DNA of 62,612 nt, filler included, from Candidatus Woesearchaeota archaeon CG1_02_57_44 (GTDB lineage: Archaea > Nanobdellota > Nanobdellia > Woesearchaeales > CG1-02-57-44): the NCBI GenBank assembly GCA_001871415.1. It is 5 parts of 5 records of this genome, joined end to end, with 100 filler letters (N's around TTAATTAATTAA, not from the genome) between each part and the next. Parts side by side here need not be neighbours in the genome. Positions count along the whole stretch, not along the records: positions 34,583 to 51,663 come from MNWW01000045.1; 4 more parts are not named here. The stretch is one strand, 5' to 3'. Shown here in pieces: positions 1 to 62,612 of the stretch (the first letter of the stretch is position 1; every line of letters starts with the position of its first letter). Below the pieces are notes generated by a model. The model saw only the letters and a program-made list of their open reading frames with translations, had not been told where the DNA came from and ran no database searches. The position numbers and the translations under genes were made by a program.

Positions 1-196
1 TGAGTATTCTTATAATATATTTATAGTTTTTGATAATATTTAATATAATAAAAGTTCTACAAATAGCGATTTGGAAGGTGATTAGTAAAAAACAACAAAA
101 TGTGGAATCTAAATTAAACTTATGGTGATAATGCGATACATCTAGTATATTATGGAGTTATTAGGGCTGAATATTCAAAAACCCTTCTGAATTAAG

Positions 197-204
197 TATA
201 AATA
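197..204 (+). promoter_or_regulatory. archaeal TATA box upstream of glmM
   Basis: TATAAATA ends 22 nt before the glmM ATG, matching archaeal TATA-to-start spacing. Confidence 0.6.
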
Positions 205-226
205 CCCCCTGGGCCTATGGGGGCAA

Positions 227-1576
227 ATGACATTATTTGGGACAGACGGCATCCGCGGTCCTGCCAATAAAGGCAGCATGACCGCAGAGACCATGCTGCA
301 GGTAGGCAAGGCATTGGGCCAGCGTATCTATCAGACAAGAAAGAATGGCAGGCCAAAGGTCATCATCGGCAAGGATACTCGCCTGTCTGGCTACATCTTC
401 GAATTCGCGCTCACTTCAGGGCTGTGTTCTGTCGGATGCGATGTACTGCTCGTCGGGCCCATGCCCACACCAGCTGTCGCGCATCTCACCAAGAGTTTTG
501 CCGCTGACGCGGGTATTGTCATTTCAGCGAGTCACAACACGTTTACGGACAACGGCATCAAAGTGTTCAACGCTGATGGTTTCAAGCTCAGCAGGGAAGA
601 AGAGGGACAGATTGAGGCGCTCGTCAAGGCAGGGCCGATAGCATCGTCATACGTCACAGGAGCTGACATCGGCAAGGCGTTTCGCATCAATGACGCTGCC
701 GGCCGTTACATCGAGTTCGCCAAGGCGTCCATCGCTAGTAGATCCCTGAAAGGCATCAAGCTGGTCATTGACTGCGCCAATGGCGCAGCCTACCAGATAG
801 CCAGCACCGTCTTCAGCGAGCTCGGCGCGCAGGTGACATTGCTCGCCAATCGCCCTGATGGCCTGAACATCAATAATGGCTGCGGTGCGTTGCATCCCGA
901 GCTTGTGACCAAGGCCGTGTTGGAGCAGAAGGCTGACTGCGGTATCGCCTTTGACGGCGACGCTGACCGTGTCATCATGGTGGACGAGAAAGGCGCTCTC
1001 GTCAACGGCGATCATATGCTGCTCATCCTGGCTAGGTATCTCCTGGCAAAAGATTTGCTGGAAAAGAACACGGTCGTCGCGACGGTCATGAGCAATCTCG
1101 GTCTGGAGCGCGCGTTGGTCAAGGAAGGTATAACGTTGGTGCGCACGGATGTGGGCGACAAGTTCGTGGCGGAAGAGCTCGCGCGCTCAGGCGCGACCCT
1201 GGGAGGCGAGCAATCCGGTCATATTATCGTGGGCAACTACTGTACCACCGGTGATGGCATCATCGGCGCGCTGCAGATACTGCGCGTCATGGCTGAGCAG
1301 CAAGCGTCACTGTCGACACTGGTCGCGCAATCAGGCTACACAGAAGTCCCTCAGGTGCTGCGCAATGTGTCCGTAGCGCGCAGGGTGGCGCTTGAGACCA
1401 TTCCTGCATTGCAGGAAGCGATAGGGCAGGCAGAGCGGGAGGTCCAAGGACGCGTGCTGCTGCGCTATTCTGGGACAGAGAACCTGCTGCGCATCCTGGT
1501 CGAAGGTCCTGACAAGAGGGCGATTGTGAAGGCTGCCAAACAATTGGAGCAGATAGCACTGAAGGTGCTCGCATGA
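227..1576 (+). CDS. glmM: phosphoglucosamine mutase
   Basis: FGTDGIRG N-terminus, SASHN phosphoserine motif, DGDADR metal loop, GEQSGH, RYSGTE; first gene of glmM-glmU-glmS. Confidence 0.95.
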   Translation: MTLFGTDGIRGPANKGSMTAETMLQVGKALGQRIYQTRKNGRPKVIIGKDTRLSGYIFEFALTSGLCSVGCDVLLVGPMPTPAVAHLTKSFAADAGIVISASHNTFTDNGIKVFNADGFKLSREEEGQIEALVKAGPIASSYVTGADIGKAFRINDAAGRYIEFAKASIASRSLKGIKLVIDCANGAAYQIASTVFSELGAQVTLLANRPDGLNINNGCGALHPELVTKAVLEQKADCGIAFDGDADRVIMVDEKGALVNGDHMLLILARYLLAKDLLEKNTVVATVMSNLGLERALVKEGITLVRTDVGDKFVAEELARSGATLGGEQSGHIIVGNYCTTGDGIIGALQILRVMAEQQASLSTLVAQSGYTEVPQVLRNVSVARRVALETIPALQEAIGQAEREVQGRVLLRYSGTENLLRILVEGPDKRAIVKAAKQLEQIALKVLA

Positions 1577-2844
1577 AAGCCGTCATCCTCGCCGCGGGCG
1601 CATCGACACGATGCTATCCGCTGACCTTGTCCAGGCCAAAGCCGCTCCTGCCGCTCGCTAATACACCTATTCTTCTGCGCACCATCGCGATGCTTGACGG
1701 GCTGGTCGATGGCATTATCGTTGTCGCTGGCTACAAGGCAGAGCTGCTCAAGGAGTCCATACGGGAGCTCAGCTCAGACGCGCATATCGAAGTGGTCCTG
1801 CAGGATGAGCCCAAAGGTACAGGTCACGCGCTGCTGCAGGCGAAAGACGCCTGCGCAGAGGACACGGGCGAGTTTATCCTGGTGCTCAATGGTGATGATC
1901 TGTTCGCGCGCGCTGACCTGCAGGCGCTGCTGGTTACGACGAAGTCTGACGCTCGGCCAGGCGCCGCGATCCTGGTCCAGGAAGTGCCTGCGGCAGAGAA
2001 GCATCGCTTCGGCATGGTGCGAGCCAAGGAGGGTATACTGGTAGCGCTGGAGGAAAAGCCGCCGCAGCAGGGTGGCGCAGAACTGGCGACGGAGCCAGGC
2101 AGCGCCTATACAGGTGCCGCGATCCTGCCATCATCGGTCTTTACGCTCCTGGAATCGCTCGAGCCAAGCCCCCGAGGGGAACTGGAGCTCACGGACGCGC
2201 TGCTCGCGCTCAACAAGACCAGACCTATCAGCGTCGTCACCGGCTTTGGCTGGCTGCCGCTGGCCTATCCCTGGGACTTGCTCGTGGCCAACCGCGCGGT
2301 CATGGGTGCGATGGTAGAAGACCTTACCATCTCACCTGAAGCCGAGATCGAGAATGGCGCCACAATCAAAGGTCCGGTCGCTATCGGCAAAGGAACGCGC
2401 GTGCTTGCCGGAAGCTATATCGAAGGGCCAGTGATGATCGGCGAGGACTGTCTCATCGGCCCAAACTGCTACCTGCGCCCGTGGACTTGTATCGGCGATG
2501 ACTGTCACATAGGTCAGGCAGTGGAGCTCAAGTCCACGTTGGTCTTCGATCAGACCAACATCGCGCACCTCTCGTATGTCGGTGATTCCATCATCGGCGA
2601 AGGTGTCAATCTTGGCGCGGGGACGATTGTCGCCAACTTGCGCCATGATGGTGGCACGGTCAAGTCGATGGTCCGTGGTAAGCTTGTCGACACAGGCCTT
2701 CGCAAGTTCGGCGCGGTCATCGGCGATAACGCCAAGGTTGGCATTCACACAAGTATCCTCCCAGGCCGCAGACTTTGGCCGCAGACGCACACACGACCTG
2801 CTCAAGTCGTAGAGCGCGATATCATGCCAGAAGGTGGCGCGTGA
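1573..2844 (+). CDS. glmU: bifunctional sugar-1-phosphate nucleotidylyltransferase/acetyltransferase (archaeal GlmU-type)
   Basis: ILAAG..TR..PLT..RPKPL nucleotidyltransferase start, C-terminal hexapeptide beta-helix with HLSYVGDS; ATGA overlap with glmM. Confidence 0.85.
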   Translation: MKAVILAAGASTRCYPLTLSRPKPLLPLANTPILLRTIAMLDGLVDGIIVVAGYKAELLKESIRELSSDAHIEVVLQDEPKGTGHALLQAKDACAEDTGEFILVLNGDDLFARADLQALLVTTKSDARPGAAILVQEVPAAEKHRFGMVRAKEGILVALEEKPPQQGGAELATEPGSAYTGAAILPSSVFTLLESLEPSPRGELELTDALLALNKTRPISVVTGFGWLPLAYPWDLLVANRAVMGAMVEDLTISPEAEIENGATIKGPVAIGKGTRVLAGSYIEGPVMIGEDCLIGPNCYLRPWTCIGDDCHIGQAVELKSTLVFDQTNIAHLSYVGDSIIGEGVNLGAGTIVANLRHDGGTVKSMVRGKLVDTGLRKFGAVIGDNAKVGIHTSILPGRRLWPQTHTRPAQVVERDIMPEGGA

Positions 2845-2896
2845 TGGAGGACAATCATCTGATGACCGGCAATCCGATTATCGCAGGTGATAGTTG

Positions 2897-4693
2897 ATGT
2901 GCGGCATCCTGGGCATGGTGAGCAAGGATTCTTTCAGCGTGCGCGAGCTTGTTTCGCGCCTCCAGCGCCTGGAGTATCGGGGGTATGATTCCGCCGGTTG
3001 CGCCACAGCAGAAGGCTTCCTGCGCCGAAAGGTCGGCTCTATCAGTGGGTTTCTGGCATCCCTGCCCGAAGACGCGGCGCCAGATGCGACCACCTGTGCA
3101 GCAATCGCGCACACGCGCTGGGCAACGCACGGGGGCATCGCCGAGCAGAACGCGCATCCGCATTGCGCAGGCGACGTCTGCATCGTCCATAATGGCATCA
3201 TCGAGAATTTTTTAGAGCTCAAAGAGGAGCTCGAGCTCAAAGGGGCTATTTTTCGCTCAGAGACAGACAGCGAGGTCATTGCCCATTTCCTGCAGCAGTA
3301 CGCAGCAGAACCTGACCTGCACAAGGGCATGCAGGATCTGATGGAGCGCCTGCACGGCACCTATGCCATCATCGCGCTGCGCAAAGGAGACCCGCGCTTA
3401 TGGGTGGCCAAGAAAGACAGCCCAGTGGTGCTGGGTATTGTGGGGTCTGGTGGATCTGCCTCCGCTGATGGATATTCCTCTTATATCGTCTCCAGCGACA
3501 TCTTCGCGTTCAGCGACCTGACCAGGAAAGCCGTGTTCCTGGAAGATTTTCAATATCTGATGATAGACGCCAAGAGCGCGCGCCTCTATGACCGCAAAGG
3601 CAAGCAGCTTCCTGTCAAGCCTAAGGAATTCCACTGGGAAAGTCACAATGGCGGAAAGATGCACTATGAGCATCACATGATAAAGGAGATATACGAGGTT
3701 CCGGATGTCGCCAGAAATCTGGAAGAATCACTCGCAGGTCCGCAAGCCGCAAGTCTCAGTCGCATGATATCATTACTGCGCGAGTCCTCGCGCATCATCT
3801 TGCTGGGATCCGGTACATCCTACCATGCCGCCTTACTGGGTCGTCATCTTCTCACTGCCGCAGGGCTGGACGCTTACGCGTATGCCTCCACAGACTTTGA
3901 TGCGAGCATGGCGCGAAGCCATGACGCGATTATCGCCATCAGCCAGTCTGGAGAGACCATGGATCTGCTGGTGACGCTCAAGGCCATTGCGGCGAGGCCG
4001 GATCGCGGCGATATCCGCATCATGGGCTTGGTCAATGTGCCGCATAGCAGCATCGAGCGTATGGCCGACTGCTGCATCCGTGTGGAGGCAGGCCAGGAGG
4101 TCTGTGTCGCGGCCACAAAATCATTCGCCAATCAGATCGTCGCGCTGCTGACCTTGGCAAAGGCGTTCGGCTTCAAGACCACCTATGCGCGACTGCCCTT
4201 GGCAGAGGTCATCGAGCAGGCAGAGCCAGTAGCGCAGGAGATAGCGCCGTGGCTGGCGTCCAAGCAGAGCATGTACATCATCGGCGCAGGCGCGTGCTAT
4301 CCCGCTGCCATGGAGATGGCGCTCAAGATAAAGGAGGTCTCCTACATCCACGCCGAGGGCATGCTGGCCGGCGAGCTCAAGCACGGCACCCTGGCATTGA
4401 TTGAGAAAGACGTTCCGGTCATCGCGATAATTCCTGACGCCAAGTCTCATACAGTCAGCAGCGTCAAGGAGGTCGAGGCGCGAGGGGCGAGCAGTGTGCT
4501 GGTGGCAGGAGCAGACAAGGCAGAGCTTGGCCTCAAAGGCAAGGCGCTCTTTCGCGTGCCGGCAGGGAGTGATGCTGAAGTGTCGTTGTTCGCCGCCATC
4601 TGCGGCCAGCTCATCGCGTACTACACGGCCAAACACCTTGACAGGCCAATCGATAAGCCGCGGAATCTGGCCAAGAGCGTGACCGTGCTATGA
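2897..4693 (+). CDS. glmS: glutamine--fructose-6-phosphate aminotransferase
   Basis: MCGI Ntn start, LEYRGYDSAG, HTRWATHG, two SIS domains, PRNLAKSVT; GGTGA SD before ATG 2897. Confidence 0.96.
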   Translation: MCGILGMVSKDSFSVRELVSRLQRLEYRGYDSAGCATAEGFLRRKVGSISGFLASLPEDAAPDATTCAAIAHTRWATHGGIAEQNAHPHCAGDVCIVHNGIIENFLELKEELELKGAIFRSETDSEVIAHFLQQYAAEPDLHKGMQDLMERLHGTYAIIALRKGDPRLWVAKKDSPVVLGIVGSGGSASADGYSSYIVSSDIFAFSDLTRKAVFLEDFQYLMIDAKSARLYDRKGKQLPVKPKEFHWESHNGGKMHYEHHMIKEIYEVPDVARNLEESLAGPQAASLSRMISLLRESSRIILLGSGTSYHAALLGRHLLTAAGLDAYAYASTDFDASMARSHDAIIAISQSGETMDLLVTLKAIAARPDRGDIRIMGLVNVPHSSIERMADCCIRVEAGQEVCVAATKSFANQIVALLTLAKAFGFKTTYARLPLAEVIEQAEPVAQEIAPWLASKQSMYIIGAGACYPAAMEMALKIKEVSYIHAEGMLAGELKHGTLALIEKDVPVIAIIPDAKSHTVSSVKEVEARGASSVLVAGADKAELGLKGKALFRVPAGSDAEVSLFAAICGQLIAYYTAKHLDRPIDKPRNLAKSVTVL

Positions 4694-5157
4694 AAGCGCC
4701 CTCGTGGTTTGGGGCATTGCAGGGGAGCAGACGACAGGGGTTGTCAGGTACGTGGATCGAATGGGCCAGCGTCTTGATCAGTATCTTGGTGCTTGCTCTG
4801 GGCGTATGGTTCTTGCATATTGTCCGTGGCGTTCCTCTTGGAGCGGACGCGAACACAGGACAGCGGGTGATATTTGGGTCGCTTCTGGTGTTCTGTCTCT
4901 TCATCCTGCCGGTCATCATCCAGTTCCGCTGGCAGGGTAAGTCCATCGGCAAGGCTGAATACGCCCGACGAAAGAAGTTTCTCGAGCTGTTGCCCAAGAC
5001 CATCGATCCGTCCATCAGCGAGTCTGACTTCGAGGCGCTCTATGATTTGATGCTCTCCGAGAAGGAATTGACCGGTCCAACTGCGCGAAAGCAGCAGAAA
5101 TACATCACCTTATACAATCAGCAGAAGGGATTGCTCGGAAGAACCCGGATTCAGTAG
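4690..5157 (+). CDS. hypothetical two-TM membrane protein, paralog of 5183-5719
   Basis: ATGA overlap with glmS, two hydrophobic helices, SIGKAEYARRKKFL motif shared with the next ORF. Confidence 0.75.
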   Translation: MKAPSWFGALQGSRRQGLSGTWIEWASVLISILVLALGVWFLHIVRGVPLGADANTGQRVIFGSLLVFCLFILPVIIQFRWQGKSIGKAEYARRKKFLELLPKTIDPSISESDFEALYDLMLSEKELTGPTARKQQKYITLYNQQKGLLGRTRIQ

Positions 5158-5182
5158 CCCAAGACATAGTGATAGGTGAACG

Positions 5183-5719
5183 ATGATGAGTGAAGCGACA
5201 GGGAGTGGACGGGTGGCTGAATCAAAGGCCGCGACGAGCAGTGAAGACGATTCTGGCGCCAATGATGAAGCGCGCATCTTTCAGGAATTAAAGCCCGTGT
5301 TGCTGAAGAGTTGGATAACGTTCTTTGTTGTGGCGATGATCATCGACCATTTCTTCCCGCATACGCGTCCCTTATTTGAGGGGCCTGATTGGGGCCCTGT
5401 GGGAACGCGGCTCATGTCGCTGGCCTTCATCGTCTGTACCCTCGTTCTTCCGTTCCTGTTGAACAGGAAAGGGCATGTTCACTCCATCGGAAAGGCTGAA
5501 TACGCGAGAAGAAAGAGATTTCTTGCGCACCTACGGAAAGGCTCTGCGCCAGCTATGGATATATGGGACCTTGATAGTCTCACGACCTTCATGCTCGAGA
5601 AGAAGCATCTCGCGGGCGAGGGCATCCCAGCCAGACTGCGGCCCTACATCGAGATGTACGAGAAGCAGAAAGGTCAGATTAGCACTGCGCATGATGGTGA
5701 AGGGCGTAAAGGTCGATAG
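5183..5719 (+). CDS. hypothetical two-TM membrane protein, paralog of 4690-5157
   Basis: AGGTGA SD, two TM helices, SIGKAEYARRKRFL and YIxxYxxQKG motifs. Confidence 0.75.
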   Translation: MMSEATGSGRVAESKAATSSEDDSGANDEARIFQELKPVLLKSWITFFVVAMIIDHFFPHTRPLFEGPDWGPVGTRLMSLAFIVCTLVLPFLLNRKGHVHSIGKAEYARRKRFLAHLRKGSAPAMDIWDLDSLTTFMLEKKHLAGEGIPARLRPYIEMYEKQKGQISTAHDGEGRKGR

Positions 5720-5738
5720 GGATAGTGGGGGTGCTTTC

Positions 5739-5876
5739 TTATTGCAAAGCACGTGGGTTGAATACCCCGTCCTTCAGGACGTGCTTTGCAATTCAAAAAT
5801 TCGCCTGCAATGACGAGGCGCGGCAATACAGCGGCCTTCAGGCCGCGGTTAGCGCCGAGTGGCGGATTTTTGTTAT
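5739..5876 (+). mobile_element. structured ~137-bp repeat, copy 1 (putative non-autonomous IS200/IS605-type element)
   Basis: Matches copies at 40768, 51437 and 62373 apart from one inserted T and three substitutions; TTAT at both ends; two TTCA-loop hairpins. Confidence 0.75.
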
Positions 5877-6190
5877 TCGAGGATTGTCGGTTCTCGTCGA
5901 CAATGACGCGTAAGTGACGCGTCAATGACTCATGAGTCGGGCTTTTTCTTTTACAGAATCGTTGCACCTTTGTCCCATGACGCGCCGATCCTTCACGGCG
6001 CGCTATTCGTCATCTTCCAGAGCATCCGGAATTGTTTTTGATACGCCTCCTGCCCGCAATGCCAGTTATTGGTGGATTCGTATTTCTGCCTGGTGCATCA
6101 ATGCTATGGTCGTGAGGTCGTGCTCACCACGGCGCAGGGAAGGATATTGTATGATGTGAGAAATTGAAGCTATCGGGCTGCTGGCCATAT

Positions 6191-6865
6191 TCACAAGAAC
6201 TCGCTCCAATGCTTCTCCGATACATCCGAGCCCTGGTAGAACTTGACCTGCGGAAACAGCGCGGAGAATAGTCTCACAAACTCCTGCTGTTTGACCTGCA
6301 ATCCTGCTTCAAGCAACCGCGATGCCAGTTCCTGGCCAAGCTCTTGTTCAGTCTTTCCTTCGCCTGGCTTGTAGTCAAGCACATCTGTGAGCGTCGCGTC
6401 GCAGAGGAAACCTTCATTCATGGCCAAGACAATTTTGCGCCCACTACATCGCAATTCCCTGCGCTCGAGCGATACCGTGAGATCATCGCGCGTCCAGAAC
6501 TCCTGCTCTCTATTATCTTTCTGGTCAATAGCCCGGGCTGCTGTATTGCTGCCTTGACCTCTTGTCTGTTTTGTCCTCGTCTTCTTCTTTTCTGGTTCAA
6601 CCTTGATGACTTGTGGTTCCTGACGCGGCTGCAGCTTGAATCCAAACTGCAGCAATTCCTGCTCCACCGCGCTGCGGATGAGCTCGGAAGGAGTGCTGCC
6701 CTGCAAAGGCGATTCGGTCCTCTGACGCGATGGCGAAGCTGGCTGCAGTTCGATAACGCGTCCCAGATAGCTTGTGACCTTCTGCCGCGGGCCTTTGGCT
6801 GTCCACTCATTCGTGACCTGATACGCGTACGGCTGGCCTTTGATGCGTTTGACCCGTATGAACAT
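6191..6865 (-). CDS. hypothetical protein with basic N-terminal domain
   Basis: 224-aa ORF starting MFIRVKRIKGQPYAY...RQKV..YLGR; AT-rich promoter region shared with the divergent ORF. Confidence 0.75.
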   Translation of the reverse strand: MFIRVKRIKGQPYAYQVTNEWTAKGPRQKVTSYLGRVIELQPASPSRQRTESPLQGSTPSELIRSAVEQELLQFGFKLQPRQEPQVIKVEPEKKKTRTKQTRGQGSNTAARAIDQKDNREQEFWTRDDLTVSLERRELRCSGRKIVLAMNEGFLCDATLTDVLDYKPGEGKTEQELGQELASRLLEAGLQVKQQEFVRLFSALFPQVKFYQGSDVSEKHWSEFL

Positions 6866-6916
6866 GAGGATACCTTAAAGAATAACTATTTAAATCATTT
6901 TCCGAAGTTCTAGACT

Positions 6917-7651
6917 ATGACAACCGAAGCGGTACTACCCGCACAGGAATTTCTTCCCCTTCAGCTTCCTGCTGAAGTGCGCATGGAACATATACCTGAA
7001 ACGTTCATTCTTTCGGATTTTCCGCGTGTGCTCCAGCGCGAGCTTGAGCAGGAGCGCATCCTGTTGGAATTTCTGGTCTTGCAGCTGGAGCGGATAAAGG
7101 AGCCCCTGCTCAGCGAGAAGCCAGCGACAATCGATCGCATGGCGGATGACACGCCTGCGACAACAGTGATCAAGACAGAACCCGATGACATCAAGCCTCA
7201 CTACGACAACGCGCCTCCCTATTTTGCAGACCTGCCGCAGATGACTTTCTACAGCAGGCCGCAGGAGGACCTGATGGCCCAGAGGGCGAGCCGCGCTCCT
7301 GCGACAGACTTGGCCAAACAGATGGTTTTGAACTGGGGTGGTGGATTCGCGTCAACACACCTCTCCAAGGAAGCGTCCCGCTGGGTGAACCCGAAGACCA
7401 ACAGGACGCGCCGCTGGCTGCATATGTCCAGTCCGCATACGGATTGTGAGTTATGCGCGCTCTATGGCTACTGGTATTGTCCAGTGCATCAGATAATTCA
7501 CAACAAGGGCTACAGCTCAAAGAAAGGTGGCAAGGGCGGCAATTCCTTCTATTATTCCGGTGAAGTCAGTGGCAATGCTTCCAGCGCATCACGTTCGTCG
7601 ATAGCGGCGATGGAAACAGCAGTCGTCGCAAGCGCATACAAGGCGCGATAG
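6917..7651 (+). CDS. hypothetical protein with C-terminal Cys/His cluster
   Basis: 244-aa ORF after TTTAAA box; HTDCELC-x6-CPVH. Confidence 0.7.
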   Translation: MTTEAVLPAQEFLPLQLPAEVRMEHIPETFILSDFPRVLQRELEQERILLEFLVLQLERIKEPLLSEKPATIDRMADDTPATTVIKTEPDDIKPHYDNAPPYFADLPQMTFYSRPQEDLMAQRASRAPATDLAKQMVLNWGGGFASTHLSKEASRWVNPKTNRTRRWLHMSSPHTDCELCALYGYWYCPVHQIIHNKGYSSKKGGKGGNSFYYSGEVSGNASSASRSSIAAMETAVVASAYKAR

Positions 7652-7679
7652 ACCAACAATAGGCCCGAAGGTGCGCTAC

Positions 7680-8858
7680 CTACAGCGTCCGATAGCTCTT
7701 CTTAATCCACTCGTCCATACGGTCCATGCCCTTGATGATGTTCTCTACGCTCAGCGCGTAGCTCATCCGGATATACTTGTCCGCGCCGAACGCCGCGCCA
7801 GGAACGACCGCCACTTTCGCTTCCTCCAGCAGTGCCGCGGCGAGCGCGTTGCTGTCTGGTATCTTCTGGTTGAAGAGCTTAGAGACGTTCGGGAACACAT
7901 AGAATGCTCCCTGTGGTTTCTTGATGGACACGCCGCGCATCCTGTTGAGCCGCTCGCAGATGAGGTCACGGCGTATCTTGAACTCGTGTTTCATGCGCGC
8001 CACTTCGTCCTGCGGGCCGGTTATGGCAGCGAGCGCGGCTTTCTGCGCGATGCTGTTGGCGCCTGACGTGCTATGGTCCTGGATGCGCGAGGCAGCGGAG
8101 ATGATATCCTTGGGTCCTGCGGCGTAGCCGATGCGCCAGCCGGTCATGCTGTAGGCCTTGGATACGCCGTTGATAGTGATCACGAGATCCTGCATGCCTG
8201 GCAGACTGGCCATGCTGCAATGCTCGCCCTCGTAGATGAGCTTCTCGTAGATCTCATCAGAGATCACATAGATCCCTTTTTCCTTGCACACTGCTGCTAT
8301 CGCTTCGATATCATCGCGCGTGAGCAGCATGCCCGTGGGATTGCTGGCCGTGCATAAGATGAGCAGCTTGGTCTTGTTGTTGATCTTGGCCAGTATCTTC
8401 TGCGCTGTGGGCCTGAATCCTGTGGTCTTGACGATGACCGGTTTGCCGCCAGCCAGGTTCACCATCTCCACGTACGAGACCCAGTAGGGTTCAGGGATAA
8501 GCACTTGATCCTTCGGATTGACCAGCGCGAGTATGGTGTTATACAGCGCTTGCTTGCCGCCGGCCGTGACAATCACTTGTTCTGGCGTGACATTTACGCC
8601 ATTTTCCCTGCCGAGCTTTTCAGCTATCGCCGCGCGTAGTTCAGGGATGCCAGGTGTGGGTGTATACTTGGTGAAGCCTGCGTCGATGGCTGCCTTGGCG
8701 GCGTCCTTGATGTGTCGGGGCGTGTCAAAGTCCGGCTCGCCCGCGCCGAAACCGATGACGTCGATGCCTTGCGCCTTCATCGCCTTTGCTTTAGCGGTGA
8801 TGGCGAGCGTCGCGCTGGGCTTGACGAGCATCGCCCTGTCGCTGAGCTTGTGTTCCAT
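7680..8858 (-). CDS. aspC: class I PLP-dependent (aspartate) aminotransferase
   Basis: GEPDFDTP, SNPTG, DEIY, SKAYSMTGWRIG PLP-lysine motif; GAGGTGA SD before ATG 8858. Confidence 0.9.
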   Translation of the reverse strand: MEHKLSDRAMLVKPSATLAITAKAKAMKAQGIDVIGFGAGEPDFDTPRHIKDAAKAAIDAGFTKYTPTPGIPELRAAIAEKLGRENGVNVTPEQVIVTAGGKQALYNTILALVNPKDQVLIPEPYWVSYVEMVNLAGGKPVIVKTTGFRPTAQKILAKINNKTKLLILCTASNPTGMLLTRDDIEAIAAVCKEKGIYVISDEIYEKLIYEGEHCSMASLPGMQDLVITINGVSKAYSMTGWRIGYAAGPKDIISAASRIQDHSTSGANSIAQKAALAAITGPQDEVARMKHEFKIRRDLICERLNRMRGVSIKKPQGAFYVFPNVSKLFNQKIPDSNALAAALLEEAKVAVVPGAAFGADKYIRMSYALSVENIIKGMDRMDEWIKKSYRTL

Positions 8859-8942
8859 GAGTGTCACCTCTTCGCTATTATCATCGCTGTTCTCACAGTA
8901 ATATGAGAATCTGCAAGGCAGGGTCAATTATATACTTTGTTG

Positions 8943-9000
8943 TGGTATATTCGGAAGACTGGAGGGGATGGTGTGTGGGATGGTATATTCGGAAGACTGG
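8943..9000. repeat. perfect 20-bp direct repeat x2
   Basis: TGGTATATTCGGAAGACTGG at 8943-8962 and 8981-9000 with an 18-bp spacer. Confidence 0.9.
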
Positions 9001-9282
9001 TCGCGTTGTTGTCGGCTACAGATGCAATGCCGCGGATACTTCAGCAGATGGACGCGCTGTCGACATCTTTGTTTCCTCTATTCGTCATCCAGAGCCGAAC
9101 ATTTGCCGCATTTCGCACCCTGTTTGGATTAATCTTAAATATCAGTTATTGGGATGCCCGGACAAGGGTTTCCGTTGTCCGAACAACTTTGATGCGAGAC
9201 TGCGGCATCCGGGCAATCATCAGGTCCATTACGTTCATTGGACCAATCATTAGACGGATAGACGGGAAAGAGGTAGACCATC

Positions 9283-11121
9283 ATGCTGACGACAGAAGCC
9301 AAGGCGAAGATAAGCACACTGAACAATCCGAGGGTCACGAAGATTGTCGAGCAGTATGTGGCGCTCTGCAAGCCAGCGAAAGTGACCGTGCTGACCGGGA
9401 CCAAGGAGGACCTGCAGTATGTCCGTGAGCTCGCTATCAGGAACCGCGAGGAGCATAAGCTCGCCATGAACGGTCATACCATCCACTGGGATGGCTACAA
9501 CGACCAGGGCCGTGACAAGGAGAACACGCGTGTGCTCCTGCCCAAGGGCAAGTCGCTCTCCAAGGAGATTAACACCATGGACCGCGACGAGGGCATCGCT
9601 GAGATGATGCGGATGCTCGATGGTGTCATGGCCGGCAAGGAGATGCTGGTATCATTCTACTGCCTGGGTCCGAACAAGAGCAGGTTTTCGCTTGCGGCGC
9701 TGCAGATGACGGATTCTGCCTATGTCACGCACAGCGAGAACATCCTCTATCGCCAGGGCTATGAGCAGTTCAGGACCTGTGGTGATGATTTCTTCTACTT
9801 CGTCCATAGCGCGGGTGCGCTGGACGAGCGCGGCTGCAGCAAGGACATCAAGTCCCGCCGTGTCTACATCGACCTGGAGGGCAATCGTGTCTACACCATC
9901 AACAACCAGTACGCGGGCAACAGCATGGGGCTCAAGAAGCTCGCGCTGCGCCTGGCGATCAACAAGGCCAATGGTGAGGACTGGCTGACCGAGCATATGT
10001 TCATCATGGGCATCCATCCGCCGGGAAAGAAGCGTGTCACCTACTTTACAGGAGCGTTTCCGAGCGCGTGCGGAAAGACCAGCACAGCCATGGTCCCGGG
10101 CAATACGATTATCGGCGATGACATCGCCTACCTGCGCGCCTGGGAGGACGGCACCTGTCACGCGGTCAATATCGAGCAGGGCATCTTCGGCATCATCGCC
10201 GACGTCAACGCTAAGGACGACCCGTTGATCCACAAGTGCCTGACCTCGCCGCGCGAGCTGATATTCTCCAATGTGCTCGAGAAGGATGGCAAGCCCTACT
10301 GGCTAGGCATGGGTGAAGCGGCTCCTGGTGAAGGCAACAATCACAGCGGCAAATGGAAAGTGGGCAACACTGATACCGTGGGAAAAGAGATACCCCTGGC
10401 GCACAAGAACTCGCGCTTCACGCTCAACATCAACGAGCTGGACAACGCGGACCCGAACCTGGACAATCCTGATGGCGTGCGGATAGACGGTTTCATCTAT
10501 GGCGGCAGGGATTCTGACACGAACGTGCCGGTCTGCCAGGCATTGAGCTACACCCACGGCGTGTTCATGGGCGCGGTCATCGAGTCAGAGACCACTGCCG
10601 CGACATTGGGCAAGGTTGGCGTGCTGGCGATAAGCCCCATGGCGAACATGGACTTCCTGGTCGTGCCGCTGGGCACCTACATCAGGAATCATCTCGCCTT
10701 CGGCGAGCGCCTGGACCGGCAGCCGAAAGTATTCACGACCAACTACTTCCAGAAGGACAAGGACGGAAAGTTCCTGACCGACAAGACCGACAAGAAGGTC
10801 TGGCTGCTCTGGATGGAAGGCAGGGTGCACGGTGACTATCAGGCCATCGAGACGCCGGTCGGGCGCATCCCGCTGTATGAGGACATCAAGGCGCTCTTTA
10901 AGGCGACCTTCGAGAAGGACTTCAGCAAGGCGCTCTATGAGGAGCTCTTCAGCATCCGCGTGGACAATCATCTCAGGAAGCTCGACCGCATCGAGAAGAT
11001 ATACCAGGAAGAGCAGGTTCCGCTGGAGTTCGCCAAGCACATCTTCCAGCAGCGCGAGCGCTTGCTGGCCGCTCAGAAGAAGTTCGGCAAGGATGTCATA
11101 GCGCCCTTGGAGTTCGCGTAG
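9283..11121 (+). CDS. pckG: phosphoenolpyruvate carboxykinase (GTP)
   Basis: FPSACGKTS P-loop, GDDIA, YAGN..GLKKLALR, WLTEHM, NSRFT; GAGGT SD. Confidence 0.95.
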   Translation: MLTTEAKAKISTLNNPRVTKIVEQYVALCKPAKVTVLTGTKEDLQYVRELAIRNREEHKLAMNGHTIHWDGYNDQGRDKENTRVLLPKGKSLSKEINTMDRDEGIAEMMRMLDGVMAGKEMLVSFYCLGPNKSRFSLAALQMTDSAYVTHSENILYRQGYEQFRTCGDDFFYFVHSAGALDERGCSKDIKSRRVYIDLEGNRVYTINNQYAGNSMGLKKLALRLAINKANGEDWLTEHMFIMGIHPPGKKRVTYFTGAFPSACGKTSTAMVPGNTIIGDDIAYLRAWEDGTCHAVNIEQGIFGIIADVNAKDDPLIHKCLTSPRELIFSNVLEKDGKPYWLGMGEAAPGEGNNHSGKWKVGNTDTVGKEIPLAHKNSRFTLNINELDNADPNLDNPDGVRIDGFIYGGRDSDTNVPVCQALSYTHGVFMGAVIESETTAATLGKVGVLAISPMANMDFLVVPLGTYIRNHLAFGERLDRQPKVFTTNYFQKDKDGKFLTDKTDKKVWLLWMEGRVHGDYQAIETPVGRIPLYEDIKALFKATFEKDFSKALYEELFSIRVDNHLRKLDRIEKIYQEEQVPLEFAKHIFQQRERLLAAQKKFGKDVIAPLEFA

Positions 11122-11251
11122 ACAGGATGTCCCCCAATTTTTTTGCTCTTTGCTGCGGATAGAGTCATCTCCGGAGAGAGTCCTCTCTGATGGCTCAAAT
11201 CCATGGCATCGTATCGCTAATTTTTTATGATGCTGCTACTTTCCTCCGAGT

Positions 11252-11671
11252 ATGGGTGATGCGCTGCTGCCCTCCTATTCCATCCACCACTGCTCAGGCG
11301 CGCTGCTCCACTACCATGGACAGGCGCTCCTGGTGCAGAACCATAAGTGGGACGGATGGATTGTGCCGGGTGGTCACATCGAGCCCGGCGAATCGCCGCT
11401 GGACGCGCTGGTGCGCGAGCTGGATGAAGAGCTGCCAGGTCTGCGCATGACACCTGGTTCCATACGCTTCTGGGGCATCAAGACCAAGCCGCCAAGCGAG
11501 GACTACCGCGACAGCAATGCGATGTTCCTGTTCTATGACTTCGCGGCAAGGATAGCGGACCTTGGTTTCACGCACAGTCCTGAGCTGCGTGGCTACGCGC
11601 TTTTTTCCGCCGAGCAGACACGAGGATTGCGCATGCCGGACGGCGCAGAGCAGATGGTGCGAAGGGCAATC
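11252..11671 (+). CDS. Nudix hydrolase, 3' end truncated by gap
   Basis: Nudix box PGGHIEPGESPLDALVRELDEE. Confidence 0.85.
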
Positions 11672-11771
11672 NNNNNNNNNNNNNNNNNNNNNNNNNNNNN
11701 NNNNNNNNNNNNNNNTTAATTAATTAANNNNNNNNNNNNNNNNNNNNNNNNNNNNNNNNNNNNNNNNNNNN
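11672..11771. other. artificial contig linker
   Basis: N run + TTAATTAATTAA + N run, 100 nt, identical at four places. Confidence 0.98.
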
Positions 11772-11864
11772 TGCTGCCATTGCATGATCAAGGGGAAATA
11801 CACCTGCATCGACGGACCTGTATTCCGCTATGATGAGATCAAGGGGACTGACCATGACCAGTAA
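11772..11864 (+). CDS. C-terminal fragment of hydrogenase FAD/NAD(P)-binding (gamma) subunit
   Basis: Manual translation CCHCMIKGKYTCIDGPVFRYDEIKGTDHDQ*; CxDGPVF 2Fe-2S tail; overlaps the small-subunit start; absent from the ORF track. Confidence 0.85.
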   Translation, partial: CCHCMIKGKYTCIDGPVFRYDEIKGTDHDQ

Positions 11865-12738
11865 GCGCGCCAAGAAGGTGAAGGAAGCATCCAGCAAGGC
11901 GCAGGCTGTCGCGTCATTCTCACAGGATGCCAAGGCAGCGATGGCTTCCGCCAAGATGGATACTGCTCCTGCCAAACCGAAAGTCGGATTCTATGGCATC
12001 ACCGGCTGCGCCGGCTGCCTGCTCAGCTTCATCTTCAATGAGGACGAGATTCTCGACCTGGTCAATGCTGTTGACCTCAAAGCATTCCCGTTCATCAAGG
12101 AGGTCAATCCTGATGAGCAGTTCGACTTCATCTTCCTTGAAGGACTGGTAGCGGACGCTGAGGACCTGGAGGTCGCAAAGAAGCTTCGCGCCAATGCCAA
12201 GGTGCTCGTCGCGCTCGGAGCCTGCGCCTGCACAGGATGCGTCCCCGCATACAGGCAATTCTCACTCAAGGAGAACTATGAGCATCTGCTCTACAGGAAA
12301 GAAGCGCACCTTCAGGATGTCAAGCCGACCCCGGTCGATGAGCACATCAAGGTCGATTTCTACATCCCCGGATGCCCCCCGGACAAGCAGCAGATCATCA
12401 ACTTCATCAAGCAGGCGCTCCTGGGCAAGGCCCCTCCCGCGTATACCAGCCCGGTGTGCGTAGAGTGCCGACGCAATGGCAATGCCTGCCTGCTCGACCA
12501 GGGAAAGCCGTGCCTTGGACCCATCACGGTCGGCGGCTGCCACGCGGTGTGCATCAATGGCGGCATGGAATGCTGGGGCTGCAGAGGTCCGACAACGGAC
12601 ATGAATCTGGGGCTCATGATAAAGATACTGCGGGAAAAGGGCTTTGATGATAAGTTCATCCAGGACAGGATGCGAACCTTCGTCGGCCTGAAGCTTCCCA
12701 TGCTGGAGCGTGTGATCCATGGCGAACATAACACTTAA
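11854..12738 (+). CDS. [NiFe] hydrogenase small subunit (group 3b-type delta)
   Basis: GCAGC, LEG, GACA, PGCPP, VCVEC, CLGP, CWGCRGP. Confidence 0.92.
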   Translation: MTSKRAKKVKEASSKAQAVASFSQDAKAAMASAKMDTAPAKPKVGFYGITGCAGCLLSFIFNEDEILDLVNAVDLKAFPFIKEVNPDEQFDFIFLEGLVADAEDLEVAKKLRANAKVLVALGACACTGCVPAYRQFSLKENYEHLLYRKEAHLQDVKPTPVDEHIKVDFYIPGCPPDKQQIINFIKQALLGKAPPAYTSPVCVECRRNGNACLLDQGKPCLGPITVGGCHAVCINGGMECWGCRGPTTDMNLGLMIKILREKGFDDKFIQDRMRTFVGLKLPMLERVIHGEHNT

Positions 12739-13984
12739 CCACATAACCAAGATAGAGGGCCACGCTAAGCTCAATCTTGGCATCGACAAGGGCAAGGTCA
12801 CGGTCTGCGAGCTCTCCGCGACAGAGGGCAGCCGCTATTTCGAAGGCCTGGTCAAGGGCAGGCAGTACTTCGAAGCGACAGAGATGACCAGCCGCATCTG
12901 CGGCATCTGCTCGTGCGGCCATGTCATCGCCAGCATCAGCGCCATTGAGCGCGCCATCGGATTCTCCCCCAGTCTAGGAACCATGCAGTTACGACGTCTG
13001 CTCACGCTGGGCGAGCGCATCAGAAGCCACGCCACGCACCTGTATTTCCTCGCGCTGCCTGACTACCTTGGCTATGAATCAGCGCTGGCCATGGCCGGCG
13101 AGTTCAAGAAAGAGCTCAAGATAGCGCTTGGCATGATGAAAGTGGGCAATCATGTGGTCTCTGCCATCGGCGGCAGGGACCTTCATCCGGTCAGCGCGCA
13201 GGTCGGCGGATGGCTCAAATGGCCGTCCAAGGAGCAGCTGCAGGAATTGGCGGCAGAGCTGCAGGGAGTCATGAGGAGCGCCCAAGCGACGGTCAAGCTG
13301 TTCGCTTCGCTCAAGCAGCAGCCCTTCTCCACGGACGGGAACTGGTATTCACTGCATGACGACATCTACGCGATGCTTGATGGCAGCTTCCTTTCGCCCA
13401 CGAGCACCTTTGAGCAGCACGACTACCATGCGTTCATCAAAGAGCATCATGAGCCATACAGCACGGCCAATTTCGTGGTCAAGGATGGCAAACGCTACTT
13501 CGTGAGCAGCCTGGCGAGACTCAACAACAACGCGGACCAGCTACTGCCAAAAGCGAAATTGGCACTCAAGCAATCAGGGCTGAAGCTTCCCAGCGTCAAT
13601 CCCTTTGATAACAACCTCGCTCAGGCAATCGAGCTTGTGCAGGCCATCGAGCACGCCATAGCCATCTGTCAGATGCATCTTCCTGCGGAGGAGTACACCC
13701 GGCCCGCGCCAAGGGCGGGCAATGGCATCGCTGCCATCGAAGTGCCGCGCGGCACGCTGTGGCATGAGTACACGGTCGCTGATGATGGCACTATCACCTT
13801 CGCCAATATCGTCACACCAACGGCGCAGAACCTCTATAACATGCAGGAGGATGTGCGAAAGCTCGTTCCCCAGCTGCTCAAGCTGCCCAAGGAGACAATC
13901 ATCATCGAGATAGAGAAGCTCATCCGCGCGTATGATCCCTGCTTCTCCTGCTCAGCCCACTTCCTGGAAGTAAACTGGGTGTGA
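12719..13984 (+). CDS. [NiFe] hydrogenase large subunit (group 3b-type alpha)
   Basis: KIEGH, L1 motif RICGIC, EVPRG, L2 motif DPCFSCSAH followed by a short cleavable tail FLEVNWV. Confidence 0.95.
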   Translation: MANITLNHITKIEGHAKLNLGIDKGKVTVCELSATEGSRYFEGLVKGRQYFEATEMTSRICGICSCGHVIASISAIERAIGFSPSLGTMQLRRLLTLGERIRSHATHLYFLALPDYLGYESALAMAGEFKKELKIALGMMKVGNHVVSAIGGRDLHPVSAQVGGWLKWPSKEQLQELAAELQGVMRSAQATVKLFASLKQQPFSTDGNWYSLHDDIYAMLDGSFLSPTSTFEQHDYHAFIKEHHEPYSTANFVVKDGKRYFVSSLARLNNNADQLLPKAKLALKQSGLKLPSVNPFDNNLAQAIELVQAIEHAIAICQMHLPAEEYTRPAPRAGNGIAAIEVPRGTLWHEYTVADDGTITFANIVTPTAQNLYNMQEDVRKLVPQLLKLPKETIIIEIEKLIRAYDPCFSCSAHFLEVNWV

Positions 13985-13990
13985 GGCAAC

Positions 13991-14452
13991 ATGGGGGATC
14001 AAGCGTCAAGGCCTGGCGCGCGGACAGGGCAGATGAGGGTTGACGCATCAAGCGGTGATGGGCTCAGAGCGCGTCATCTCCCGACCGTCTACGTATTCGG
14101 CAATGAATATCTCGCCATGGACTCATTCGCGCACGATATCGCGGCGCTGCTGCGGGATTCCGCCTCATTCGTCCACCTGGCGAGCCCTGACGGCCTGCTT
14201 GACGCGCCAGAAGGGACCTTGACCATACTGGACGTGGTCGCAGGCATCAATGAACCCCTGCTCATCACGGACATCGCCCAGCTGAAAGCAAGGAACATCA
14301 TGACCATGCACGACTTTGACGTTGGCTACTTCCTGAACCTGCTCGCGGCACTGGGCATGGCAAAAGACATAAGAATCATCGGCATCCCACAACACGGTGA
14401 TGCCGCGGCAATCGCGGAAAAGGTGAGACCATGGATAAAGGAATCAGACTGA
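13991..14452 (+). CDS. divergent hydrogenase maturation protease-like protein
   Basis: VYVFGNxxxxxD, TILD, MHD and IIGIP resemble the HybD/HycI pattern; lies directly after the large subunit; start uncertain. Confidence 0.7.
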   Translation: MGDQASRPGARTGQMRVDASSGDGLRARHLPTVYVFGNEYLAMDSFAHDIAALLRDSASFVHLASPDGLLDAPEGTLTILDVVAGINEPLLITDIAQLKARNIMTMHDFDVGYFLNLLAALGMAKDIRIIGIPQHGDAAAIAEKVRPWIKESD

Positions 14453-15321
14453 TACTCTTCACAGCGCTCGTCTCAGGATTCTCGATCTTCCTGAACAGCT
14501 GGGCCGTCAAGGGCTTTGACAGCAGTGTGTTCACGTTCAGCAAGAACCTGCTCGTCGCACTCCTGCTATCAGCGGTCCTGCTGGGCATCGGCATGCGCGA
14601 TCAGCTCATGCGGCTCAAGGCAGGACAGTGGAGGCAGCTCATGCTCATCGGCCTTGTCGGCGGCTCCATACCCTTCCTGCTCTTCTTCAAAGGCCTGCAG
14701 ATGACGACAGGCAGCACCGCAGGCTTCATCCACAAGACCTTATTCCTCTTTGCCACCCTATTCGCGGTGCTGTTCCTGCGTGAGCGCTGGGACTGGCGCC
14801 TTGGCACGGGCATGGCATTGCTGCTTGGAGGCACGTACCTGTTCATCAGGCCTGACTTCGCGTGGTCAGCTGGCCACTGGCTCGTCCTGGCAGCGACGCT
14901 GCTCTGGGCAGCGGAGAACGCCATCGCCAAGCGCACGCTGCAGAGCATGCCCGGAACCATCGTCGCCTGGGGACGCATGAGCTTTGGCGTACTGTTCATG
15001 CTGCCATTCCTGACTGCCAGCGGCAAGATAGGGCTCATCACCGCCATGAGCAGCGCCCAGTGGGCGTGGATAGGCATCACCTCAGCACTGCTGTTCCTGT
15101 ACGTCTTCAGCTTCTATAACGGCCTTGCCTCGGTCCGACTCAGCACCGCGACGGCCATACTGACCCTTGGCGCGCCCATCACTGCGCTGCTGCAGGCCGC
15201 GTACTTTGGCACAGCCATAGCTCCCTCGCAGGCGCTTGGCATGCTGCTGCTGCTCGCTGGCGTTATGCTGGTCGCTTGGCTGCCCATGGTACGGCTTGAT
15301 ACAGCTGAATGGTCTGCATGA
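14431..15321 (+). CDS. DMT/EamA-family transporter
   Basis: About ten hydrophobic helices in two EamA-like repeats. Confidence 0.85.
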   Translation: MDKGIRLILFTALVSGFSIFLNSWAVKGFDSSVFTFSKNLLVALLLSAVLLGIGMRDQLMRLKAGQWRQLMLIGLVGGSIPFLLFFKGLQMTTGSTAGFIHKTLFLFATLFAVLFLRERWDWRLGTGMALLLGGTYLFIRPDFAWSAGHWLVLAATLLWAAENAIAKRTLQSMPGTIVAWGRMSFGVLFMLPFLTASGKIGLITAMSSAQWAWIGITSALLFLYVFSFYNGLASVRLSTATAILTLGAPITALLQAAYFGTAIAPSQALGMLLLLAGVMLVAWLPMVRLDTAEWSA

Positions 15322-16100
15322 GCCATATGGCAGGAACACAAGATTCCGGCAGGATGGATGGTGAAGAGCTTGCGCTGCGCTTCTCCTACATCACCAATAC
15401 CCTGCGGTTCTGCGGCCCTGTGGAGGCGCAGGATGCCTTCCTGCGCTATCTTTCCAAGAAGGACAATGCCCCGGAGGTCAAGGCAGCAGTCCATCGCTTC
15501 GAAGGCCTCTATCCGTACCTGCATGCGATAGCGGAGAAAGCTGTCAGAACGCTTCTGGACCATGACGTGACAGAGGCATACTGGCTGGGCAATAGTCTGC
15601 TGGACGGATTCAACAAGCAAGATATGGCGGCCATCATCGAGCATCTGGCCAGGCGCGGGCTGCCGCTGTCGCTGGCCGAGAAGCTCATCGCAGATCTGCC
15701 TGAAGGATTCGTCCCGCACCATGATTTCAATGTCCTCTACGTCGGCGTAGGCAATACCACGGGCAGTGTCCCCAGCACGCTGCAGAACATGGAGAACTGC
15801 AGGATATCATGGGGCAGGGTCGTGGATGTGCTCAAGAACATTGTGCTGGTGCGCGCGCGACCCTTGATCGAACATGAGGGCCTGCTGGCACTGGGCACTG
15901 AAGAGACGAGGACCGCGATCTACCTGGACGCCATGCTCCCTGACGTGGCTGTCGGTGATATTGTTGCCCTGCACTGGGGCATGGCCTGCATGAAGCTGGA
16001 TGAGCGGCAGTTGAAGAATCTGAGCCATTATGCCGGGAAGGTCCTGGATACCGTCAATGCGCTGCGCGCCAAACCATGCCCAACAGACGCGACTGTGTGA
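15318..16100 (+). CDS. DUF6390-like protein with HypC-like C-terminus
   Basis: N.L.FCGP, EAYWLGN, PHH, CRISWG and GDIVALHWGMAC motifs recalled for DUF6390; ATGA overlap with the DMT gene. Confidence 0.8.
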   Translation: MSHMAGTQDSGRMDGEELALRFSYITNTLRFCGPVEAQDAFLRYLSKKDNAPEVKAAVHRFEGLYPYLHAIAEKAVRTLLDHDVTEAYWLGNSLLDGFNKQDMAAIIEHLARRGLPLSLAEKLIADLPEGFVPHHDFNVLYVGVGNTTGSVPSTLQNMENCRISWGRVVDVLKNIVLVRARPLIEHEGLLALGTEETRTAIYLDAMLPDVAVGDIVALHWGMACMKLDERQLKNLSHYAGKVLDTVNALRAKPCPTDATV

Positions 16101-16118
16101 TAGAATCCATCAGGATGC

Positions 16119-16331
16119 TCATTCGCCGATAGCCTGCTGATACAGGCGCAATGACTCCTCGGCCTCGTCCTTTCGCACTTTCAGGGCGACAATGCCCCCT
16201 TGCACAACACAGTAGTCGCCGGGCCTGAAATCGCCCTCCAGAATCCTCGCCACGCGCTGCTCCCTGCCATAGTCGACGGTCGCCAGATCCTTGTCAATTC
16301 TCGCTATCCTCCCTGGCACAGCGAGACACAT
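16119..16331 (-). CDS. hypC: hydrogenase maturation chaperone HypC
   Basis: MCLAVPG N-terminus; second ATG chosen so Cys is residue 2; TGATG overlap with hypA. Confidence 0.9.
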   Translation of the reverse strand: MCLAVPGRIARIDKDLATVDYGREQRVARILEGDFRPGDYCVVQGGIVALKVRKDEAEESLRLYQQAIGE

Positions 16332-16663
16332 CATTCATCACCATCCTTGACATCCACACTCTTGATGACGATATCCGTGCCATCGGTCAGCTCAGGCACT
16401 GCTCCGCAGGGAGGGCATTCTATCAAGAAGTGGTCGTGCCCCCTGTCCAGGATGCGCGGGGGTCCGCGATAACCGCATCGGCACTTGCATTGGGCCGGCT
16501 TCTCTGTCCAGGAGACTTTCCAGTCCACTATCCGGGTCAGGGTGTCCACGATATCCTGGCCCGGCACATGGGCCAGCTCGCCTATCTCCAGGTGAACCTC
16601 CTTAATCGCCCCGTGGTGCGATGCCTCGCTGATTATCTTATTGACAAAGGCCATCTCGTGCAT
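16331..16663 (-). CDS. hypA: hydrogenase nickel metallochaperone HypA
   Basis: MHE nickel-binding start, IGEL, CxCG and CPxCG zinc motifs. Confidence 0.9.
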   Translation of the reverse strand: MHEMAFVNKIISEASHHGAIKEVHLEIGELAHVPGQDIVDTLTRIVDWKVSWTEKPAQCKCRCGYRGPPRILDRGHDHFLIECPPCGAVPELTDGTDIVIKSVDVKDGDE

Positions 16664-16773
16664 GGCTGAAATGGGATGGTCTGTTGTTCTTAATGGTTGC
16701 GGCACACAAGCTACCCGGTACGACCTTTTGCGACCGAAATATTATTGAACTTGCGCAATTCCAAAATTGCCCT

Positions 16774-16959
16774 ATGGCAGGGATACTGACAAGACACGTC
16801 TGGGTGCTGCACGCCGGAGCGCGGCTCATGGGCGTGTACACGCGGCATGATCTGGCAGTGGAAGGGCAGAAAAGAGCGCTCAAGGAGCATAAATACCATT
16901 GCAAGATCGTCGAAGTGCCGGTCAATGAGCTGCGCGAGCACACCAGCCTGATAACGTGA
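16774..16959 (+). CDS. small hypothetical protein (61 aa)
   Basis: ATG-started ORF with genome-like codon usage filling the hypA-lpdA gap. Confidence 0.55.
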   Translation: MAGILTRHVWVLHAGARLMGVYTRHDLAVEGQKRALKEHKYHCKIVEVPVNELREHTSLIT

Positions 16960-17013
16960 CAACTGGCCTTGGTCAGAACGACGTCGCTGGACAGCGTGAA
17001 TCAGCCATGAGCT

Positions 17014-18465
17014 TCACTTCCTGCCTGCGGAATCAGCCTGCCCGGCGTCCTTCTTCGGCTGGTAGATATGGATGCTCTCGCCAAGCACTGCCTCTGCTGC
17101 TTCCATCAGGCTCTCGCTGAGCGTCGGATGCGGATGGATAGTCAGGGCGATATCCTCGGCTGTCGCGCCAAGCTCGATAGCCAATGCTGCCTCGCTGATG
17201 ATATCCGACATGCCCGGGCCAACGCCGTGCACGCCAAGCACCAGACCTTTCTCGTCAGTCACGAACTTCACGAAACCGTCGGTCTGATTCAGGGTCATGG
17301 CCCTGCCTAGTGCTGAGAACGGGAACCTGCCTGTCTTGATGGCGATGCCTTTCTGCTTGGCCTCTGCCTCGGTCATGCCCACGGAGGCGATCTCCGGGTC
17401 GTTGAACACCACAAACGGGATGACCTTGTTGTCAAAGGCGCTCGGCCGGCCCGCGATGACCTCAGCAGCTATCTTTCCCTCACGGCTCGCCTTGTGCGCC
17501 AGCATGGGCTGGCCCACGCAGTCGCCGATGGCGAAGATATGCGGGTCCGTGGTGCGCATCTGGTTGTCGACCCTGATGAATCCTTTGTCGAGCGTGACCT
17601 TCGTCTTCTCCAGGCCCAGTGACGCGGTGTTTGGCCTTCTGCCAACGACCACCAGCACCTTGTCGGCATCTATCTTCTGCTCCTTGCCATCCTGCAGGAT
17701 AGTGACCACTGCCCTTCCGCCCTTCTCCTCAAGACCTTTGGCAGCAGACTTCAGATGGGTCGTCACGTTGAACTTCGCCAATCGCCTTGCCACGACCTGC
17801 ACTATCTCCGGGTCCAGGGTCGGGATGAGCCTTTCAGCCATCTCCACGATATGCACCTCTGAGCCCAGCTTGCCATAGACCGTCCCCATCTCTGTGCCGA
17901 TGTAGCCCCCGCCGATGATGACCAGCTTCTGTGGCACCTCGGTGAGAGCCAGCGCGTCGCGGCTGGACATGACGAGCGGATGGCTGAAGGGGAAACCCGG
18001 TATCTCCACAGGCAATGAGCCGGTGGCGATGATAGCGTGCTTGAAATTCACGGCCGTCACATCGCTCTGCCCGCCGATGTGCATCATGGTGCTGCTCGTG
18101 AAGCCCGCGATGCCATTGATGACCTCGATGCCGTGCTTCTGGCAGAGCGAGCTGATGCCATCACCCAAGCGCTGCAGGATGGAGTCCTTCCATGCCTTCA
18201 TCCCCGCATGATCAATGGCATAGTCCTTGACATGGATGCCCATGGCGTCAAGCTCCTTGAGCGTGGAGAAGAAATTGCTCGCATGGATCAATGCCTTTGT
18301 GGGGATGCACCCATGGTTCAGGCAGATGCCGCCCAGACGCTTGTCCTGGTCGATGAGCGTGACGTCAAAGCCCAACTGCGCCGCGCGGATAGCAGCCACG
18401 TAGCCGCCGGGACCAGCGCCTATCACGACCACGTCCGTGTCTACGGTCAATGCGCCGACGACCAT
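17014..18465 (-). CDS. lpdA: dihydrolipoyl dehydrogenase (E3)
   Basis: [20 protein letters not shown] disulfide, [14 protein letters not shown]. Confidence 0.96.
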
Positions 18466-18498
18466 TCAGCGCGCCACCCCTTCGTCCAGCATCCCCAT

Positions 18499-20082
18499 TC
18501 ACGTCAGCTCCATGAGCAATAATCCCGGATCCTGCATGAGCTCTACTATGGTGTTCATAAACCTTGCGGCCTGAGCGCCATCCAGCACCCGATGGTCGTA
18601 GGTGAGACTGAGCGGCACCATCTTGCGGACAACGACCGCGCCGTCCCTGACCGCGGGCCGGTCGCGTATCGAACCGATACCAAGGATAGATACCTCAGGA
18701 TAATTGGTCAACGGCGTGAAGTGCGTGCCACCGACAGAGCCGATGCTGCTGATGCTGAAGGTCGAGCCCTGCATCTCGTCGAGCCTGAGCTTGTGCGTCC
18801 TTGCCCTCCCGCTCAGGTCTTGTATAGCCGCAGCCACCTCCAGTATACTGAGCCGGTCCGCGTTGCGCACCACAGGGACGATGAGCCCCTCCTCGGTGTC
18901 AACCGCGATGCCGACGTGATATTGCTTGTGCAGGACGATGCGCTGGTTTGGCTCGTCGAGCATGGCGTTGAAGTACGGATGCTGCTGCAACGCGACAACC
19001 ACGGCCTTGACGAAGAAGGGCAGGTAGGTGAGCTTGATACCCTGCTGAGCGAGGCGCTCTTTCTCTTTCTCCCTGAGCGCCACCAAGTCCGTGACATCCG
19101 CCTCGTCCATGTGGGTGACGAGGGCGGCCGCGTGGCTTGACTCGGTCATCTTGCGCGCGATGGCGGCGCGCGTCGCTGACATGGGGATGTAGAGGTCAGC
19201 GCTGGAGGGGCTGCGGACAGGAGCTGAGATGGACCGCGCGCTCATGTCCGCAGAAGCCGTTGCCTGGACTGTAGGTTGAACAGCGCTGGCGATGCCACCT
19301 TTGGCAGCATCGCGGATGTCCGTCTTGGTGACCATGCCATGCTCGCCCGTGCCTTTCACCATGCCGATGTCCACCTTGAGCTCGCGCGCAAGGCGCCTGG
19401 TTGATGGCGACGCGAGCACCTCTGGATGCGACGCAGCCAAAGGCTGGGCAGAGGAGGGCGCACCTGACAGGGGTCGCTCACCGGGCGCAACCGCGACATG
19501 GGCAACTGCAGGACTCGCAGCTGCAACAGGCTGCCCTGCTGCATTGAGCGCGGGTGAACCTGCCTGACCCTGCAGATCAGCGAGCCGGATGTTACCAAAG
19601 ACCCCTGTGCCCTGCACCGCACCAAGGTCGATGCCCTGCTTCCTTGCGAGGATGCGCACTCTTGGCACGGCGAGGATGTCATCGGAATGTCGGCTCGCCA
19701 CGACTGGGACTTGGGCTGGTGGAGCTGAGGAGGAAGCGGCCGAGGAGGAGGAGGATGTCTGTGTCGGGACGCTCTGGGCCTGCTGGGCAGGTGGCCCTGT
19801 AGAAGTCTCTGGCGACGCGGCCGCAGCAGGCGCAGCAGGCTTTGATACTACCTCCTGCTCGATGGTCATCAGGGTCTTGCCCACCTCGACGATGTCGCCC
19901 TCCTGATGGATGAGCTTGCCGACGATGCCCGCGACAGGAGCTGGTATCTCGACCACTGCCTTGTCGGTCTCGACTTCCGCGACTTCCTGATCTGCCTTGA
20001 TGGCGTCGCCTTCCTTGACCAGCCAGCGCACCAGCTTTCCCTCGCTGATGCCTTCTCCTACGTCCGGGAAGATGAATTCCAT
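18499..20082 (-). CDS. pdhC: dihydrolipoamide acyltransferase (E2)
   Basis: Lipoyl domain ETDKA, two subunit-binding domains, DHRVLDG catalytic motif. Confidence 0.92.
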   Translation of the reverse strand: MEFIFPDVGEGISEGKLVRWLVKEGDAIKADQEVAEVETDKAVVEIPAPVAGIVGKLIHQEGDIVEVGKTLMTIEQEVVSKPAAPAAAASPETSTGPPAQQAQSVPTQTSSSSSAASSSAPPAQVPVVASRHSDDILAVPRVRILARKQGIDLGAVQGTGVFGNIRLADLQGQAGSPALNAAGQPVAAASPAVAHVAVAPGERPLSGAPSSAQPLAASHPEVLASPSTRRLARELKVDIGMVKGTGEHGMVTKTDIRDAAKGGIASAVQPTVQATASADMSARSISAPVRSPSSADLYIPMSATRAAIARKMTESSHAAALVTHMDEADVTDLVALREKEKERLAQQGIKLTYLPFFVKAVVVALQQHPYFNAMLDEPNQRIVLHKQYHVGIAVDTEEGLIVPVVRNADRLSILEVAAAIQDLSGRARTHKLRLDEMQGSTFSISSIGSVGGTHFTPLTNYPEVSILGIGSIRDRPAVRDGAVVVRKMVPLSLTYDHRVLDGAQAARFMNTIVELMQDPGLLLMELT

Positions 20083-20192
20083 GGTGTTGATAGCGTCTAT
20101 CGCCTATGCTATGACCATTCCTATGAGGTGTTATTGATCCGTGTGAGGGGGGGAGGGGGGTTCGCCTTGCAGGGGCAACAATCCCTCCTGTG

Positions 20193-21155
20193 CTAGTAGG
20201 ACATCACCTTTGCGATGGCCGCCTGCACGCGCTTGACATTGGGGAGATGATACTTCTCCAGCGCGAACTGTGGGAAGGGTATGTCAAAACTGGTCACCCG
20301 GATGACCGGCGCGTCCAGGTGCATGATGGCATCCTCCTGTATCCTCGCGGCGATATCGCCCGCCATGCTGCCTGCCCTTGTCTCCTCAGAGACCACGATG
20401 GCACGGCCGGTCTTCTTGATGCTTGTAAGCACAGTCTCCATATCCAGCGGCGCGAGCGTTCGCATATCGATGACATCCGCGTCCATGGGATTGGCCTCCA
20501 GGGTCTGCTGGACCAGACGCAGCATGGCGCCCCAGGTGACGATAGTCAGCTTGCTTCCCTCGCGCACCAGATTCGCCTTGCCCAGCGGGATCGTGTAGTA
20601 GTCCTCAGGCACCTCCTCCTTGAAGGCGCGGTAAATGCTCTTTGGCTCAAAGAACATGACCGGGTCAGGATCCTCGATGGACGCCAGCAGCAGCCCCTTG
20701 GCATCATACGGGCCCGAGGGCATGACGACCTTGAGTCCCTGACAGTGCACGTAGAACGCCTCCGGGCTTTCGCTGTGATGCTCCAGCGCCCTGATGCCGC
20801 CCGCGCATGGCGCGCGAACGATCATGGGCAAGGTCATGCAGCCATCGCTTCGCTGCCTGAAGCGCGCGAGATGCTGCTTTATCTGACCAAACGCCTGATA
20901 GGTGAAGCCAGAGAACTGTATCTCGCAGATGGGCTTCATTCCATTGAGCGCCAGCCCTACAGCGACACCGACGATGGCTGACTCGGCCAGAGGCGTATCG
21001 ATGCTCCTCCCCGGATACTTCTGATAGAGGCCCTCGGTGACCCTGAACACGCCGCCGTCCACGCCCACATCCTCGCCCATCACCAGCACGCTCTTGTCCT
21101 TTGCCATGGCCTGATCAAGGGCCTGGTTCAGTGCCGCGACCATGTGCATCTTCAT
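20193..21155 (-). CDS. pdhB: 2-oxoacid (pyruvate) dehydrogenase E1 beta
   Basis: GEDVG..GGVFR, DTPLAE, EIQF, EHHSES. Confidence 0.92.
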   Translation of the reverse strand: MKMHMVAALNQALDQAMAKDKSVLVMGEDVGVDGGVFRVTEGLYQKYPGRSIDTPLAESAIVGVAVGLALNGMKPICEIQFSGFTYQAFGQIKQHLARFRQRSDGCMTLPMIVRAPCAGGIRALEHHSESPEAFYVHCQGLKVVMPSGPYDAKGLLLASIEDPDPVMFFEPKSIYRAFKEEVPEDYYTIPLGKANLVREGSKLTIVTWGAMLRLVQQTLEANPMDADVIDMRTLAPLDMETVLTSIKKTGRAIVVSEETRAGSMAGDIAARIQEDAIMHLDAPVIRVTSFDIPFPQFALEKYHLPNVKRVQAAIAKVMSY

Positions 21156-22228
21156 TGGGCATCACCCAGCTCGGCCTTCAGCTCCTCAAGCTGGCGCTTG
21201 TGGTCAGGAATCATCTCGGCGAAGATATGGCTGAACATGTCCTCTGGCGGGGGCGGCGGGATGGCAAGGCCTTTCTCCACGGCATCATTTATCTCCTTCT
21301 CGCACTCAGAGCGCACCCACGCGCCATAATCGTCAGTCCACCATCCCTGCTTCCTGAAGAACTTCTCCAGACGCAGGACAGGGTCTTTGCTGTCCCACGC
21401 ATGGACATCGGCCTCTGTCCTGTACTTGGACGCGTCATCTGATGTCGTATGGTCAGACATACGATAGGTCAGCAGCTCAAGAAGTGTGGGCTCTCCTTTC
21501 CGGGCCCGCTCAACGGCCTCTTTTGTGGCAGCGTACACGGCCAGCACATCATTGCCATCCACCTGCAGGCCCTTGAACCCGAAGGCGATGGCCTTTTGCG
21601 CGATAGTCTCAGCGGCGGTCTGCACCTTTCTGGGCGTCGATATGGCCCATTGGTTGTCCTGACAGACAAAGATGACCGGAATGCCAAAAGCCCCGGCAAA
21701 GTTGAACGCTTCAAGCACGTCACCCTCGGATGTCGCTCCATCACCGAAATAGGTGAGCGCAACCTTGTTCTCGCCACGCATCTTGGACGCCCATGCGATG
21801 CCCACGCCATGCAACGCCTGACTTCCCACGGGGATAGCCACAGGAAGGTTCTTGGCATCACCATGGAACGCGCGCGTATCGCCGTTCCAGACCTGCACGA
21901 GCTTGACCCTGTCAGCGCCTCTCGCCAGGTAGACACCAAACTCCCTGAAAGTCGGGACCGTCCAGTCATCCTTGCTGATGGCGAACGCAGTCCCTATCTG
22001 CGCGGCTTCCTGACCCTTGATTGGCGCGTAGGTTCCTATCTTTCCCATGCGCTGGAGCTTGAAGAGCTTCTCATCGAACATGCGGGCAAGGACCATGAGA
22101 TGATAGATCTCCTTTATCCGGTCTTCAGTGAGATCAGGTCGAAGGGACTCATCGATAGTTCCCTCTTCGTCAAGTATCTGCAGATACTCGACACCAAAGG
22201 TCTTGATGACTTTCCTGATAAGGACCAC
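21152..22228 (-). CDS. pdhA: 2-oxoacid (pyruvate) dehydrogenase E1 alpha
   Basis: GQEA, GDGATSEGD...DNQWAIS TPP motif, YR..HTTSDD; substrate specificity is inferred. Confidence 0.9.
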   Translation of the reverse strand: MVLIRKVIKTFGVEYLQILDEEGTIDESLRPDLTEDRIKEIYHLMVLARMFDEKLFKLQRMGKIGTYAPIKGQEAAQIGTAFAISKDDWTVPTFREFGVYLARGADRVKLVQVWNGDTRAFHGDAKNLPVAIPVGSQALHGVGIAWASKMRGENKVALTYFGDGATSEGDVLEAFNFAGAFGIPVIFVCQDNQWAISTPRKVQTAAETIAQKAIAFGFKGLQVDGNDVLAVYAATKEAVERARKGEPTLLELLTYRMSDHTTSDDASKYRTEADVHAWDSKDPVLRLEKFFRKQGWWTDDYGAWVRSECEKEINDAVEKGLAIPPPPPEDMFSHIFAEMIPDHKRQLEELKAELGDAQ

Positions 22229-22369
22229 CTCTTTTTGTCACTTGTTCAAGACGGCAGTGTTTAAAAAGGTTTGTGTTTGGGAAATAGAGGTACACCGTCA
22301 GCACGGCCACTCGGGAGAAATGCGTCAGGATGCAAAGTACGTGCATGAACACAGCTCCGGGCTGAGCAG

Positions 22370-22747
22370 TTACAAACGCTCGACGTTCATCCAGGGCGTC
22401 AGCACCCGCTCACGTGTCAGCGCCTGCACGAGGGACAACTCGTCCATAGGCCAGCTCTCACAACAATAGCTGCGGAAGTCCTGGTAGAAGGGTCCGGGAA
22501 AGACGAGATGCTCTCCAGGGTTGAATAGACTCGCATAGCCGCCGACCACGGAATCGTCATCGAAATCATCATAGACGTCCGCGGAATGCCATTGGTCGAA
22601 CTGGACCATACGTACAGCCTGCAGCTTGCCTTGCCGATGTATATCGAAATGCACGTAGCACATGTGCTGGTCACGGATACGCATCGTATCGCCAGGATGA
22701 AAATATGATCCTATCTTCACATCTTCTATGACTGCATTCAGACCCAT
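22370..22747 (-). CDS. hypothetical protein
   Basis: 125-aa ORF from ATG 22747 downstream of a TATAAA box. Confidence 0.6.
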   Translation of the reverse strand: MGLNAVIEDVKIGSYFHPGDTMRIRDQHMCYVHFDIHRQGKLQAVRMVQFDQWHSADVYDDFDDDSVVGGYASLFNPGEHLVFPGPFYQDFRSYCCESWPMDELSLVQALTRERVLTPWMNVERL

Positions 22748-22844
22748 AGGGGCGAGGAAGCCCTTTTCCTTTATATGTGTGCGGTCTCCTAAGAAGCAGA
22801 TATCGGAAAAAATACGGTAGGAGTCATAGCGATGACGGATGATT

Positions 22845-23051
22845 CTACCCTGAAGTCCGCTTCGCAAGCAGGCTCTTGACGAACAGCTCGCCCGCCCGAT
22901 AACTGGAGCGAACGAATGGGCCAGAGGCGACATATCGGAATCCTAACGCCAGCCCTTGCTCTTTGTAGAAGTCGAAGGTCTCTGGCTTGACGTACTCGTG
23001 CACCTTCAGGAAGCGGTTGCGCGGCTTGAGGTATTGGCCGATGGTGAGAAA
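22845..23051 (-). CDS. lipA: lipoyl synthase, C-terminal fragment (5' lost in gap)
   Basis: Manual translation [10 protein letters not shown]...[13 protein letters not shown] contains the LipA TIGQYL and RSSY motifs; absent from the ORF track. Confidence 0.92.
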
Positions 23052-23151
23052 NNNNNNNNNNNNNNNNNNNNNNNNNNNNNNNNNNNNNNNNNNNNTTAAT
23101 TAATTAANNNNNNNNNNNNNNNNNNNNNNNNNNNNNNNNNNNNNNNNNNNN
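23052..23151. other. artificial contig linker
   Basis: N + TTAATTAATTAA + N. Confidence 0.98.
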
Positions 23152-23162
23152 TAAGGTCGCGT

Positions 23163-23804
23163 TTGTTTTCGGGGCCCATGAAGAGTTCTGTTCCACTGGG
23201 AGAAGTCTGCGAGCTGAGCGTGCTGTGCGTCGCAGACCCGAAATTCCGGCAACGCTATCCGCGATATGAGCGAACGCTGGGCAATGTCATCGAGATCGTC
23301 AACCTTGAATTGGCAAGAGCAGGAGTCGAGCTGCACCCTACGATCGAAGCATCAGACACGGTATTCTCTCCATCCAAATCCACCACACCAGAAGAACTTG
23401 AACAGAGAGCAAAATGCGGCGGAGGAGAGTATCATAAGGTCATCGGATACACCTCCCAGTTCCTTCCCACCTGGGGCGGAATGAACTATGGTCATCCGTC
23501 GATCGTCGTCAATCCTGAAGTCGCACTCCCCTTTGATGGAGTCGCCTGCGCGTTCGTCACCCTCCACGAGCTCGGGCATAGCTTCGGTGGCGGAGACTTC
23601 GGATTCCACGATAGCTTCGGGACACGATTCAACATCATGGACAATATCTGGGGCGCGGTCTGGCCGCATTTCAATACCGCACAACGACAGACCATCTATG
23701 GATGGGCATGGGCGCAACGCGTCCTGGACTTCGCCCCCTACACTACGACACCATATGTCCCGACGGGAAAGCTCGCGCCTGAAGTGCTCCTCGCCATGAG
23801 GTGA
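23163..23804 (+). CDS. zinc metallopeptidase (metzincin-like), possibly 5' truncated
   Basis: HELGHSFGGGD (HExxHxxGxxD) and a downstream NIM Met-turn; frame open to the contig edge. Confidence 0.75.
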   Translation: MFSGPMKSSVPLGEVCELSVLCVADPKFRQRYPRYERTLGNVIEIVNLELARAGVELHPTIEASDTVFSPSKSTTPEELEQRAKCGGGEYHKVIGYTSQFLPTWGGMNYGHPSIVVNPEVALPFDGVACAFVTLHELGHSFGGGDFGFHDSFGTRFNIMDNIWGAVWPHFNTAQRQTIYGWAWAQRVLDFAPYTTTPYVPTGKLAPEVLLAMR

Positions 23805-23886
23805 ACAACCTTCTCTTCAGCCATCAATGCGCTCTCTTCATATCAGCCCCGCAACGCATAAATACGAGCCAAGGTTGCAGCATCTC

Positions 23887-24453
23887 ATGCGCCTCACTAT
23901 CACGCGCCACGGCCACACCGAAGGCAATGCCGCAGGCATCATCCAAGGACATTCGCCAGGGAAGCTGACGGATGTCGGGAAGGAGCAGGCGCGGCGGCTC
24001 GGTGAGCGGTTGGCGTCTGAGCGCTTTGACGTCATTCTCACCAGCGACCTTGCCCGCGCGCAGGACACTGCCAGGGAAGTCGCAAAGCATCATCCCGGAA
24101 CACCTGTCGTGCTCGATATGTCGCTTCGCGAGCGCGACTTCGGCGCTTGGGAAGGAGAGGGCAAGAATGGCAAGGACTGGAGCGCTGTGCCTCCTGGCGG
24201 TGAGAGCAATCCGCAGTTGTATGCGCGGGCACAAGCACTGCTCGCGAAGCTGCGCAAGGACTATGCCAGCAAGCACGTGCTGCTTGTCGGGCACAGCCGC
24301 ATCAATGTCGCCATCATGGCGGCGCTGCGCAAAGAAGGCCACGAAAGATTGCCCGCGAAAGCTGGCTATGAGAACACCAGCGTCACGATAGTCGACCTTT
24401 CCGCGGGAGCTCCGCGAGTGCTGGTCGAGAACTGCACCCTGCATCTGGAGTGA
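23887..24453 (+). CDS. histidine phosphatase (phosphoglycerate mutase-like)
   Basis: RHG motif, SDLARA..TA, LRE..FG.WEG, LLVGH. Confidence 0.9.
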   Translation: MRLTITRHGHTEGNAAGIIQGHSPGKLTDVGKEQARRLGERLASERFDVILTSDLARAQDTAREVAKHHPGTPVVLDMSLRERDFGAWEGEGKNGKDWSAVPPGGESNPQLYARAQALLAKLRKDYASKHVLLVGHSRINVAIMAALRKEGHERLPAKAGYENTSVTIVDLSAGAPRVLVENCTLHLE

Positions 24454-24479
24454 TTTTAACTATTTCTCTACGAAACCCA

Positions 24480-24487
24480 TTTATATA
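24480..24487 (+). promoter_or_regulatory. TATA box with upstream BRE-like CGAAA
   Basis: TTTATATA ends 20 nt before ATG 24508. Confidence 0.6.
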
Positions 24488-24507
24488 CCTGATACAACCA
24501 TCATTTT

Positions 24508-25257
24508 ATGGTTTCGAGGAAGGATGCGACGACAGTATCGCTAGAGGAGAAGCGAGAAAAGAGCGATAATCTCACCCTCGCGGTCTCAGGCATCACCAAA
24601 TCCTTCGGGAACAACAAGGTCTTGCGCGGCGTCAGCTTCACGGCCAAGAGCGGCGATATCATCGGCCTGGTCGGCAAGTCTGGCTGCGGCAAGAGCACGC
24701 TGCTCAAGATACTGGTAGGATGGCACCCGGCTGATACAGGAACCGTGCTGATGAATGGTGAGAATATCACCAAGGACCCTTTGCAGCTGCGGCGGGTTGT
24801 CGGTTATACGACGCAGGACAACAGCTTCTATGCCAAGCAGACAGCCCTGGAGAACATGCGCTACTACGCTGGATTGTATGGTGTGAAGGACATGGAGCGG
24901 CTTGATAAACTGCTCAAAGCCGTGGGATTGTGGGACCCCAGAAACACTTTGTCAGAACGTATCAGCGGAGGCATGAAGCGGCGGCTGGACTTCGCCATAT
25001 CGCTCGTGCATGAGCCAAAATTGCTTATCCTGGATGAACCCACCGCTGGCCTGGATCCGCTGCTCATCGAGCAGTTCTGGGGCGTGGTCAAGAAGCTCGG
25101 CAAAGACCGCATTGTCATCATGAGCAGCCACATCATCTCAGAGATAGAGCGCTATTGCGGACGCGCCCTCATCCTCAAAGACGGGGCGGTGGCGATGGAA
25201 CTTTCTGGCAAGAAACTCAAAGGACTGGAGAAAGAATTCAGGAGGGCAGTAGCATGA
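24508..25257 (+). CDS. ABC transporter ATP-binding protein
   Basis: GKSGCGKS, ISGGM, LILDEPT, H-loop. Confidence 0.95.
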   Translation: MVSRKDATTVSLEEKREKSDNLTLAVSGITKSFGNNKVLRGVSFTAKSGDIIGLVGKSGCGKSTLLKILVGWHPADTGTVLMNGENITKDPLQLRRVVGYTTQDNSFYAKQTALENMRYYAGLYGVKDMERLDKLLKAVGLWDPRNTLSERISGGMKRRLDFAISLVHEPKLLILDEPTAGLDPLLIEQFWGVVKKLGKDRIVIMSSHIISEIERYCGRALILKDGAVAMELSGKKLKGLEKEFRRAVA

Positions 25258-27119
25258 AACTGCTCAATGAATTCCGCAAGAACTTCCGCGTCATGTTCCG
25301 GAACTGGATGACCGTCTCGCTGCTCATCATCGCGCCGCTGATACTGATTCTATTGATTGGTTACGCCTTCTCCAGCGAGGATGTCACCGGCATCAAGATA
25401 GGCGTCATCACCAACGGCAGCACAGATCTGACGCAGCTGGCGCAGAACGTGAGCAGCTACGGCGAGCTGGTGCCCATGAACGACTCGGAATGCCTCGCCG
25501 CGCTCGAGCGCCAGGACGTGCACCTGTGCCTTGAGGTGAGCAACCTACCCACAGAATCGAACACCACGGATTTTCCGACAGGCAGCATCACCTATGTCTA
25601 TGATAACGTACGCAAGAGACTATCACTGTCTTTGATCGAAGGGATAAAATCCTTTTTCGGCGAGCAGGCCGATGAGGTCAGCATCGAGACCACAGAGAGC
25701 ATCCTCAACAACATCCAGAACCTGCTCGGATTCATCAATGACCGCAAGCAGGACGTGCTGACGATACGCAATGAGACGCTCAATATCAAGCAGGACCTCA
25801 TCTCGCGGAACCAGACGCTGACCGAGGTCCGGAACGATTTCCTGCCAGCGTACTTCGAGATCAAGGACCTGCAGGAGCAGACCCATAATATCTCGGGAAC
25901 GCTGGAAGAGCAGCTGAACGCGACGAGCGTCGTTGTCAGCGAGGCGCGTCAGAGCATCGCGTCGCTGAGGGAAGTATCGTTGAACTATTCCCTGCTGGCG
26001 CTGTCGAATGTGACGCTGCCGATAGTCAATATCTCTGATGCGTTCAATGCATCCAACCTGACCGATCCGATCAATTCGAGCCCCATCAACGGATCCTATA
26101 CGATGGGAAACAACAGCGAAAATAACCCTTTCACCACAAATATCACGGCGCCGACCATCGCGTCAAGTGTAACTGAAGTGCCGACGCTCGGCAGCCTGCT
26201 CGACGGACTCGGCGGTCATCTCGCCGAGCTCGATGACTTGCTCAACGATACGAACGGCAAGGTGTCGGGCACGGTCGCGCAGATGGACGATATCATCAGC
26301 AAACTCGATCTGGTCAAGCTGCTTCTCGACGAAGATCTCGCGGCGACACAGGAATATCTGATTAAGATAGACGAGAGCGTCGTGCGTATCGACGAGGTCA
26401 GCGCGCAGATGGACCAGCAGCTCGCCTCGCTCGCAGACCTGCATCCTGGCCTGGGCGAGAAGCTCATCAAACCGATAACGTCACAGTACCTGGTGCTGCT
26501 GCCAGGCGCAAAGAACATCCAGCTTGCGTTCCCACAATTGGCCGCCATGATACTCATGTTCATCGCGCTCCTGTTCGGTAACATCGCCACGCTCATGGAA
26601 GTGCATGACGCGGCGGCGGTCAGGAACTCGCTCGCGCCGGTCAAGCAGTGGTTGTTTCCGGTGGGCCTGATGCTCACGAGCATCGCCATCATCTTCCTGC
26701 AGGCCATGGTGCTCTTCGTCGTCGCGCAGACCATGCTGGGCGTGAGTGTGTTCGCGCACTTCGGAGGGATGGCGCTGTTCGCGCTGCTGCTGATAACCGT
26801 GTTCGTGCTCATCGGCATGCTGCTCGCCTATGCCCTGCCCAGCGTGCAAGCCAGCATCCTGGCCACGACGTTCATGGCGCTCGTCGTGTTCATCTTCGGC
26901 AATGTCATGGCACCGGTCGAGAGCATGCCGCACCTCGCGCAACTGGCGACCAACGCGAATCCGCTGGTCATCGGCCAGTACAGCTTCGGACAGGTGCTGC
27001 TCTACGGCGCCAATGCCATCGGGGCAGGCGGCCTCGGCGCGCAGGCATGGACGCTCGTCGGGTATGCCATCGCGCTGCTGATAGCGGTGCTGGTGGTCGG
27101 GAAGCGACGGAGACATTGA
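25254..27119 (+). CDS. ABC-2/YhgE-Pip-like permease with long extracytoplasmic helical domain
   Basis: One N-terminal TM, ~380-aa helical region rich in N-x-S/T sequons, five C-terminal TMs; ATGA overlap with the ATPase. Confidence 0.85.
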   Translation: MKLLNEFRKNFRVMFRNWMTVSLLIIAPLILILLIGYAFSSEDVTGIKIGVITNGSTDLTQLAQNVSSYGELVPMNDSECLAALERQDVHLCLEVSNLPTESNTTDFPTGSITYVYDNVRKRLSLSLIEGIKSFFGEQADEVSIETTESILNNIQNLLGFINDRKQDVLTIRNETLNIKQDLISRNQTLTEVRNDFLPAYFEIKDLQEQTHNISGTLEEQLNATSVVVSEARQSIASLREVSLNYSLLALSNVTLPIVNISDAFNASNLTDPINSSPINGSYTMGNNSENNPFTTNITAPTIASSVTEVPTLGSLLDGLGGHLAELDDLLNDTNGKVSGTVAQMDDIISKLDLVKLLLDEDLAATQEYLIKIDESVVRIDEVSAQMDQQLASLADLHPGLGEKLIKPITSQYLVLLPGAKNIQLAFPQLAAMILMFIALLFGNIATLMEVHDAAAVRNSLAPVKQWLFPVGLMLTSIAIIFLQAMVLFVVAQTMLGVSVFAHFGGMALFALLLITVFVLIGMLLAYALPSVQASILATTFMALVVFIFGNVMAPVESMPHLAQLATNANPLVIGQYSFGQVLLYGANAIGAGGLGAQAWTLVGYAIALLIAVLVVGKRRRH

Positions 27120-27464
27120 GTTTCATCCAACACAAAACAATCCATCTGCAATCATATACACATAGTCTAGGTATCCGCCCTCTCCCGCTGCGCCTCGAAG
27201 AAGTCCTTCTGGCTCTGCACCAGCTGCCTACAGGTGATGAGCACGCCCTTAGGCTGCGGTCCCCACGAGAACAGCGCGCGCTCACGAATGCCATCCTGCG
27301 CGAGCTCCCAAAAGAGGAGATGTTCGACTGGGCGCCGTATTCGTGAACAGTAAAAGCGAATATGAATGGATTGCGCCGCATGGTGCGGGGAAGAGAAAGA
27401 AACAGGTCAGAAAAGGGACATCAGGGAGAGAAAGATAAGAGAAAAAGGAAAGAATATTGGGCGC

Positions 27465-29864
27465 CTAGCAGCACCCGCAGTTGCCTCTGCCGCCGCCCCT
27501 GCCACCGTTACCCGCGCCTGCCCCTGACTGCAGGAGCTTTCGCGCGAGGTCAAGCAACAGGTCACGTTCAGTCTTCGCTACCATCTGCCTGATGGCAGGA
27601 ACCGCGTCGATGTTCGCGCTGATGCTGCTGATGCCTCTACTCACAAGGAACTTGGCCATCTCCGGCCTGCTTCCTGCCTGGCCACAGATGCTGGTCTGCA
27701 CGCCATAGCGGTTGCACACGCGGATGACCTTGTCAACTTCGCCCAGAACAGCCGGATGCATCTCGTCAAAGAGCTTGGCAAGGCGCTCATTGTTGCGGTC
27801 AAGCCCCAGGGTCAGCTGCGTGAGGTCATTGGTGCCGAAGCTGATGAAGGTGATGCCTTCCTGACAGAGCTCCTCGATGACCCACACAGCAGCCGGCGTC
27901 TCGACCATGACACCGAAGTCGATGTCACGCAGCGGCTCAAGGCCCACTTCGCGCATCAGGTTCTTTGCCGCCTGCAGCTCATTGGTGCGGATGACGAAGG
28001 GCACCATGATGCCCACGTTCTTCATGCCCTGGTCGTGCAGGCGCTTGATGGCCGTGAACTCGGCTTTCAGAATCCTTGGTTCGTCAAGGCCTCGGCGGAT
28101 GGCGTGCCAGCCGATCATAGGATCAGTCTCATGTGGCTCCTGATCACCCCCCTTGAGCGCCCTGTACTCATCAGTCCTGATATCAGAGGTCCTGACCCAC
28201 ACGGGCTTGTCCTTGAATGCCTTGGCGATAGTGCCGATGCCGTCCATGAGCAGCTTGATGTAGTCCTCGTCGCGGTTCTCACGGATGTACTGCGCCGGAT
28301 GCACGCCTCCATCGGCAATCATGAACTCCATGCGCACCAGGCCTACACCGTCAGCGCCTGATTTGGCAGCACGCTCAGCGATGTCCGGAAGGTCGCAGAT
28401 GACCTTGACCTTGGTCGCGGTCTCCAGCGGAGCCGCCTGACTTGCGGCGCTGGTGATATGGTCGTGGTGATGCGCTATCTTGAGCTCGCCCGCATAGACA
28501 TGCCCGTGCGTCGCGTCCACCGTGATTATCTGCCCTTGCTTGAGCACCTGCGTCGCATGCTCTGTTCCCACGACACAGGGGATGCCCATCTCTCGCGAGA
28601 CGATCGCCGCGTGGCAGGTCATGCCCCCCTCATTGGTGACGATGCCCGCCGCGCGCTTCATGGCAGGGACCATGTCCGGATTAGTCATCTCGGTCACCAG
28701 GATGTCGCCCTTCTTGACCTTGTCGAGCTCCTCCGCTGTATGGATGATGGTCACCGGGCCAAAAGCGGCGCCAGGGCTTGCTGTCTGGCCGACAACCAGT
28801 ATCTTGCCGTTGGCGAGCTCTTCCTCTGCCTCCTTGGCGTCAGCGTCCGTATCCTGCTCGTCCTTCTTCTGCAGGGTGGTGATGGCGCGCGACTGCACGA
28901 TGAAGACCTTGCCGTCTTCCATTGCCCACTCGATATCCTGGGGCTTGCCGTAGTGCTCCTCGATGCGCTTTCCTATCCTCGCCACTTCCATGACAGTCTT
29001 ATCGTCGATTATCTGACGCTTCTTTCTGTCAGCGTCGATGTCGCGCTTGATGTTACCACCGTCAGGGCCGCGGATGAGCTCCCAATCCTGCTCGCGCACC
29101 ACAGCGCTCTTGATGGTCAGTGATTTCTTGTCCACCATGAAGGTGTTCGGGTTCACGCTGCCCGAGACAATGGTCTCGCCGAGGCCATAGACAGACTCGA
29201 CGACTATCTCGCTCGCGTCATTGGTCGCTGGATTGGCCGTGAACATGATGCCGGAGACCTCGGAATCCACCATCTTCTGCACCACGACCGCGATGAGCAC
29301 CTTGGACGTATCGAAGTCGTTCTTCTGGCGATAGTAGATGGCTCTTGCGGTGAAGAGCGATGCCCAGCATGCCTGGACATTATAGACAACATCCTGTGGA
29401 CCCTTGACGTTCAGGAACGTCGCCTGCTGACCGGCGAATGACGCCTCGGGCAGGTCCTCCGCCGTTGCGCTGGAACGGCACGCGACGAAGGGATACTCTG
29501 GAGAGAGCACTTCACCAGCGTTCGCACCTTTCTTGAGAGACATCGCCTCATAGAAATCGATAATCTCCTGCTTGATATCCTCTGGGCAAGGAGTGTTCTG
29601 TATCAGGTCCTGGATGGTCTTGGCGATATCCTGCAGTTGCGTCGTATTGTCCACATCCAATGGCTTGAGCATATCCAGGATCTTCTGGCGGATGCCTGTG
29701 CGGTCGATGAAATCGCCATAGCAGGGTGCTGTGACAATGAATCCTGGCGGGATCGGCAAATCGCCCTTGCTCATCTCTCCGAGGTTCGCGCCTTTGCCTC
29801 CTGCGACCGGGACGTCATCCTTGCCAATCTCATGGAACCATACAATGTGTTTAGTCATAACCAT
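27465..29864 (-). CDS. ppsA: phosphoenolpyruvate synthase
   Basis: GGKGANLGEM, RSSATAED, SFAGQ, GGMTCHAAIVSRE, SFGTNDLTQ, ICGQ. Confidence 0.96.
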   Translation of the reverse strand: MVMTKHIVWFHEIGKDDVPVAGGKGANLGEMSKGDLPIPPGFIVTAPCYGDFIDRTGIRQKILDMLKPLDVDNTTQLQDIAKTIQDLIQNTPCPEDIKQEIIDFYEAMSLKKGANAGEVLSPEYPFVACRSSATAEDLPEASFAGQQATFLNVKGPQDVVYNVQACWASLFTARAIYYRQKNDFDTSKVLIAVVVQKMVDSEVSGIMFTANPATNDASEIVVESVYGLGETIVSGSVNPNTFMVDKKSLTIKSAVVREQDWELIRGPDGGNIKRDIDADRKKRQIIDDKTVMEVARIGKRIEEHYGKPQDIEWAMEDGKVFIVQSRAITTLQKKDEQDTDADAKEAEEELANGKILVVGQTASPGAAFGPVTIIHTAEELDKVKKGDILVTEMTNPDMVPAMKRAAGIVTNEGGMTCHAAIVSREMGIPCVVGTEHATQVLKQGQIITVDATHGHVYAGELKIAHHHDHITSAASQAAPLETATKVKVICDLPDIAERAAKSGADGVGLVRMEFMIADGGVHPAQYIRENRDEDYIKLLMDGIGTIAKAFKDKPVWVRTSDIRTDEYRALKGGDQEPHETDPMIGWHAIRRGLDEPRILKAEFTAIKRLHDQGMKNVGIMVPFVIRTNELQAAKNLMREVGLEPLRDIDFGVMVETPAAVWVIEELCQEGITFISFGTNDLTQLTLGLDRNNERLAKLFDEMHPAVLGEVDKVIRVCNRYGVQTSICGQAGSRPEMAKFLVSRGISSISANIDAVPAIRQMVAKTERDLLLDLARKLLQSGAGAGNGGRGGGRGNCGCC

Positions 29865-30081
29865 ACACCTCTTTTTGCTCTTTTTCTGGAACAGACAGTA
29901 ATGAAAAACCTTCGTTATCCGAGTATTTAAAGGTTTTGGATTACCACACTTGAACGAGACTGGAATAGCGCCTGAGAAGCACTTTCTCTCACGGCCTGAT
30001 TGAAAGCACTATCTGAAGGCACTATCGCCATCTGAAAGGGCTATCGAGATCCATGGTCCGAGGTCCTGCATCACTGCGCGC

Positions 30082-31062
30082 CTACAAGGCGCTTGTCCTG
30101 ACAGGAATATTACGCAACGCGGCCATGAGCTGGCGGCGGTTGAGAAGCAGCTCCTTTGCGCCCTTATGCTGGATGACAGACTGCGCATTGGCTGTGCCCC
30201 ATTGCATGGCGGTCGGGATGGGCTTTGCGAGCAGGCGGGCAGCAGTGAAGGTCGCTGCGAAGGCATCGCCTGCGCCTGTCGCTTCCACGACTTTGACGTT
30301 CTTGCTGGCCTTACATTTCCAGAAGGACTTGCCGTCATATGCGTAGGATCCTGCCTTGCCGTCCGTGATGCAGACTGCGCTGTGGTCCAGCGCATGCAGG
30401 CGCGTCAGGAGGTCCTTGACAGGACCATCGCCCACCAGGAGCGCGGCTTCTTCCTTGTTGAGGATAAGGTTAGTGGTAGCGTCCAGGACCTTGCTGATGT
30501 GTTTGGTGCCCAGTTTGGCTAGATAGCTGCTGGGATTGAAGGTCATGGGAATAGCTTTCTTTTTCGCGTAGGCGGCCACCGCCTCCATGCCCTTCCAGGA
30601 GTCGCCCATCATGGAGGCGAAATAGAAATGACGCGCCCTGAGCTTTTTCGTGTCGATGAGCCCTGGCAAGAGATAGTCATTGCAACCCTTGAAGGTCAGG
30701 ATAGTACGGTCCCCTTCCAGACTGTCGAGGATGACGCTGTAGCCGGTCTTTCGTGTCTTACTGACCGCACCCAGGACATCAATGCCTTCCTGCTTGAGTA
30801 TCCGTCGGACCAGATGCCCGTGCTCATCATCACCAAGCATACCAAGCCATCCGACCTTGAGGCCCAGGCGCGCGAATGCGACAGCACAGTTGGTGCCTCC
30901 ACCGCCCACGGTGAAGACCAGGTCCTGGATGATAAGCTTGGTTCCCAGCGGATAGGCGATGAGCGTATCGGTATGTTCTGGCGTGGTTATCTTGATGAGC
31001 TCGGATTCGACGGTGAGACGCACGTCGACGGTCGCGCTGCCCATGGTGATGACATCATACAT
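30082..31062 (-). CDS. PfkB-family carbohydrate kinase
   Basis: GGGGTN.AV..ARLG, NKEE, TGAGDAF. Confidence 0.92.
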   Translation of the reverse strand: MYDVITMGSATVDVRLTVESELIKITTPEHTDTLIAYPLGTKLIIQDLVFTVGGGGTNCAVAFARLGLKVGWLGMLGDDEHGHLVRRILKQEGIDVLGAVSKTRKTGYSVILDSLEGDRTILTFKGCNDYLLPGLIDTKKLRARHFYFASMMGDSWKGMEAVAAYAKKKAIPMTFNPSSYLAKLGTKHISKVLDATTNLILNKEEAALLVGDGPVKDLLTRLHALDHSAVCITDGKAGSYAYDGKSFWKCKASKNVKVVEATGAGDAFAATFTAARLLAKPIPTAMQWGTANAQSVIQHKGAKELLLNRRQLMAALRNIPVRTSAL

Positions 31063-31206
31063 GGCTCATTTTCGGGCCATGGGATATAAAAAGGTTTTGT
31101 GCCGGGAGCCTGCCTGGACGCACGGGCATGTCCGGCCTGCACGATGCGCGCGTCCAAATCGAACAGCCCCAGAAGCGACCCTGCCTGGCAGTCCGATGCA
31201 GCGCCC

Positions 31207-32115
31207 TTAATGCACATTGCGCTCTATCGCCAACACCTGTTGATTAATCTTCTGCGCCACGTCTTGCTGCACTACCCGAAGAGCCTGCGCCAACTCACTA
31301 GGGATTATGCCGGGGTCATAACCCTTATCCTCCAGGTGCTCCTGCCGAGGGTCTCGGTTGTAGTCAACAGCCTCGGCCAAGTAGTCACTGAGGCTTGGCC
31401 GCTGCGAATAGTCACGAAGGCCTGTCTCCCACCTCCTTTCGCATCCCGCGACAATCACGCCTGCATTCCTGCCGATGACAGGCAGGAGCGAAATAAGCTG
31501 AGGGCCTACCTCGAACGCAAGAGCATGCTTGATATTTCCTGCCTCATAGCCAAATCTTCCATCAACAGGATCACGCCTCTTCCTTGCTCTCGTCCGCGCC
31601 TCTTCCACTGTAAGATCCAGATGAAGGGCATCAATCTTGAAGGGCGCGCTGCCGTAGGTTAAGGTCGTGACCAGATATTCGACAGTCTTGAGCCCAACTC
31701 TTGATTCCCTGCCTGACGCCAAGGATATTGATCCGCGTATCCCCCGGGGATTACCTACCACCTGATCATAGACCGACCTCATAATGGAATCTGCCTGGTC
31801 TAAGAGCATCTGCTGACCCAGCGCGACAGGGCGGTCGGATGATAGCGCGACTTCGATGGCGCGCGCCACGTCTTCAGGGCTATCACCAGTGACCTCGTTT
31901 GCCAACTCCACCAAGGCCTGAAGATTACTTGCATCAGGACCGTCCGTAGGATCCGAAAGAGCTCTCAACGCCCTTGCCATCTCATCCTCTGTAAGCTCTA
32001 TGCCATCGTACTGGCGGAGAACATCATCAAAGGTAAGGGGCTGGCGCATCTGACCATCTGGGTGACCAGCGTCAAGATCTGAGCTTGCCATGCACACCAG
32101 CGAACAATCACCCAT
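31207..32115 (-). CDS. hypothetical protein
   Basis: 302-aa ORF with an AT-rich upstream region; no motif recognised; start uncertain. Confidence 0.6.
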   Translation of the reverse strand: MGDCSLVCMASSDLDAGHPDGQMRQPLTFDDVLRQYDGIELTEDEMARALRALSDPTDGPDASNLQALVELANEVTGDSPEDVARAIEVALSSDRPVALGQQMLLDQADSIMRSVYDQVVGNPRGIRGSISLASGRESRVGLKTVEYLVTTLTYGSAPFKIDALHLDLTVEEARTRARKRRDPVDGRFGYEAGNIKHALAFEVGPQLISLLPVIGRNAGVIVAGCERRWETGLRDYSQRPSLSDYLAEAVDYNRDPRQEHLEDKGYDPGIIPSELAQALRVVQQDVAQKINQQVLAIERNVH

Positions 32116-32210
32116 ATATAAAGATATCTAATGTTTACCACTATATAATGGTAATTTACCAGAAGGATACTATGATGGAAGGCCCATAGAATAAACGACC
32201 AGGATCGCCT

Positions 32211-32549
32211 CTAATGGAACACCATGGGCTCAGAGACAAAGCGCAGCTCGAGATTGTATCTGACCGTGTCGAATCGCGTCCATCGCTCCAGCGTGAACTC
32301 CAGCTGACCCGGGATACTGAGGTAGAAACCATCATCCCCCCTGCGCAGCAGCCCGACATCGGCCATTCTGCGCATGATGGCACGGTAACAGGCATGAACC
32401 GCCTGCTCCCCCGGAGAGATAGGGATACCCCCACCCGGGCTGATGAGCATGTCAAGGTAACAGTCCAGCTCGTGATGACATTCCCTATAAGGGGCATACT
32501 CGGGAAACGTCGTGCTGACGCTCAGCTCGTAATTGCTCACTTGCCACAC
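32211..32549 (-). CDS. hypothetical protein
   Basis: 112-aa ORF overlapping the upstream Cys-rich gene; start uncertain. Confidence 0.5.
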   Translation of the reverse strand: MWQVSNYELSVSTTFPEYAPYRECHHELDCYLDMLISPGGGIPISPGEQAVHACYRAIMRRMADVGLLRRGDDGFYLSIPGQLEFTLERWTRFDTVRYNLELRFVSEPMVFH

Positions 32550-32827
32550 CTCAGTACTGCCCCGACATCAATGCCGGCGTCTTCAGCTGACCCTCGCAGC
32601 AAGGTATATAGATCCGTCTCGCCGAACCGCTCACAATGGTAGCGCGAGCAGATGCTCGGGCGGCCGTGCTCATAGACCGTGCAGAGCGCGTCAGGTCCAA
32701 GCTGTGGGCAGGCCCAGACCTGCTCGCCCGTGTCAAGCACTAATGGCTTTGACACATGGGTCTCTGGATGAACGCCGCAGCAGTAGCTGAGCTTGACATC
32801 AACCGGACAGTCGAGGCAGATTTCCAT
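32537..32827 (-). CDS. YkgJ-like cysteine-cluster protein
   Basis: CxxC-x8-CC ... CPxL ... CxxY..RPxxC; TTTATAAA box about 22 nt upstream. Confidence 0.7.
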   Translation of the reverse strand: MEICLDCPVDVKLSYCCGVHPETHVSKPLVLDTGEQVWACPQLGPDALCTVYEHGRPSICSRYHCERFGETDLYTLLRGSAEDAGIDVGAVLRCGK

Positions 32828-32916
32828 GAGGTGCGCAATCACTGCCGAATTTATAAAACTGAAGGACAGATAGCAGAAGTATTGACCAGCAGACCAGCTG
32901 GCTCGCGCGCACTATG

Positions 32917-33780
32917 TCACTTCATCAGCGCGCCCATCTCCCTGTTGACTGTTAGCAGGACCGCGTTGCGCAGGTCCTCATCGCTGATAGGGATAGGGTA
33001 TGTCACTTTCAGGAACCAACCATTGTCCAGGTCAAGGCGCACCAGCACATCCTTGTCAGAGCCCACCAGCTTACCGATAGCCTGGTCAAGGCGCTTGATG
33101 CGCGCCTGTATATCCTTGGGCAAACGCTTCAGAGGCATCCTGATGGTGCGCAGCAGCTTGCCCTTGCCGCTGTTGAGCAATGACTTGCTGAGGATGAAGG
33201 TATTAGGTATCTTGACATACGCCCTTGATCCAGTGGACGTGCGGAGTGTGAAGAAGAAGGTGCCGATGCTGATGACCTCGCCCTCGTCATCGCCGATGCG
33301 CACCCCATCGCCTATCTGCAGCGGCTTCTTTGTCAGGATGAGCAGCCACGCGAAAAAACCCATGATGACATCGCGGATGGCAAAAGCGATGCCCGTCGTG
33401 ATCAGTCCGACAAAGAGCGTCAGGTTGGAGAAACCGACACCCAGCCGCCATAGTATCACCGCGACGCCAAGGGTGTAGAGCAGCAGCTCATAGAACTTGC
33501 TGAGCAGGATCTTCTGTTCAATGGGCAATTGCGTCTGCAAAAACCCCTCCAGGCGCGCCAGGGTGAAGCGCAACAGCACGGTTATCGCCAGGATGGTGAA
33601 GAAGACGAACACGAAGAAGTCTGTGACGCGCACCACTGGCGCCGGGACAGCAATGACCCCATGACCCTGCATCCAGGAGAACGCGTACGCGGCTGTCGCC
33701 AGGAGCAGCAGGACCAGGATACGCAGGTGCAGCTTGCGCTTCTCAGAGGACAGATTCAGTCTGAAGGGCCTGATGACCAT
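32917..33780 (-). CDS. small-conductance mechanosensitive channel (MscS family)
   Basis: TM helices then GIAFA.RD...., KPLQIGD.V.IG...GEV..IG, IPN. Confidence 0.88.
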   Translation of the reverse strand: MVIRPFRLNLSSEKRKLHLRILVLLLLATAAYAFSWMQGHGVIAVPAPVVRVTDFFVFVFFTILAITVLLRFTLARLEGFLQTQLPIEQKILLSKFYELLLYTLGVAVILWRLGVGFSNLTLFVGLITTGIAFAIRDVIMGFFAWLLILTKKPLQIGDGVRIGDDEGEVISIGTFFFTLRTSTGSRAYVKIPNTFILSKSLLNSGKGKLLRTIRMPLKRLPKDIQARIKRLDQAIGKLVGSDKDVLVRLDLDNGWFLKVTYPIPISDEDLRNAVLLTVNREMGALMK

Positions 33781-33854
33781 ACGAACATCGGACACCCGCG
33801 AGCATATTAATGTTGCGATGCCACATGCCACGGCAGGGTCCTGTCACCGGACAA

Positions 33855-34172
33855 CTAGGGGGACAATTCCAGCATGCATGTCGCATTGACACATGCGGGC
33901 GTTCCCGCGAAGAGACAGCGCTTGCATTGGACAAACGAGCCCAGACCCTGGAAGAAGGGGCAGAAGGGTTTATAGTCCTTGTTCGCCGGAACGCCGCAGT
34001 CACACACATCACAGGAAGTGGGCCGCATCGCACAGTCAGCAGCGCTGCTGCAGGAGACTCCTGGAGCGCTGGTAATCACATGACTAAGTGGTTGATTGAG
34101 CGGGGCGAAGACCCCTGCAAGATTCAGCATTACCAAGACAAACAGCACCAGAATGGCCCAGTACCATCGCAT
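33855..34172 (-). CDS. small secreted or anchored Cys-rich protein
   Basis: N-terminal hydrophobic helix; ten Cys in CxxxxDC...C..CDC...C...CxxC...C...C. Confidence 0.7.
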   Translation of the reverse strand: MRWYWAILVLFVLVMLNLAGVFAPLNQPLSHVITSAPGVSCSSAADCAMRPTSCDVCDCGVPANKDYKPFCPFFQGLGSFVQCKRCLFAGTPACVNATCMLELSP

Positions 34173-34280
34173 GCGACAGAGGGATGCGCAATACTATATA
34201 ATAATAGAGATACCCGCAGAGAGCATTGTGTGATTTTAGTCAACAACGCGAAGCCGCATGACCTTTGATCCCAGACCCAC

Positions 34281-34481
34281 TCACAACCCATCCAGCACGT
34301 CATGCGCGTCCCTGTCCTGCAATGCTTCTGTGATGCGCGGCTGCAGCAACCGCAGACGCTCGGCCTCCCTCTGCGGATCCTCGATGCGCGCCAGACGGTT
34401 CGCTTCAATAAGACCGAAGGGATATCCGAGGAAGACCGGGTCTGTCGCGTTCTGCGCGAGGGAGATACAAAGGTCTGAAAT
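34281..34481 (-). CDS. NurA-like nuclease, C-terminal fragment
   Basis: Manual translation ...DPVFLGYPFGLIEANRLARI...AHDVLDGL* resembles the NurA GYPxxLxxAxxxAxI motif; absent from the ORF track. Confidence 0.7.
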   Translation of the reverse strand: MSDLCISLAQNATDPVFLGYPFGLIEANRLARIEDPQREAERLRLLQPRITEALQDRDAHDVLDGL

Positions 34482-34482
34482 C

Positions 34483-34582
34483 NNNNNNNNNNNNNNNNNN
34501 NNNNNNNNNNNNNNNNNNNNNNNNNNTTAATTAATTAANNNNNNNNNNNNNNNNNNNNNNNNNNNNNNNNNNNNNNNNNNNN
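34483..34582. other. artificial contig linker
   Basis: N + TTAATTAATTAA + N. Confidence 0.98.
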
Positions 34583-34798
34583 AACAACAGGGGTAATCTT
34601 GTAATGGATGACATGAGTCCTGCGGGAATAATCCCGCAAATCCCAACCCCCAATATCCAAGCGTTGTGACCAACGCTTAAGCGTCCTAACGGACGCTTCA
34701 AACAAAAAAATTGCTTTAAGAATACGCTGACAGGCAGCATAACTGTGGCCAGCAAGCCTGAGTTTAAAGAATTCCCGACGCACAAGCTCTTTCTCCAT
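34583..34798 (-). CDS. transposase N-terminal HTH fragment
   Basis: SVRTLKRW..R....G...LRDYSRR resembles the IS481/IS630 HTH region. Confidence 0.75.
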
Positions 34799-34871
34799 AA
34801 GGACACCACCCCAACAATGTCCTCAAAAGCCAGAAATTTAAGGATAGTGACATATGTCATGGCCCAGCACA
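34583..34871 (-). mobile_element. left end of an IS481-like insertion sequence, truncated by gap
   Basis: Minus strand starts TGTGCTGGGCCATGAC (TGT terminus) and runs into a transposase-like HTH ORF; located at a contig break. Confidence 0.7.
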
Positions 34872-35311
34872 TTCAGTTATGTGCTTTGAGATGTGGGATT
34901 AGAAGTAAATTATAACTAATTATAAGTAGTTGGAAGTAATGTTACTGCTCTTGAGTTCATTGGTCTGAACAACAGGAGTAAGACCCTTAAACTCAAACTA
35001 CTGGCTTGACTGCACGCTTCAATTAATGCAATTTAGACTGTCGGCATCAAAATATCACTACTAAATGTTTGACTGTTAGAATCAAAGAAAAATCAAATTG
35101 AGGCAGTTGGCCCCCCACTTCAAGAACAACCTATCTGAACAGCCGAGAATGAATATCTTTTAATTGAACAGGACGGTGTCGGTACGGCTCTGTGCTGGCG
35201 GTCTTGCCGGCAGCGAAGGCCACGCGCAGGCGTCATCTGTCTGTATGGGCGCGGAGATGATGACGACAATGAGAATAATCACTCTGCTGGTGCGTTCTCC
35301 GGGAGAAGGTC

Positions 35312-36091
35312 TCAGCTGCTGCTGACCTGGTCGCCCGTGTCAGTGAAGACAAGGTCATTGCCTGCCCTGGTGATTGTGAACGCGCGTGCTCTGGCAGAAA
35401 GGCCACCGCCCATGGACCCCCAGGTGTCGCCGACCAGGGCGAGCACTTTCTCTTTCTCACGCCTGCCGCTGTTTTGTTCTGTGTAGGAGCCTCCTCCCGG
35501 GTATGATGCGCCGGTGTTCTTGTCCACATGCCGCGCGACTATGCGCTGGATGCCGGGGAGGGCGAGGCATTGCCTGGCCACAGCGAGGCCTTCGCACGCG
35601 GTATTGAATGGCTTCACGTTCTTGCACAGGCACAGGCAGGCGTCCGCAGCGCAGCTCGAAGGTCGCACAAAGGTCTCCCAATCAAGGCCGAACCATCCTT
35701 GGGTGAAGCGTGCCTCTTCGATGCCCTTGGAGAATCCAACCAACGCCAGCTTCTCGTCCAGGTAGAAGGGTGAATCGATGCTCTCGCCGTCATGGCCTGA
35801 GCCCAGCAGGTAGCTCTCGATATCTGCGGTCATGCCATCGAAACTCTCTACAGTGCCCTCAGCAGTGCCGTGATTGAAGAATATGCCTGCCAGGCGGGCG
35901 ATGCCTGCGAAGATGAAGACTAATAGGCCTAACGCGATGATGGCGCTGACAAGATTATTACCTATCAGATCGATGCCGCCTCTTTTCTGTTGCCGCGATT
36001 CGCCATGGACCCTGGACGCTCGCAGGATAGCATCTGTCGTACGCTGGCAAGAACATCGAAGATACGGTACTTTGCCCCTTGCTGCGACCAT
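35312..36091 (-). CDS. pilin-like surface protein with putative class III signal peptide
   Basis: KRG followed by a hydrophobic helix; Cys-rich CxxxxCLCLC region; TTTAAATA box upstream of ATG 36091. Confidence 0.6.
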   Translation of the reverse strand: MVAARGKVPYLRCSCQRTTDAILRASRVHGESRQQKRGGIDLIGNNLVSAIIALGLLVFIFAGIARLAGIFFNHGTAEGTVESFDGMTADIESYLLGSGHDGESIDSPFYLDEKLALVGFSKGIEEARFTQGWFGLDWETFVRPSSCAADACLCLCKNVKPFNTACEGLAVARQCLALPGIQRIVARHVDKNTGASYPGGGSYTEQNSGRREKEKVLALVGDTWGSMGGGLSARARAFTITRAGNDLVFTDTGDQVSSS

Positions 36092-36196
36092 GAGCCATTC
36101 AAGGGCCCTGCATTATTTAAACCATTCGGCGCGATTGGCAATACATTCGACCATGTCATGCCAGCATAATTAAACCCGCGCGTCTTTCCCTGCCAC

Positions 36197-36973
36197 ATGA
36201 ACCGTCTTTCCTGCTGCCCGGTAATCGACCAGCTCTTTGGCGGCGGTATCGAGTCCGGTGTGTTGACGACGGTCTATGGCCCGCCCGCGTCAGGCAAGTC
36301 GACCTTGTGCATGCACGCGTGCGTGAGCGCGTTGCGGGAAGGCAAAGTGGTCTATATCGATACAGAAGGTAATTTCTCTCCAGAGCGCTTCAGCCAGGTA
36401 GGCGGGAGCGCCGACCCCGCGGTGATGGACAAGCTCCTGCTGCTCCGCCCGGCGAGCATGGAAGACCAGGCAGCTGCCATAACCAGCATCCTGGGCATGT
36501 CACCAGGGCGTATCGCCTTGGTGATAGTCGACAGCATCGTCATGCCCTATCGCGTGGAACTGACAAGGGAGCGCGAGCATGGCACGGGCTTGTACCGCGC
36601 GCTGGGCAAGATGGTCTATAATCTTGGATTGCTCGCAGCGAGGCGCGATATCCCAGTGCTGGCGACAAGCCAGGTCTACGAGGACTTCTCTACAGGAAAG
36701 GATGTCGTGGTGGGAGGCGATGTCATCCGATTCGGCAGCAAGGCGCTCCTGGAGCTGCGGCGTGACGACGCCGGTGATAGGACCGCGTTGCTGCGCAAGC
36801 ATCGCTCATTGCCTGAGCGGCAGGTGCGATTCAGGATTGCTGCTGGTGGCATGGAGGGCATATATGAGACCGCAGCGTCACAGGGTACGCCCGCGGCAGA
36901 GGGTCAGGAGTCTGTGGTGACCCCTGATGCGCGCCCTGAATCGGGCAAGGATAGGGAAGAACTGGATTTATAG
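36197..36973 (+). CDS. radB: DNA repair and recombination protein RadB
   Basis: RecA fold without N-terminal domain, GPPASGKS, YIDTE, RadB-diagnostic KHR motif. Confidence 0.92.
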   Translation: MNRLSCCPVIDQLFGGGIESGVLTTVYGPPASGKSTLCMHACVSALREGKVVYIDTEGNFSPERFSQVGGSADPAVMDKLLLLRPASMEDQAAAITSILGMSPGRIALVIVDSIVMPYRVELTREREHGTGLYRALGKMVYNLGLLAARRDIPVLATSQVYEDFSTGKDVVVGGDVIRFGSKALLELRRDDAGDRTALLRKHRSLPERQVRFRIAAGGMEGIYETAASQGTPAAEGQESVVTPDARPESGKDREELDL

Positions 36974-36996
36974 ATTGATGGGACCAACGAGGCTGT

Positions 36997-37566
36997 TCAC
37001 GGTATCCTGTTGAGCTGGCGCATCAGGTAGTTGTCGTCAGGTGAGCGCATGCGCTGGATGCCACCGGGAGCCTCATCAGGCACTTGCTCCTCGGCAACAC
37101 TCGGAGCTGTCGCCGCGGTGGTGGCCGGCGGCTTGGGCGCGCTGACAACGCGCTTCTTGCCGATGAGCAGACATTCGCTCTTGATTTTTTTCTGTGCCTC
37201 GTCCATGTCCTCCGGCGGCAGCTGCTTCGGGGGCCAGCGGAAGTCAAGGCCATCGCCCTCTTTGCGCGGAAGAACAGTGACGCTGAATGTCTCTGCGAGC
37301 GCGGCGTCGGTCGCTATGATATTGGTGCCGCCAGCGCCAAGCGTCTCAAAGAGCGCGGTCGCCGCGAGATTCGCGATAGTGTAGATGTGGATGATGTCCT
37401 CGCGTGGCAGATCAGCGCCCTTGCCCGTGTCGGTCGGAGGCGTGATAGTGACCTGTCCTATGGCAGCGGCGTGGTTGGTTCCTCGGACAACAGCCTTCTC
37501 ATCCTGATACAGGATGGCGATGTCCGCGCTGGCAGAGGATTTAGAAGAGGTCTGCGATGTCATCAA
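36997..37566 (-). CDS. degenerate HIT-like protein
   Basis: ILYQDE, GQV.I.P, GTNII and VLPRKEGDGL parallel the HIT fold, but all triad histidines are absent. Confidence 0.7.
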   Translation of the reverse strand: MMTSQTSSKSSASADIAILYQDEKAVVRGTNHAAAIGQVTITPPTDTGKGADLPREDIIHIYTIANLAATALFETLGAGGTNIIATDAALAETFSVTVLPRKEGDGLDFRWPPKQLPPEDMDEAQKKIKSECLLIGKKRVVSAPKPPATTAATAPSVAEEQVPDEAPGGIQRMRSPDDNYLMRQLNRIP

Positions 37567-38494
37567 GGTTCACCTCCTCTTTGCTGCGGGGCTTATCGTC
37601 TGGGTGTGTGTCATCCGTCAGATCTTCTTCACTATCGTCATCCGGGGGAGATTGCCTGGATGAGGCATCCTCAAGCGATTGTGGCGCCGCTTGTTCATCG
37701 CTTCTTCTGTCCGCAGGTGCGTCGCGCGTAGTATCGTCGACCACATCACCTGCGTCATCGGTCTCTGCTGCTTCCTGCGCAACAGTCGAGAGCGTCCCTG
37801 CCTCAGCGCGGAAGTGCTCGATGATATCGTTGATGCTGATGGTGCTGAACAATTGCTTGAGCTGCTCGTTGCTGTCTATCTGCTGTTTGATGGCGTCGGG
37901 GGTCTTGATGATGGCTTCCTTGAGCTGGGGATTGTTCTCTACTATCTTGATGACCTGCTCTTTGGTGAATGTCCTGACTTGCGCTGGCGCTTCGCGCGGT
38001 TTGTGCCACGACGCGGGGTTGCGCTTGAAGTAGCTCTCGGCCATGGCGAGGATGTTGCGCCCGATGGTCTGCAGGGATTCGGCATCCTGCGTCGTGGTGC
38101 CAGTGGCGTTTAGCATATCCAGCCCGTCAGCTTTGTTGCGCGGTATGACATGGATGAGAAAATGATTGCTCATCTGTCCGGCCGCGTAGCCGGACGCGAT
38201 GAACAGCTGCACCTTGTCGGCGATGGTGGCCTTCTGCACTGCCTCAGCGAATTCGCCCGCGATGCCAAAGAGCCGCTCGAAATCCTCGCGGTCCATGTAA
38301 GGGAGGATAGGATAGTGCTCCCTGGGCATGAGGATGCAATGGCCCTTGGACGCGGGGTTGATGTCAAGGAAGGCGATGATATGCTCGTCCTCATAGACGG
38401 TCTTGGCCTGTATCTCGCCTTTGGCTATCTTGCAGAACGGGCACTGCTTCTTTTGCTCCTCGATGCTTTTCTTTACCTGGTCAGGAAGTTCCAT
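37541..38494 (-). CDS. HIT-domain protein with acidic C-terminal extension
   Basis: CPFC, VYED, FLDINP..KGH, AGQ; triad reads HFLIHVIPR. Confidence 0.85.
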   Translation of the reverse strand: MELPDQVKKSIEEQKKQCPFCKIAKGEIQAKTVYEDEHIIAFLDINPASKGHCILMPREHYPILPYMDREDFERLFGIAGEFAEAVQKATIADKVQLFIASGYAAGQMSNHFLIHVIPRNKADGLDMLNATGTTTQDAESLQTIGRNILAMAESYFKRNPASWHKPREAPAQVRTFTKEQVIKIVENNPQLKEAIIKTPDAIKQQIDSNEQLKQLFSTISINDIIEHFRAEAGTLSTVAQEAAETDDAGDVVDDTTRDAPADRRSDEQAAPQSLEDASSRQSPPDDDSEEDLTDDTHPDDKPRSKEEVNLDDIADLF

Positions 38495-39494
38495 GGCGCT
38501 CCTTGAGCTGCGCTTCCAGCTCAGCGATTATCTTGAGTTCCTCCTCCGGATTCGGGGTGGGGTCGACAAAGTCGGTGATGACCTCAAGGCGGTCATAGAG
38601 CTTGTTGCGGTTCACCCTGCCGCGCGCTTTGATGATGGATCCGATGAGCTCCTGCTTGAGCGGGATGAAATCTTCCGGCGCTTCGCGGAACGCTTCCAGT
38701 CCTGCATCGTCCTTCTTGAGCAATTGCGCGGCTTGCTGCCTGAACAGGACGAGCCGGATGCTGCCTGTGCCATCATCGAACATGGCGTTCAGCACACAGC
38801 CGTAAGCAGGTGACACGACGCCATGCGTGTCGCAGGCGAATCCTTCTGTTCCTGGCCGCGCGCGTCTGTTGCACTGAGGGCATATCTCAAAGAAGCGTGG
38901 GTCAAACGCCTGCACGATGCTACCGACCAGTTCCACCTGGTCTCCCTCAGCAAGGTCCGCGACCCATTTGCGTTGCGGCCCTGTGACAGCGATGTCGATG
39001 CCTTCTGGATTGATGTCTATCTTGCTGCGCTCGTTGCAGTGCAGCTCTTTTGCGCCAAGGTTATTGGTCTTGGTGTAGGCGCCGGATACCTTGACGATGT
39101 CGCCTTCCTTGATGTTCGCGATGGTCTCGGCGAGGTCCCCCCACATGACGACCCGTATGCTGCCGCTCTCATCTGCGATGACAAAGGATGCGAGCTTTCC
39201 GCTTCTGCCCTCACGGGAGAATTCGCGCTTCTCGAACACACGCGTGACCCTGCCGGCCGTCTCCACATTGCGCAGTCCCTGTTGGATGTTGGCTATCTTA
39301 AGCTGCGTGCTGGCGAGCGCTGCTGGCGCGAGCCGTATACCGAGCTCATTGGCCACGATGTGGACTGCGCCTTCTTTGGAGATGAGGCCTGAAAGCTTCT
39401 CGATTTTCTCCTTGACTTTCTGGTCAAGCTCTTTCTGGTTGATCTTGCCGGACTCGAGCACCTTGGCGACGAGCTCATCATAGTTCTGTTGCAT
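38481..39494 (-). CDS. rpa: replication protein A (OB folds plus zinc finger)
   Basis: DESGSIRVVMW and DDGTGSIR OB motifs, CPQC...CDTHG zinc finger. Confidence 0.88.
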   Translation of the reverse strand: MQQNYDELVAKVLESGKINQKELDQKVKEKIEKLSGLISKEGAVHIVANELGIRLAPAALASTQLKIANIQQGLRNVETAGRVTRVFEKREFSREGRSGKLASFVIADESGSIRVVMWGDLAETIANIKEGDIVKVSGAYTKTNNLGAKELHCNERSKIDINPEGIDIAVTGPQRKWVADLAEGDQVELVGSIVQAFDPRFFEICPQCNRRARPGTEGFACDTHGVVSPAYGCVLNAMFDDGTGSIRLVLFRQQAAQLLKKDDAGLEAFREAPEDFIPLKQELIGSIIKARGRVNRNKLYDRLEVITDFVDPTPNPEEELKIIAELEAQLKERHGTS

Positions 39495-39624
39495 GGGATA
39501 CCGGGATTGCCCTGCGCATTTATAGTTTGCGGGTGGATAGGGAATGACGTCTGAATCAATGGTTGATGCTCTTAAGGGTTTCTGGCTCATCTGAGGTTAT
39601 CAGTGGACAGTCAGGGAGCGCAGC

Positions 39625-40098
39625 TTATAAGTGCGATACCAGATTTCGTACGGATGTCGTCTGTTCAGAAGTCAGTGTCTCGCAGACGCGTTTCATCTCC
39701 AATACAAAATCCAGCAGATCATCATGGTCTGCGGCGACATCCTTATTCTTCAGGTAGTACTGATTGTCGATGCGAAGTTCCTTGTCTTCTTCGAGTGTGG
39801 TGGATGTGCCTGCCCTGATGATGCCTTCTGATTCAAGCATAGAACACAATGCGATGGTGCATTCGTGGATCTCTGAGCGTATGCCCAGTTTCATCAGCAC
39901 AGCGGTGAACGCGAAATACTCGCAATAGTATTTGGTAGTGGCAAGCCACATGTTGGAGGTTTTGCCGATCTGCTCAAGCACTTGCAGCGTTTCCTGAGCG
40001 CTCTGCAGGTACTCCTGGCACAGCTGCTGGCTGGTCTCACCGACCCTTATTCCCCGACGCTGTTGTTTGCACCATCTGACGCTGGCCAATGCATCCAC
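39625..40098 (-). CDS. HEPN domain protein
   Basis: W.....YY..Y....A.L...G....H pattern, RIDNQYY motif; overlaps the MNT gene. Confidence 0.8.
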   Translation of the reverse strand: MDALASVRWCKQQRRGIRVGETSQQLCQEYLQSAQETLQVLEQIGKTSNMWLATTKYYCEYFAFTAVLMKLGIRSEIHECTIALCSMLESEGIIRAGTSTTLEEDKELRIDNQYYLKNKDVAADHDDLLDFVLEMKRVCETLTSEQTTSVRNLVSHL

Positions 40099-40676
40099 CG
40101 CACGAATCGTTCAGTGCCCTGGATGAGCAGGTGTGTTCTTATGAGTTCCGCGCGCAAACCCGGAGAGATTTTGCCGGTCCCGGAAACTGCGATGATATGC
40201 GCTCTCTTCTTGGTCCAGGCGAGCGCGTCCTGCAGTGCTGACTGTTTTGCGCTGCCGAGGATGAGCATATCAATATCGCCGGCTTTTTTGATATCCTCTG
40301 CTGCAGAACCAAAGATGAGGGAATCTTCTTGCACGTGCGCGTGGATGGCATCCACTACTGCTGCGAGCAAGGGGGACTCTCGCAGCTTCCTGATGAGCGC
40401 GAGTTTTTCGGCAATGGCAAGCGCGTCAAGCACGAGGGGACTTTGCAGGTTCACGTGAAATAGGCTCATCCTGCCTTTGTGGGTCTTCTGCAATAGTCCC
40501 TGCATTTCAAGCCTGGCGAGCCACAGTCTGACTGTTGGGTGCGGCTGGCCAAGCGCTCTGGAGATGTCAGCGAGATGCAGCCACTCGCCTGGGCACGGTA
40601 GGAACGGTATGAGTGCTGCGTAGGTGGTTGCGCCTGCTACTGGCGCCTTCGGCAATGTCGTTAATTTGTTGACCAT
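40047..40676 (-). CDS. wHTH-minimal nucleotidyltransferase (MNT)
   Basis: wHTH LADISRALGQPHPTVR, IFGS...GDIDML motif; start uncertain. Confidence 0.8.
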   Translation of the reverse strand: MVNKLTTLPKAPVAGATTYAALIPFLPCPGEWLHLADISRALGQPHPTVRLWLARLEMQGLLQKTHKGRMSLFHVNLQSPLVLDALAIAEKLALIRKLRESPLLAAVVDAIHAHVQEDSLIFGSAAEDIKKAGDIDMLILGSAKQSALQDALAWTKKRAHIIAVSGTGKISPGLRAELIRTHLLIQGTERFVRWMHWPASDGANNSVGE

Positions 40677-40767
40677 ATTGTTATTAAACTGTTTGTGGTT
40701 ATTATGCTTTTTGGTTCTCATTGCTATGGTCTGCAGGAATGGATATGGGTGTTCTACCGCATCTTTT

Positions 40768-40904
40768 TTATTGCAAAGCACGGGGTTGAATACCCCGTCC
40801 TTCAGGACGTGCTTTGCAATTCAAAAATCCGCCTGCAATGACGAGGCGCGGTAATACCGCGGCCTTCAGGCCGCGGTTAGCGCCGAGTGGCGGATTTTTG
40901 TTAT
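40768..40904 (+). mobile_element. structured 137-bp repeat, copy 2 (consensus)
   Basis: Identical to the reverse complement of copy 4; TTAT ends; two perfect 12-bp enclosing stems. Confidence 0.75.
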
Positions 40905-40928
40905 TCGTTCTTAATTATTCGTTCTTAA
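40901..40928. repeat. 14-bp tandem duplication at the element 3' end
   Basis: TTATTCGTTCTTAA x2. Confidence 0.9.
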
Positions 40929-41166
40929 ATGCAGACCGCTGTCCGCAAGCCTTCCGGTTTCTCCCACAATCCACTGGTCAGAGCCCCGCAGCACATATAA
41001 AGCAGCTGGCCGACCTAATGCTCACGCCGATTGAGGCTAGGGTGCCACGACCTCCCGTGCCCGCGGCGCATCATCCGGTCCACAAGGACATTGTTCGTCC
41101 CTGCGGTCCTGGCGGTGCGGTGCGTGCGCGGTTGAAAGAAGATGCGAACAGCAAGAGGTGGAGCAA

Positions 41167-41487
41167 ATGAAGGAAGCGAAGGAAGTAAAGCAAGACGAAA
41201 GCGAAGCCCAGGAGGGCTCTGAGGAACGCTCCGGCAATCCGCCGGAGAAGAAGTTCGGTGCGGGCGCGGTGAGCGCGAGCATCTGGCGCAATGAGGCAGT
41301 GCGCAAGGATGGCGAACCGGTCGCCTACTACAGCGTCTCGCTGCAGCGCCGCTATAAGGACAAGGAGGGCAACTGGAAGTCTGGTTCTCTGAGGACGGCA
41401 GACCTGCCCAAGGCCATGCTGGTGCTCCAGAAGGCCTACGAGTATCTTGTCCTCAAGGGTGACGAGCCGGATGAGGATGTTTTTTGA
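41167..41487 (+). CDS. small protein, putative PC4-like ssDNA-binding fold
   Basis: GAGGTG SD; GAVSASIW.N, SVSLQRRYKDKEGNWK followed by a helix; lies upstream of radA. Confidence 0.7.
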   Translation: MKEAKEVKQDESEAQEGSEERSGNPPEKKFGAGAVSASIWRNEAVRKDGEPVAYYSVSLQRRYKDKEGNWKSGSLRTADLPKAMLVLQKAYEYLVLKGDEPDEDVF

Positions 41488-41512
41488 CCGCAGGGCAACC
41501 TGCGGATTTTTT
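41488..41512 (+). terminator. hairpin plus T-tract terminator
   Basis: CCGCAGG-GCAA-CCTGCGG followed by ATTTTTT immediately after the stop codon. Confidence 0.65.
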
Positions 41513-41548
41513 GACGACGATTGAACAATAATTATAAAGGTGAACGCA

Positions 41549-42577
41549 ATGGCCCAGGTAGCAGAGCTGATAGAGATGGACGAAGAACAAGAAGAGCAGG
41601 AAGCGCAGGCAGAGACGCCAGCTGTGAAGTCGGCAGCAAAATCCAAGAAGGATATAACCGCCCTTCCCGGTGTCGGCGCCGCGACTGCTGAGAAACTCAA
41701 TATAGCTGGTTATACGACCATGATGAGTCTTGCCGTGGCGAGCCCGGGCGAGCTGGTCGAGGCGTCAGGCATCACGGATGCCGCTGCGCGAAAACTCATC
41801 AAGGCTGCCAGAGAGAACATGGACATGGGCTTTGTGTCTGGTGAGGATGTGCTCAAGCGCCGTGAGCTGGTCGAGCGCATATCGACGAGCGCGGGCTCAT
41901 TGAATACGCTGCTGGGAGGCGGTGTAGAGACCGGTGCTATCACGGAGTGCTTCGGCGAGTTCGGCTCAGGCAAGACGCAGATAGGTCATACGTTGTCTGT
42001 GATGGTCCAGAAGATGGATCCTGCGAGCATCGTGCTCTACATCGATACCGAGAATACCTTCAGGCCTGAGCGCATCGTGCAGATAGCCAAAGGCCAGGGG
42101 CTTGACCCTGAGCAGATATTGCGCAATGTGAAGGTCGCGCGCGCGTACAACTCTGATCATCAGATGCTGCTGGCCGAGCGCGCCGAGGAGATGATAGCGC
42201 AGCAGGGAATCAACGTCAAGCTCATCGTCGTGGACTCCTTGACCGCGCACTTCCGCGCTGAGTTCATCGGCAGGGGTACGCTTGCGGAGAGGCAGCAGAA
42301 GCTCAACAGGCACATGCACAATCTGCTGCGCACCGCCGACACGCACAACGTGGCCGTGTATGTGACCAACCAGGTCATGTCCAGGCCCGATGTTTTCTTC
42401 GGCGATCCGACTGCGGCCATCGGCGGGCATGTGGTTGCGCACGCGAGCACGTATCGCATCTACCTGCGCAAGGGCAAGAAGGGCAGCCGTGTGGCCAAGC
42501 TCATCGACAGCCCCAATCTGCCAGAGGCGGCCTGCGCGTTCTTTGTCGAGGAAGGCGGGCTGAAGGACGCGGCCTAG
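41549..42577 (+). CDS. radA: DNA repair and recombination protein RadA
   Basis: N-terminal HhH domain, [46 protein letters not shown]. Confidence 0.97.
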
Positions 42578-42616
42578 GCTGCGATATTTGTTTTTTCTAT
42601 TCTCTCTATCGCTTCT

Positions 42617-42751
42617 TGATTTCTTGCGAGGGGTCCATACCCCGCTCTTGAGGGCGCACCATCGCAAGGACCAGAACTCTGCGCGCAGTAGCGAGGCGCG
42701 TCATACTGCGGCCTTCAGGCCGCGGTCAGCGTTGAGCAGCGGATTTCTGAT
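42617..42751 (+). mobile_element. diverged member of the structured repeat family (TGAT ends)
   Basis: Shares CGAGGCGCG, GCGGCCTTCAGGCCGCGGT and GCGGATTT; same two-domain fold with compensatory changes. Confidence 0.7.
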
Positions 42752-42796
42752 TCAGTGACCATCGGCTTATTTTATCTGGACTTTTTCCCGCCCGTC

Positions 42797-43579
42797 ATGC
42801 GATTCGATGATGCCATGCCCGGGCTAAGTGATGACCGCTTCATTGACCCCTGCCTCCGGCGTGCCTGCAGGCAGGTGATGGCAGATGAGCGCTACACTCC
42901 CCGATACGATACAGTCGATGACATCCTGCTTATCGGGGTCGATCATCAACCGTTCGAGAACGGCCGTCCAGAGGCGTGCAAGGAGCTCGGGCTGCGTTTA
43001 CGCACCTTGGACGATTGCTCTTTCGAGACTGATGGCTATCCTTTTGAGCAGGGGCTATCCAATAACTTTGAGACCTCTGCATACAGGATGTTCAGGGGGA
43101 ACAAGCATTTTCTGGACGCGGACGCTGATTATCCGGCCATGATGGAGCAGGAAGGCGTTCCCGGCATCATGACGGGCCTCTTCGCGCTCCAGGAGTACAT
43201 GCAGCAGGTGGTAGTCCACAGCAGGGATGCCCGGGATGCAAAGGATGCGATGACGGCAATGCTCAGGGAACTGAGGCGCCCCGGCCAGCATATGCAGGCT
43301 TTGCTGCGCTACAAGGCGCCTGACGCTGCAAGGGATGTCTACTATGATCTCATCGTGGACATCCACTCAGGGGATGATGCGTCCGTGGGCGAATCGATGG
43401 GTCAGGTCATGCAGGCGACACACGCATTCACCCGGCACCTCGCTGTCGCGCGTGACCACTACCAGTACGCGCCACGTCTGACCGCTATCCGTGATGCATC
43501 AGCAGGGAGCACTGATGCCATCCTGAAGCGCATGCCAATTATTTTATACTCTCCCCTGTTTGCAGCCCTTCATGAATAA
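42797..43579 (+). CDS. hypothetical protein
   Basis: 260-aa ORF with genome-like codon usage; overlaps the next gene. Confidence 0.65.
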   Translation: MRFDDAMPGLSDDRFIDPCLRRACRQVMADERYTPRYDTVDDILLIGVDHQPFENGRPEACKELGLRLRTLDDCSFETDGYPFEQGLSNNFETSAYRMFRGNKHFLDADADYPAMMEQEGVPGIMTGLFALQEYMQQVVVHSRDARDAKDAMTAMLRELRRPGQHMQALLRYKAPDAARDVYYDLIVDIHSGDDASVGESMGQVMQATHAFTRHLAVARDHYQYAPRLTAIRDASAGSTDAILKRMPIILYSPLFAALHE

Positions 43580-45662
43580 GCATCAGACCGTGCTGCTGGG
43601 CAGCCTCGCGATAACCTTGGTGGTGTTCTTCGCGGGCATTGGTTTGAACTATGTATTTGATTTCTACCGGCTTGAGGAGGTCACCCGCGTTGTTGGCATG
43701 CAGCAGCTCGCGACCGACAGCTACCTGCTGCATGATCAGGCGAATATCGCATACGGCCTTGACCGCTGCACCCTGTTGGGCGATCGCGTCACCGAGCTGC
43801 GCAAGTCCACGCAGAAGGTGGGTATCGACCTGCAGAACTACGGTGTGCTCTCCTATTTCAAGAAACAGGATTTTGATTATCTGCGAAGGCAGTACTACCT
43901 GCTGGAGCTGCAGCTCTACGCGCTGGTGCAGGAGTATGATGCGCAATGCTCGAATGTCTACACGCCTATCCTGTTCTTTTTTGACGAGAGTCCCATATCC
44001 CAGCGCCAGGGATTTGTCCTGGAAGATGTGACCCGCGCGTTTGATGACGCGGTCGTGCTTTCCTTTGATCTGGAATACACAGGTGAGCGCATCCTGACCG
44101 AGTTGGCCGGGCAATTCAATATCACAGAAGCGCCTGCCATGGTCATAGGTGGTCAGTTGCATACAGGCATAACCTATCTTGGCGAGATAAACCGCTCAAT
44201 ACGGGATCATCGTTATCAGGTGGACCCCTACGCGTCTGTGGATTTCTCCATGGTGCCAGTGGCTTCTGGGCTGGGGCTTTTGACTGTCGAATCACTCTAC
44301 GCGCCGCTGCTCAATGAGAGTCTGCCTCCTGTCGCAGCAGGCGACATCCGTCTGGTCCTGGGCAGGCTGCGAGGCGACCCTGACATGATATGTTCAGCAT
44401 TGGCATACTATGACCAGGCAAGCATCAATGCCACGACAGAAGAGCAAGCTATCCTTCTGGAGGCGATTGCGAGTATCGGCTGCGGCAGAAGTCGTAGGGC
44501 ATTCCTGTTTGAGGCCGCAGACCGTTGGGATGCGCTGAATGTTTCCTGGCGTGCGGTAATTGACAAACGCATCGCCTATGGTCTGCCGCTGGGATTTGAT
44601 GTCGATCTACAGCCTATCGCGCCAGTGGTGGCGGTCCCAAAAGACCCGCATGAGCTGCTCATCGGGCAGACAGCGCTATTGCTCGTGGAGAATGATACGT
44701 TGCTCTCACAGGCCGACAGAGTCTCGCGCGACTGGCTCAGCGGGCAGCTGTATCAGGCGCCAGACAGCACAAACAGGACACTGACGACCTTCAGTGAGCG
44801 CTTGTCATGGACTCCCGAGGAACTGCATCCGGACATCGGCTGGCACGAGGGCGCGCGTATCAATGACCTGAAAGCTGAGCTGCCATTGCGGCATGTGATT
44901 GGTACAGGTACACTGGTGGTGAGGTCCAATGGCAAATGGTACGCTCCCAATGAGCAGGGTGTCTTCATGTTCGAGGTGCCGATAGATAAGGTATCATATC
45001 CGACAGCGTTCTTCCTGACACCGGATGTGGCGGTGCTTCCTGATACGCACGGCGTCAATATGCTGGTCGAGCAGGCGATACGCGACCACGCGGATGTCGT
45101 GGTCGGCTGCTGCGATCATCCGGGCAAGGTGCAGGCGGCGGCGTATCTTGGCGAGCGTAACATCAGCGTTATTTGCCTCACTGACTTGTATGTGCCTGAT
45201 GCCATTGGTCATAACCTGCCATTAGTGGGAAGCCCGCCGTTCGCGCGCACGCCTGAAGGCATAGAGGTAGGCGACCGTCCGTTGTCCATTGCGGTGTACG
45301 AGCCGCTGGTGGTGATGAACGCGTCTGATGAGCAGTACGCGCTCTGGTACTACAAGACCCCTGCACGTTACTTTCGTTCCATCGAGCAGTTCGTCGACCT
45401 GAACGCGACCTATGTCACCATACACACGTTCGCGGGCATGGACGAGGTCGTTGCGATGGCTGATGCGACAGGCGCGCAGGTCATTGCCGTGCGTGTCTTC
45501 AGCAGCAATGATTACGAGCAGGTCAAGGCGTTCTTGGACGAATCGCCATCGCATCAGGCAGTGCTCTTTCATTCAGCGTCGTATCCATTCGGGCAGAAGA
45601 TATTCAGGGAGTATCCAGGGCAGACGACATTTGACGACCCGAATATATTGGTAGTATCCTAG
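43572..45662 (+). CDS. membrane-anchored multidomain protein (thioredoxin-like region plus unknown domain)
   Basis: N-terminal TM, ILFFF...QGFVL...FNITEAPAMVI thioredoxin-like segment, C-terminal DTHG and GCCDHPGK motifs. Confidence 0.75.
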   Translation: MNKHQTVLLGSLAITLVVFFAGIGLNYVFDFYRLEEVTRVVGMQQLATDSYLLHDQANIAYGLDRCTLLGDRVTELRKSTQKVGIDLQNYGVLSYFKKQDFDYLRRQYYLLELQLYALVQEYDAQCSNVYTPILFFFDESPISQRQGFVLEDVTRAFDDAVVLSFDLEYTGERILTELAGQFNITEAPAMVIGGQLHTGITYLGEINRSIRDHRYQVDPYASVDFSMVPVASGLGLLTVESLYAPLLNESLPPVAAGDIRLVLGRLRGDPDMICSALAYYDQASINATTEEQAILLEAIASIGCGRSRRAFLFEAADRWDALNVSWRAVIDKRIAYGLPLGFDVDLQPIAPVVAVPKDPHELLIGQTALLLVENDTLLSQADRVSRDWLSGQLYQAPDSTNRTLTTFSERLSWTPEELHPDIGWHEGARINDLKAELPLRHVIGTGTLVVRSNGKWYAPNEQGVFMFEVPIDKVSYPTAFFLTPDVAVLPDTHGVNMLVEQAIRDHADVVVGCCDHPGKVQAAAYLGERNISVICLTDLYVPDAIGHNLPLVGSPPFARTPEGIEVGDRPLSIAVYEPLVVMNASDEQYALWYYKTPARYFRSIEQFVDLNATYVTIHTFAGMDEVVAMADATGAQVIAVRVFSSNDYEQVKAFLDESPSHQAVLFHSASYPFGQKIFREYPGQTTFDDPNILVVS

Positions 45663-45666
45663 GGAC

Positions 45667-46137
45667 CTACTTCACTTTCAGGATATCGCCGATAGTGAGC
45701 GCCACGGCTTTGCCTGTGGCAGCGACGCCTGGCAGCTCGACTTCTGTTATGAGCGTGATGTGCAGTGTCTGCTCAAGTTTCTCAGCGACGCGAAAGCTTG
45801 GCACGGTCTTGTCTTGCTCTACCTTTGCCAGCAGTGATTCTTTTTCCGCGAGTTTTTCCGCGAGCTGTTTTTGTGTCCAGTTGCGCTTCTCGCGGGCCTT
45901 GCGCACGCGCTCGGCATAGTCGCCGACAATGCGCTTTTCTGGCGCCGCTGGCGCGGGTGCGCGCGCGAAGGATCGCGCAGCTGCTGATTTGTTTCGCTTC
46001 ATCACTGGCGCTGGTCTTTGCAGCAGCCGGGTGTTTTTGGCATACCTGCTGCAGGATTCGCACAGGGACAATTCGCTCCCTTCTACTGTTCCCTTCAGTG
46101 TGGCTTCTTTATCACACATCTCACATCGCATGCGCAT
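45667..46137 (-). CDS. mbf1: archaeal multiprotein bridging factor aMBF1
   Basis: N-terminal CEMC/CESC zinc ribbon, Cro-type HTH, terminal TIGD motif. Confidence 0.9.
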   Translation of the reverse strand: MRMRCEMCDKEATLKGTVEGSELSLCESCSRYAKNTRLLQRPAPVMKRNKSAAARSFARAPAPAAPEKRIVGDYAERVRKAREKRNWTQKQLAEKLAEKESLLAKVEQDKTVPSFRVAEKLEQTLHITLITEVELPGVAATGKAVALTIGDILKVK

Positions 46138-46316
46138 CCCCCTCCTATCAGGATAGGTGCGCTGGTATTTCTATATTGGCATTGCTCCTGAGGTGAACTT
46201 GTTCTGCCGGCAGTAGTCAGGGCTTTGCTCTCTAGCTTTGCACGGACTAGTTCATAGGTGCGATCCTGTTTGCGGTCATCAGCACGCTTTTATAGATAGC
46301 AAGTCTCCTGCCGGGC

Positions 46317-46922
46317 ATGGCAGAGGAAACCTTTGTGCTGGTATCCCTGGACGAAGGCCAGGCGCAGGCAGTCGCGAGCGTGCTGACCAACCAGAAGGCC
46401 AGGCGCATCCTTGATCACATATCGCAAGTCAAGAGCGCGACAGAGACAGAGATTGCGCAAGCCCTGGCAATGCCGCTTTCCACTGTTCACTACAATCTCG
46501 GTATACTCAAGAAATCGGGGCTCGCTGACGCTCCGGAATATCATTACAGTGATAAGGGTAAGGAAGTGAGCCACTGGCAGGCTGCGTCAAAGTACATTGT
46601 CATCGCGCCCAAGAAGACCGAGAAGCTCGGGCGCATGCTCAGGAAGGCGCTCTTCTCTATCATTGGTACGGCGGTTGTAGGCTTTGGCATTGCGCGCTTC
46701 ATCGCTCCATCCGGATTGGCAGGGGCAGGTATTGCGGTAAAAAGCGTGCCTGTGGCCATGCAGGCGGCCGCTGACACAGGAGCGAACGCAGTGCAGGCTG
46801 CTGGACCTGTCGCGACAGGAGCTGCGGCATCATTTTGGCCCTGGTACGCTGTTGGCGCGGTTGTGCTGGTATGCATGTATCTATTGGTGGACTATGTTAT
46901 GGACCGTAAATACTCCTCCTGA
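46317..46922 (+). CDS. ArsR-type HTH protein with two C-terminal TM helices
   Basis: TETEIAQAL.MPLSTVHYNL HTH, YSDKGKEV wing, hydrophobic helices. Confidence 0.85.
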   Translation: MAEETFVLVSLDEGQAQAVASVLTNQKARRILDHISQVKSATETEIAQALAMPLSTVHYNLGILKKSGLADAPEYHYSDKGKEVSHWQAASKYIVIAPKKTEKLGRMLRKALFSIIGTAVVGFGIARFIAPSGLAGAGIAVKSVPVAMQAAADTGANAVQAAGPVATGAAASFWPWYAVGAVVLVCMYLLVDYVMDRKYSS

Positions 46923-47091
46923 GAACGTCTATTCTGGTTTATTCTGTATTCTGTCTAGTCGGGCATGGCGTGGTTCTAGCGTTCTTTCCAATGACCATCA
47001 GTGACCCTATTTGCCCTCCTCGCGGGCTGTCGCTAGACCGTGACAAAACCTGCAGTTACTTTTATAAACAATCCCGCGCCCCGCATGTCCT

Positions 47092-48069
47092 ATGAGTGAG
47101 CTGCTCATTGACGTAAAAGGGGTGACCAAGCTTTACGGCCGTCGTCTGGTGCTGGACCGTATCAGCGTGAGTGTCAGCAAAGGTGAGGTCTTTGGCATCA
47201 TCGGTCCTTCAGGATGCGGCAAGACCACATTGCTCAATATCATCATGGGTTCCGTGCGTCCGGAGGAAGGGCAAGTGCACGTGCTGGGCACATCGCTGTT
47301 TTCCGCGGGCGCCTCTCACAAGGACTTGCCTATGTTGACTGTCGCGACAGAGTGGGATGAGGTAAAGAAGCTCTTCGGGTTCGCGGCCCAGGAGCCAAGC
47401 TTCTATCCGAAACTGACGGTCCGTGAGAACTTATATTATTTTGGCTCCATGTATGGTCTCTCCACATTTGCCCTGGAGGCCAATATCAAGACCCTGCTCT
47501 CGCTGCTTGAGCTGGAAGCGCACGAGAGCGCTATTGCGCAGAATCTTTCCGGCGGCATGCAAAAGCGACTGGACATCGGCTGCGCGCTCATCCATGACCC
47601 GCATATTCTTATCCTCGACGAGCCAACAGCGGACCTGGATCCCAAGCTGCGCAGGCAGATGTGGGACGTGCTCAAGAAGGTCAATCGACGCGGGACAACT
47701 ATCATCGTTTCCAGTCATCTGCTCGAGGAGATTGAGACCATCTGCGATCGCATCGCCATCATCAACAAGTCAGGCATCGTGGGCATGGGCCTGCTGCGTG
47801 ACGTGAAAAAAGAATTCTCACGTCATGAGGAGATACGTCTGGAGACCAGCCCTGGCGACTATGGGCGTATCATCACAGAGCTGCGAAAGAATCGGTTGGT
47901 TCTGCAGGTCGTCGAAGATACAGGCCGCCTGCATATCCGTTGCAGGAAGGCCGAGACGTTGCTGCCGCAATTGCTCAGGATGCTGGATAGGCGCAAAGAG
48001 ACGGTCATGGACCTGAAGGTGCGTAAGGCGTCGCTCAATGAGATCTTTGAGGTGCTCGGCGATGCGTAA
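47092..48069 (+). CDS. ABC transporter ATP-binding protein
   Basis: GPSGCGKT, LSGGM, LILDEPT; TTTATAAA box at 47061-47068. Confidence 0.95.
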   Translation: MSELLIDVKGVTKLYGRRLVLDRISVSVSKGEVFGIIGPSGCGKTTLLNIIMGSVRPEEGQVHVLGTSLFSAGASHKDLPMLTVATEWDEVKKLFGFAAQEPSFYPKLTVRENLYYFGSMYGLSTFALEANIKTLLSLLELEAHESAIAQNLSGGMQKRLDIGCALIHDPHILILDEPTADLDPKLRRQMWDVLKKVNRRGTTIIVSSHLLEEIETICDRIAIINKSGIVGMGLLRDVKKEFSRHEEIRLETSPGDYGRIITELRKNRLVLQVVEDTGRLHIRCRKAETLLPQLLRMLDRRKETVMDLKVRKASLNEIFEVLGDA

Positions 48070-50035
48070 GGTGTTGGCCATTGTGCAAAAGAACCTGAAG
48101 GTGCTCTTGCGTAGCAGGTCATCCGCCCTAGTCATCATCCTCGGGCCATTGTTCCTGATGTTCCTGGTGGGTATGGCGTTCAATACGAGCGACCCCTACA
48201 AGATAAGGCTGGGATGGTATGCGAGCGACGTCACGGACATGACGTCGTCGTATGTGGAGAAGATCTCCGAGGGCTATCCCATTGAGCAGTACGCGACGCT
48301 CGCGTCCTGCATTGATGACATCAAGCTGGGGCGCATCCACACCTGCATCGCGTTCCCTCCTGGTCTTGGTGTCTATAATAATATGACTCAGGAGGTAATC
48401 TTCTACGCTGATTACAGCAAGATCAATCTTGTCTACAGTGTCATCTCATCCGCATCCGAGCGTGTGCTCGCCAGGACAGACGAAGTCAGCGCGGACCTGA
48501 CGGGCGTGCTGATAGACACGCTGAACGGCACGGCGACGCTCATCACGCGATCCCTGCCAGACCTGCAGGCTGCGCACCAACAGGCAGTGGACGCGGCCGC
48601 CACCATACGTGAACTGGACGCGACCCTCGGGATGATGAACATCTCATTCAGCGAGGAGAGCTTTGGTACAGCGTCTCTGGAGGCGCAGATGCGTGATTTC
48701 GCGAACCAGACCGCGATGGTCGCAGCCCTGGGGGCCGATGTGCTCAACACTACGCAGGAGCTGTTGCTCAACATCACAACGGCATTGGAGGACATGGCCG
48801 GGACCGTGAGCGCGAACTCGTCGACAGGTCAGCGCATAGCATTCTTGCGTGCGCATGTTGATGATTACAATGAGACCTTCCTGAACGAGTCACGAAAGCT
48901 CATCGATGTCAGCAACCTCTCCTCGTCACTAACTACTATGCGGACTTCATTTGGTGACCTGAACGCCGAGCTTGGCAGCACCAGGGAACGCCTGGACGTT
49001 GCGAGCGCTGCCCGTGACGATGTGAGAGCGTCATTGCAGGCAGTAGCTGGATTGCTAGACTCTGTGGTCATGCAGGCGGATAGTGTCATCGGCGTTATGG
49101 GCAGCATCGCTGGGGCGATCGATGATATCCAGATAACCAACGTGCAAAGCATTGTCATGCCTGTGCGAACGCGGGTGAAGCCTGTGGTGGAGGAGAAAAC
49201 GCATCTCAGCTACATTTTTCCGTCGTTGATCGCGCTGGTGGTCATGTTCGTGGCCATTCTGCTCGCCACGTCCATGACCTTGCTGGAAAAGAAGTCGCGC
49301 GCGTTCTTCCGCAATTATATCACGCCGACCGGGCCATTCGTTTCGCTGGTGGGCATGTTCCTGACCATGATGATCCTGCTCATTGTGCAGGTTGTCATTA
49401 TCATTGCCCTGAGTCATTGGCTCTATCAGGAATCAGTGACCCAGGCGATAATTCCCCTTCTGCTGACCCTGCTGCTCTCATCGTCCATGTTCACGCTGTG
49501 TGGCATGCTGGTGGGCAACATCTTCAACAGCGAGGACACCGCGACGCTCGGGGCGATATCGTTGTCCAGTGTCTTCCTGCTGCTCAGCAGCCTGATACTG
49601 CCGATCGAGAGCATGCCTGATGTCATCGCTAATCTCTCGCACTTCAATCCCTTTGTCCTGACCGATACGCTGCTCAAGAAGAGCATCATCTTTGGCAAGG
49701 GCCTCGACAGCATGGCAACAGAGCTGCAGGCCGTCGGGTGGTACATTGTGGTGCTAGTAGTGCTCGTGGCCATGGCCGCATATCTGTCGTACACGCGTCT
49801 TCCCGAGCGTGCCATCCTGCGTCGCAGGGTGCGCATTATGCGGGAAAAAGGTGCAGGATCTACAACGGAAAAGCAAGGTTCTCATCCTGCCTCAGATGCC
49901 GCAGTATCCGACGAAGCGGCGGGTGGAAGGGAATGCTCTGTCAAAGCCGGAAAGCGCAAGCAATCGCTCGCGGTGCCGCCTCTGCCTCCACTGGGGCGCA
50001 AGGTGCGTCATTTCTCGTCGAGAAAACTGCGTTAG
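48062..50035 (+). CDS. ABC-2/YhgE-Pip-like permease with long extracytoplasmic helical domain
   Basis: Same architecture as 25254-27119 (HxC, P(V/I)ESMP, NP motifs shared). Confidence 0.85.
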   Translation: MRKVLAIVQKNLKVLLRSRSSALVIILGPLFLMFLVGMAFNTSDPYKIRLGWYASDVTDMTSSYVEKISEGYPIEQYATLASCIDDIKLGRIHTCIAFPPGLGVYNNMTQEVIFYADYSKINLVYSVISSASERVLARTDEVSADLTGVLIDTLNGTATLITRSLPDLQAAHQQAVDAAATIRELDATLGMMNISFSEESFGTASLEAQMRDFANQTAMVAALGADVLNTTQELLLNITTALEDMAGTVSANSSTGQRIAFLRAHVDDYNETFLNESRKLIDVSNLSSSLTTMRTSFGDLNAELGSTRERLDVASAARDDVRASLQAVAGLLDSVVMQADSVIGVMGSIAGAIDDIQITNVQSIVMPVRTRVKPVVEEKTHLSYIFPSLIALVVMFVAILLATSMTLLEKKSRAFFRNYITPTGPFVSLVGMFLTMMILLIVQVVIIIALSHWLYQESVTQAIIPLLLTLLLSSSMFTLCGMLVGNIFNSEDTATLGAISLSSVFLLLSSLILPIESMPDVIANLSHFNPFVLTDTLLKKSIIFGKGLDSMATELQAVGWYIVVLVVLVAMAAYLSYTRLPERAILRRRVRIMREKGAGSTTEKQGSHPASDAAVSDEAAGGRECSVKAGKRKQSLAVPPLPPLGRKVRHFSSRKLR

Positions 50036-50488
50036 GTACCGGTTGCCAGCGGGCACAGAGTTAGCATCCTGCAGAGTGAACTGTACACATTCATTGCGTG
50101 ATGCTCCTTCATGGTTGATTGATGTTCGCCGTGGTCTGTATGCTCTCTCGTCGACAGCAAGACAATGCACTCTTGCCGTTGGTGCTCATCGGCCATGAGG
50201 TTGACGTGTCAGCGGGGCGGGAGGTGGGCAGCTATCTCGGCTTGCGTCGCGGCCAGGAAGGTCTCGAAGCTTCAGAACGCCTTCCGCAGGCCTGATAGAA
50301 TGTCTTTCATAGTGCCTAAGCTCACTTTTCACAGTATTTTGATGGAGTATTTCATCCATTGTCTAATGAGTGTCTTAGCCTAGTCCGGCTTGCGCGTTAC
50401 AGACTCCCTTATGAGGGCATATTGGCCTTAGTCCAGGATTATGCGCCATCACTTTATATAGAAGATTTTCCTTCTGGATTGTATTGCC

Positions 50489-51031
50489 ATGAAAACATAT
50501 CCTGACACATTTCGCGTCTATTGTATCACGGGAACTCCTGGGACGGGAAAGACTGAAGTGGCAAAAGCCCTATCAGGGTTGCTGGGTGTGCCGTTTTTTG
50601 GCATGGTTGATCTTGAGGTGCAAGGTCTTGAAGCAGCAGGATTCGACCAGGAGCGGGCCTGTAAGGTCATTGACGAGGATATCTTTGCCGCTGCGGCATT
50701 GGCTCTTGCTGAACATAAACGCTCTGAGGGGTGTTCCGGCGTCATTATTGAGAGTCACATGGCTCACTATTTGCCTGAAAACAAGGTCTTTTGCTGCATT
50801 GTGCTGCATTGTGAGCTTCCAGAACTCAAAAAAAGGCTCACAAAACGGGGATATCCTGAGGAAAAGGTGAGGGAGAACCTTCAGGCCGAGATCTTTGACA
50901 TCTGCGGTCAGGAAGCCATAGAAGCAGGTCACAGATGCCTTGAGCAGGATACTTCAAAAACGACCGCAAAACAGGCTGCAACGGCCATTTTTGAGGCTCT
51001 CAAGGGGATTCCAAAAAGGACCGTGCGTTAA
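50489..51031 (+). CDS. adenylate kinase, AK6/Fap7 type
   Basis: ITGTPGTGKT, IIESH, RL..RGY..EKV.EN..AE. Confidence 0.9.
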   Translation: MKTYPDTFRVYCITGTPGTGKTEVAKALSGLLGVPFFGMVDLEVQGLEAAGFDQERACKVIDEDIFAAAALALAEHKRSEGCSGVIIESHMAHYLPENKVFCCIVLHCELPELKKRLTKRGYPEEKVRENLQAEIFDICGQEAIEAGHRCLEQDTSKTTAKQAATAIFEALKGIPKRTVR

Positions 51032-51436
51032 TCAATTACCGTGATACTGCCGTGAAGCGCAGTAGGGGCGCGAAATGCCCGTAATTATAGCTTCTGGGCT
51101 GTCTATCTGCTATTTTGTGCTGATGTGCGCTTCTCTGGCTGTTTCAGCAACCCTCACTTTTTACTGGAAAATCAACAATTAGGTGTGCTGTGATGCCTTT
51201 TTATCACGTTTCTCGTGGGTTGAGTGTCATTTTCAGGTATGTCTGCACTTGTTTGCCACTTGTTGTTTGAATCATTGTTGCGGGAACCCTGGCCTGCCGT
51301 TGGCTTGCTCATTCGGCGGGGGGGCGAGTGAGTCCTGGTCGGTACGGTAATCTTGTCATGTTCTTGTCAGTTTTGTCTCTTGCGAAAAAGTGAGGATTTC
51401 CCTGGGTTTCCTATTGCGGGGTCCAGTATGTTATGC

Positions 51437-51573
51437 CTATTGCAAAGCACGGGGTTGAATACCCCGTCCTTCAGGACGTGCTTTGCAATTCAAAAATCCG
51501 CCTGCAATGACGAGGCGCGGTAATACCGCGGCCTTCAGGCCGCGGTTAGCGCCGAGTGGTGGATTTTTGTTAT
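51437..51573 (+). mobile_element. structured 137-bp repeat, copy 3
   Basis: One internal C>T at 51560 versus consensus; CTAT left end, TTAT right end. Confidence 0.75.
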
Positions 51574-51663
51574 TTTTTACCTGATCTGTTGATTTTTCAT
51601 TCTCTTTTTCAGGCTCAAAATGAACTACTATTTTACTCGTAAATTAGGCACTATGTTGGGGGT

Positions 51664-51763
51664 NNNNNNNNNNNNNNNNNNNNNNNNNNNNNNNNNNNNN
51701 NNNNNNNTTAATTAATTAANNNNNNNNNNNNNNNNNNNNNNNNNNNNNNNNNNNNNNNNNNNN
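51664..51763. other. artificial contig linker
   Basis: N + TTAATTAATTAA + N. Confidence 0.98.
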
Positions 51764-51901
51764 ACCCCGCGAGACGGAACCCTCGGTGCTTATTAACCTT
51801 TGCCGCTACCCGCGCCAGCACGTCTCATCAATTACGCAGGCATCAATTTATGCACCTGCAGGGGGCAAATCTTTTAATACCGACGTTGTTGCCTAAAGCC
51901 T

Positions 51902-53248
51902 ATGCTTGAGAAGCTCTCCAGTTCCCTGCGCCAGACATTGGCGAAGATATCCGGCGCCATGTTCGTGGATGACGCGCTGATAGCAGAGCTCACCAAGGAT
52001 CTGCAACGGGCGCTGCTGCAGTCAGACGTCAATGTCAAATTAGTCATGGACCTGACCAACGGCATCAAGTCACGCATCAGGGACACGCCCAAAGGCGTGA
52101 GCAAGAAAGACTATCTGGTCAAGGTCATCTACGATGAGCTGGTCGCGTTCCTCGGCGGTGAAGGTCACAAGATCACCGTGACGCAGAAGCCGTTCATCGT
52201 GATGCTCGTCGGCCTGTTCGGCTCAGGAAAGACCACGCACGCGGGCAAGCTCGCAAGATTCTTCTCCCTGCGCGGACAGCGCGTCGCTGTGCTCGGCCTC
52301 GACGTGCACCGCCCCGGCGCGATGGATCAGCTCGAGCAGCTGGCAGGAAAGCTCAATGTCCCGTGTATGATAGACAAGCAGGACAAGAACGTGCTGTCCA
52401 TCCTCAGGAGATTCAAGCCAGAACTGGCCAAGTACGACATCGTCATCGTCGATACTGCTGGCCGTGACGCGCTGTCCGAGGACCTCATCAGGGAAATCAA
52501 CGCCGTGCACAATGCGCTGCAGCCGCAGGAGAACCTGCTCGTGATCAGCGCCGACATAGGCCAGACCGCCGAGCGCCAGGCGCAGGCGTTCCACGACGCG
52601 TGCGCAGTGACAGGCGTCATCATAACCAAGATGGATGGCACGGCCAAAGGTGGGGGCGCGCTATCCGCGTGCGCGATAACGAAAGCGCCGGTCAAGTTCA
52701 TCGGCGTGGGCGAGAAGCTCGAGGACCTGGAAGCGTTCGACCCCAAGCGCTTCGTCGGCAGGATGCTGGGCATGGGCGACCTTGAGACATTGCTCGAGAA
52801 GGTCGACGAGGTCATGGACAAGCAGGACGCAGAAGACCTGGGTAAACGATTCCTCAAGGGCGAGTTCAATCTGCTCGACCTCTACGAGCAGATGGAGGCC
52901 ATGAGCAAGATGGGCCCGCTCGGCAAGGTCATGGACATGATACCCGGGTTCAGTCAGTTGCAACTGCCAAAAGACGTGCTCGCTGTACAGGAAGGAAAAC
53001 TCAAGGAATGGAAGATTGCGATGCAGTCCATGACAAAAGAGGAGCTCGAGGACCCAAGCATCATCTCGTCGTCGAGGATAGAACGTATCAGCATAGGTTC
53101 AGGCGTGGAAGCGCCGATTGTGCGAGAACTGATCAAGCAGTATCGCCATAGCAAGAAGCTCGTGCGTCAGCTCAAGGGCATGGGCGCAGGGAATCCGAAG
53201 CAGATGCAAAAACTCATGCGCAAGATGGGCATGAACGCATCAGGTTGA
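51902..53248 (+). CDS. srp54: signal recognition particle protein Srp54
   Basis: GLFGSGKTT, DTAGR, TKMDGTAKGGG, Met-rich M domain. Confidence 0.96.
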   Translation: MLEKLSSSLRQTLAKISGAMFVDDALIAELTKDLQRALLQSDVNVKLVMDLTNGIKSRIRDTPKGVSKKDYLVKVIYDELVAFLGGEGHKITVTQKPFIVMLVGLFGSGKTTHAGKLARFFSLRGQRVAVLGLDVHRPGAMDQLEQLAGKLNVPCMIDKQDKNVLSILRRFKPELAKYDIVIVDTAGRDALSEDLIREINAVHNALQPQENLLVISADIGQTAERQAQAFHDACAVTGVIITKMDGTAKGGGALSACAITKAPVKFIGVGEKLEDLEAFDPKRFVGRMLGMGDLETLLEKVDEVMDKQDAEDLGKRFLKGEFNLLDLYEQMEAMSKMGPLGKVMDMIPGFSQLQLPKDVLAVQEGKLKEWKIAMQSMTKEELEDPSIISSSRIERISIGSGVEAPIVRELIKQYRHSKKLVRQLKGMGAGNPKQMQKLMRKMGMNASG

Positions 53249-53960
53249 ATCGCCAGCAGTCAGGAAATGGCCAAACACAGGCCAGCACTCACTTTTTCAG
53301 GGATTTGTCACATCACCAACACTTGCGCCGCACATAGCGCCGGGCACTTCCGAAGCCAGGTTTTCTGGTAACCGAGATAGTGCCTAACCATGATGCGCGA
53401 CAGCACTTGACACTCCACGCCTACACGAGCGACATGCGGCTTGTGCCGAGGGGGGGGGAATATAGTGACCACCCAGAGACCTTGCGCTCACTTTCATTGA
53501 AAAATATGGCTATGACACCCAGAACAACCACAGAAAACACCCCGATGCAGGCCCTAGAACAATAAATTAGAGATAAAACCCCATGACCCGGCCTTTCGGA
53601 TCAGATAACGGATCAGACCGGCCAGATCAGCTGGTTTGCGCAGCTTCTTTGTCATTCACCTGTCTCTCCGAGATGTTTCTCCGAGACATCCGGCGATGTC
53701 AGGGAACTCATCACCTTCTGCCGATAAAAGCAGCGTCCCATGGGAAAAACGCGTCAATAAGGGAAAGGACCAACAAGTTCAGCAAAAATTTTGGCAAATC
53801 AACACGCCAAGGAAAACCCCTGCGTTTGTCAGAGCAAGATAATTAAAAAAAAGAAATAATAGGACATTAATGCAAAAATCGGCGATTTTTTCAATAAAAG
53901 TGAGGATACAATACTGACATACCACACAAGACCCTTCTGGCAGGAAAAGGACCGATAATT

Positions 53961-54051
53961 TCGGAAAAAAGGGATAATAGACAGGTCAGAGTCGGAAAAA
54001 AGGGATAATAGACAGGTCAGAGTCGGAAAAAAGGGATAATAGACAGGTCAG
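53961..54051. repeat. 31-bp tandem repeat, about 3 copies
   Basis: TCGGAAAAAAGGGATAATAGACAGGTCAGAG at 53961, 53992 and 54023 (third copy 29 bp). Confidence 0.95.
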
Positions 54052-54499
54052 GGGAAAAAACAGGGCATAGCGCACGTGATGGACCAGAAGCGTTCCAAGG
54101 GAGGAGAATCCAGGGATCAGCAGCACATGTCGCCCCATTTCCGTAGAAGACAGACAATGGACGTGCAAAGTCAGGAAAGAGCGTTCAGATTACACATACA
54201 ACCATCGTGCGATGCCTTTTCCGCAGAAAAGTGAGCAATAGAGTGGACGTTATGTCGCTAAAATGCAACAAAACCACGAAAAAGCAGGTCCAGACTCGGT
54301 AGACCAGCAGAATCCACAGGAACCAAGGCGAGATGTTATTATTCAGACAGACCCTACCACAACCCCACATGCCACACAGCCAAGGGCCGTCAAATCTAGT
54401 TAGGCACTAGCGCAATACCTGTGCATTTCTGCAAAAAATGAGGATTAGTATGAGACCCATCCAAACCTATTTAAAAGACGCCCCGTTAGCCTTCGACGG

Positions 54500-56605
54500 G
54501 TGAATAGCATCAGCACGCCGATAAGCATCAAGGAGCGCGTCCTCGTCACGAGCGCGCTGCCATACGCCAATGGTCCCATCCACATTGGCCATCTCGTCGA
54601 GTATATCCAGACAGATATCTATGTGCGCTTCCTTCGCCTCATGGGAAAGCAGGCGATCTACTGCTGCGCCGACGACACGCATGGAACGCCCATCGAGATA
54701 AACGCGAAGAAGCAGGGCATGACGCCCGAGCAGCTGATAGCGAAATATGCCAAAGAGCACCAGCAGGATTTCGCGGACTTCCAGATACGCTTTGACAGCT
54801 ACTACAGCACCAACAGCGACGAGAACAAGCACTATGCAGACCTCATCTTCACGCGCCTCAACGAGAAAGGGCTCATCTACCAGAAGGATATCGAACTCAC
54901 CTATTGCCCGTCGTGCGGGCGTTTCCTCCCCGACAGGTATGTCAAGGGCACCTGCCCGAAGTGCGGAGCACAGGACCAGTACGGCGACGTGTGCGAGAAA
55001 TGCAACGCTGCCTACGCGACCACGGACCTCGTCGAGCCGTACTGCACGGTCTGCAGGAGCGCGCCCAAGCGGCGCACCTCCAAGCACTATTTCTTCAGGC
55101 TCTCGGCCATGGCGGAGAAGCTGCGCGCATGGCTCGACGGCAATGCCTCCCTGCAGCAGGATGTGAAGAACTTCGTCTTCAGGTGGATTGATGATGGATT
55201 GCAGGACTGGTGCATCAGCCGCGATGGTCCGTATTTCGGGTTCCTGATACCAGGCGAGACAGACAAGTACTACTACGTCTGGCTGGACGCGCCCATAGGA
55301 TACATCGCCTCGACAGCGAACTGGTGCAGGCAGCAGGGGGGGACAGCCGAGGACTGGTGGCAGTCCGACGACACGGACATCGTGCACTTCATCGGCAAGG
55401 ACATCATCTACTTCCATTTCCTCTTCTGGCCGGCCATGCTCATGGAAGCGGGATTCAACCTGCCCACGCACCTGCAGGTGCACGGATTCCTGAACATGGG
55501 CAAGGAGAAGATGAGCAAGAGCAGAGGGGCGTTATTGACAGCGCGCCAGTACCTTGACATGCTCAAGCCAGAGTACCTGCGGTTCTATTATGCCCTCAAC
55601 ACGCCGGCGAAACTGGCTGATATCGAATACAATCTGCAGGAGCTGCGTGAGCGCGTGAACGCCGAGCTGCTCGACAGCATCGTCAACTACCTGCATCGTG
55701 CGGCCTCATTCTGCAATCGATTCCTTGATTCCCAGGTGGACGCCGTGCAGGAGGATGAGACCACGCATCAGGTCGATGCATTGGTCGCTCAGGCGATAGA
55801 GCATTACGAATCAATCAACCTGCGCGACGCGCTGCGCGCGATCCTTGAGATAGCGGGCATCGGCAACCAGCAGTTCCAGGAGGCCCGGCCATGGAAACTC
55901 GTCAAGGAAGATCCAGACGCTGCCAGAGCGATCGTCAGCAAGGCGGTCAATATCGCGCGCATCCTGACCATCCTGCTCAAGCCCGTGCTGCCCGACCTGA
56001 CGGAACGCTATGAGCGCATCCTCGGCGAGAAGGACCTCACGTTCCGCGATATCGGATGGCACTTCGCGGGCACCATCAATCAGGCAGAGCCCTTGCTGGA
56101 GAAGATCCCTGAGCTCACTAAGCTGCAAGCAGCAGCGACGACAGGAACGAGCCCGGCCGCCGCGCTCGACCTGCGCGCTGCCGCCATCCTGGAAGCCAAG
56201 GACCATCCCGACGCTGACGCGCTCGTCATCCTGAAGATAGACCTTGGCAGCGAGCAGCGCCAGCTTGTCGCGGGTCTCAAGAAGCACTATCCTGTCGAGT
56301 CGCTCCCCGGACGGCGCATCGTCGTGGTCGCGAACCTCAAGCCTGCGAAGCTTCGCGGGGTGCAGAGCAATGGCATGCTGCTGGCCGCGGACCACGACGG
56401 CAAGGTTATGCTCGTGGACTCCAGCGAGTCTCCTGTCGGAACACCGTTGACATTCTCTGATATGACGCCCGCGCCTGTGGCAGACCTGGACATCAAGGAC
56501 TTCGCAAAGATACCGCTTCAGGTTGTGAGGGGAAAGATTACCTGCGAGGATAAGACGCTCGCCGGTGCATCCGTCGACGCGCCGGATGGCGCGAACGTGA
56601 GATAG
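54500..56605 (+). CDS. metG: methionine--tRNA ligase with C-terminal tRNA-binding domain
   Basis: HIGH and KMSKS motifs, zinc knuckles, YYVWLDAPIGY, Trbp-like C-terminus; GTG start 24 nt after TATTTAAA. Confidence 0.97.
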   Translation: MNSISTPISIKERVLVTSALPYANGPIHIGHLVEYIQTDIYVRFLRLMGKQAIYCCADDTHGTPIEINAKKQGMTPEQLIAKYAKEHQQDFADFQIRFDSYYSTNSDENKHYADLIFTRLNEKGLIYQKDIELTYCPSCGRFLPDRYVKGTCPKCGAQDQYGDVCEKCNAAYATTDLVEPYCTVCRSAPKRRTSKHYFFRLSAMAEKLRAWLDGNASLQQDVKNFVFRWIDDGLQDWCISRDGPYFGFLIPGETDKYYYVWLDAPIGYIASTANWCRQQGGTAEDWWQSDDTDIVHFIGKDIIYFHFLFWPAMLMEAGFNLPTHLQVHGFLNMGKEKMSKSRGALLTARQYLDMLKPEYLRFYYALNTPAKLADIEYNLQELRERVNAELLDSIVNYLHRAASFCNRFLDSQVDAVQEDETTHQVDALVAQAIEHYESINLRDALRAILEIAGIGNQQFQEARPWKLVKEDPDAARAIVSKAVNIARILTILLKPVLPDLTERYERILGEKDLTFRDIGWHFAGTINQAEPLLEKIPELTKLQAAATTGTSPAAALDLRAAAILEAKDHPDADALVILKIDLGSEQRQLVAGLKKHYPVESLPGRRIVVVANLKPAKLRGVQSNGMLLAADHDGKVMLVDSSESPVGTPLTFSDMTPAPVADLDIKDFAKIPLQVVRGKITCEDKTLAGASVDAPDGANVR

Positions 56606-56688
56606 AGGCAGTAATGAGTTCTTGGCGCAACCCCTCTCCACCCGGATAAGCGTATACCACCAGTATAAGGGCATACCATGCAGGCCCA

Positions 56689-57996
56689 TCAATGCCCGGT
56701 GAACGGGTCCACCCAGTTGCGCAGCTCGCGGCGCACCGCGGACGCGTCGTCATAGTGCTGCAGGAGCGTGAGGTCTTTGTGCAGATCCCAACCCAGTCCC
56801 CTGCAGTAATCAAGGAAGGTGTCATAGGACTGCAGGGCCCGTCGACCCCACCGCTGAGAGCCCCGTCGCTCAGCGATGCCCCGGCAGAAGGCGCCAAGCC
56901 GAAGGGCAAGATAGGCGGCGTCCCGTGGCTGCGCTATCTGATCGATGACCGCGCCGGCCACAGCGTGATATTCGTGCAGAAATGACAGGTCAGCATCCCG
57001 CGCCCGAAGCGATGCATCATAGTGCGCCTTCGCATCGCGTTCGATATGATGCAGGTGCCGCTCAGCCGCGCCCCTGTCCGTTGACGCCAGCAATAGCGCC
57101 GCGTAGGAGTTTCCTTCAATGGCGAGCGCTGTCCCCATCGGGTCTTCGCATTCATCCCGCAGGATCATCCCGCAGGTGGCGAGATATCTCGCAGCTTCAG
57201 CCGCGTGCCCGGGGTGAGCGTCCCATGACCACATGACCGCGCGCCTATTGGCAATGGTGGCCTCGTGAAGTGCAGCGGAGTCGCCCGACAGGTGATACAC
57301 CCGGAAATGCGAGCTGCCGAGCAGGCTGTATTCGTTGGCGAGCATCGTCGGCTCTATGGGCATCAGATCGATGCTTGTGGAGAACACTTCCACCGCCCGC
57401 TCTGCAGCAGGAAGCCGTTCCTTGATGCACGCTTCTGCCAGCAGCGTCGTGCCCAGTATATGCGTCGCGTGGCCGAGCCACTGCGGGGCGTGCTGCTCTG
57501 CCGTGCTCCTCGCGCGCTCCGCGTGCTGGACCGAGCGTCCAAGCCAGGAATCCGCCTGCGTGCGCTGGGCTTCCATGACCGCGAGTTCGGCCGCGTATCC
57601 ATGCAGGTGTGAAACCCGCACCTGCTCGCGCATGCCCGGCTCGCCCTCCAGTCGTGCTATGCCCGCCTCGCAGTAGCTGACCAGCACGCCGGCGGTGCCA
57701 TTGAGCCATCCTGGATCACGGCGTGCCAGGTGCACAGCCGCCTTGGCAAGGTGATGCAGTGTGTCGATGCTGAGATCAGAGGCAGCATAGTGAGGGAGCT
57801 GCTCATCTATTGCTGATCGACAGCTGTCCAATACATCGGGAGCGACGAAACCAGCATCCAGCAGGTCATAGACCTCCGCGAGCAGTTCTGGCAATGTCAC
57901 AGCCCTCGGGATATCCTGCCGATTCAAAAAATTACTGGCAGGATGCGCCGTGATCAGAGCAAGGTTTATAAAGCTGCCATCCCGGAACACCAACAA
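56689..57996 (-). CDS. hypothetical alpha-helical (TPR-like) protein
   Basis: Long Ala/Leu-rich helical ORF; true start is probably downstream of the TTTATAAA box at 57965-57972. Confidence 0.6.
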   Translation of the reverse strand: MLVFRDGSFINLALITAHPASNFLNRQDIPRAVTLPELLAEVYDLLDAGFVAPDVLDSCRSAIDEQLPHYAASDLSIDTLHHLAKAAVHLARRDPGWLNGTAGVLVSYCEAGIARLEGEPGMREQVRVSHLHGYAAELAVMEAQRTQADSWLGRSVQHAERARSTAEQHAPQWLGHATHILGTTLLAEACIKERLPAAERAVEVFSTSIDLMPIEPTMLANEYSLLGSSHFRVYHLSGDSAALHEATIANRRAVMWSWDAHPGHAAEAARYLATCGMILRDECEDPMGTALAIEGNSYAALLLASTDRGAAERHLHHIERDAKAHYDASLRARDADLSFLHEYHAVAGAVIDQIAQPRDAAYLALRLGAFCRGIAERRGSQRWGRRALQSYDTFLDYCRGLGWDLHKDLTLLQHYDDASAVRRELRNWVDPFTGH

Positions 57997-58877
57997 TGCG
58001 CAGATTCACCGCTATGGTATTGCTCTGCCTCCTGCTTGCTGGCTGCATCACCATGGACACCAAGGTGACGCTCAAGCGCTCCGGGAACATTGACCTTGAT
58101 TTCACGCTCAGCTCGACCAAAGAGCTGATGGGCATGATGAAGCAGGGGATGAAGGAAGGCATGAACCTGAGCGCGGATATCATTGACAAGGTCACTATCA
58201 GCGAGACAGACACGAGCATCACCTACTCCATGAGGGACATCGACACGAATGCAGCAGGTAAGCTCTTCTCGAACGATGAGAGCGATGGCATGATGCCTTT
58301 GGACTTGGCAGGCATAGACGCGCAAGTGCATCCTGGCTTTCCCTACATCACCTACGTGCTCAATATTCCGCTGCCTGCGGCAGCGCAGAACAATACTGAC
58401 GAATCCACGCAATTGGCACAGGCCATGATGAGCGGCATGATCACCATGACCTTCACGCTGGAGACCTTTGGCACCATCATCGACACCAATGGCAAGCTGC
58501 TCGACGAGCACACGGTGCAATGGGACCTGCTCTCCACAGACAGGCTCTATGTGAAGTTCCATGACCCGGTGCTGGCCATCTGGTTGGGGGACTACTGGTT
58601 AATCTACACCGCAATCATCGGCGGCCTGTTGGCAGCGGTGCTGACCGCAGCAATCATCCGCAAGAGGCGACGCAATCCGAAAGCGCCGAAGGCACCGCCT
58701 GTCGTTCCTTCAGAGGTGCTGGCATTTGTGATGGACGCCCGCATGGCAGGCATGCCCGACCAGTACATCTACCAGCAGCTCCTTGCTTCTGGCTGGAGCG
58801 AGCAGCAGGCGATGCTGGCGCTGCAGAGTGTGCAGGCCCCTGTGCAGCAGGGACAGCCACCTGCGATGCATCAGTGA
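57996..58877 (+). CDS. putative lipoprotein with C-terminal TM helix and small cytoplasmic domain
   Basis: LLLAGC lipobox, G.IIDTNG......VQW segment, TM helix then RKRRR, G.....I...LL..GW tail. Confidence 0.8.
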   Translation: MRRFTAMVLLCLLLAGCITMDTKVTLKRSGNIDLDFTLSSTKELMGMMKQGMKEGMNLSADIIDKVTISETDTSITYSMRDIDTNAAGKLFSNDESDGMMPLDLAGIDAQVHPGFPYITYVLNIPLPAAAQNNTDESTQLAQAMMSGMITMTFTLETFGTIIDTNGKLLDEHTVQWDLLSTDRLYVKFHDPVLAIWLGDYWLIYTAIIGGLLAAVLTAAIIRKRRRNPKAPKAPPVVPSEVLAFVMDARMAGMPDQYIYQQLLASGWSEQQAMLALQSVQAPVQQGQPPAMHQ

Positions 58878-59084
58878 CCAAGGAAAGAGCAGTCTCAGCA
58901 GCGACGAAGGCCGTTTCGTCTTTATCATCGTTGTATGATGTATGCTGCATCATTGCCGCATCATGTTTGGTCATGAATGCTGCATCATACTCGCGTCATG
59001 TTTTGCAGGGTAGTCCATGATTGCACCAGATATGGTAGTGTATCCTATTGTAATGTATGCTATGATGCAGCTGATAGTGGCGCG

Positions 59085-59537
59085 TCACCGGCCATCAAAG
59101 AAACCATAGCTCTGCAGCCGCCGACCGAGCAGCGGATACGCTGCTCTGAGCTGCGCGCAGGGATAGGTGGCCGTGTACACGACTCCAATGTCAGGCTCGA
59201 TATCCAAGCAAACCCTTCCGTCCCGGATCGTTGCCTGCACGCTGTGCCCCTCCAGCACGAGCCGATCGACCAGGTCGACAGCGTCGTATCCCGCACCGGA
59301 TGGCGCATCAAATTCGACACACACCCCGTCCCGGTACGCGTCATTGGCGAGCTCAAGCGCCTCAGGAAGATCGCCAGCCCGGGCGAGCAGCAACGCCCGC
59401 TGCTCACCGCCGTCGGGATACAGGCGCACTTCCCGCGCACCGCCATCAGCGCTCAACAGGACGCTTCCGCCCCGCGCGAGCAGCGTATCAAGCGACGAAA
59501 GGTCCATGGTGGCATGCAAGCCCGGAGCAGGGGACAT
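59085..59537 (-). CDS. hypothetical protein
   Basis: 150-aa ORF downstream of a TATTTAT box. Confidence 0.55.
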   Translation of the reverse strand: MSPAPGLHATMDLSSLDTLLARGGSVLLSADGGAREVRLYPDGGEQRALLLARAGDLPEALELANDAYRDGVCVEFDAPSGAGYDAVDLVDRLVLEGHSVQATIRDGRVCLDIEPDIGVVYTATYPCAQLRAAYPLLGRRLQSYGFFDGR

Positions 59538-59569
59538 TGTTGAGGTGAAAATGCCATGCCATAAATATC

Positions 59570-62272
59570 TTATGTCGCCCGCTGCTGCAGCGCGAGCTTG
59601 TCGCGCTCATTCATCTCCGCGGCCAGGAACGTCTTTTGCAATTCCACGAGCAGCAGCACGCTGCTGCTGACCAGCACGATGCGCACCCAGCTCGCCGGTT
59701 CCAACGGGACCGTGCCGAAGATGCCCTGGAAGTAGGGCGCGTAGATGACGGTCAGCAGCGCCATGGCAGAGAGCACGATGCCCCAGAGCACCGACGGGTT
59801 GTATCCTTCCAGCGAGCTGTGCGTGAAGCTGCGGGCGTTGAGCACGTGGAAGAGCTCAAAGCAGACCAGCGAGGCCAGCGCGACAGTCTGCGCGTGCGGC
59901 AACGACTGATGCAGGAACGCGAGCTCGTAGATGAACAAGCCGATGGTGCCAACGACAATGAGCGGCACGACCTGGCTTATCTTCAGGAACAGGTACTCGT
60001 TGAGTATCTTCTCCTGCGGGTCGCGCGGACGCTGATGCATGATGTGCCTTCCCGGCCGCTCCATGCACAGGCCGAGCGCCGGGATATCAGAGGTCACGAG
60101 ATTGACGAACAGGATCATGATGGGCGTGAGCACCGGAGCGACGCCGAGCAGCGCCGCGATGAGGATCAGTATCACTTCCGAGAAATTGCCTGCCAGCAGG
60201 TAGTAGATGAACCTGCGTATGTTGGTGTAGATGGTCCTGCCCTCTCGTATGGCCGTGACGATGGTGCGAAAGTTATCATCCTTGATGACCATGTCAGCCG
60301 CTTCCTTGGCCACATCGGTCCCTGTCCTGCCCATGGCCACGCCGATGTCCGCCTTGCGCAGCGCTGGCGCGTCATTGACCCCGTCGCCGGTCATGGCCAC
60401 GATGTGGCCTTGCTCCTGCAGCGCTGAGACGATGCGCATCTTATGCTTGGGGGTGGTGCGGGCATAGACCGTGGTATGCCCGACCAGCTGGGAGAACTTG
60501 TTGTCGTCAAGGTCGTCAAGCTCCGGCCCACTGAGCACACCGTCGCCGCGGCGATGGATGCCAAGCTCCTGCGCGATGGCGAGCGCTGTGTCTCTGTTGT
60601 CGCCGGTGATCATCACCACCAGCGTGCCTGCCGCGTGGCACTCTGCGACTGCTTCCTTCGCTCCCGCCTCCGGAGGATCGCGCATCGCGACCAGTCCCGC
60701 GAACACGAGCTGCGATTCCACATGGCGCAGCTCATAGCTCTTGCCCTTGTGCTCCTTGAACGCGAGCCCCAGCACGCGCTTGCCCTGTGACGCGTACGCC
60801 TGCGTCTTCTCCAGATAGTGCTGGCGCACGGACGCTGTCATCCGATGCACCCTGCCATTATCGTAGTACCGGTCGCACTTGGCCAGCAGGATCTCCGGCG
60901 CGCCTTTCGCATAGACGAGCGGCTGCTTGCGCAGCATGTGCACCGCGCTCATGCACTTGCGCTCAGCGTCGAAAGGATGCTCCTTGACGCGCGGGCAGCG
61001 CTCATGCGCATCCTCACGGCTCAGTCCCGCTTTCTGCGCGAGGACAATCAATGCGCCTTCGGTGCTCTCACCGTCAATGTGCCATGCGCCTTCCTTGCGC
61101 AGCAGGGCCGCGTTGTTGCAGAGCAACCCTATCTCAAGCATCTTGGCCACGCCCTTGTGGCGATTCGGGTCGATACGCACGTTCTCTCTCAGGAAGAGCC
61201 CCTTGGGCGAGAGCCCTTGGCCCGTGACATCGACCTCATGGTGGTAGGTGTACACATGTTCGACGACCATCTTGTTCTGCGTGAGCGTGCCGGTCTTGTC
61301 CGTGCAGATGACCGTGCAGGTGCCAAGGGTCTCGACAGCGCTCAGCTTCTTGACGATGGCGTTCTGCGCCGCCATGCGTTTGATGCCGATGCTCAGCGCG
61401 ACCGCGATGACCGCGGGCAGTGATTCCGGTATGCCCGAGACCGCGACGCTGACAGCCAGCAGCAGGAGCGCCTCCCAGGGCTGGCCGCGGAATAATCCGA
61501 GCAGGAAGATGAGCAGGCAGATGACCATGACCCCAAGACTGAACTGCTTGCCGAGCTTGTCGAGCTTCTGCTGCAAGGGCGTGTCCTGCTCACCGACATC
61601 AGCCAGCAGTGAGGCGATCTTACCAATCTCAGTCTCTTTGCCGGTCCTTACGACAAGGCAGGTGCCCGCCCCGTCCGTGACCTTGCTGCCGGCGAACACC
61701 ATATTGACCTGCTCAGCGAGCGAGATAGCTCCTCGGAGGGCGAGGGCCTTCTTGCTCACGGGCACGGATTCTCCCGTGAGCGTGCTCTCGTCGATGCGAA
61801 GGTTCATGGCCTCAAGGACGCGCGCGTCCGCAGGCACCAGGTCGCCCCTGCGCAGCAGGATGATGTCGCCAGGGACCAGCTCTGCGGCCGCCAGCTCCTG
61901 TTCCGTGCCGCGAAGCGCCCGCGCTTTCCGGGGCGTGAGCTGCCGCAGCGCTTCCATGTCCCTCGTCGCCTTGAACTCCTCCAGGAAGCTGAGCAGGATG
62001 ATGAACGCGACGATGCAGCTGATGACGATGAACTCCAGGTGGTTGCCGATGAGGAAGCTGATGAGCGCTGCGGCGAGCAGGACGTAGATGATGAAGCTCT
62101 TGAACTGCCTCACCAGGATGCGCCAGGCAGGGACCTTCTTGATCTCATCCGTCATGTTGCGGCCGTGCTTGGCAATCCTGGCCGCGACCTCATCAGGAGA
62201 AAGCCCTTTATGAGAATCGACATCGTAGACGCGCAGCAGCTGCTCGGCATGAAGCTCCCATACCCTGCTCAT
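59570..62272 (-). CDS. cation-transporting P-type ATPase (type IIA, Ca2+-like)
   Basis: TGES, IPESL, DKTGT, KGAPE, TGDN, GDGVND, NLVTS. Confidence 0.95.
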   Translation of the reverse strand: MSRVWELHAEQLLRVYDVDSHKGLSPDEVAARIAKHGRNMTDEIKKVPAWRILVRQFKSFIIYVLLAAALISFLIGNHLEFIVISCIVAFIILLSFLEEFKATRDMEALRQLTPRKARALRGTEQELAAAELVPGDIILLRRGDLVPADARVLEAMNLRIDESTLTGESVPVSKKALALRGAISLAEQVNMVFAGSKVTDGAGTCLVVRTGKETEIGKIASLLADVGEQDTPLQQKLDKLGKQFSLGVMVICLLIFLLGLFRGQPWEALLLLAVSVAVSGIPESLPAVIAVALSIGIKRMAAQNAIVKKLSAVETLGTCTVICTDKTGTLTQNKMVVEHVYTYHHEVDVTGQGLSPKGLFLRENVRIDPNRHKGVAKMLEIGLLCNNAALLRKEGAWHIDGESTEGALIVLAQKAGLSREDAHERCPRVKEHPFDAERKCMSAVHMLRKQPLVYAKGAPEILLAKCDRYYDNGRVHRMTASVRQHYLEKTQAYASQGKRVLGLAFKEHKGKSYELRHVESQLVFAGLVAMRDPPEAGAKEAVAECHAAGTLVVMITGDNRDTALAIAQELGIHRRGDGVLSGPELDDLDDNKFSQLVGHTTVYARTTPKHKMRIVSALQEQGHIVAMTGDGVNDAPALRKADIGVAMGRTGTDVAKEAADMVIKDDNFRTIVTAIREGRTIYTNIRRFIYYLLAGNFSEVILILIAALLGVAPVLTPIMILFVNLVTSDIPALGLCMERPGRHIMHQRPRDPQEKILNEYLFLKISQVVPLIVVGTIGLFIYELAFLHQSLPHAQTVALASLVCFELFHVLNARSFTHSSLEGYNPSVLWGIVLSAMALLTVIYAPYFQGIFGTVPLEPASWVRIVLVSSSVLLLVELQKTFLAAEMNERDKLALQQRAT

Positions 62273-62372
62273 GAAGGGATAGTGCCCCTATGGCTTATTA
62301 AACCTTGCGGGCAGTTGTCAACGAACAGGGACACAATACGAGCAGGATTGTAATAAGACCAGAATAAACCAG

Positions 62373-62509
62373 ATAACAAAAATCCGCCACTCGGCGCTAA
62401 CCGCGGCCTGAAGGCCGCGGTATTACCGCGCCTCGTCATTGCAGGCGGATTTTTGAATTGCAAAGCACGTCCTGAAGGACGGGGTATTCAACCCCGTGCT
62501 TTGCAATAA
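62373..62509 (-). mobile_element. structured 137-bp repeat, copy 4 (inverted)
   Basis: Exact reverse complement of 40768-40904 including both TTAT ends. Confidence 0.75.
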
Positions 62510-62612
62510 CACTACAGCTTCCCTATCGCCTCAAGCAGACGACGGTGTCCTTCGACAAGGCGCTGAAATTCCGCTTGCGTCTCTGGTGACAGGACCATCG
62601 CGCCCTTACCTC

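Follow-up and report, generated by a model that had tools for sequence, protein, structure and literature searches.

Covarying guide and end tetranucleotides in a woesearchaeal repeat family, probably gene-less derivatives of an IS200-type transposon

A short repeat that, in one diverged copy, has altered both the tetranucleotides at its ends and those at the feet of its two hairpins raises the question of what kind of unit it is and whether its own sequence determines where it lands. The locus in question is positions 42617-42751 of a 62,612-nt stretch of DNA (hereafter the window) from Candidatus Woesearchaeota archaeon CG1_02_57_44, which consists of five contigs joined by runs of N and in which positions 34583-51663 correspond to contig C61 of the genome bin (1.53 Mb, 77 contigs, 82% complete). 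Here, G000 denotes this bin, G0xx-G3xx denote relatives of the same order, C numbers are contigs of the bin and L numbers are further contigs or loci. An initial annotation had interpreted the locus as one of several non-autonomous single-stranded DNA elements with DNA-encoded target choice and at least two specificities in one genome, and this interpretation is supported by the analysis reported below, from which it is concluded with high confidence that the repeats are PATE-like, non-autonomous derivatives of an IS200-type Y1-HUH single-strand transposon. Five copies of this repeat, which is about 137 nt long, are present in the window, four of a main family and one diverged:

5739-5876, plus strand: main-family copy of 138 nt, with one extra base; right guide context CAATACAG
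40768-40904, plus strand: main-family copy (covariance model, DNA fold, coordinates read)
42621-42751, plus strand: diverged copy of 131 nt with CATA guides and TGAT ends, very probably a gene-less IS200-type mini-element (covariance-model match of 76.3 bits)
51437-51573, plus strand: main-family copy whose left site, CTAT at 51437-51440, mismatches its own AATA guide
62373-62509, minus strand: main-family copy at the end of the last contig of the window (covariance model)

The diverged copy, taken together with its left site (42617-42751), is identical to the main copy at 98 of 137 positions and is placed between radA, a Rad51-family gene with an HhH domain (PF08423, 280 bits), and the next open reading frame; the open reading frames flanking radA and the copy (41158-41484, 109 aa; 42755-43576, 274 aa) gave no Pfam match at E<=0.01. 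Across the bin the main family is represented by 44 BLAST matches of more than 90% identity, 32 of them full length and 12 cut, mostly by contig ends, and the diverged subfamily by three copies. The boundaries of the repeat are fixed by the positions at which contigs of four other sequencing runs diverge, as these leave the window sequence just before 40768 (some at 40764), and contigs of the same runs show right-hand divergence just after 40904-40907 and, at the diverged copy, divergence before 42617. Once repeated flanks are removed, the distinct left flanks of the main family in the bin (n = 20) carry TTAT in 17 cases, TCAT in two and CTAT in one, all 24 copies with distinct right flanks end in TTAT, and this right end is followed by T in 18 cases and by C in six. 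All three copies of the diverged subfamily have CATA 5' of both hairpins and TGAT at both ends.

Each copy is composed of two subterminal hairpin domains on one strand, each with a 4-nt guide 5' of its hairpin. The ends of the main copy (TTATTGCAAAG... and ...TTTTTGTTAT) are not complementary, so that terminal inverted repeats are absent, and the same holds for the diverged copy. In IS608, recognition between guide (g) and site (c) includes a g4:c4 pair in addition to the crossed pairs g1:c2 and g2:c1, and the target of the related ISDra2 is TTGAT. Read in the terms used for IS608, the diverged copy has the following parts:

42617-42620, plus strand: putative left cleavage and target site (CL), TGAT, preceding all three subfamily copies; in the IS608 model it belongs to the flank and not to the element
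42636-42639, plus strand: left guide (GL), CATA, at +16 to +19 from the presumed cut; the crossed rule predicts TGNT
42640-42656, plus strand: left hairpin region, CCCC GCTC TTGA GGGC G, the counterpart of IPL
42702-42705, plus strand: right guide (GR), CATA, immediately 5' of the foot of the right hairpin
42706-42725, plus strand: right hairpin (IPR), CTGCGGCC TTCA GGCCGCGG (DNA fold and coordinates read)
42748-42751, plus strand: putative right cleavage site (CR), TGAT, with which the element ends in all three copies, 22 nt past the hairpin

The corresponding parts of the main copy, with the closing stems taken from the DNA fold, are:

40768-40771, plus strand: left site (CL), TTAT
40789-40792, plus strand: left guide (GL), AATA
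40853-40856, plus strand: right guide (GR), AATA
40857-40876, plus strand: right hairpin (IPR)
40901-40904, plus strand: right site (CR), TTAT, 24 nt past the right hairpin
about 40770-40782 with 40808-40820, plus strand: closing stem 1
about 40822-40833 with 40889-40900, plus strand: closing stem 2

Reading of the sequence confirmed every tetranucleotide coordinate that the initial annotation had given for these two copies, the position of the left guide at +16 to +19 as in IS608, and its two caveats, namely that the right site lies 22 nt (diverged copy) or 24 nt (main copy) from the hairpin and that the third copy begins with CTAT. Its description of four coordinated single-base changes is too exact, since the alignment produces the right TGAT through a 2-nt deletion (TTTTTGTTAT against TTTCTG--AT). 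The extension of the left site to TTGAT, which it had also noted, is present (42616-42620) but restricted to one of the three subfamily copies, the others having ATGAT and CTGAT. Beside the main copy, a 14-nt unit (TTATTCGTTCTTAA) that starts with its terminal TTAT is tandemly repeated at 40901-40928, and a second TTAT target thus stands 14 nt downstream of the end of the copy.

Folded as single-stranded DNA, the main copy forms the two domains, each closed by a long stem, with an energy of -47 kcal/mol (z -8.9 against shuffles). The elements measure 131-133 nt without the left flank site. In an alignment of 112 copies, which was fitted to the structure and hence leans towards the model, 92.9% of the paired cells are complementary as against 39-48% when the partners are slid, and all 50 pairs vary on both sides; the stems clearly change in sequence between genomes, yet remain paired. 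No match to Rfam at the gathering score was obtained in the whole window.

While BLAST with the repeat against 40 relatives returned nothing, a covariance model based on the four main-family copies in the window recovered the family, at E<=0.1, from 44 of the 150 same-order genomes searched (41 at E<=0.001). One of the 44, G131, is flagged as unpublished, and copy numbers between 10 and above 20 are found in many of them. At the level of the phylum, a sample of 150 relatives contained 15 genomes with a match at E<=1e-6, all of the same order. A pattern scan of genome contigs yielded 10 single bacterial matches that were set aside as chance-like, and scans of viral contigs gave one unrelated match and otherwise none.

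Copies with their flanks were taken from 36 relatives, printed and read. In the TTNA-looped hairpin the 5' arm spans 8 nt, or 9 nt where one base is bulged, and the tetranucleotide immediately 5' of this arm was taken as the guide. The tetranucleotide at either extremity of the block common to copies in different flanks was taken as the site. Both were called by eye, because an automatic hairpin and guide caller mis-set several loops. Subfamily ends were counted, by majority call, where at least two copies occurred in different flanks, giving 28 left and 28 right ends. According to the initial annotation, the crossed rule (g1:c2, g2:c1, g4:c4) would assign TTNT to AATA and TGNT to CATA, and this rule, with all three predicted pairs, fits 28 of 28 left and 28 of 28 right ends, that is 56 of 56, which correspond to about seven independent compensated changes and not to 56, since the subfamilies share descent. 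A parallel rule fits 46 of the 56 ends and an antiparallel rule none, and among 100,000 shuffles of the sites none reached 56 (mean 25.9). The guides and sites pair as follows:

guide AATA or AAAA, site TTAT: 36 ends
guide AAAG, site TTAC: 10 ends
guide CATA or CAAA, site TGAT: 7 ends
guide ATAG or ATGG, site ATAC: 2 ends
guide AGTA, site CTAT: 1 end

Crossed pairing, of the kind seen in the IS608 structures, is indicated by the CATA/CAAA, ATAG/ATGG and AGTA classes. At the third position the guide has T, A or G, and the site has A throughout. A further combination, GAAA with TCAT, occurs in one single copy (G334 L220), beside a sister copy with CAAA and TGAT. Additional CATA copies all end in TGAT, both in the own genome (3/3) and in G026 (5/5). 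Several subfamilies have unlike ends, each of which fits its own guide: ATAC on the left and TTAC on the right in G080-A and G359, CTAT and TTAT in G050-b, and TTAT and TGAT in G055-X, G064, G184 and G334. In six genomes held out and fetched after the rule had been fixed (G339, G279, G166, G359, G184 and G334), both ends fit in every case. Taken together, these comparisons of sequence argue that the guide specifies the cleavage site by base pairing.

Individual copies do break the rule. In the bin these are three of the 20 left flanks and the copies on C4 and C30 whose right end is TCAT. Among relatives, the left site mismatches in G026 L074:270, G055 L178, G080 L070, L092:2744 and L093, and G139 L175, and the guide mismatches in G008 L084, G057 L106:1996, G064 L167 and L171, G098 L132 (right) and L133 (left), G107, G109, G128 L081, G138 L129, G147 (right), G279 L210 and G286 (left), as well as in the IS of L187; the right end of G139 L169 is decayed, and G083 and G053 L147 gave no confident reading. 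Many of these mismatches place a guide G opposite a site T and are located in single or visibly decayed copies.

A source of enzyme was sought both in the bin and in its surroundings. A profile search of G000, which is 82% complete, returned neither PF01797 nor TnpB (PF07282). An HUH transposase does belong to the lineage, PF01797 being present in 102 of 300 relatives of the same order, and its co-occurrence with the repeat is modest (23 of 44 genomes with the repeat versus 33 of 106 without it, assuming that the same genomes, G001-G150, entered both searches). When the TnpA of a relative was compared by tblastn with the bin and with 27 metagenome contigs holding the repeat, one contig matched, L035, which lies outside the bin. 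Its first 597 nt are identical to contig C29 of G000 and are followed by a main-family copy and then by an IS200-type element that directly follows the terminal TTAT of this mini-element. The tnpA gene of L035 is intact (137 aa, DHIH and YIRNQ motifs, PF01797 at 100 bits), and its product matches the solved TnpA proteins of ISDra2, IS608 and Sulfolobus at E values of 1e-9 to 1e-12.

The left end of the L035 element reads TGGCCCGCGGTAGCGGGCCTTTGGGTTT-AATA-CCCCGCCC-TTTA-GGGCG with TTAT as left site, and its right end reads GATA-CCCCGGCC-TTCA-GGCCGGGG-AGGAGG-TCAT. Both ends obey the crossed rule (AATA/TTAT and GATA/TCAT), the left specificity is that of the mini-elements themselves, and the right hairpin differs by two base pairs from that of the mini-element, CCGCGGCC-TTCA-GGCCGCGG. 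A Y1 transposase gene flanked by matching ends, which the initial annotation had suggested looking for, was thus found in the same population, with an AATA/TTAT left end and a near-identical right hairpin. Remnants of IS ends of the L035 type are present in the bin (C32:205-240 and C44:68380-68460); the right flank of L035 is absent from it, so that L035 may be a chimera joined through the repeat. Beyond this contig, the same 8-bp, TTYA-looped hairpin with its guide adjoins tnpA in nine of 31 tnpA loci under a strict hairpin filter, and a fitting right site (TCAC or TCAT) follows the hairpin in eight of the nine, L197 having no assignable site. Eight of eight tabulated transposase-bearing ends fit the crossed rule. 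In G138 the right hairpin of the IS agrees with that of the mini-element without a mismatch over 20 nt, and in G128 it does so nearly. For the G076 IS, two copies start at TTAG with guide AAAC, and the left hairpin layout of the diverged copy is that of the left ends of transposase-bearing IS copies. Two candidates were rejected in the course of this search: the G080 copy on L070 beside a tnpA is a separate insertion and not an end of that IS, and a 106-nt flank found on ten contigs, considered as a possible transposase, is the end of a Fic/Doc-family gene together with a small open reading frame.

For IS608, a single-strand peel-and-paste pathway has been established in the studies cited here (PMC3201880, PMC5934647, PMC5027513), and these describe a left guide AAAG at +16 to +19, in which A+16 pairs with T-3 and A+17 with T-4, and a right guide GAAT (PMC5934647, PMC3201880). 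By analogy, each mini-element would consist of a left-end and a right-end module on the same strand, with a TnpA dimer binding the hairpin of each. When the top strand becomes single-stranded, each guide would pair crosswise with its own site (1-2, 2-1 and 4-4), and TnpA acting in trans would cut 3' of the left site, which belongs to the flank, and 3' of the right site, which forms the last four bases of the element. The ends would then be joined by TnpA into a single-stranded circle, the donor being resealed, and the circle would insert 3' of a tetranucleotide picked by the left guide. The main family, with its AATA guides, would thereby cut and land at TTAT, and the copy at 42617-42751 would represent an old sister lineage that uses TGAT by means of its CATA guides. 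Because in this scheme the guides rather than the protein read the cut sites, compensated changes would give rise to new specificities.

Other accounts of the repeats have to be weighed against this one. Since every helix covaries, the fold greatly exceeds shuffled sequences in stability (z -8.9) and the closing stems have no counterpart in transposase-bearing copies, the repeats could be regarded as a multi-copy structured non-coding RNA gene whose end tetranucleotides are part of the transcript or processing signals. This is very unlikely, given that Rfam yields no match at the gathering score, that the flanks of the copies are unrelated, their boundaries exact and their 5' target conserved, that the guides covary with the ends crosswise across the helices, unlike any simple RNA helix, and that tnpA elements nearby have the same hairpins and guides; a transcript made from the copies would in any case be an addition to the transposon reading and not its rival. 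The equal ends of the two subfamilies in the window (TTAT/TTAT and TGAT/TGAT) would also be expected of a cut-and-paste MITE, moved by a DDE transposase and flanked by a 4-bp target-site duplication. However, terminal inverted repeats are absent, the same tetranucleotide recurs at 17 of 20 loci, the guides would be left without a role, and seven subfamilies have unlike left and right tetranucleotides, which argues against a target-site duplication, and this account is accordingly regarded as extremely improbable.

A further parallel is provided by REP/BIME sequences and their RAYT (TnpA-REP) enzymes, with which the repeats share a Y1-HUH enzyme and, as described for REP systems in the text cited, numerous copies, a position between genes and a short GC-rich hairpin with a guide tetranucleotide on its 5' side (PMC6006769). 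On this account, the repeats would be served by a domesticated, single-copy RAYT-type enzyme and not by a mobile IS. Here, on the contrary, the two hairpins are in direct and not inverted order, the guides vary and are not GTAG, and the L035 tnpA has the IS200-type motifs DHIH and YIRNQ together with left and right ends of its own; in the text cited, moreover, the IS200 subclass is the only one reported in archaea (PMC6006769). It is therefore highly improbable that such a system is involved, and derivation from an IS200-type transposon is the reading retained here.

The kind of element is already known from the IS200/IS605 group and from haloarchaeal PATEs, and the novelty implied by the initial annotation does not hold in that form, as both PATEs and DNA-guided site choice have been described. 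With IS608 of Helicobacter pylori the mini-elements share the lack of inverted repeats, subterminal hairpins on the top strand and, 5' of the foot of each hairpin, a 4-nt guide with crossed pairing; in the diverged copy the left guide occupies the same position as in IS608, and the AAAG/TTAC class of subfamilies corresponds to the left pair of IS608 itself. On the other hand, they are devoid of genes, reside in an archaeal (DPANN) host, have their right site 22-24 nt from the hairpin instead of 10 nt, close each module by a stem of 7-13 bp, carry T, A or G at guide base 3 where IS608 has A, and usually have the same tetranucleotide as left and right site. A right site about 10 nt 3' of its hairpin is a usual trait of the IS200/IS605 family and does not define it. 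Gene-less PATEs have been described in Haloquadratum walsbyi and other haloarchaea (PMC3119063), and a gene-less derivative is also known in Halanaerobium (PMC7290912). Like the mini-elements, PATEs are described as too short to code, free of inverted terminal repeats, provided with near-terminal palindromes resembling those of IS605-type elements from the host genome or its relatives, preceded by a 4-5-nt targeting sequence at the 5' end, present in high copy number and themselves targeted by other small repeats (PMC3119063). They differ in lineage and sequence, and the mini-elements would go back to an IS200-type element that carried tnpA alone, neither a TnpB nor a guide-RNA part having been observed. 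In the passages on PATEs compared here, guide-site covariation is not tabulated (PMC3119063).

What appears to be new is the DPANN family, the breadth of its natural retargeting, the conservation of its long closing stems and the distance of 22-24 nt between its right hairpin and the putative cut site. A search of article texts returned no description of this DPANN family or of a comparably broad natural series of guides and sites. The family provides a natural counterpart to the DNA-guided site choice whose principles were established for IS608 from crystal structures and engineered guides, namely an allelic series within one archaeal order, with at least six guide/site specificities in gene-less elements and three more in transposase-bearing ones, all obeying crossed pairing. 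Left and right ends have changed independently, retargeting in nature proceeds by compensated point changes, and naturally orthogonal guide/site pairs, together with a 137-aa transposase and a substrate of 131-133 nt, may offer a compact assay system or insertion tool.

The closing stems deserve separate consideration. They are conserved by covariation in the mini-elements and absent from autonomous ends, in which the right site is separated from the hairpin by a 6-nt spacer as against 22-24 nt in the mini-elements, where the right-end linker is paired within the long closing stems. Guide and site cannot meet while these stems are formed, so that the stems would have to open during catalysis or serve another role, and a long looped linker is at least plausible, considering that left linkers of 13 to 28 nt occur in relatives. 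As the stems are compensated in more than 100 copies and more than 40 genomes and are absent from transposase-bearing relatives, and as the right cut lies far away, it is conceivable, if rather doubtful, that they and the distant right cut site constitute a self-folding single-strand module with a selected role, beyond that of a deletion remnant. Were this the case, hairpin extrusion might make the mini-element excisable away from replication forks, or a transcript structure might be used by the host; such a module could persist and be retargeted in tiny symbiont genomes that often have no resident transposase, with the enzyme borrowed from elsewhere in the community.

Traces of movement were looked for in the assembled data. 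BLAST with joined flanks gave no true match to an empty site, contigs of the four DNA runs showed no joint that skips a copy of the window, and neither a junction of right and left ends nor an excision product was encountered in the assembled data. The pair L046 and C19, considered as an empty and an occupied site, represents a replaced intergenic region and is not clean. On C29 a TTAT stands unoccupied, as judged from the left junction only.

The fragmentation of this and related DPANN bins into many contigs is accounted for by the repeat, and the assembly bears further marks of it. A left flank of 106 nt is common to ten contigs of G000, at 62510-62612 of the window and at nine other contig ends; it comprises the end of the Fic/Doc-family gene and an open reading frame of 51 aa, and the full gene is found in L027:1730-2273. 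The assembler apparently extends through the repeat into one arbitrary flank, which means that the flank pairs of the bin are not all trustworthy, and L041 joins the flanks of two different copies. Copies reduced to the right domain occur in G000 (C64:10273-10360, C71:8939-9025 and C26:42102-42188) and in L036; their left flank is the reverse complement of their own right flank and all lie less than 500 nt from a contig end, so they may be either fold-back artefacts of assembly or amplification at a strong hairpin or real palindromic rearrangements.

Variant forms and placements were also noted. An extra insert of 45-57 nt with two small hairpins, located in the interval between right hairpin and closing stem or between the two domains, is carried by copies in G000 (C4:3215-3347 and C53:81266-81457) and in L112, L086, L087, L175 and L171, and brings to mind the small mobile repeats for which Haloquadratum PATEs serve as targets. 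A one-hairpin copy of about 60 nt on C22 of G000 (about 13640-13740) consists of TGAT, a CATA guide, the hairpin and TGAT, a form obtainable by deletion between two similar guide-hairpin units. Some elements are situated at, or a few bases past, the terminal site of another element (L133 of G098, L035:726-735 and L167 of G064), a placement that would follow if every right end provided a new target. Finally, one copy, represented by C22:77-213 and C14:6090-6226 of G000, is located 6 nt downstream of a tRNA-like 3' end (…GGTTCAAATCCCGGCGAGTCCAC).
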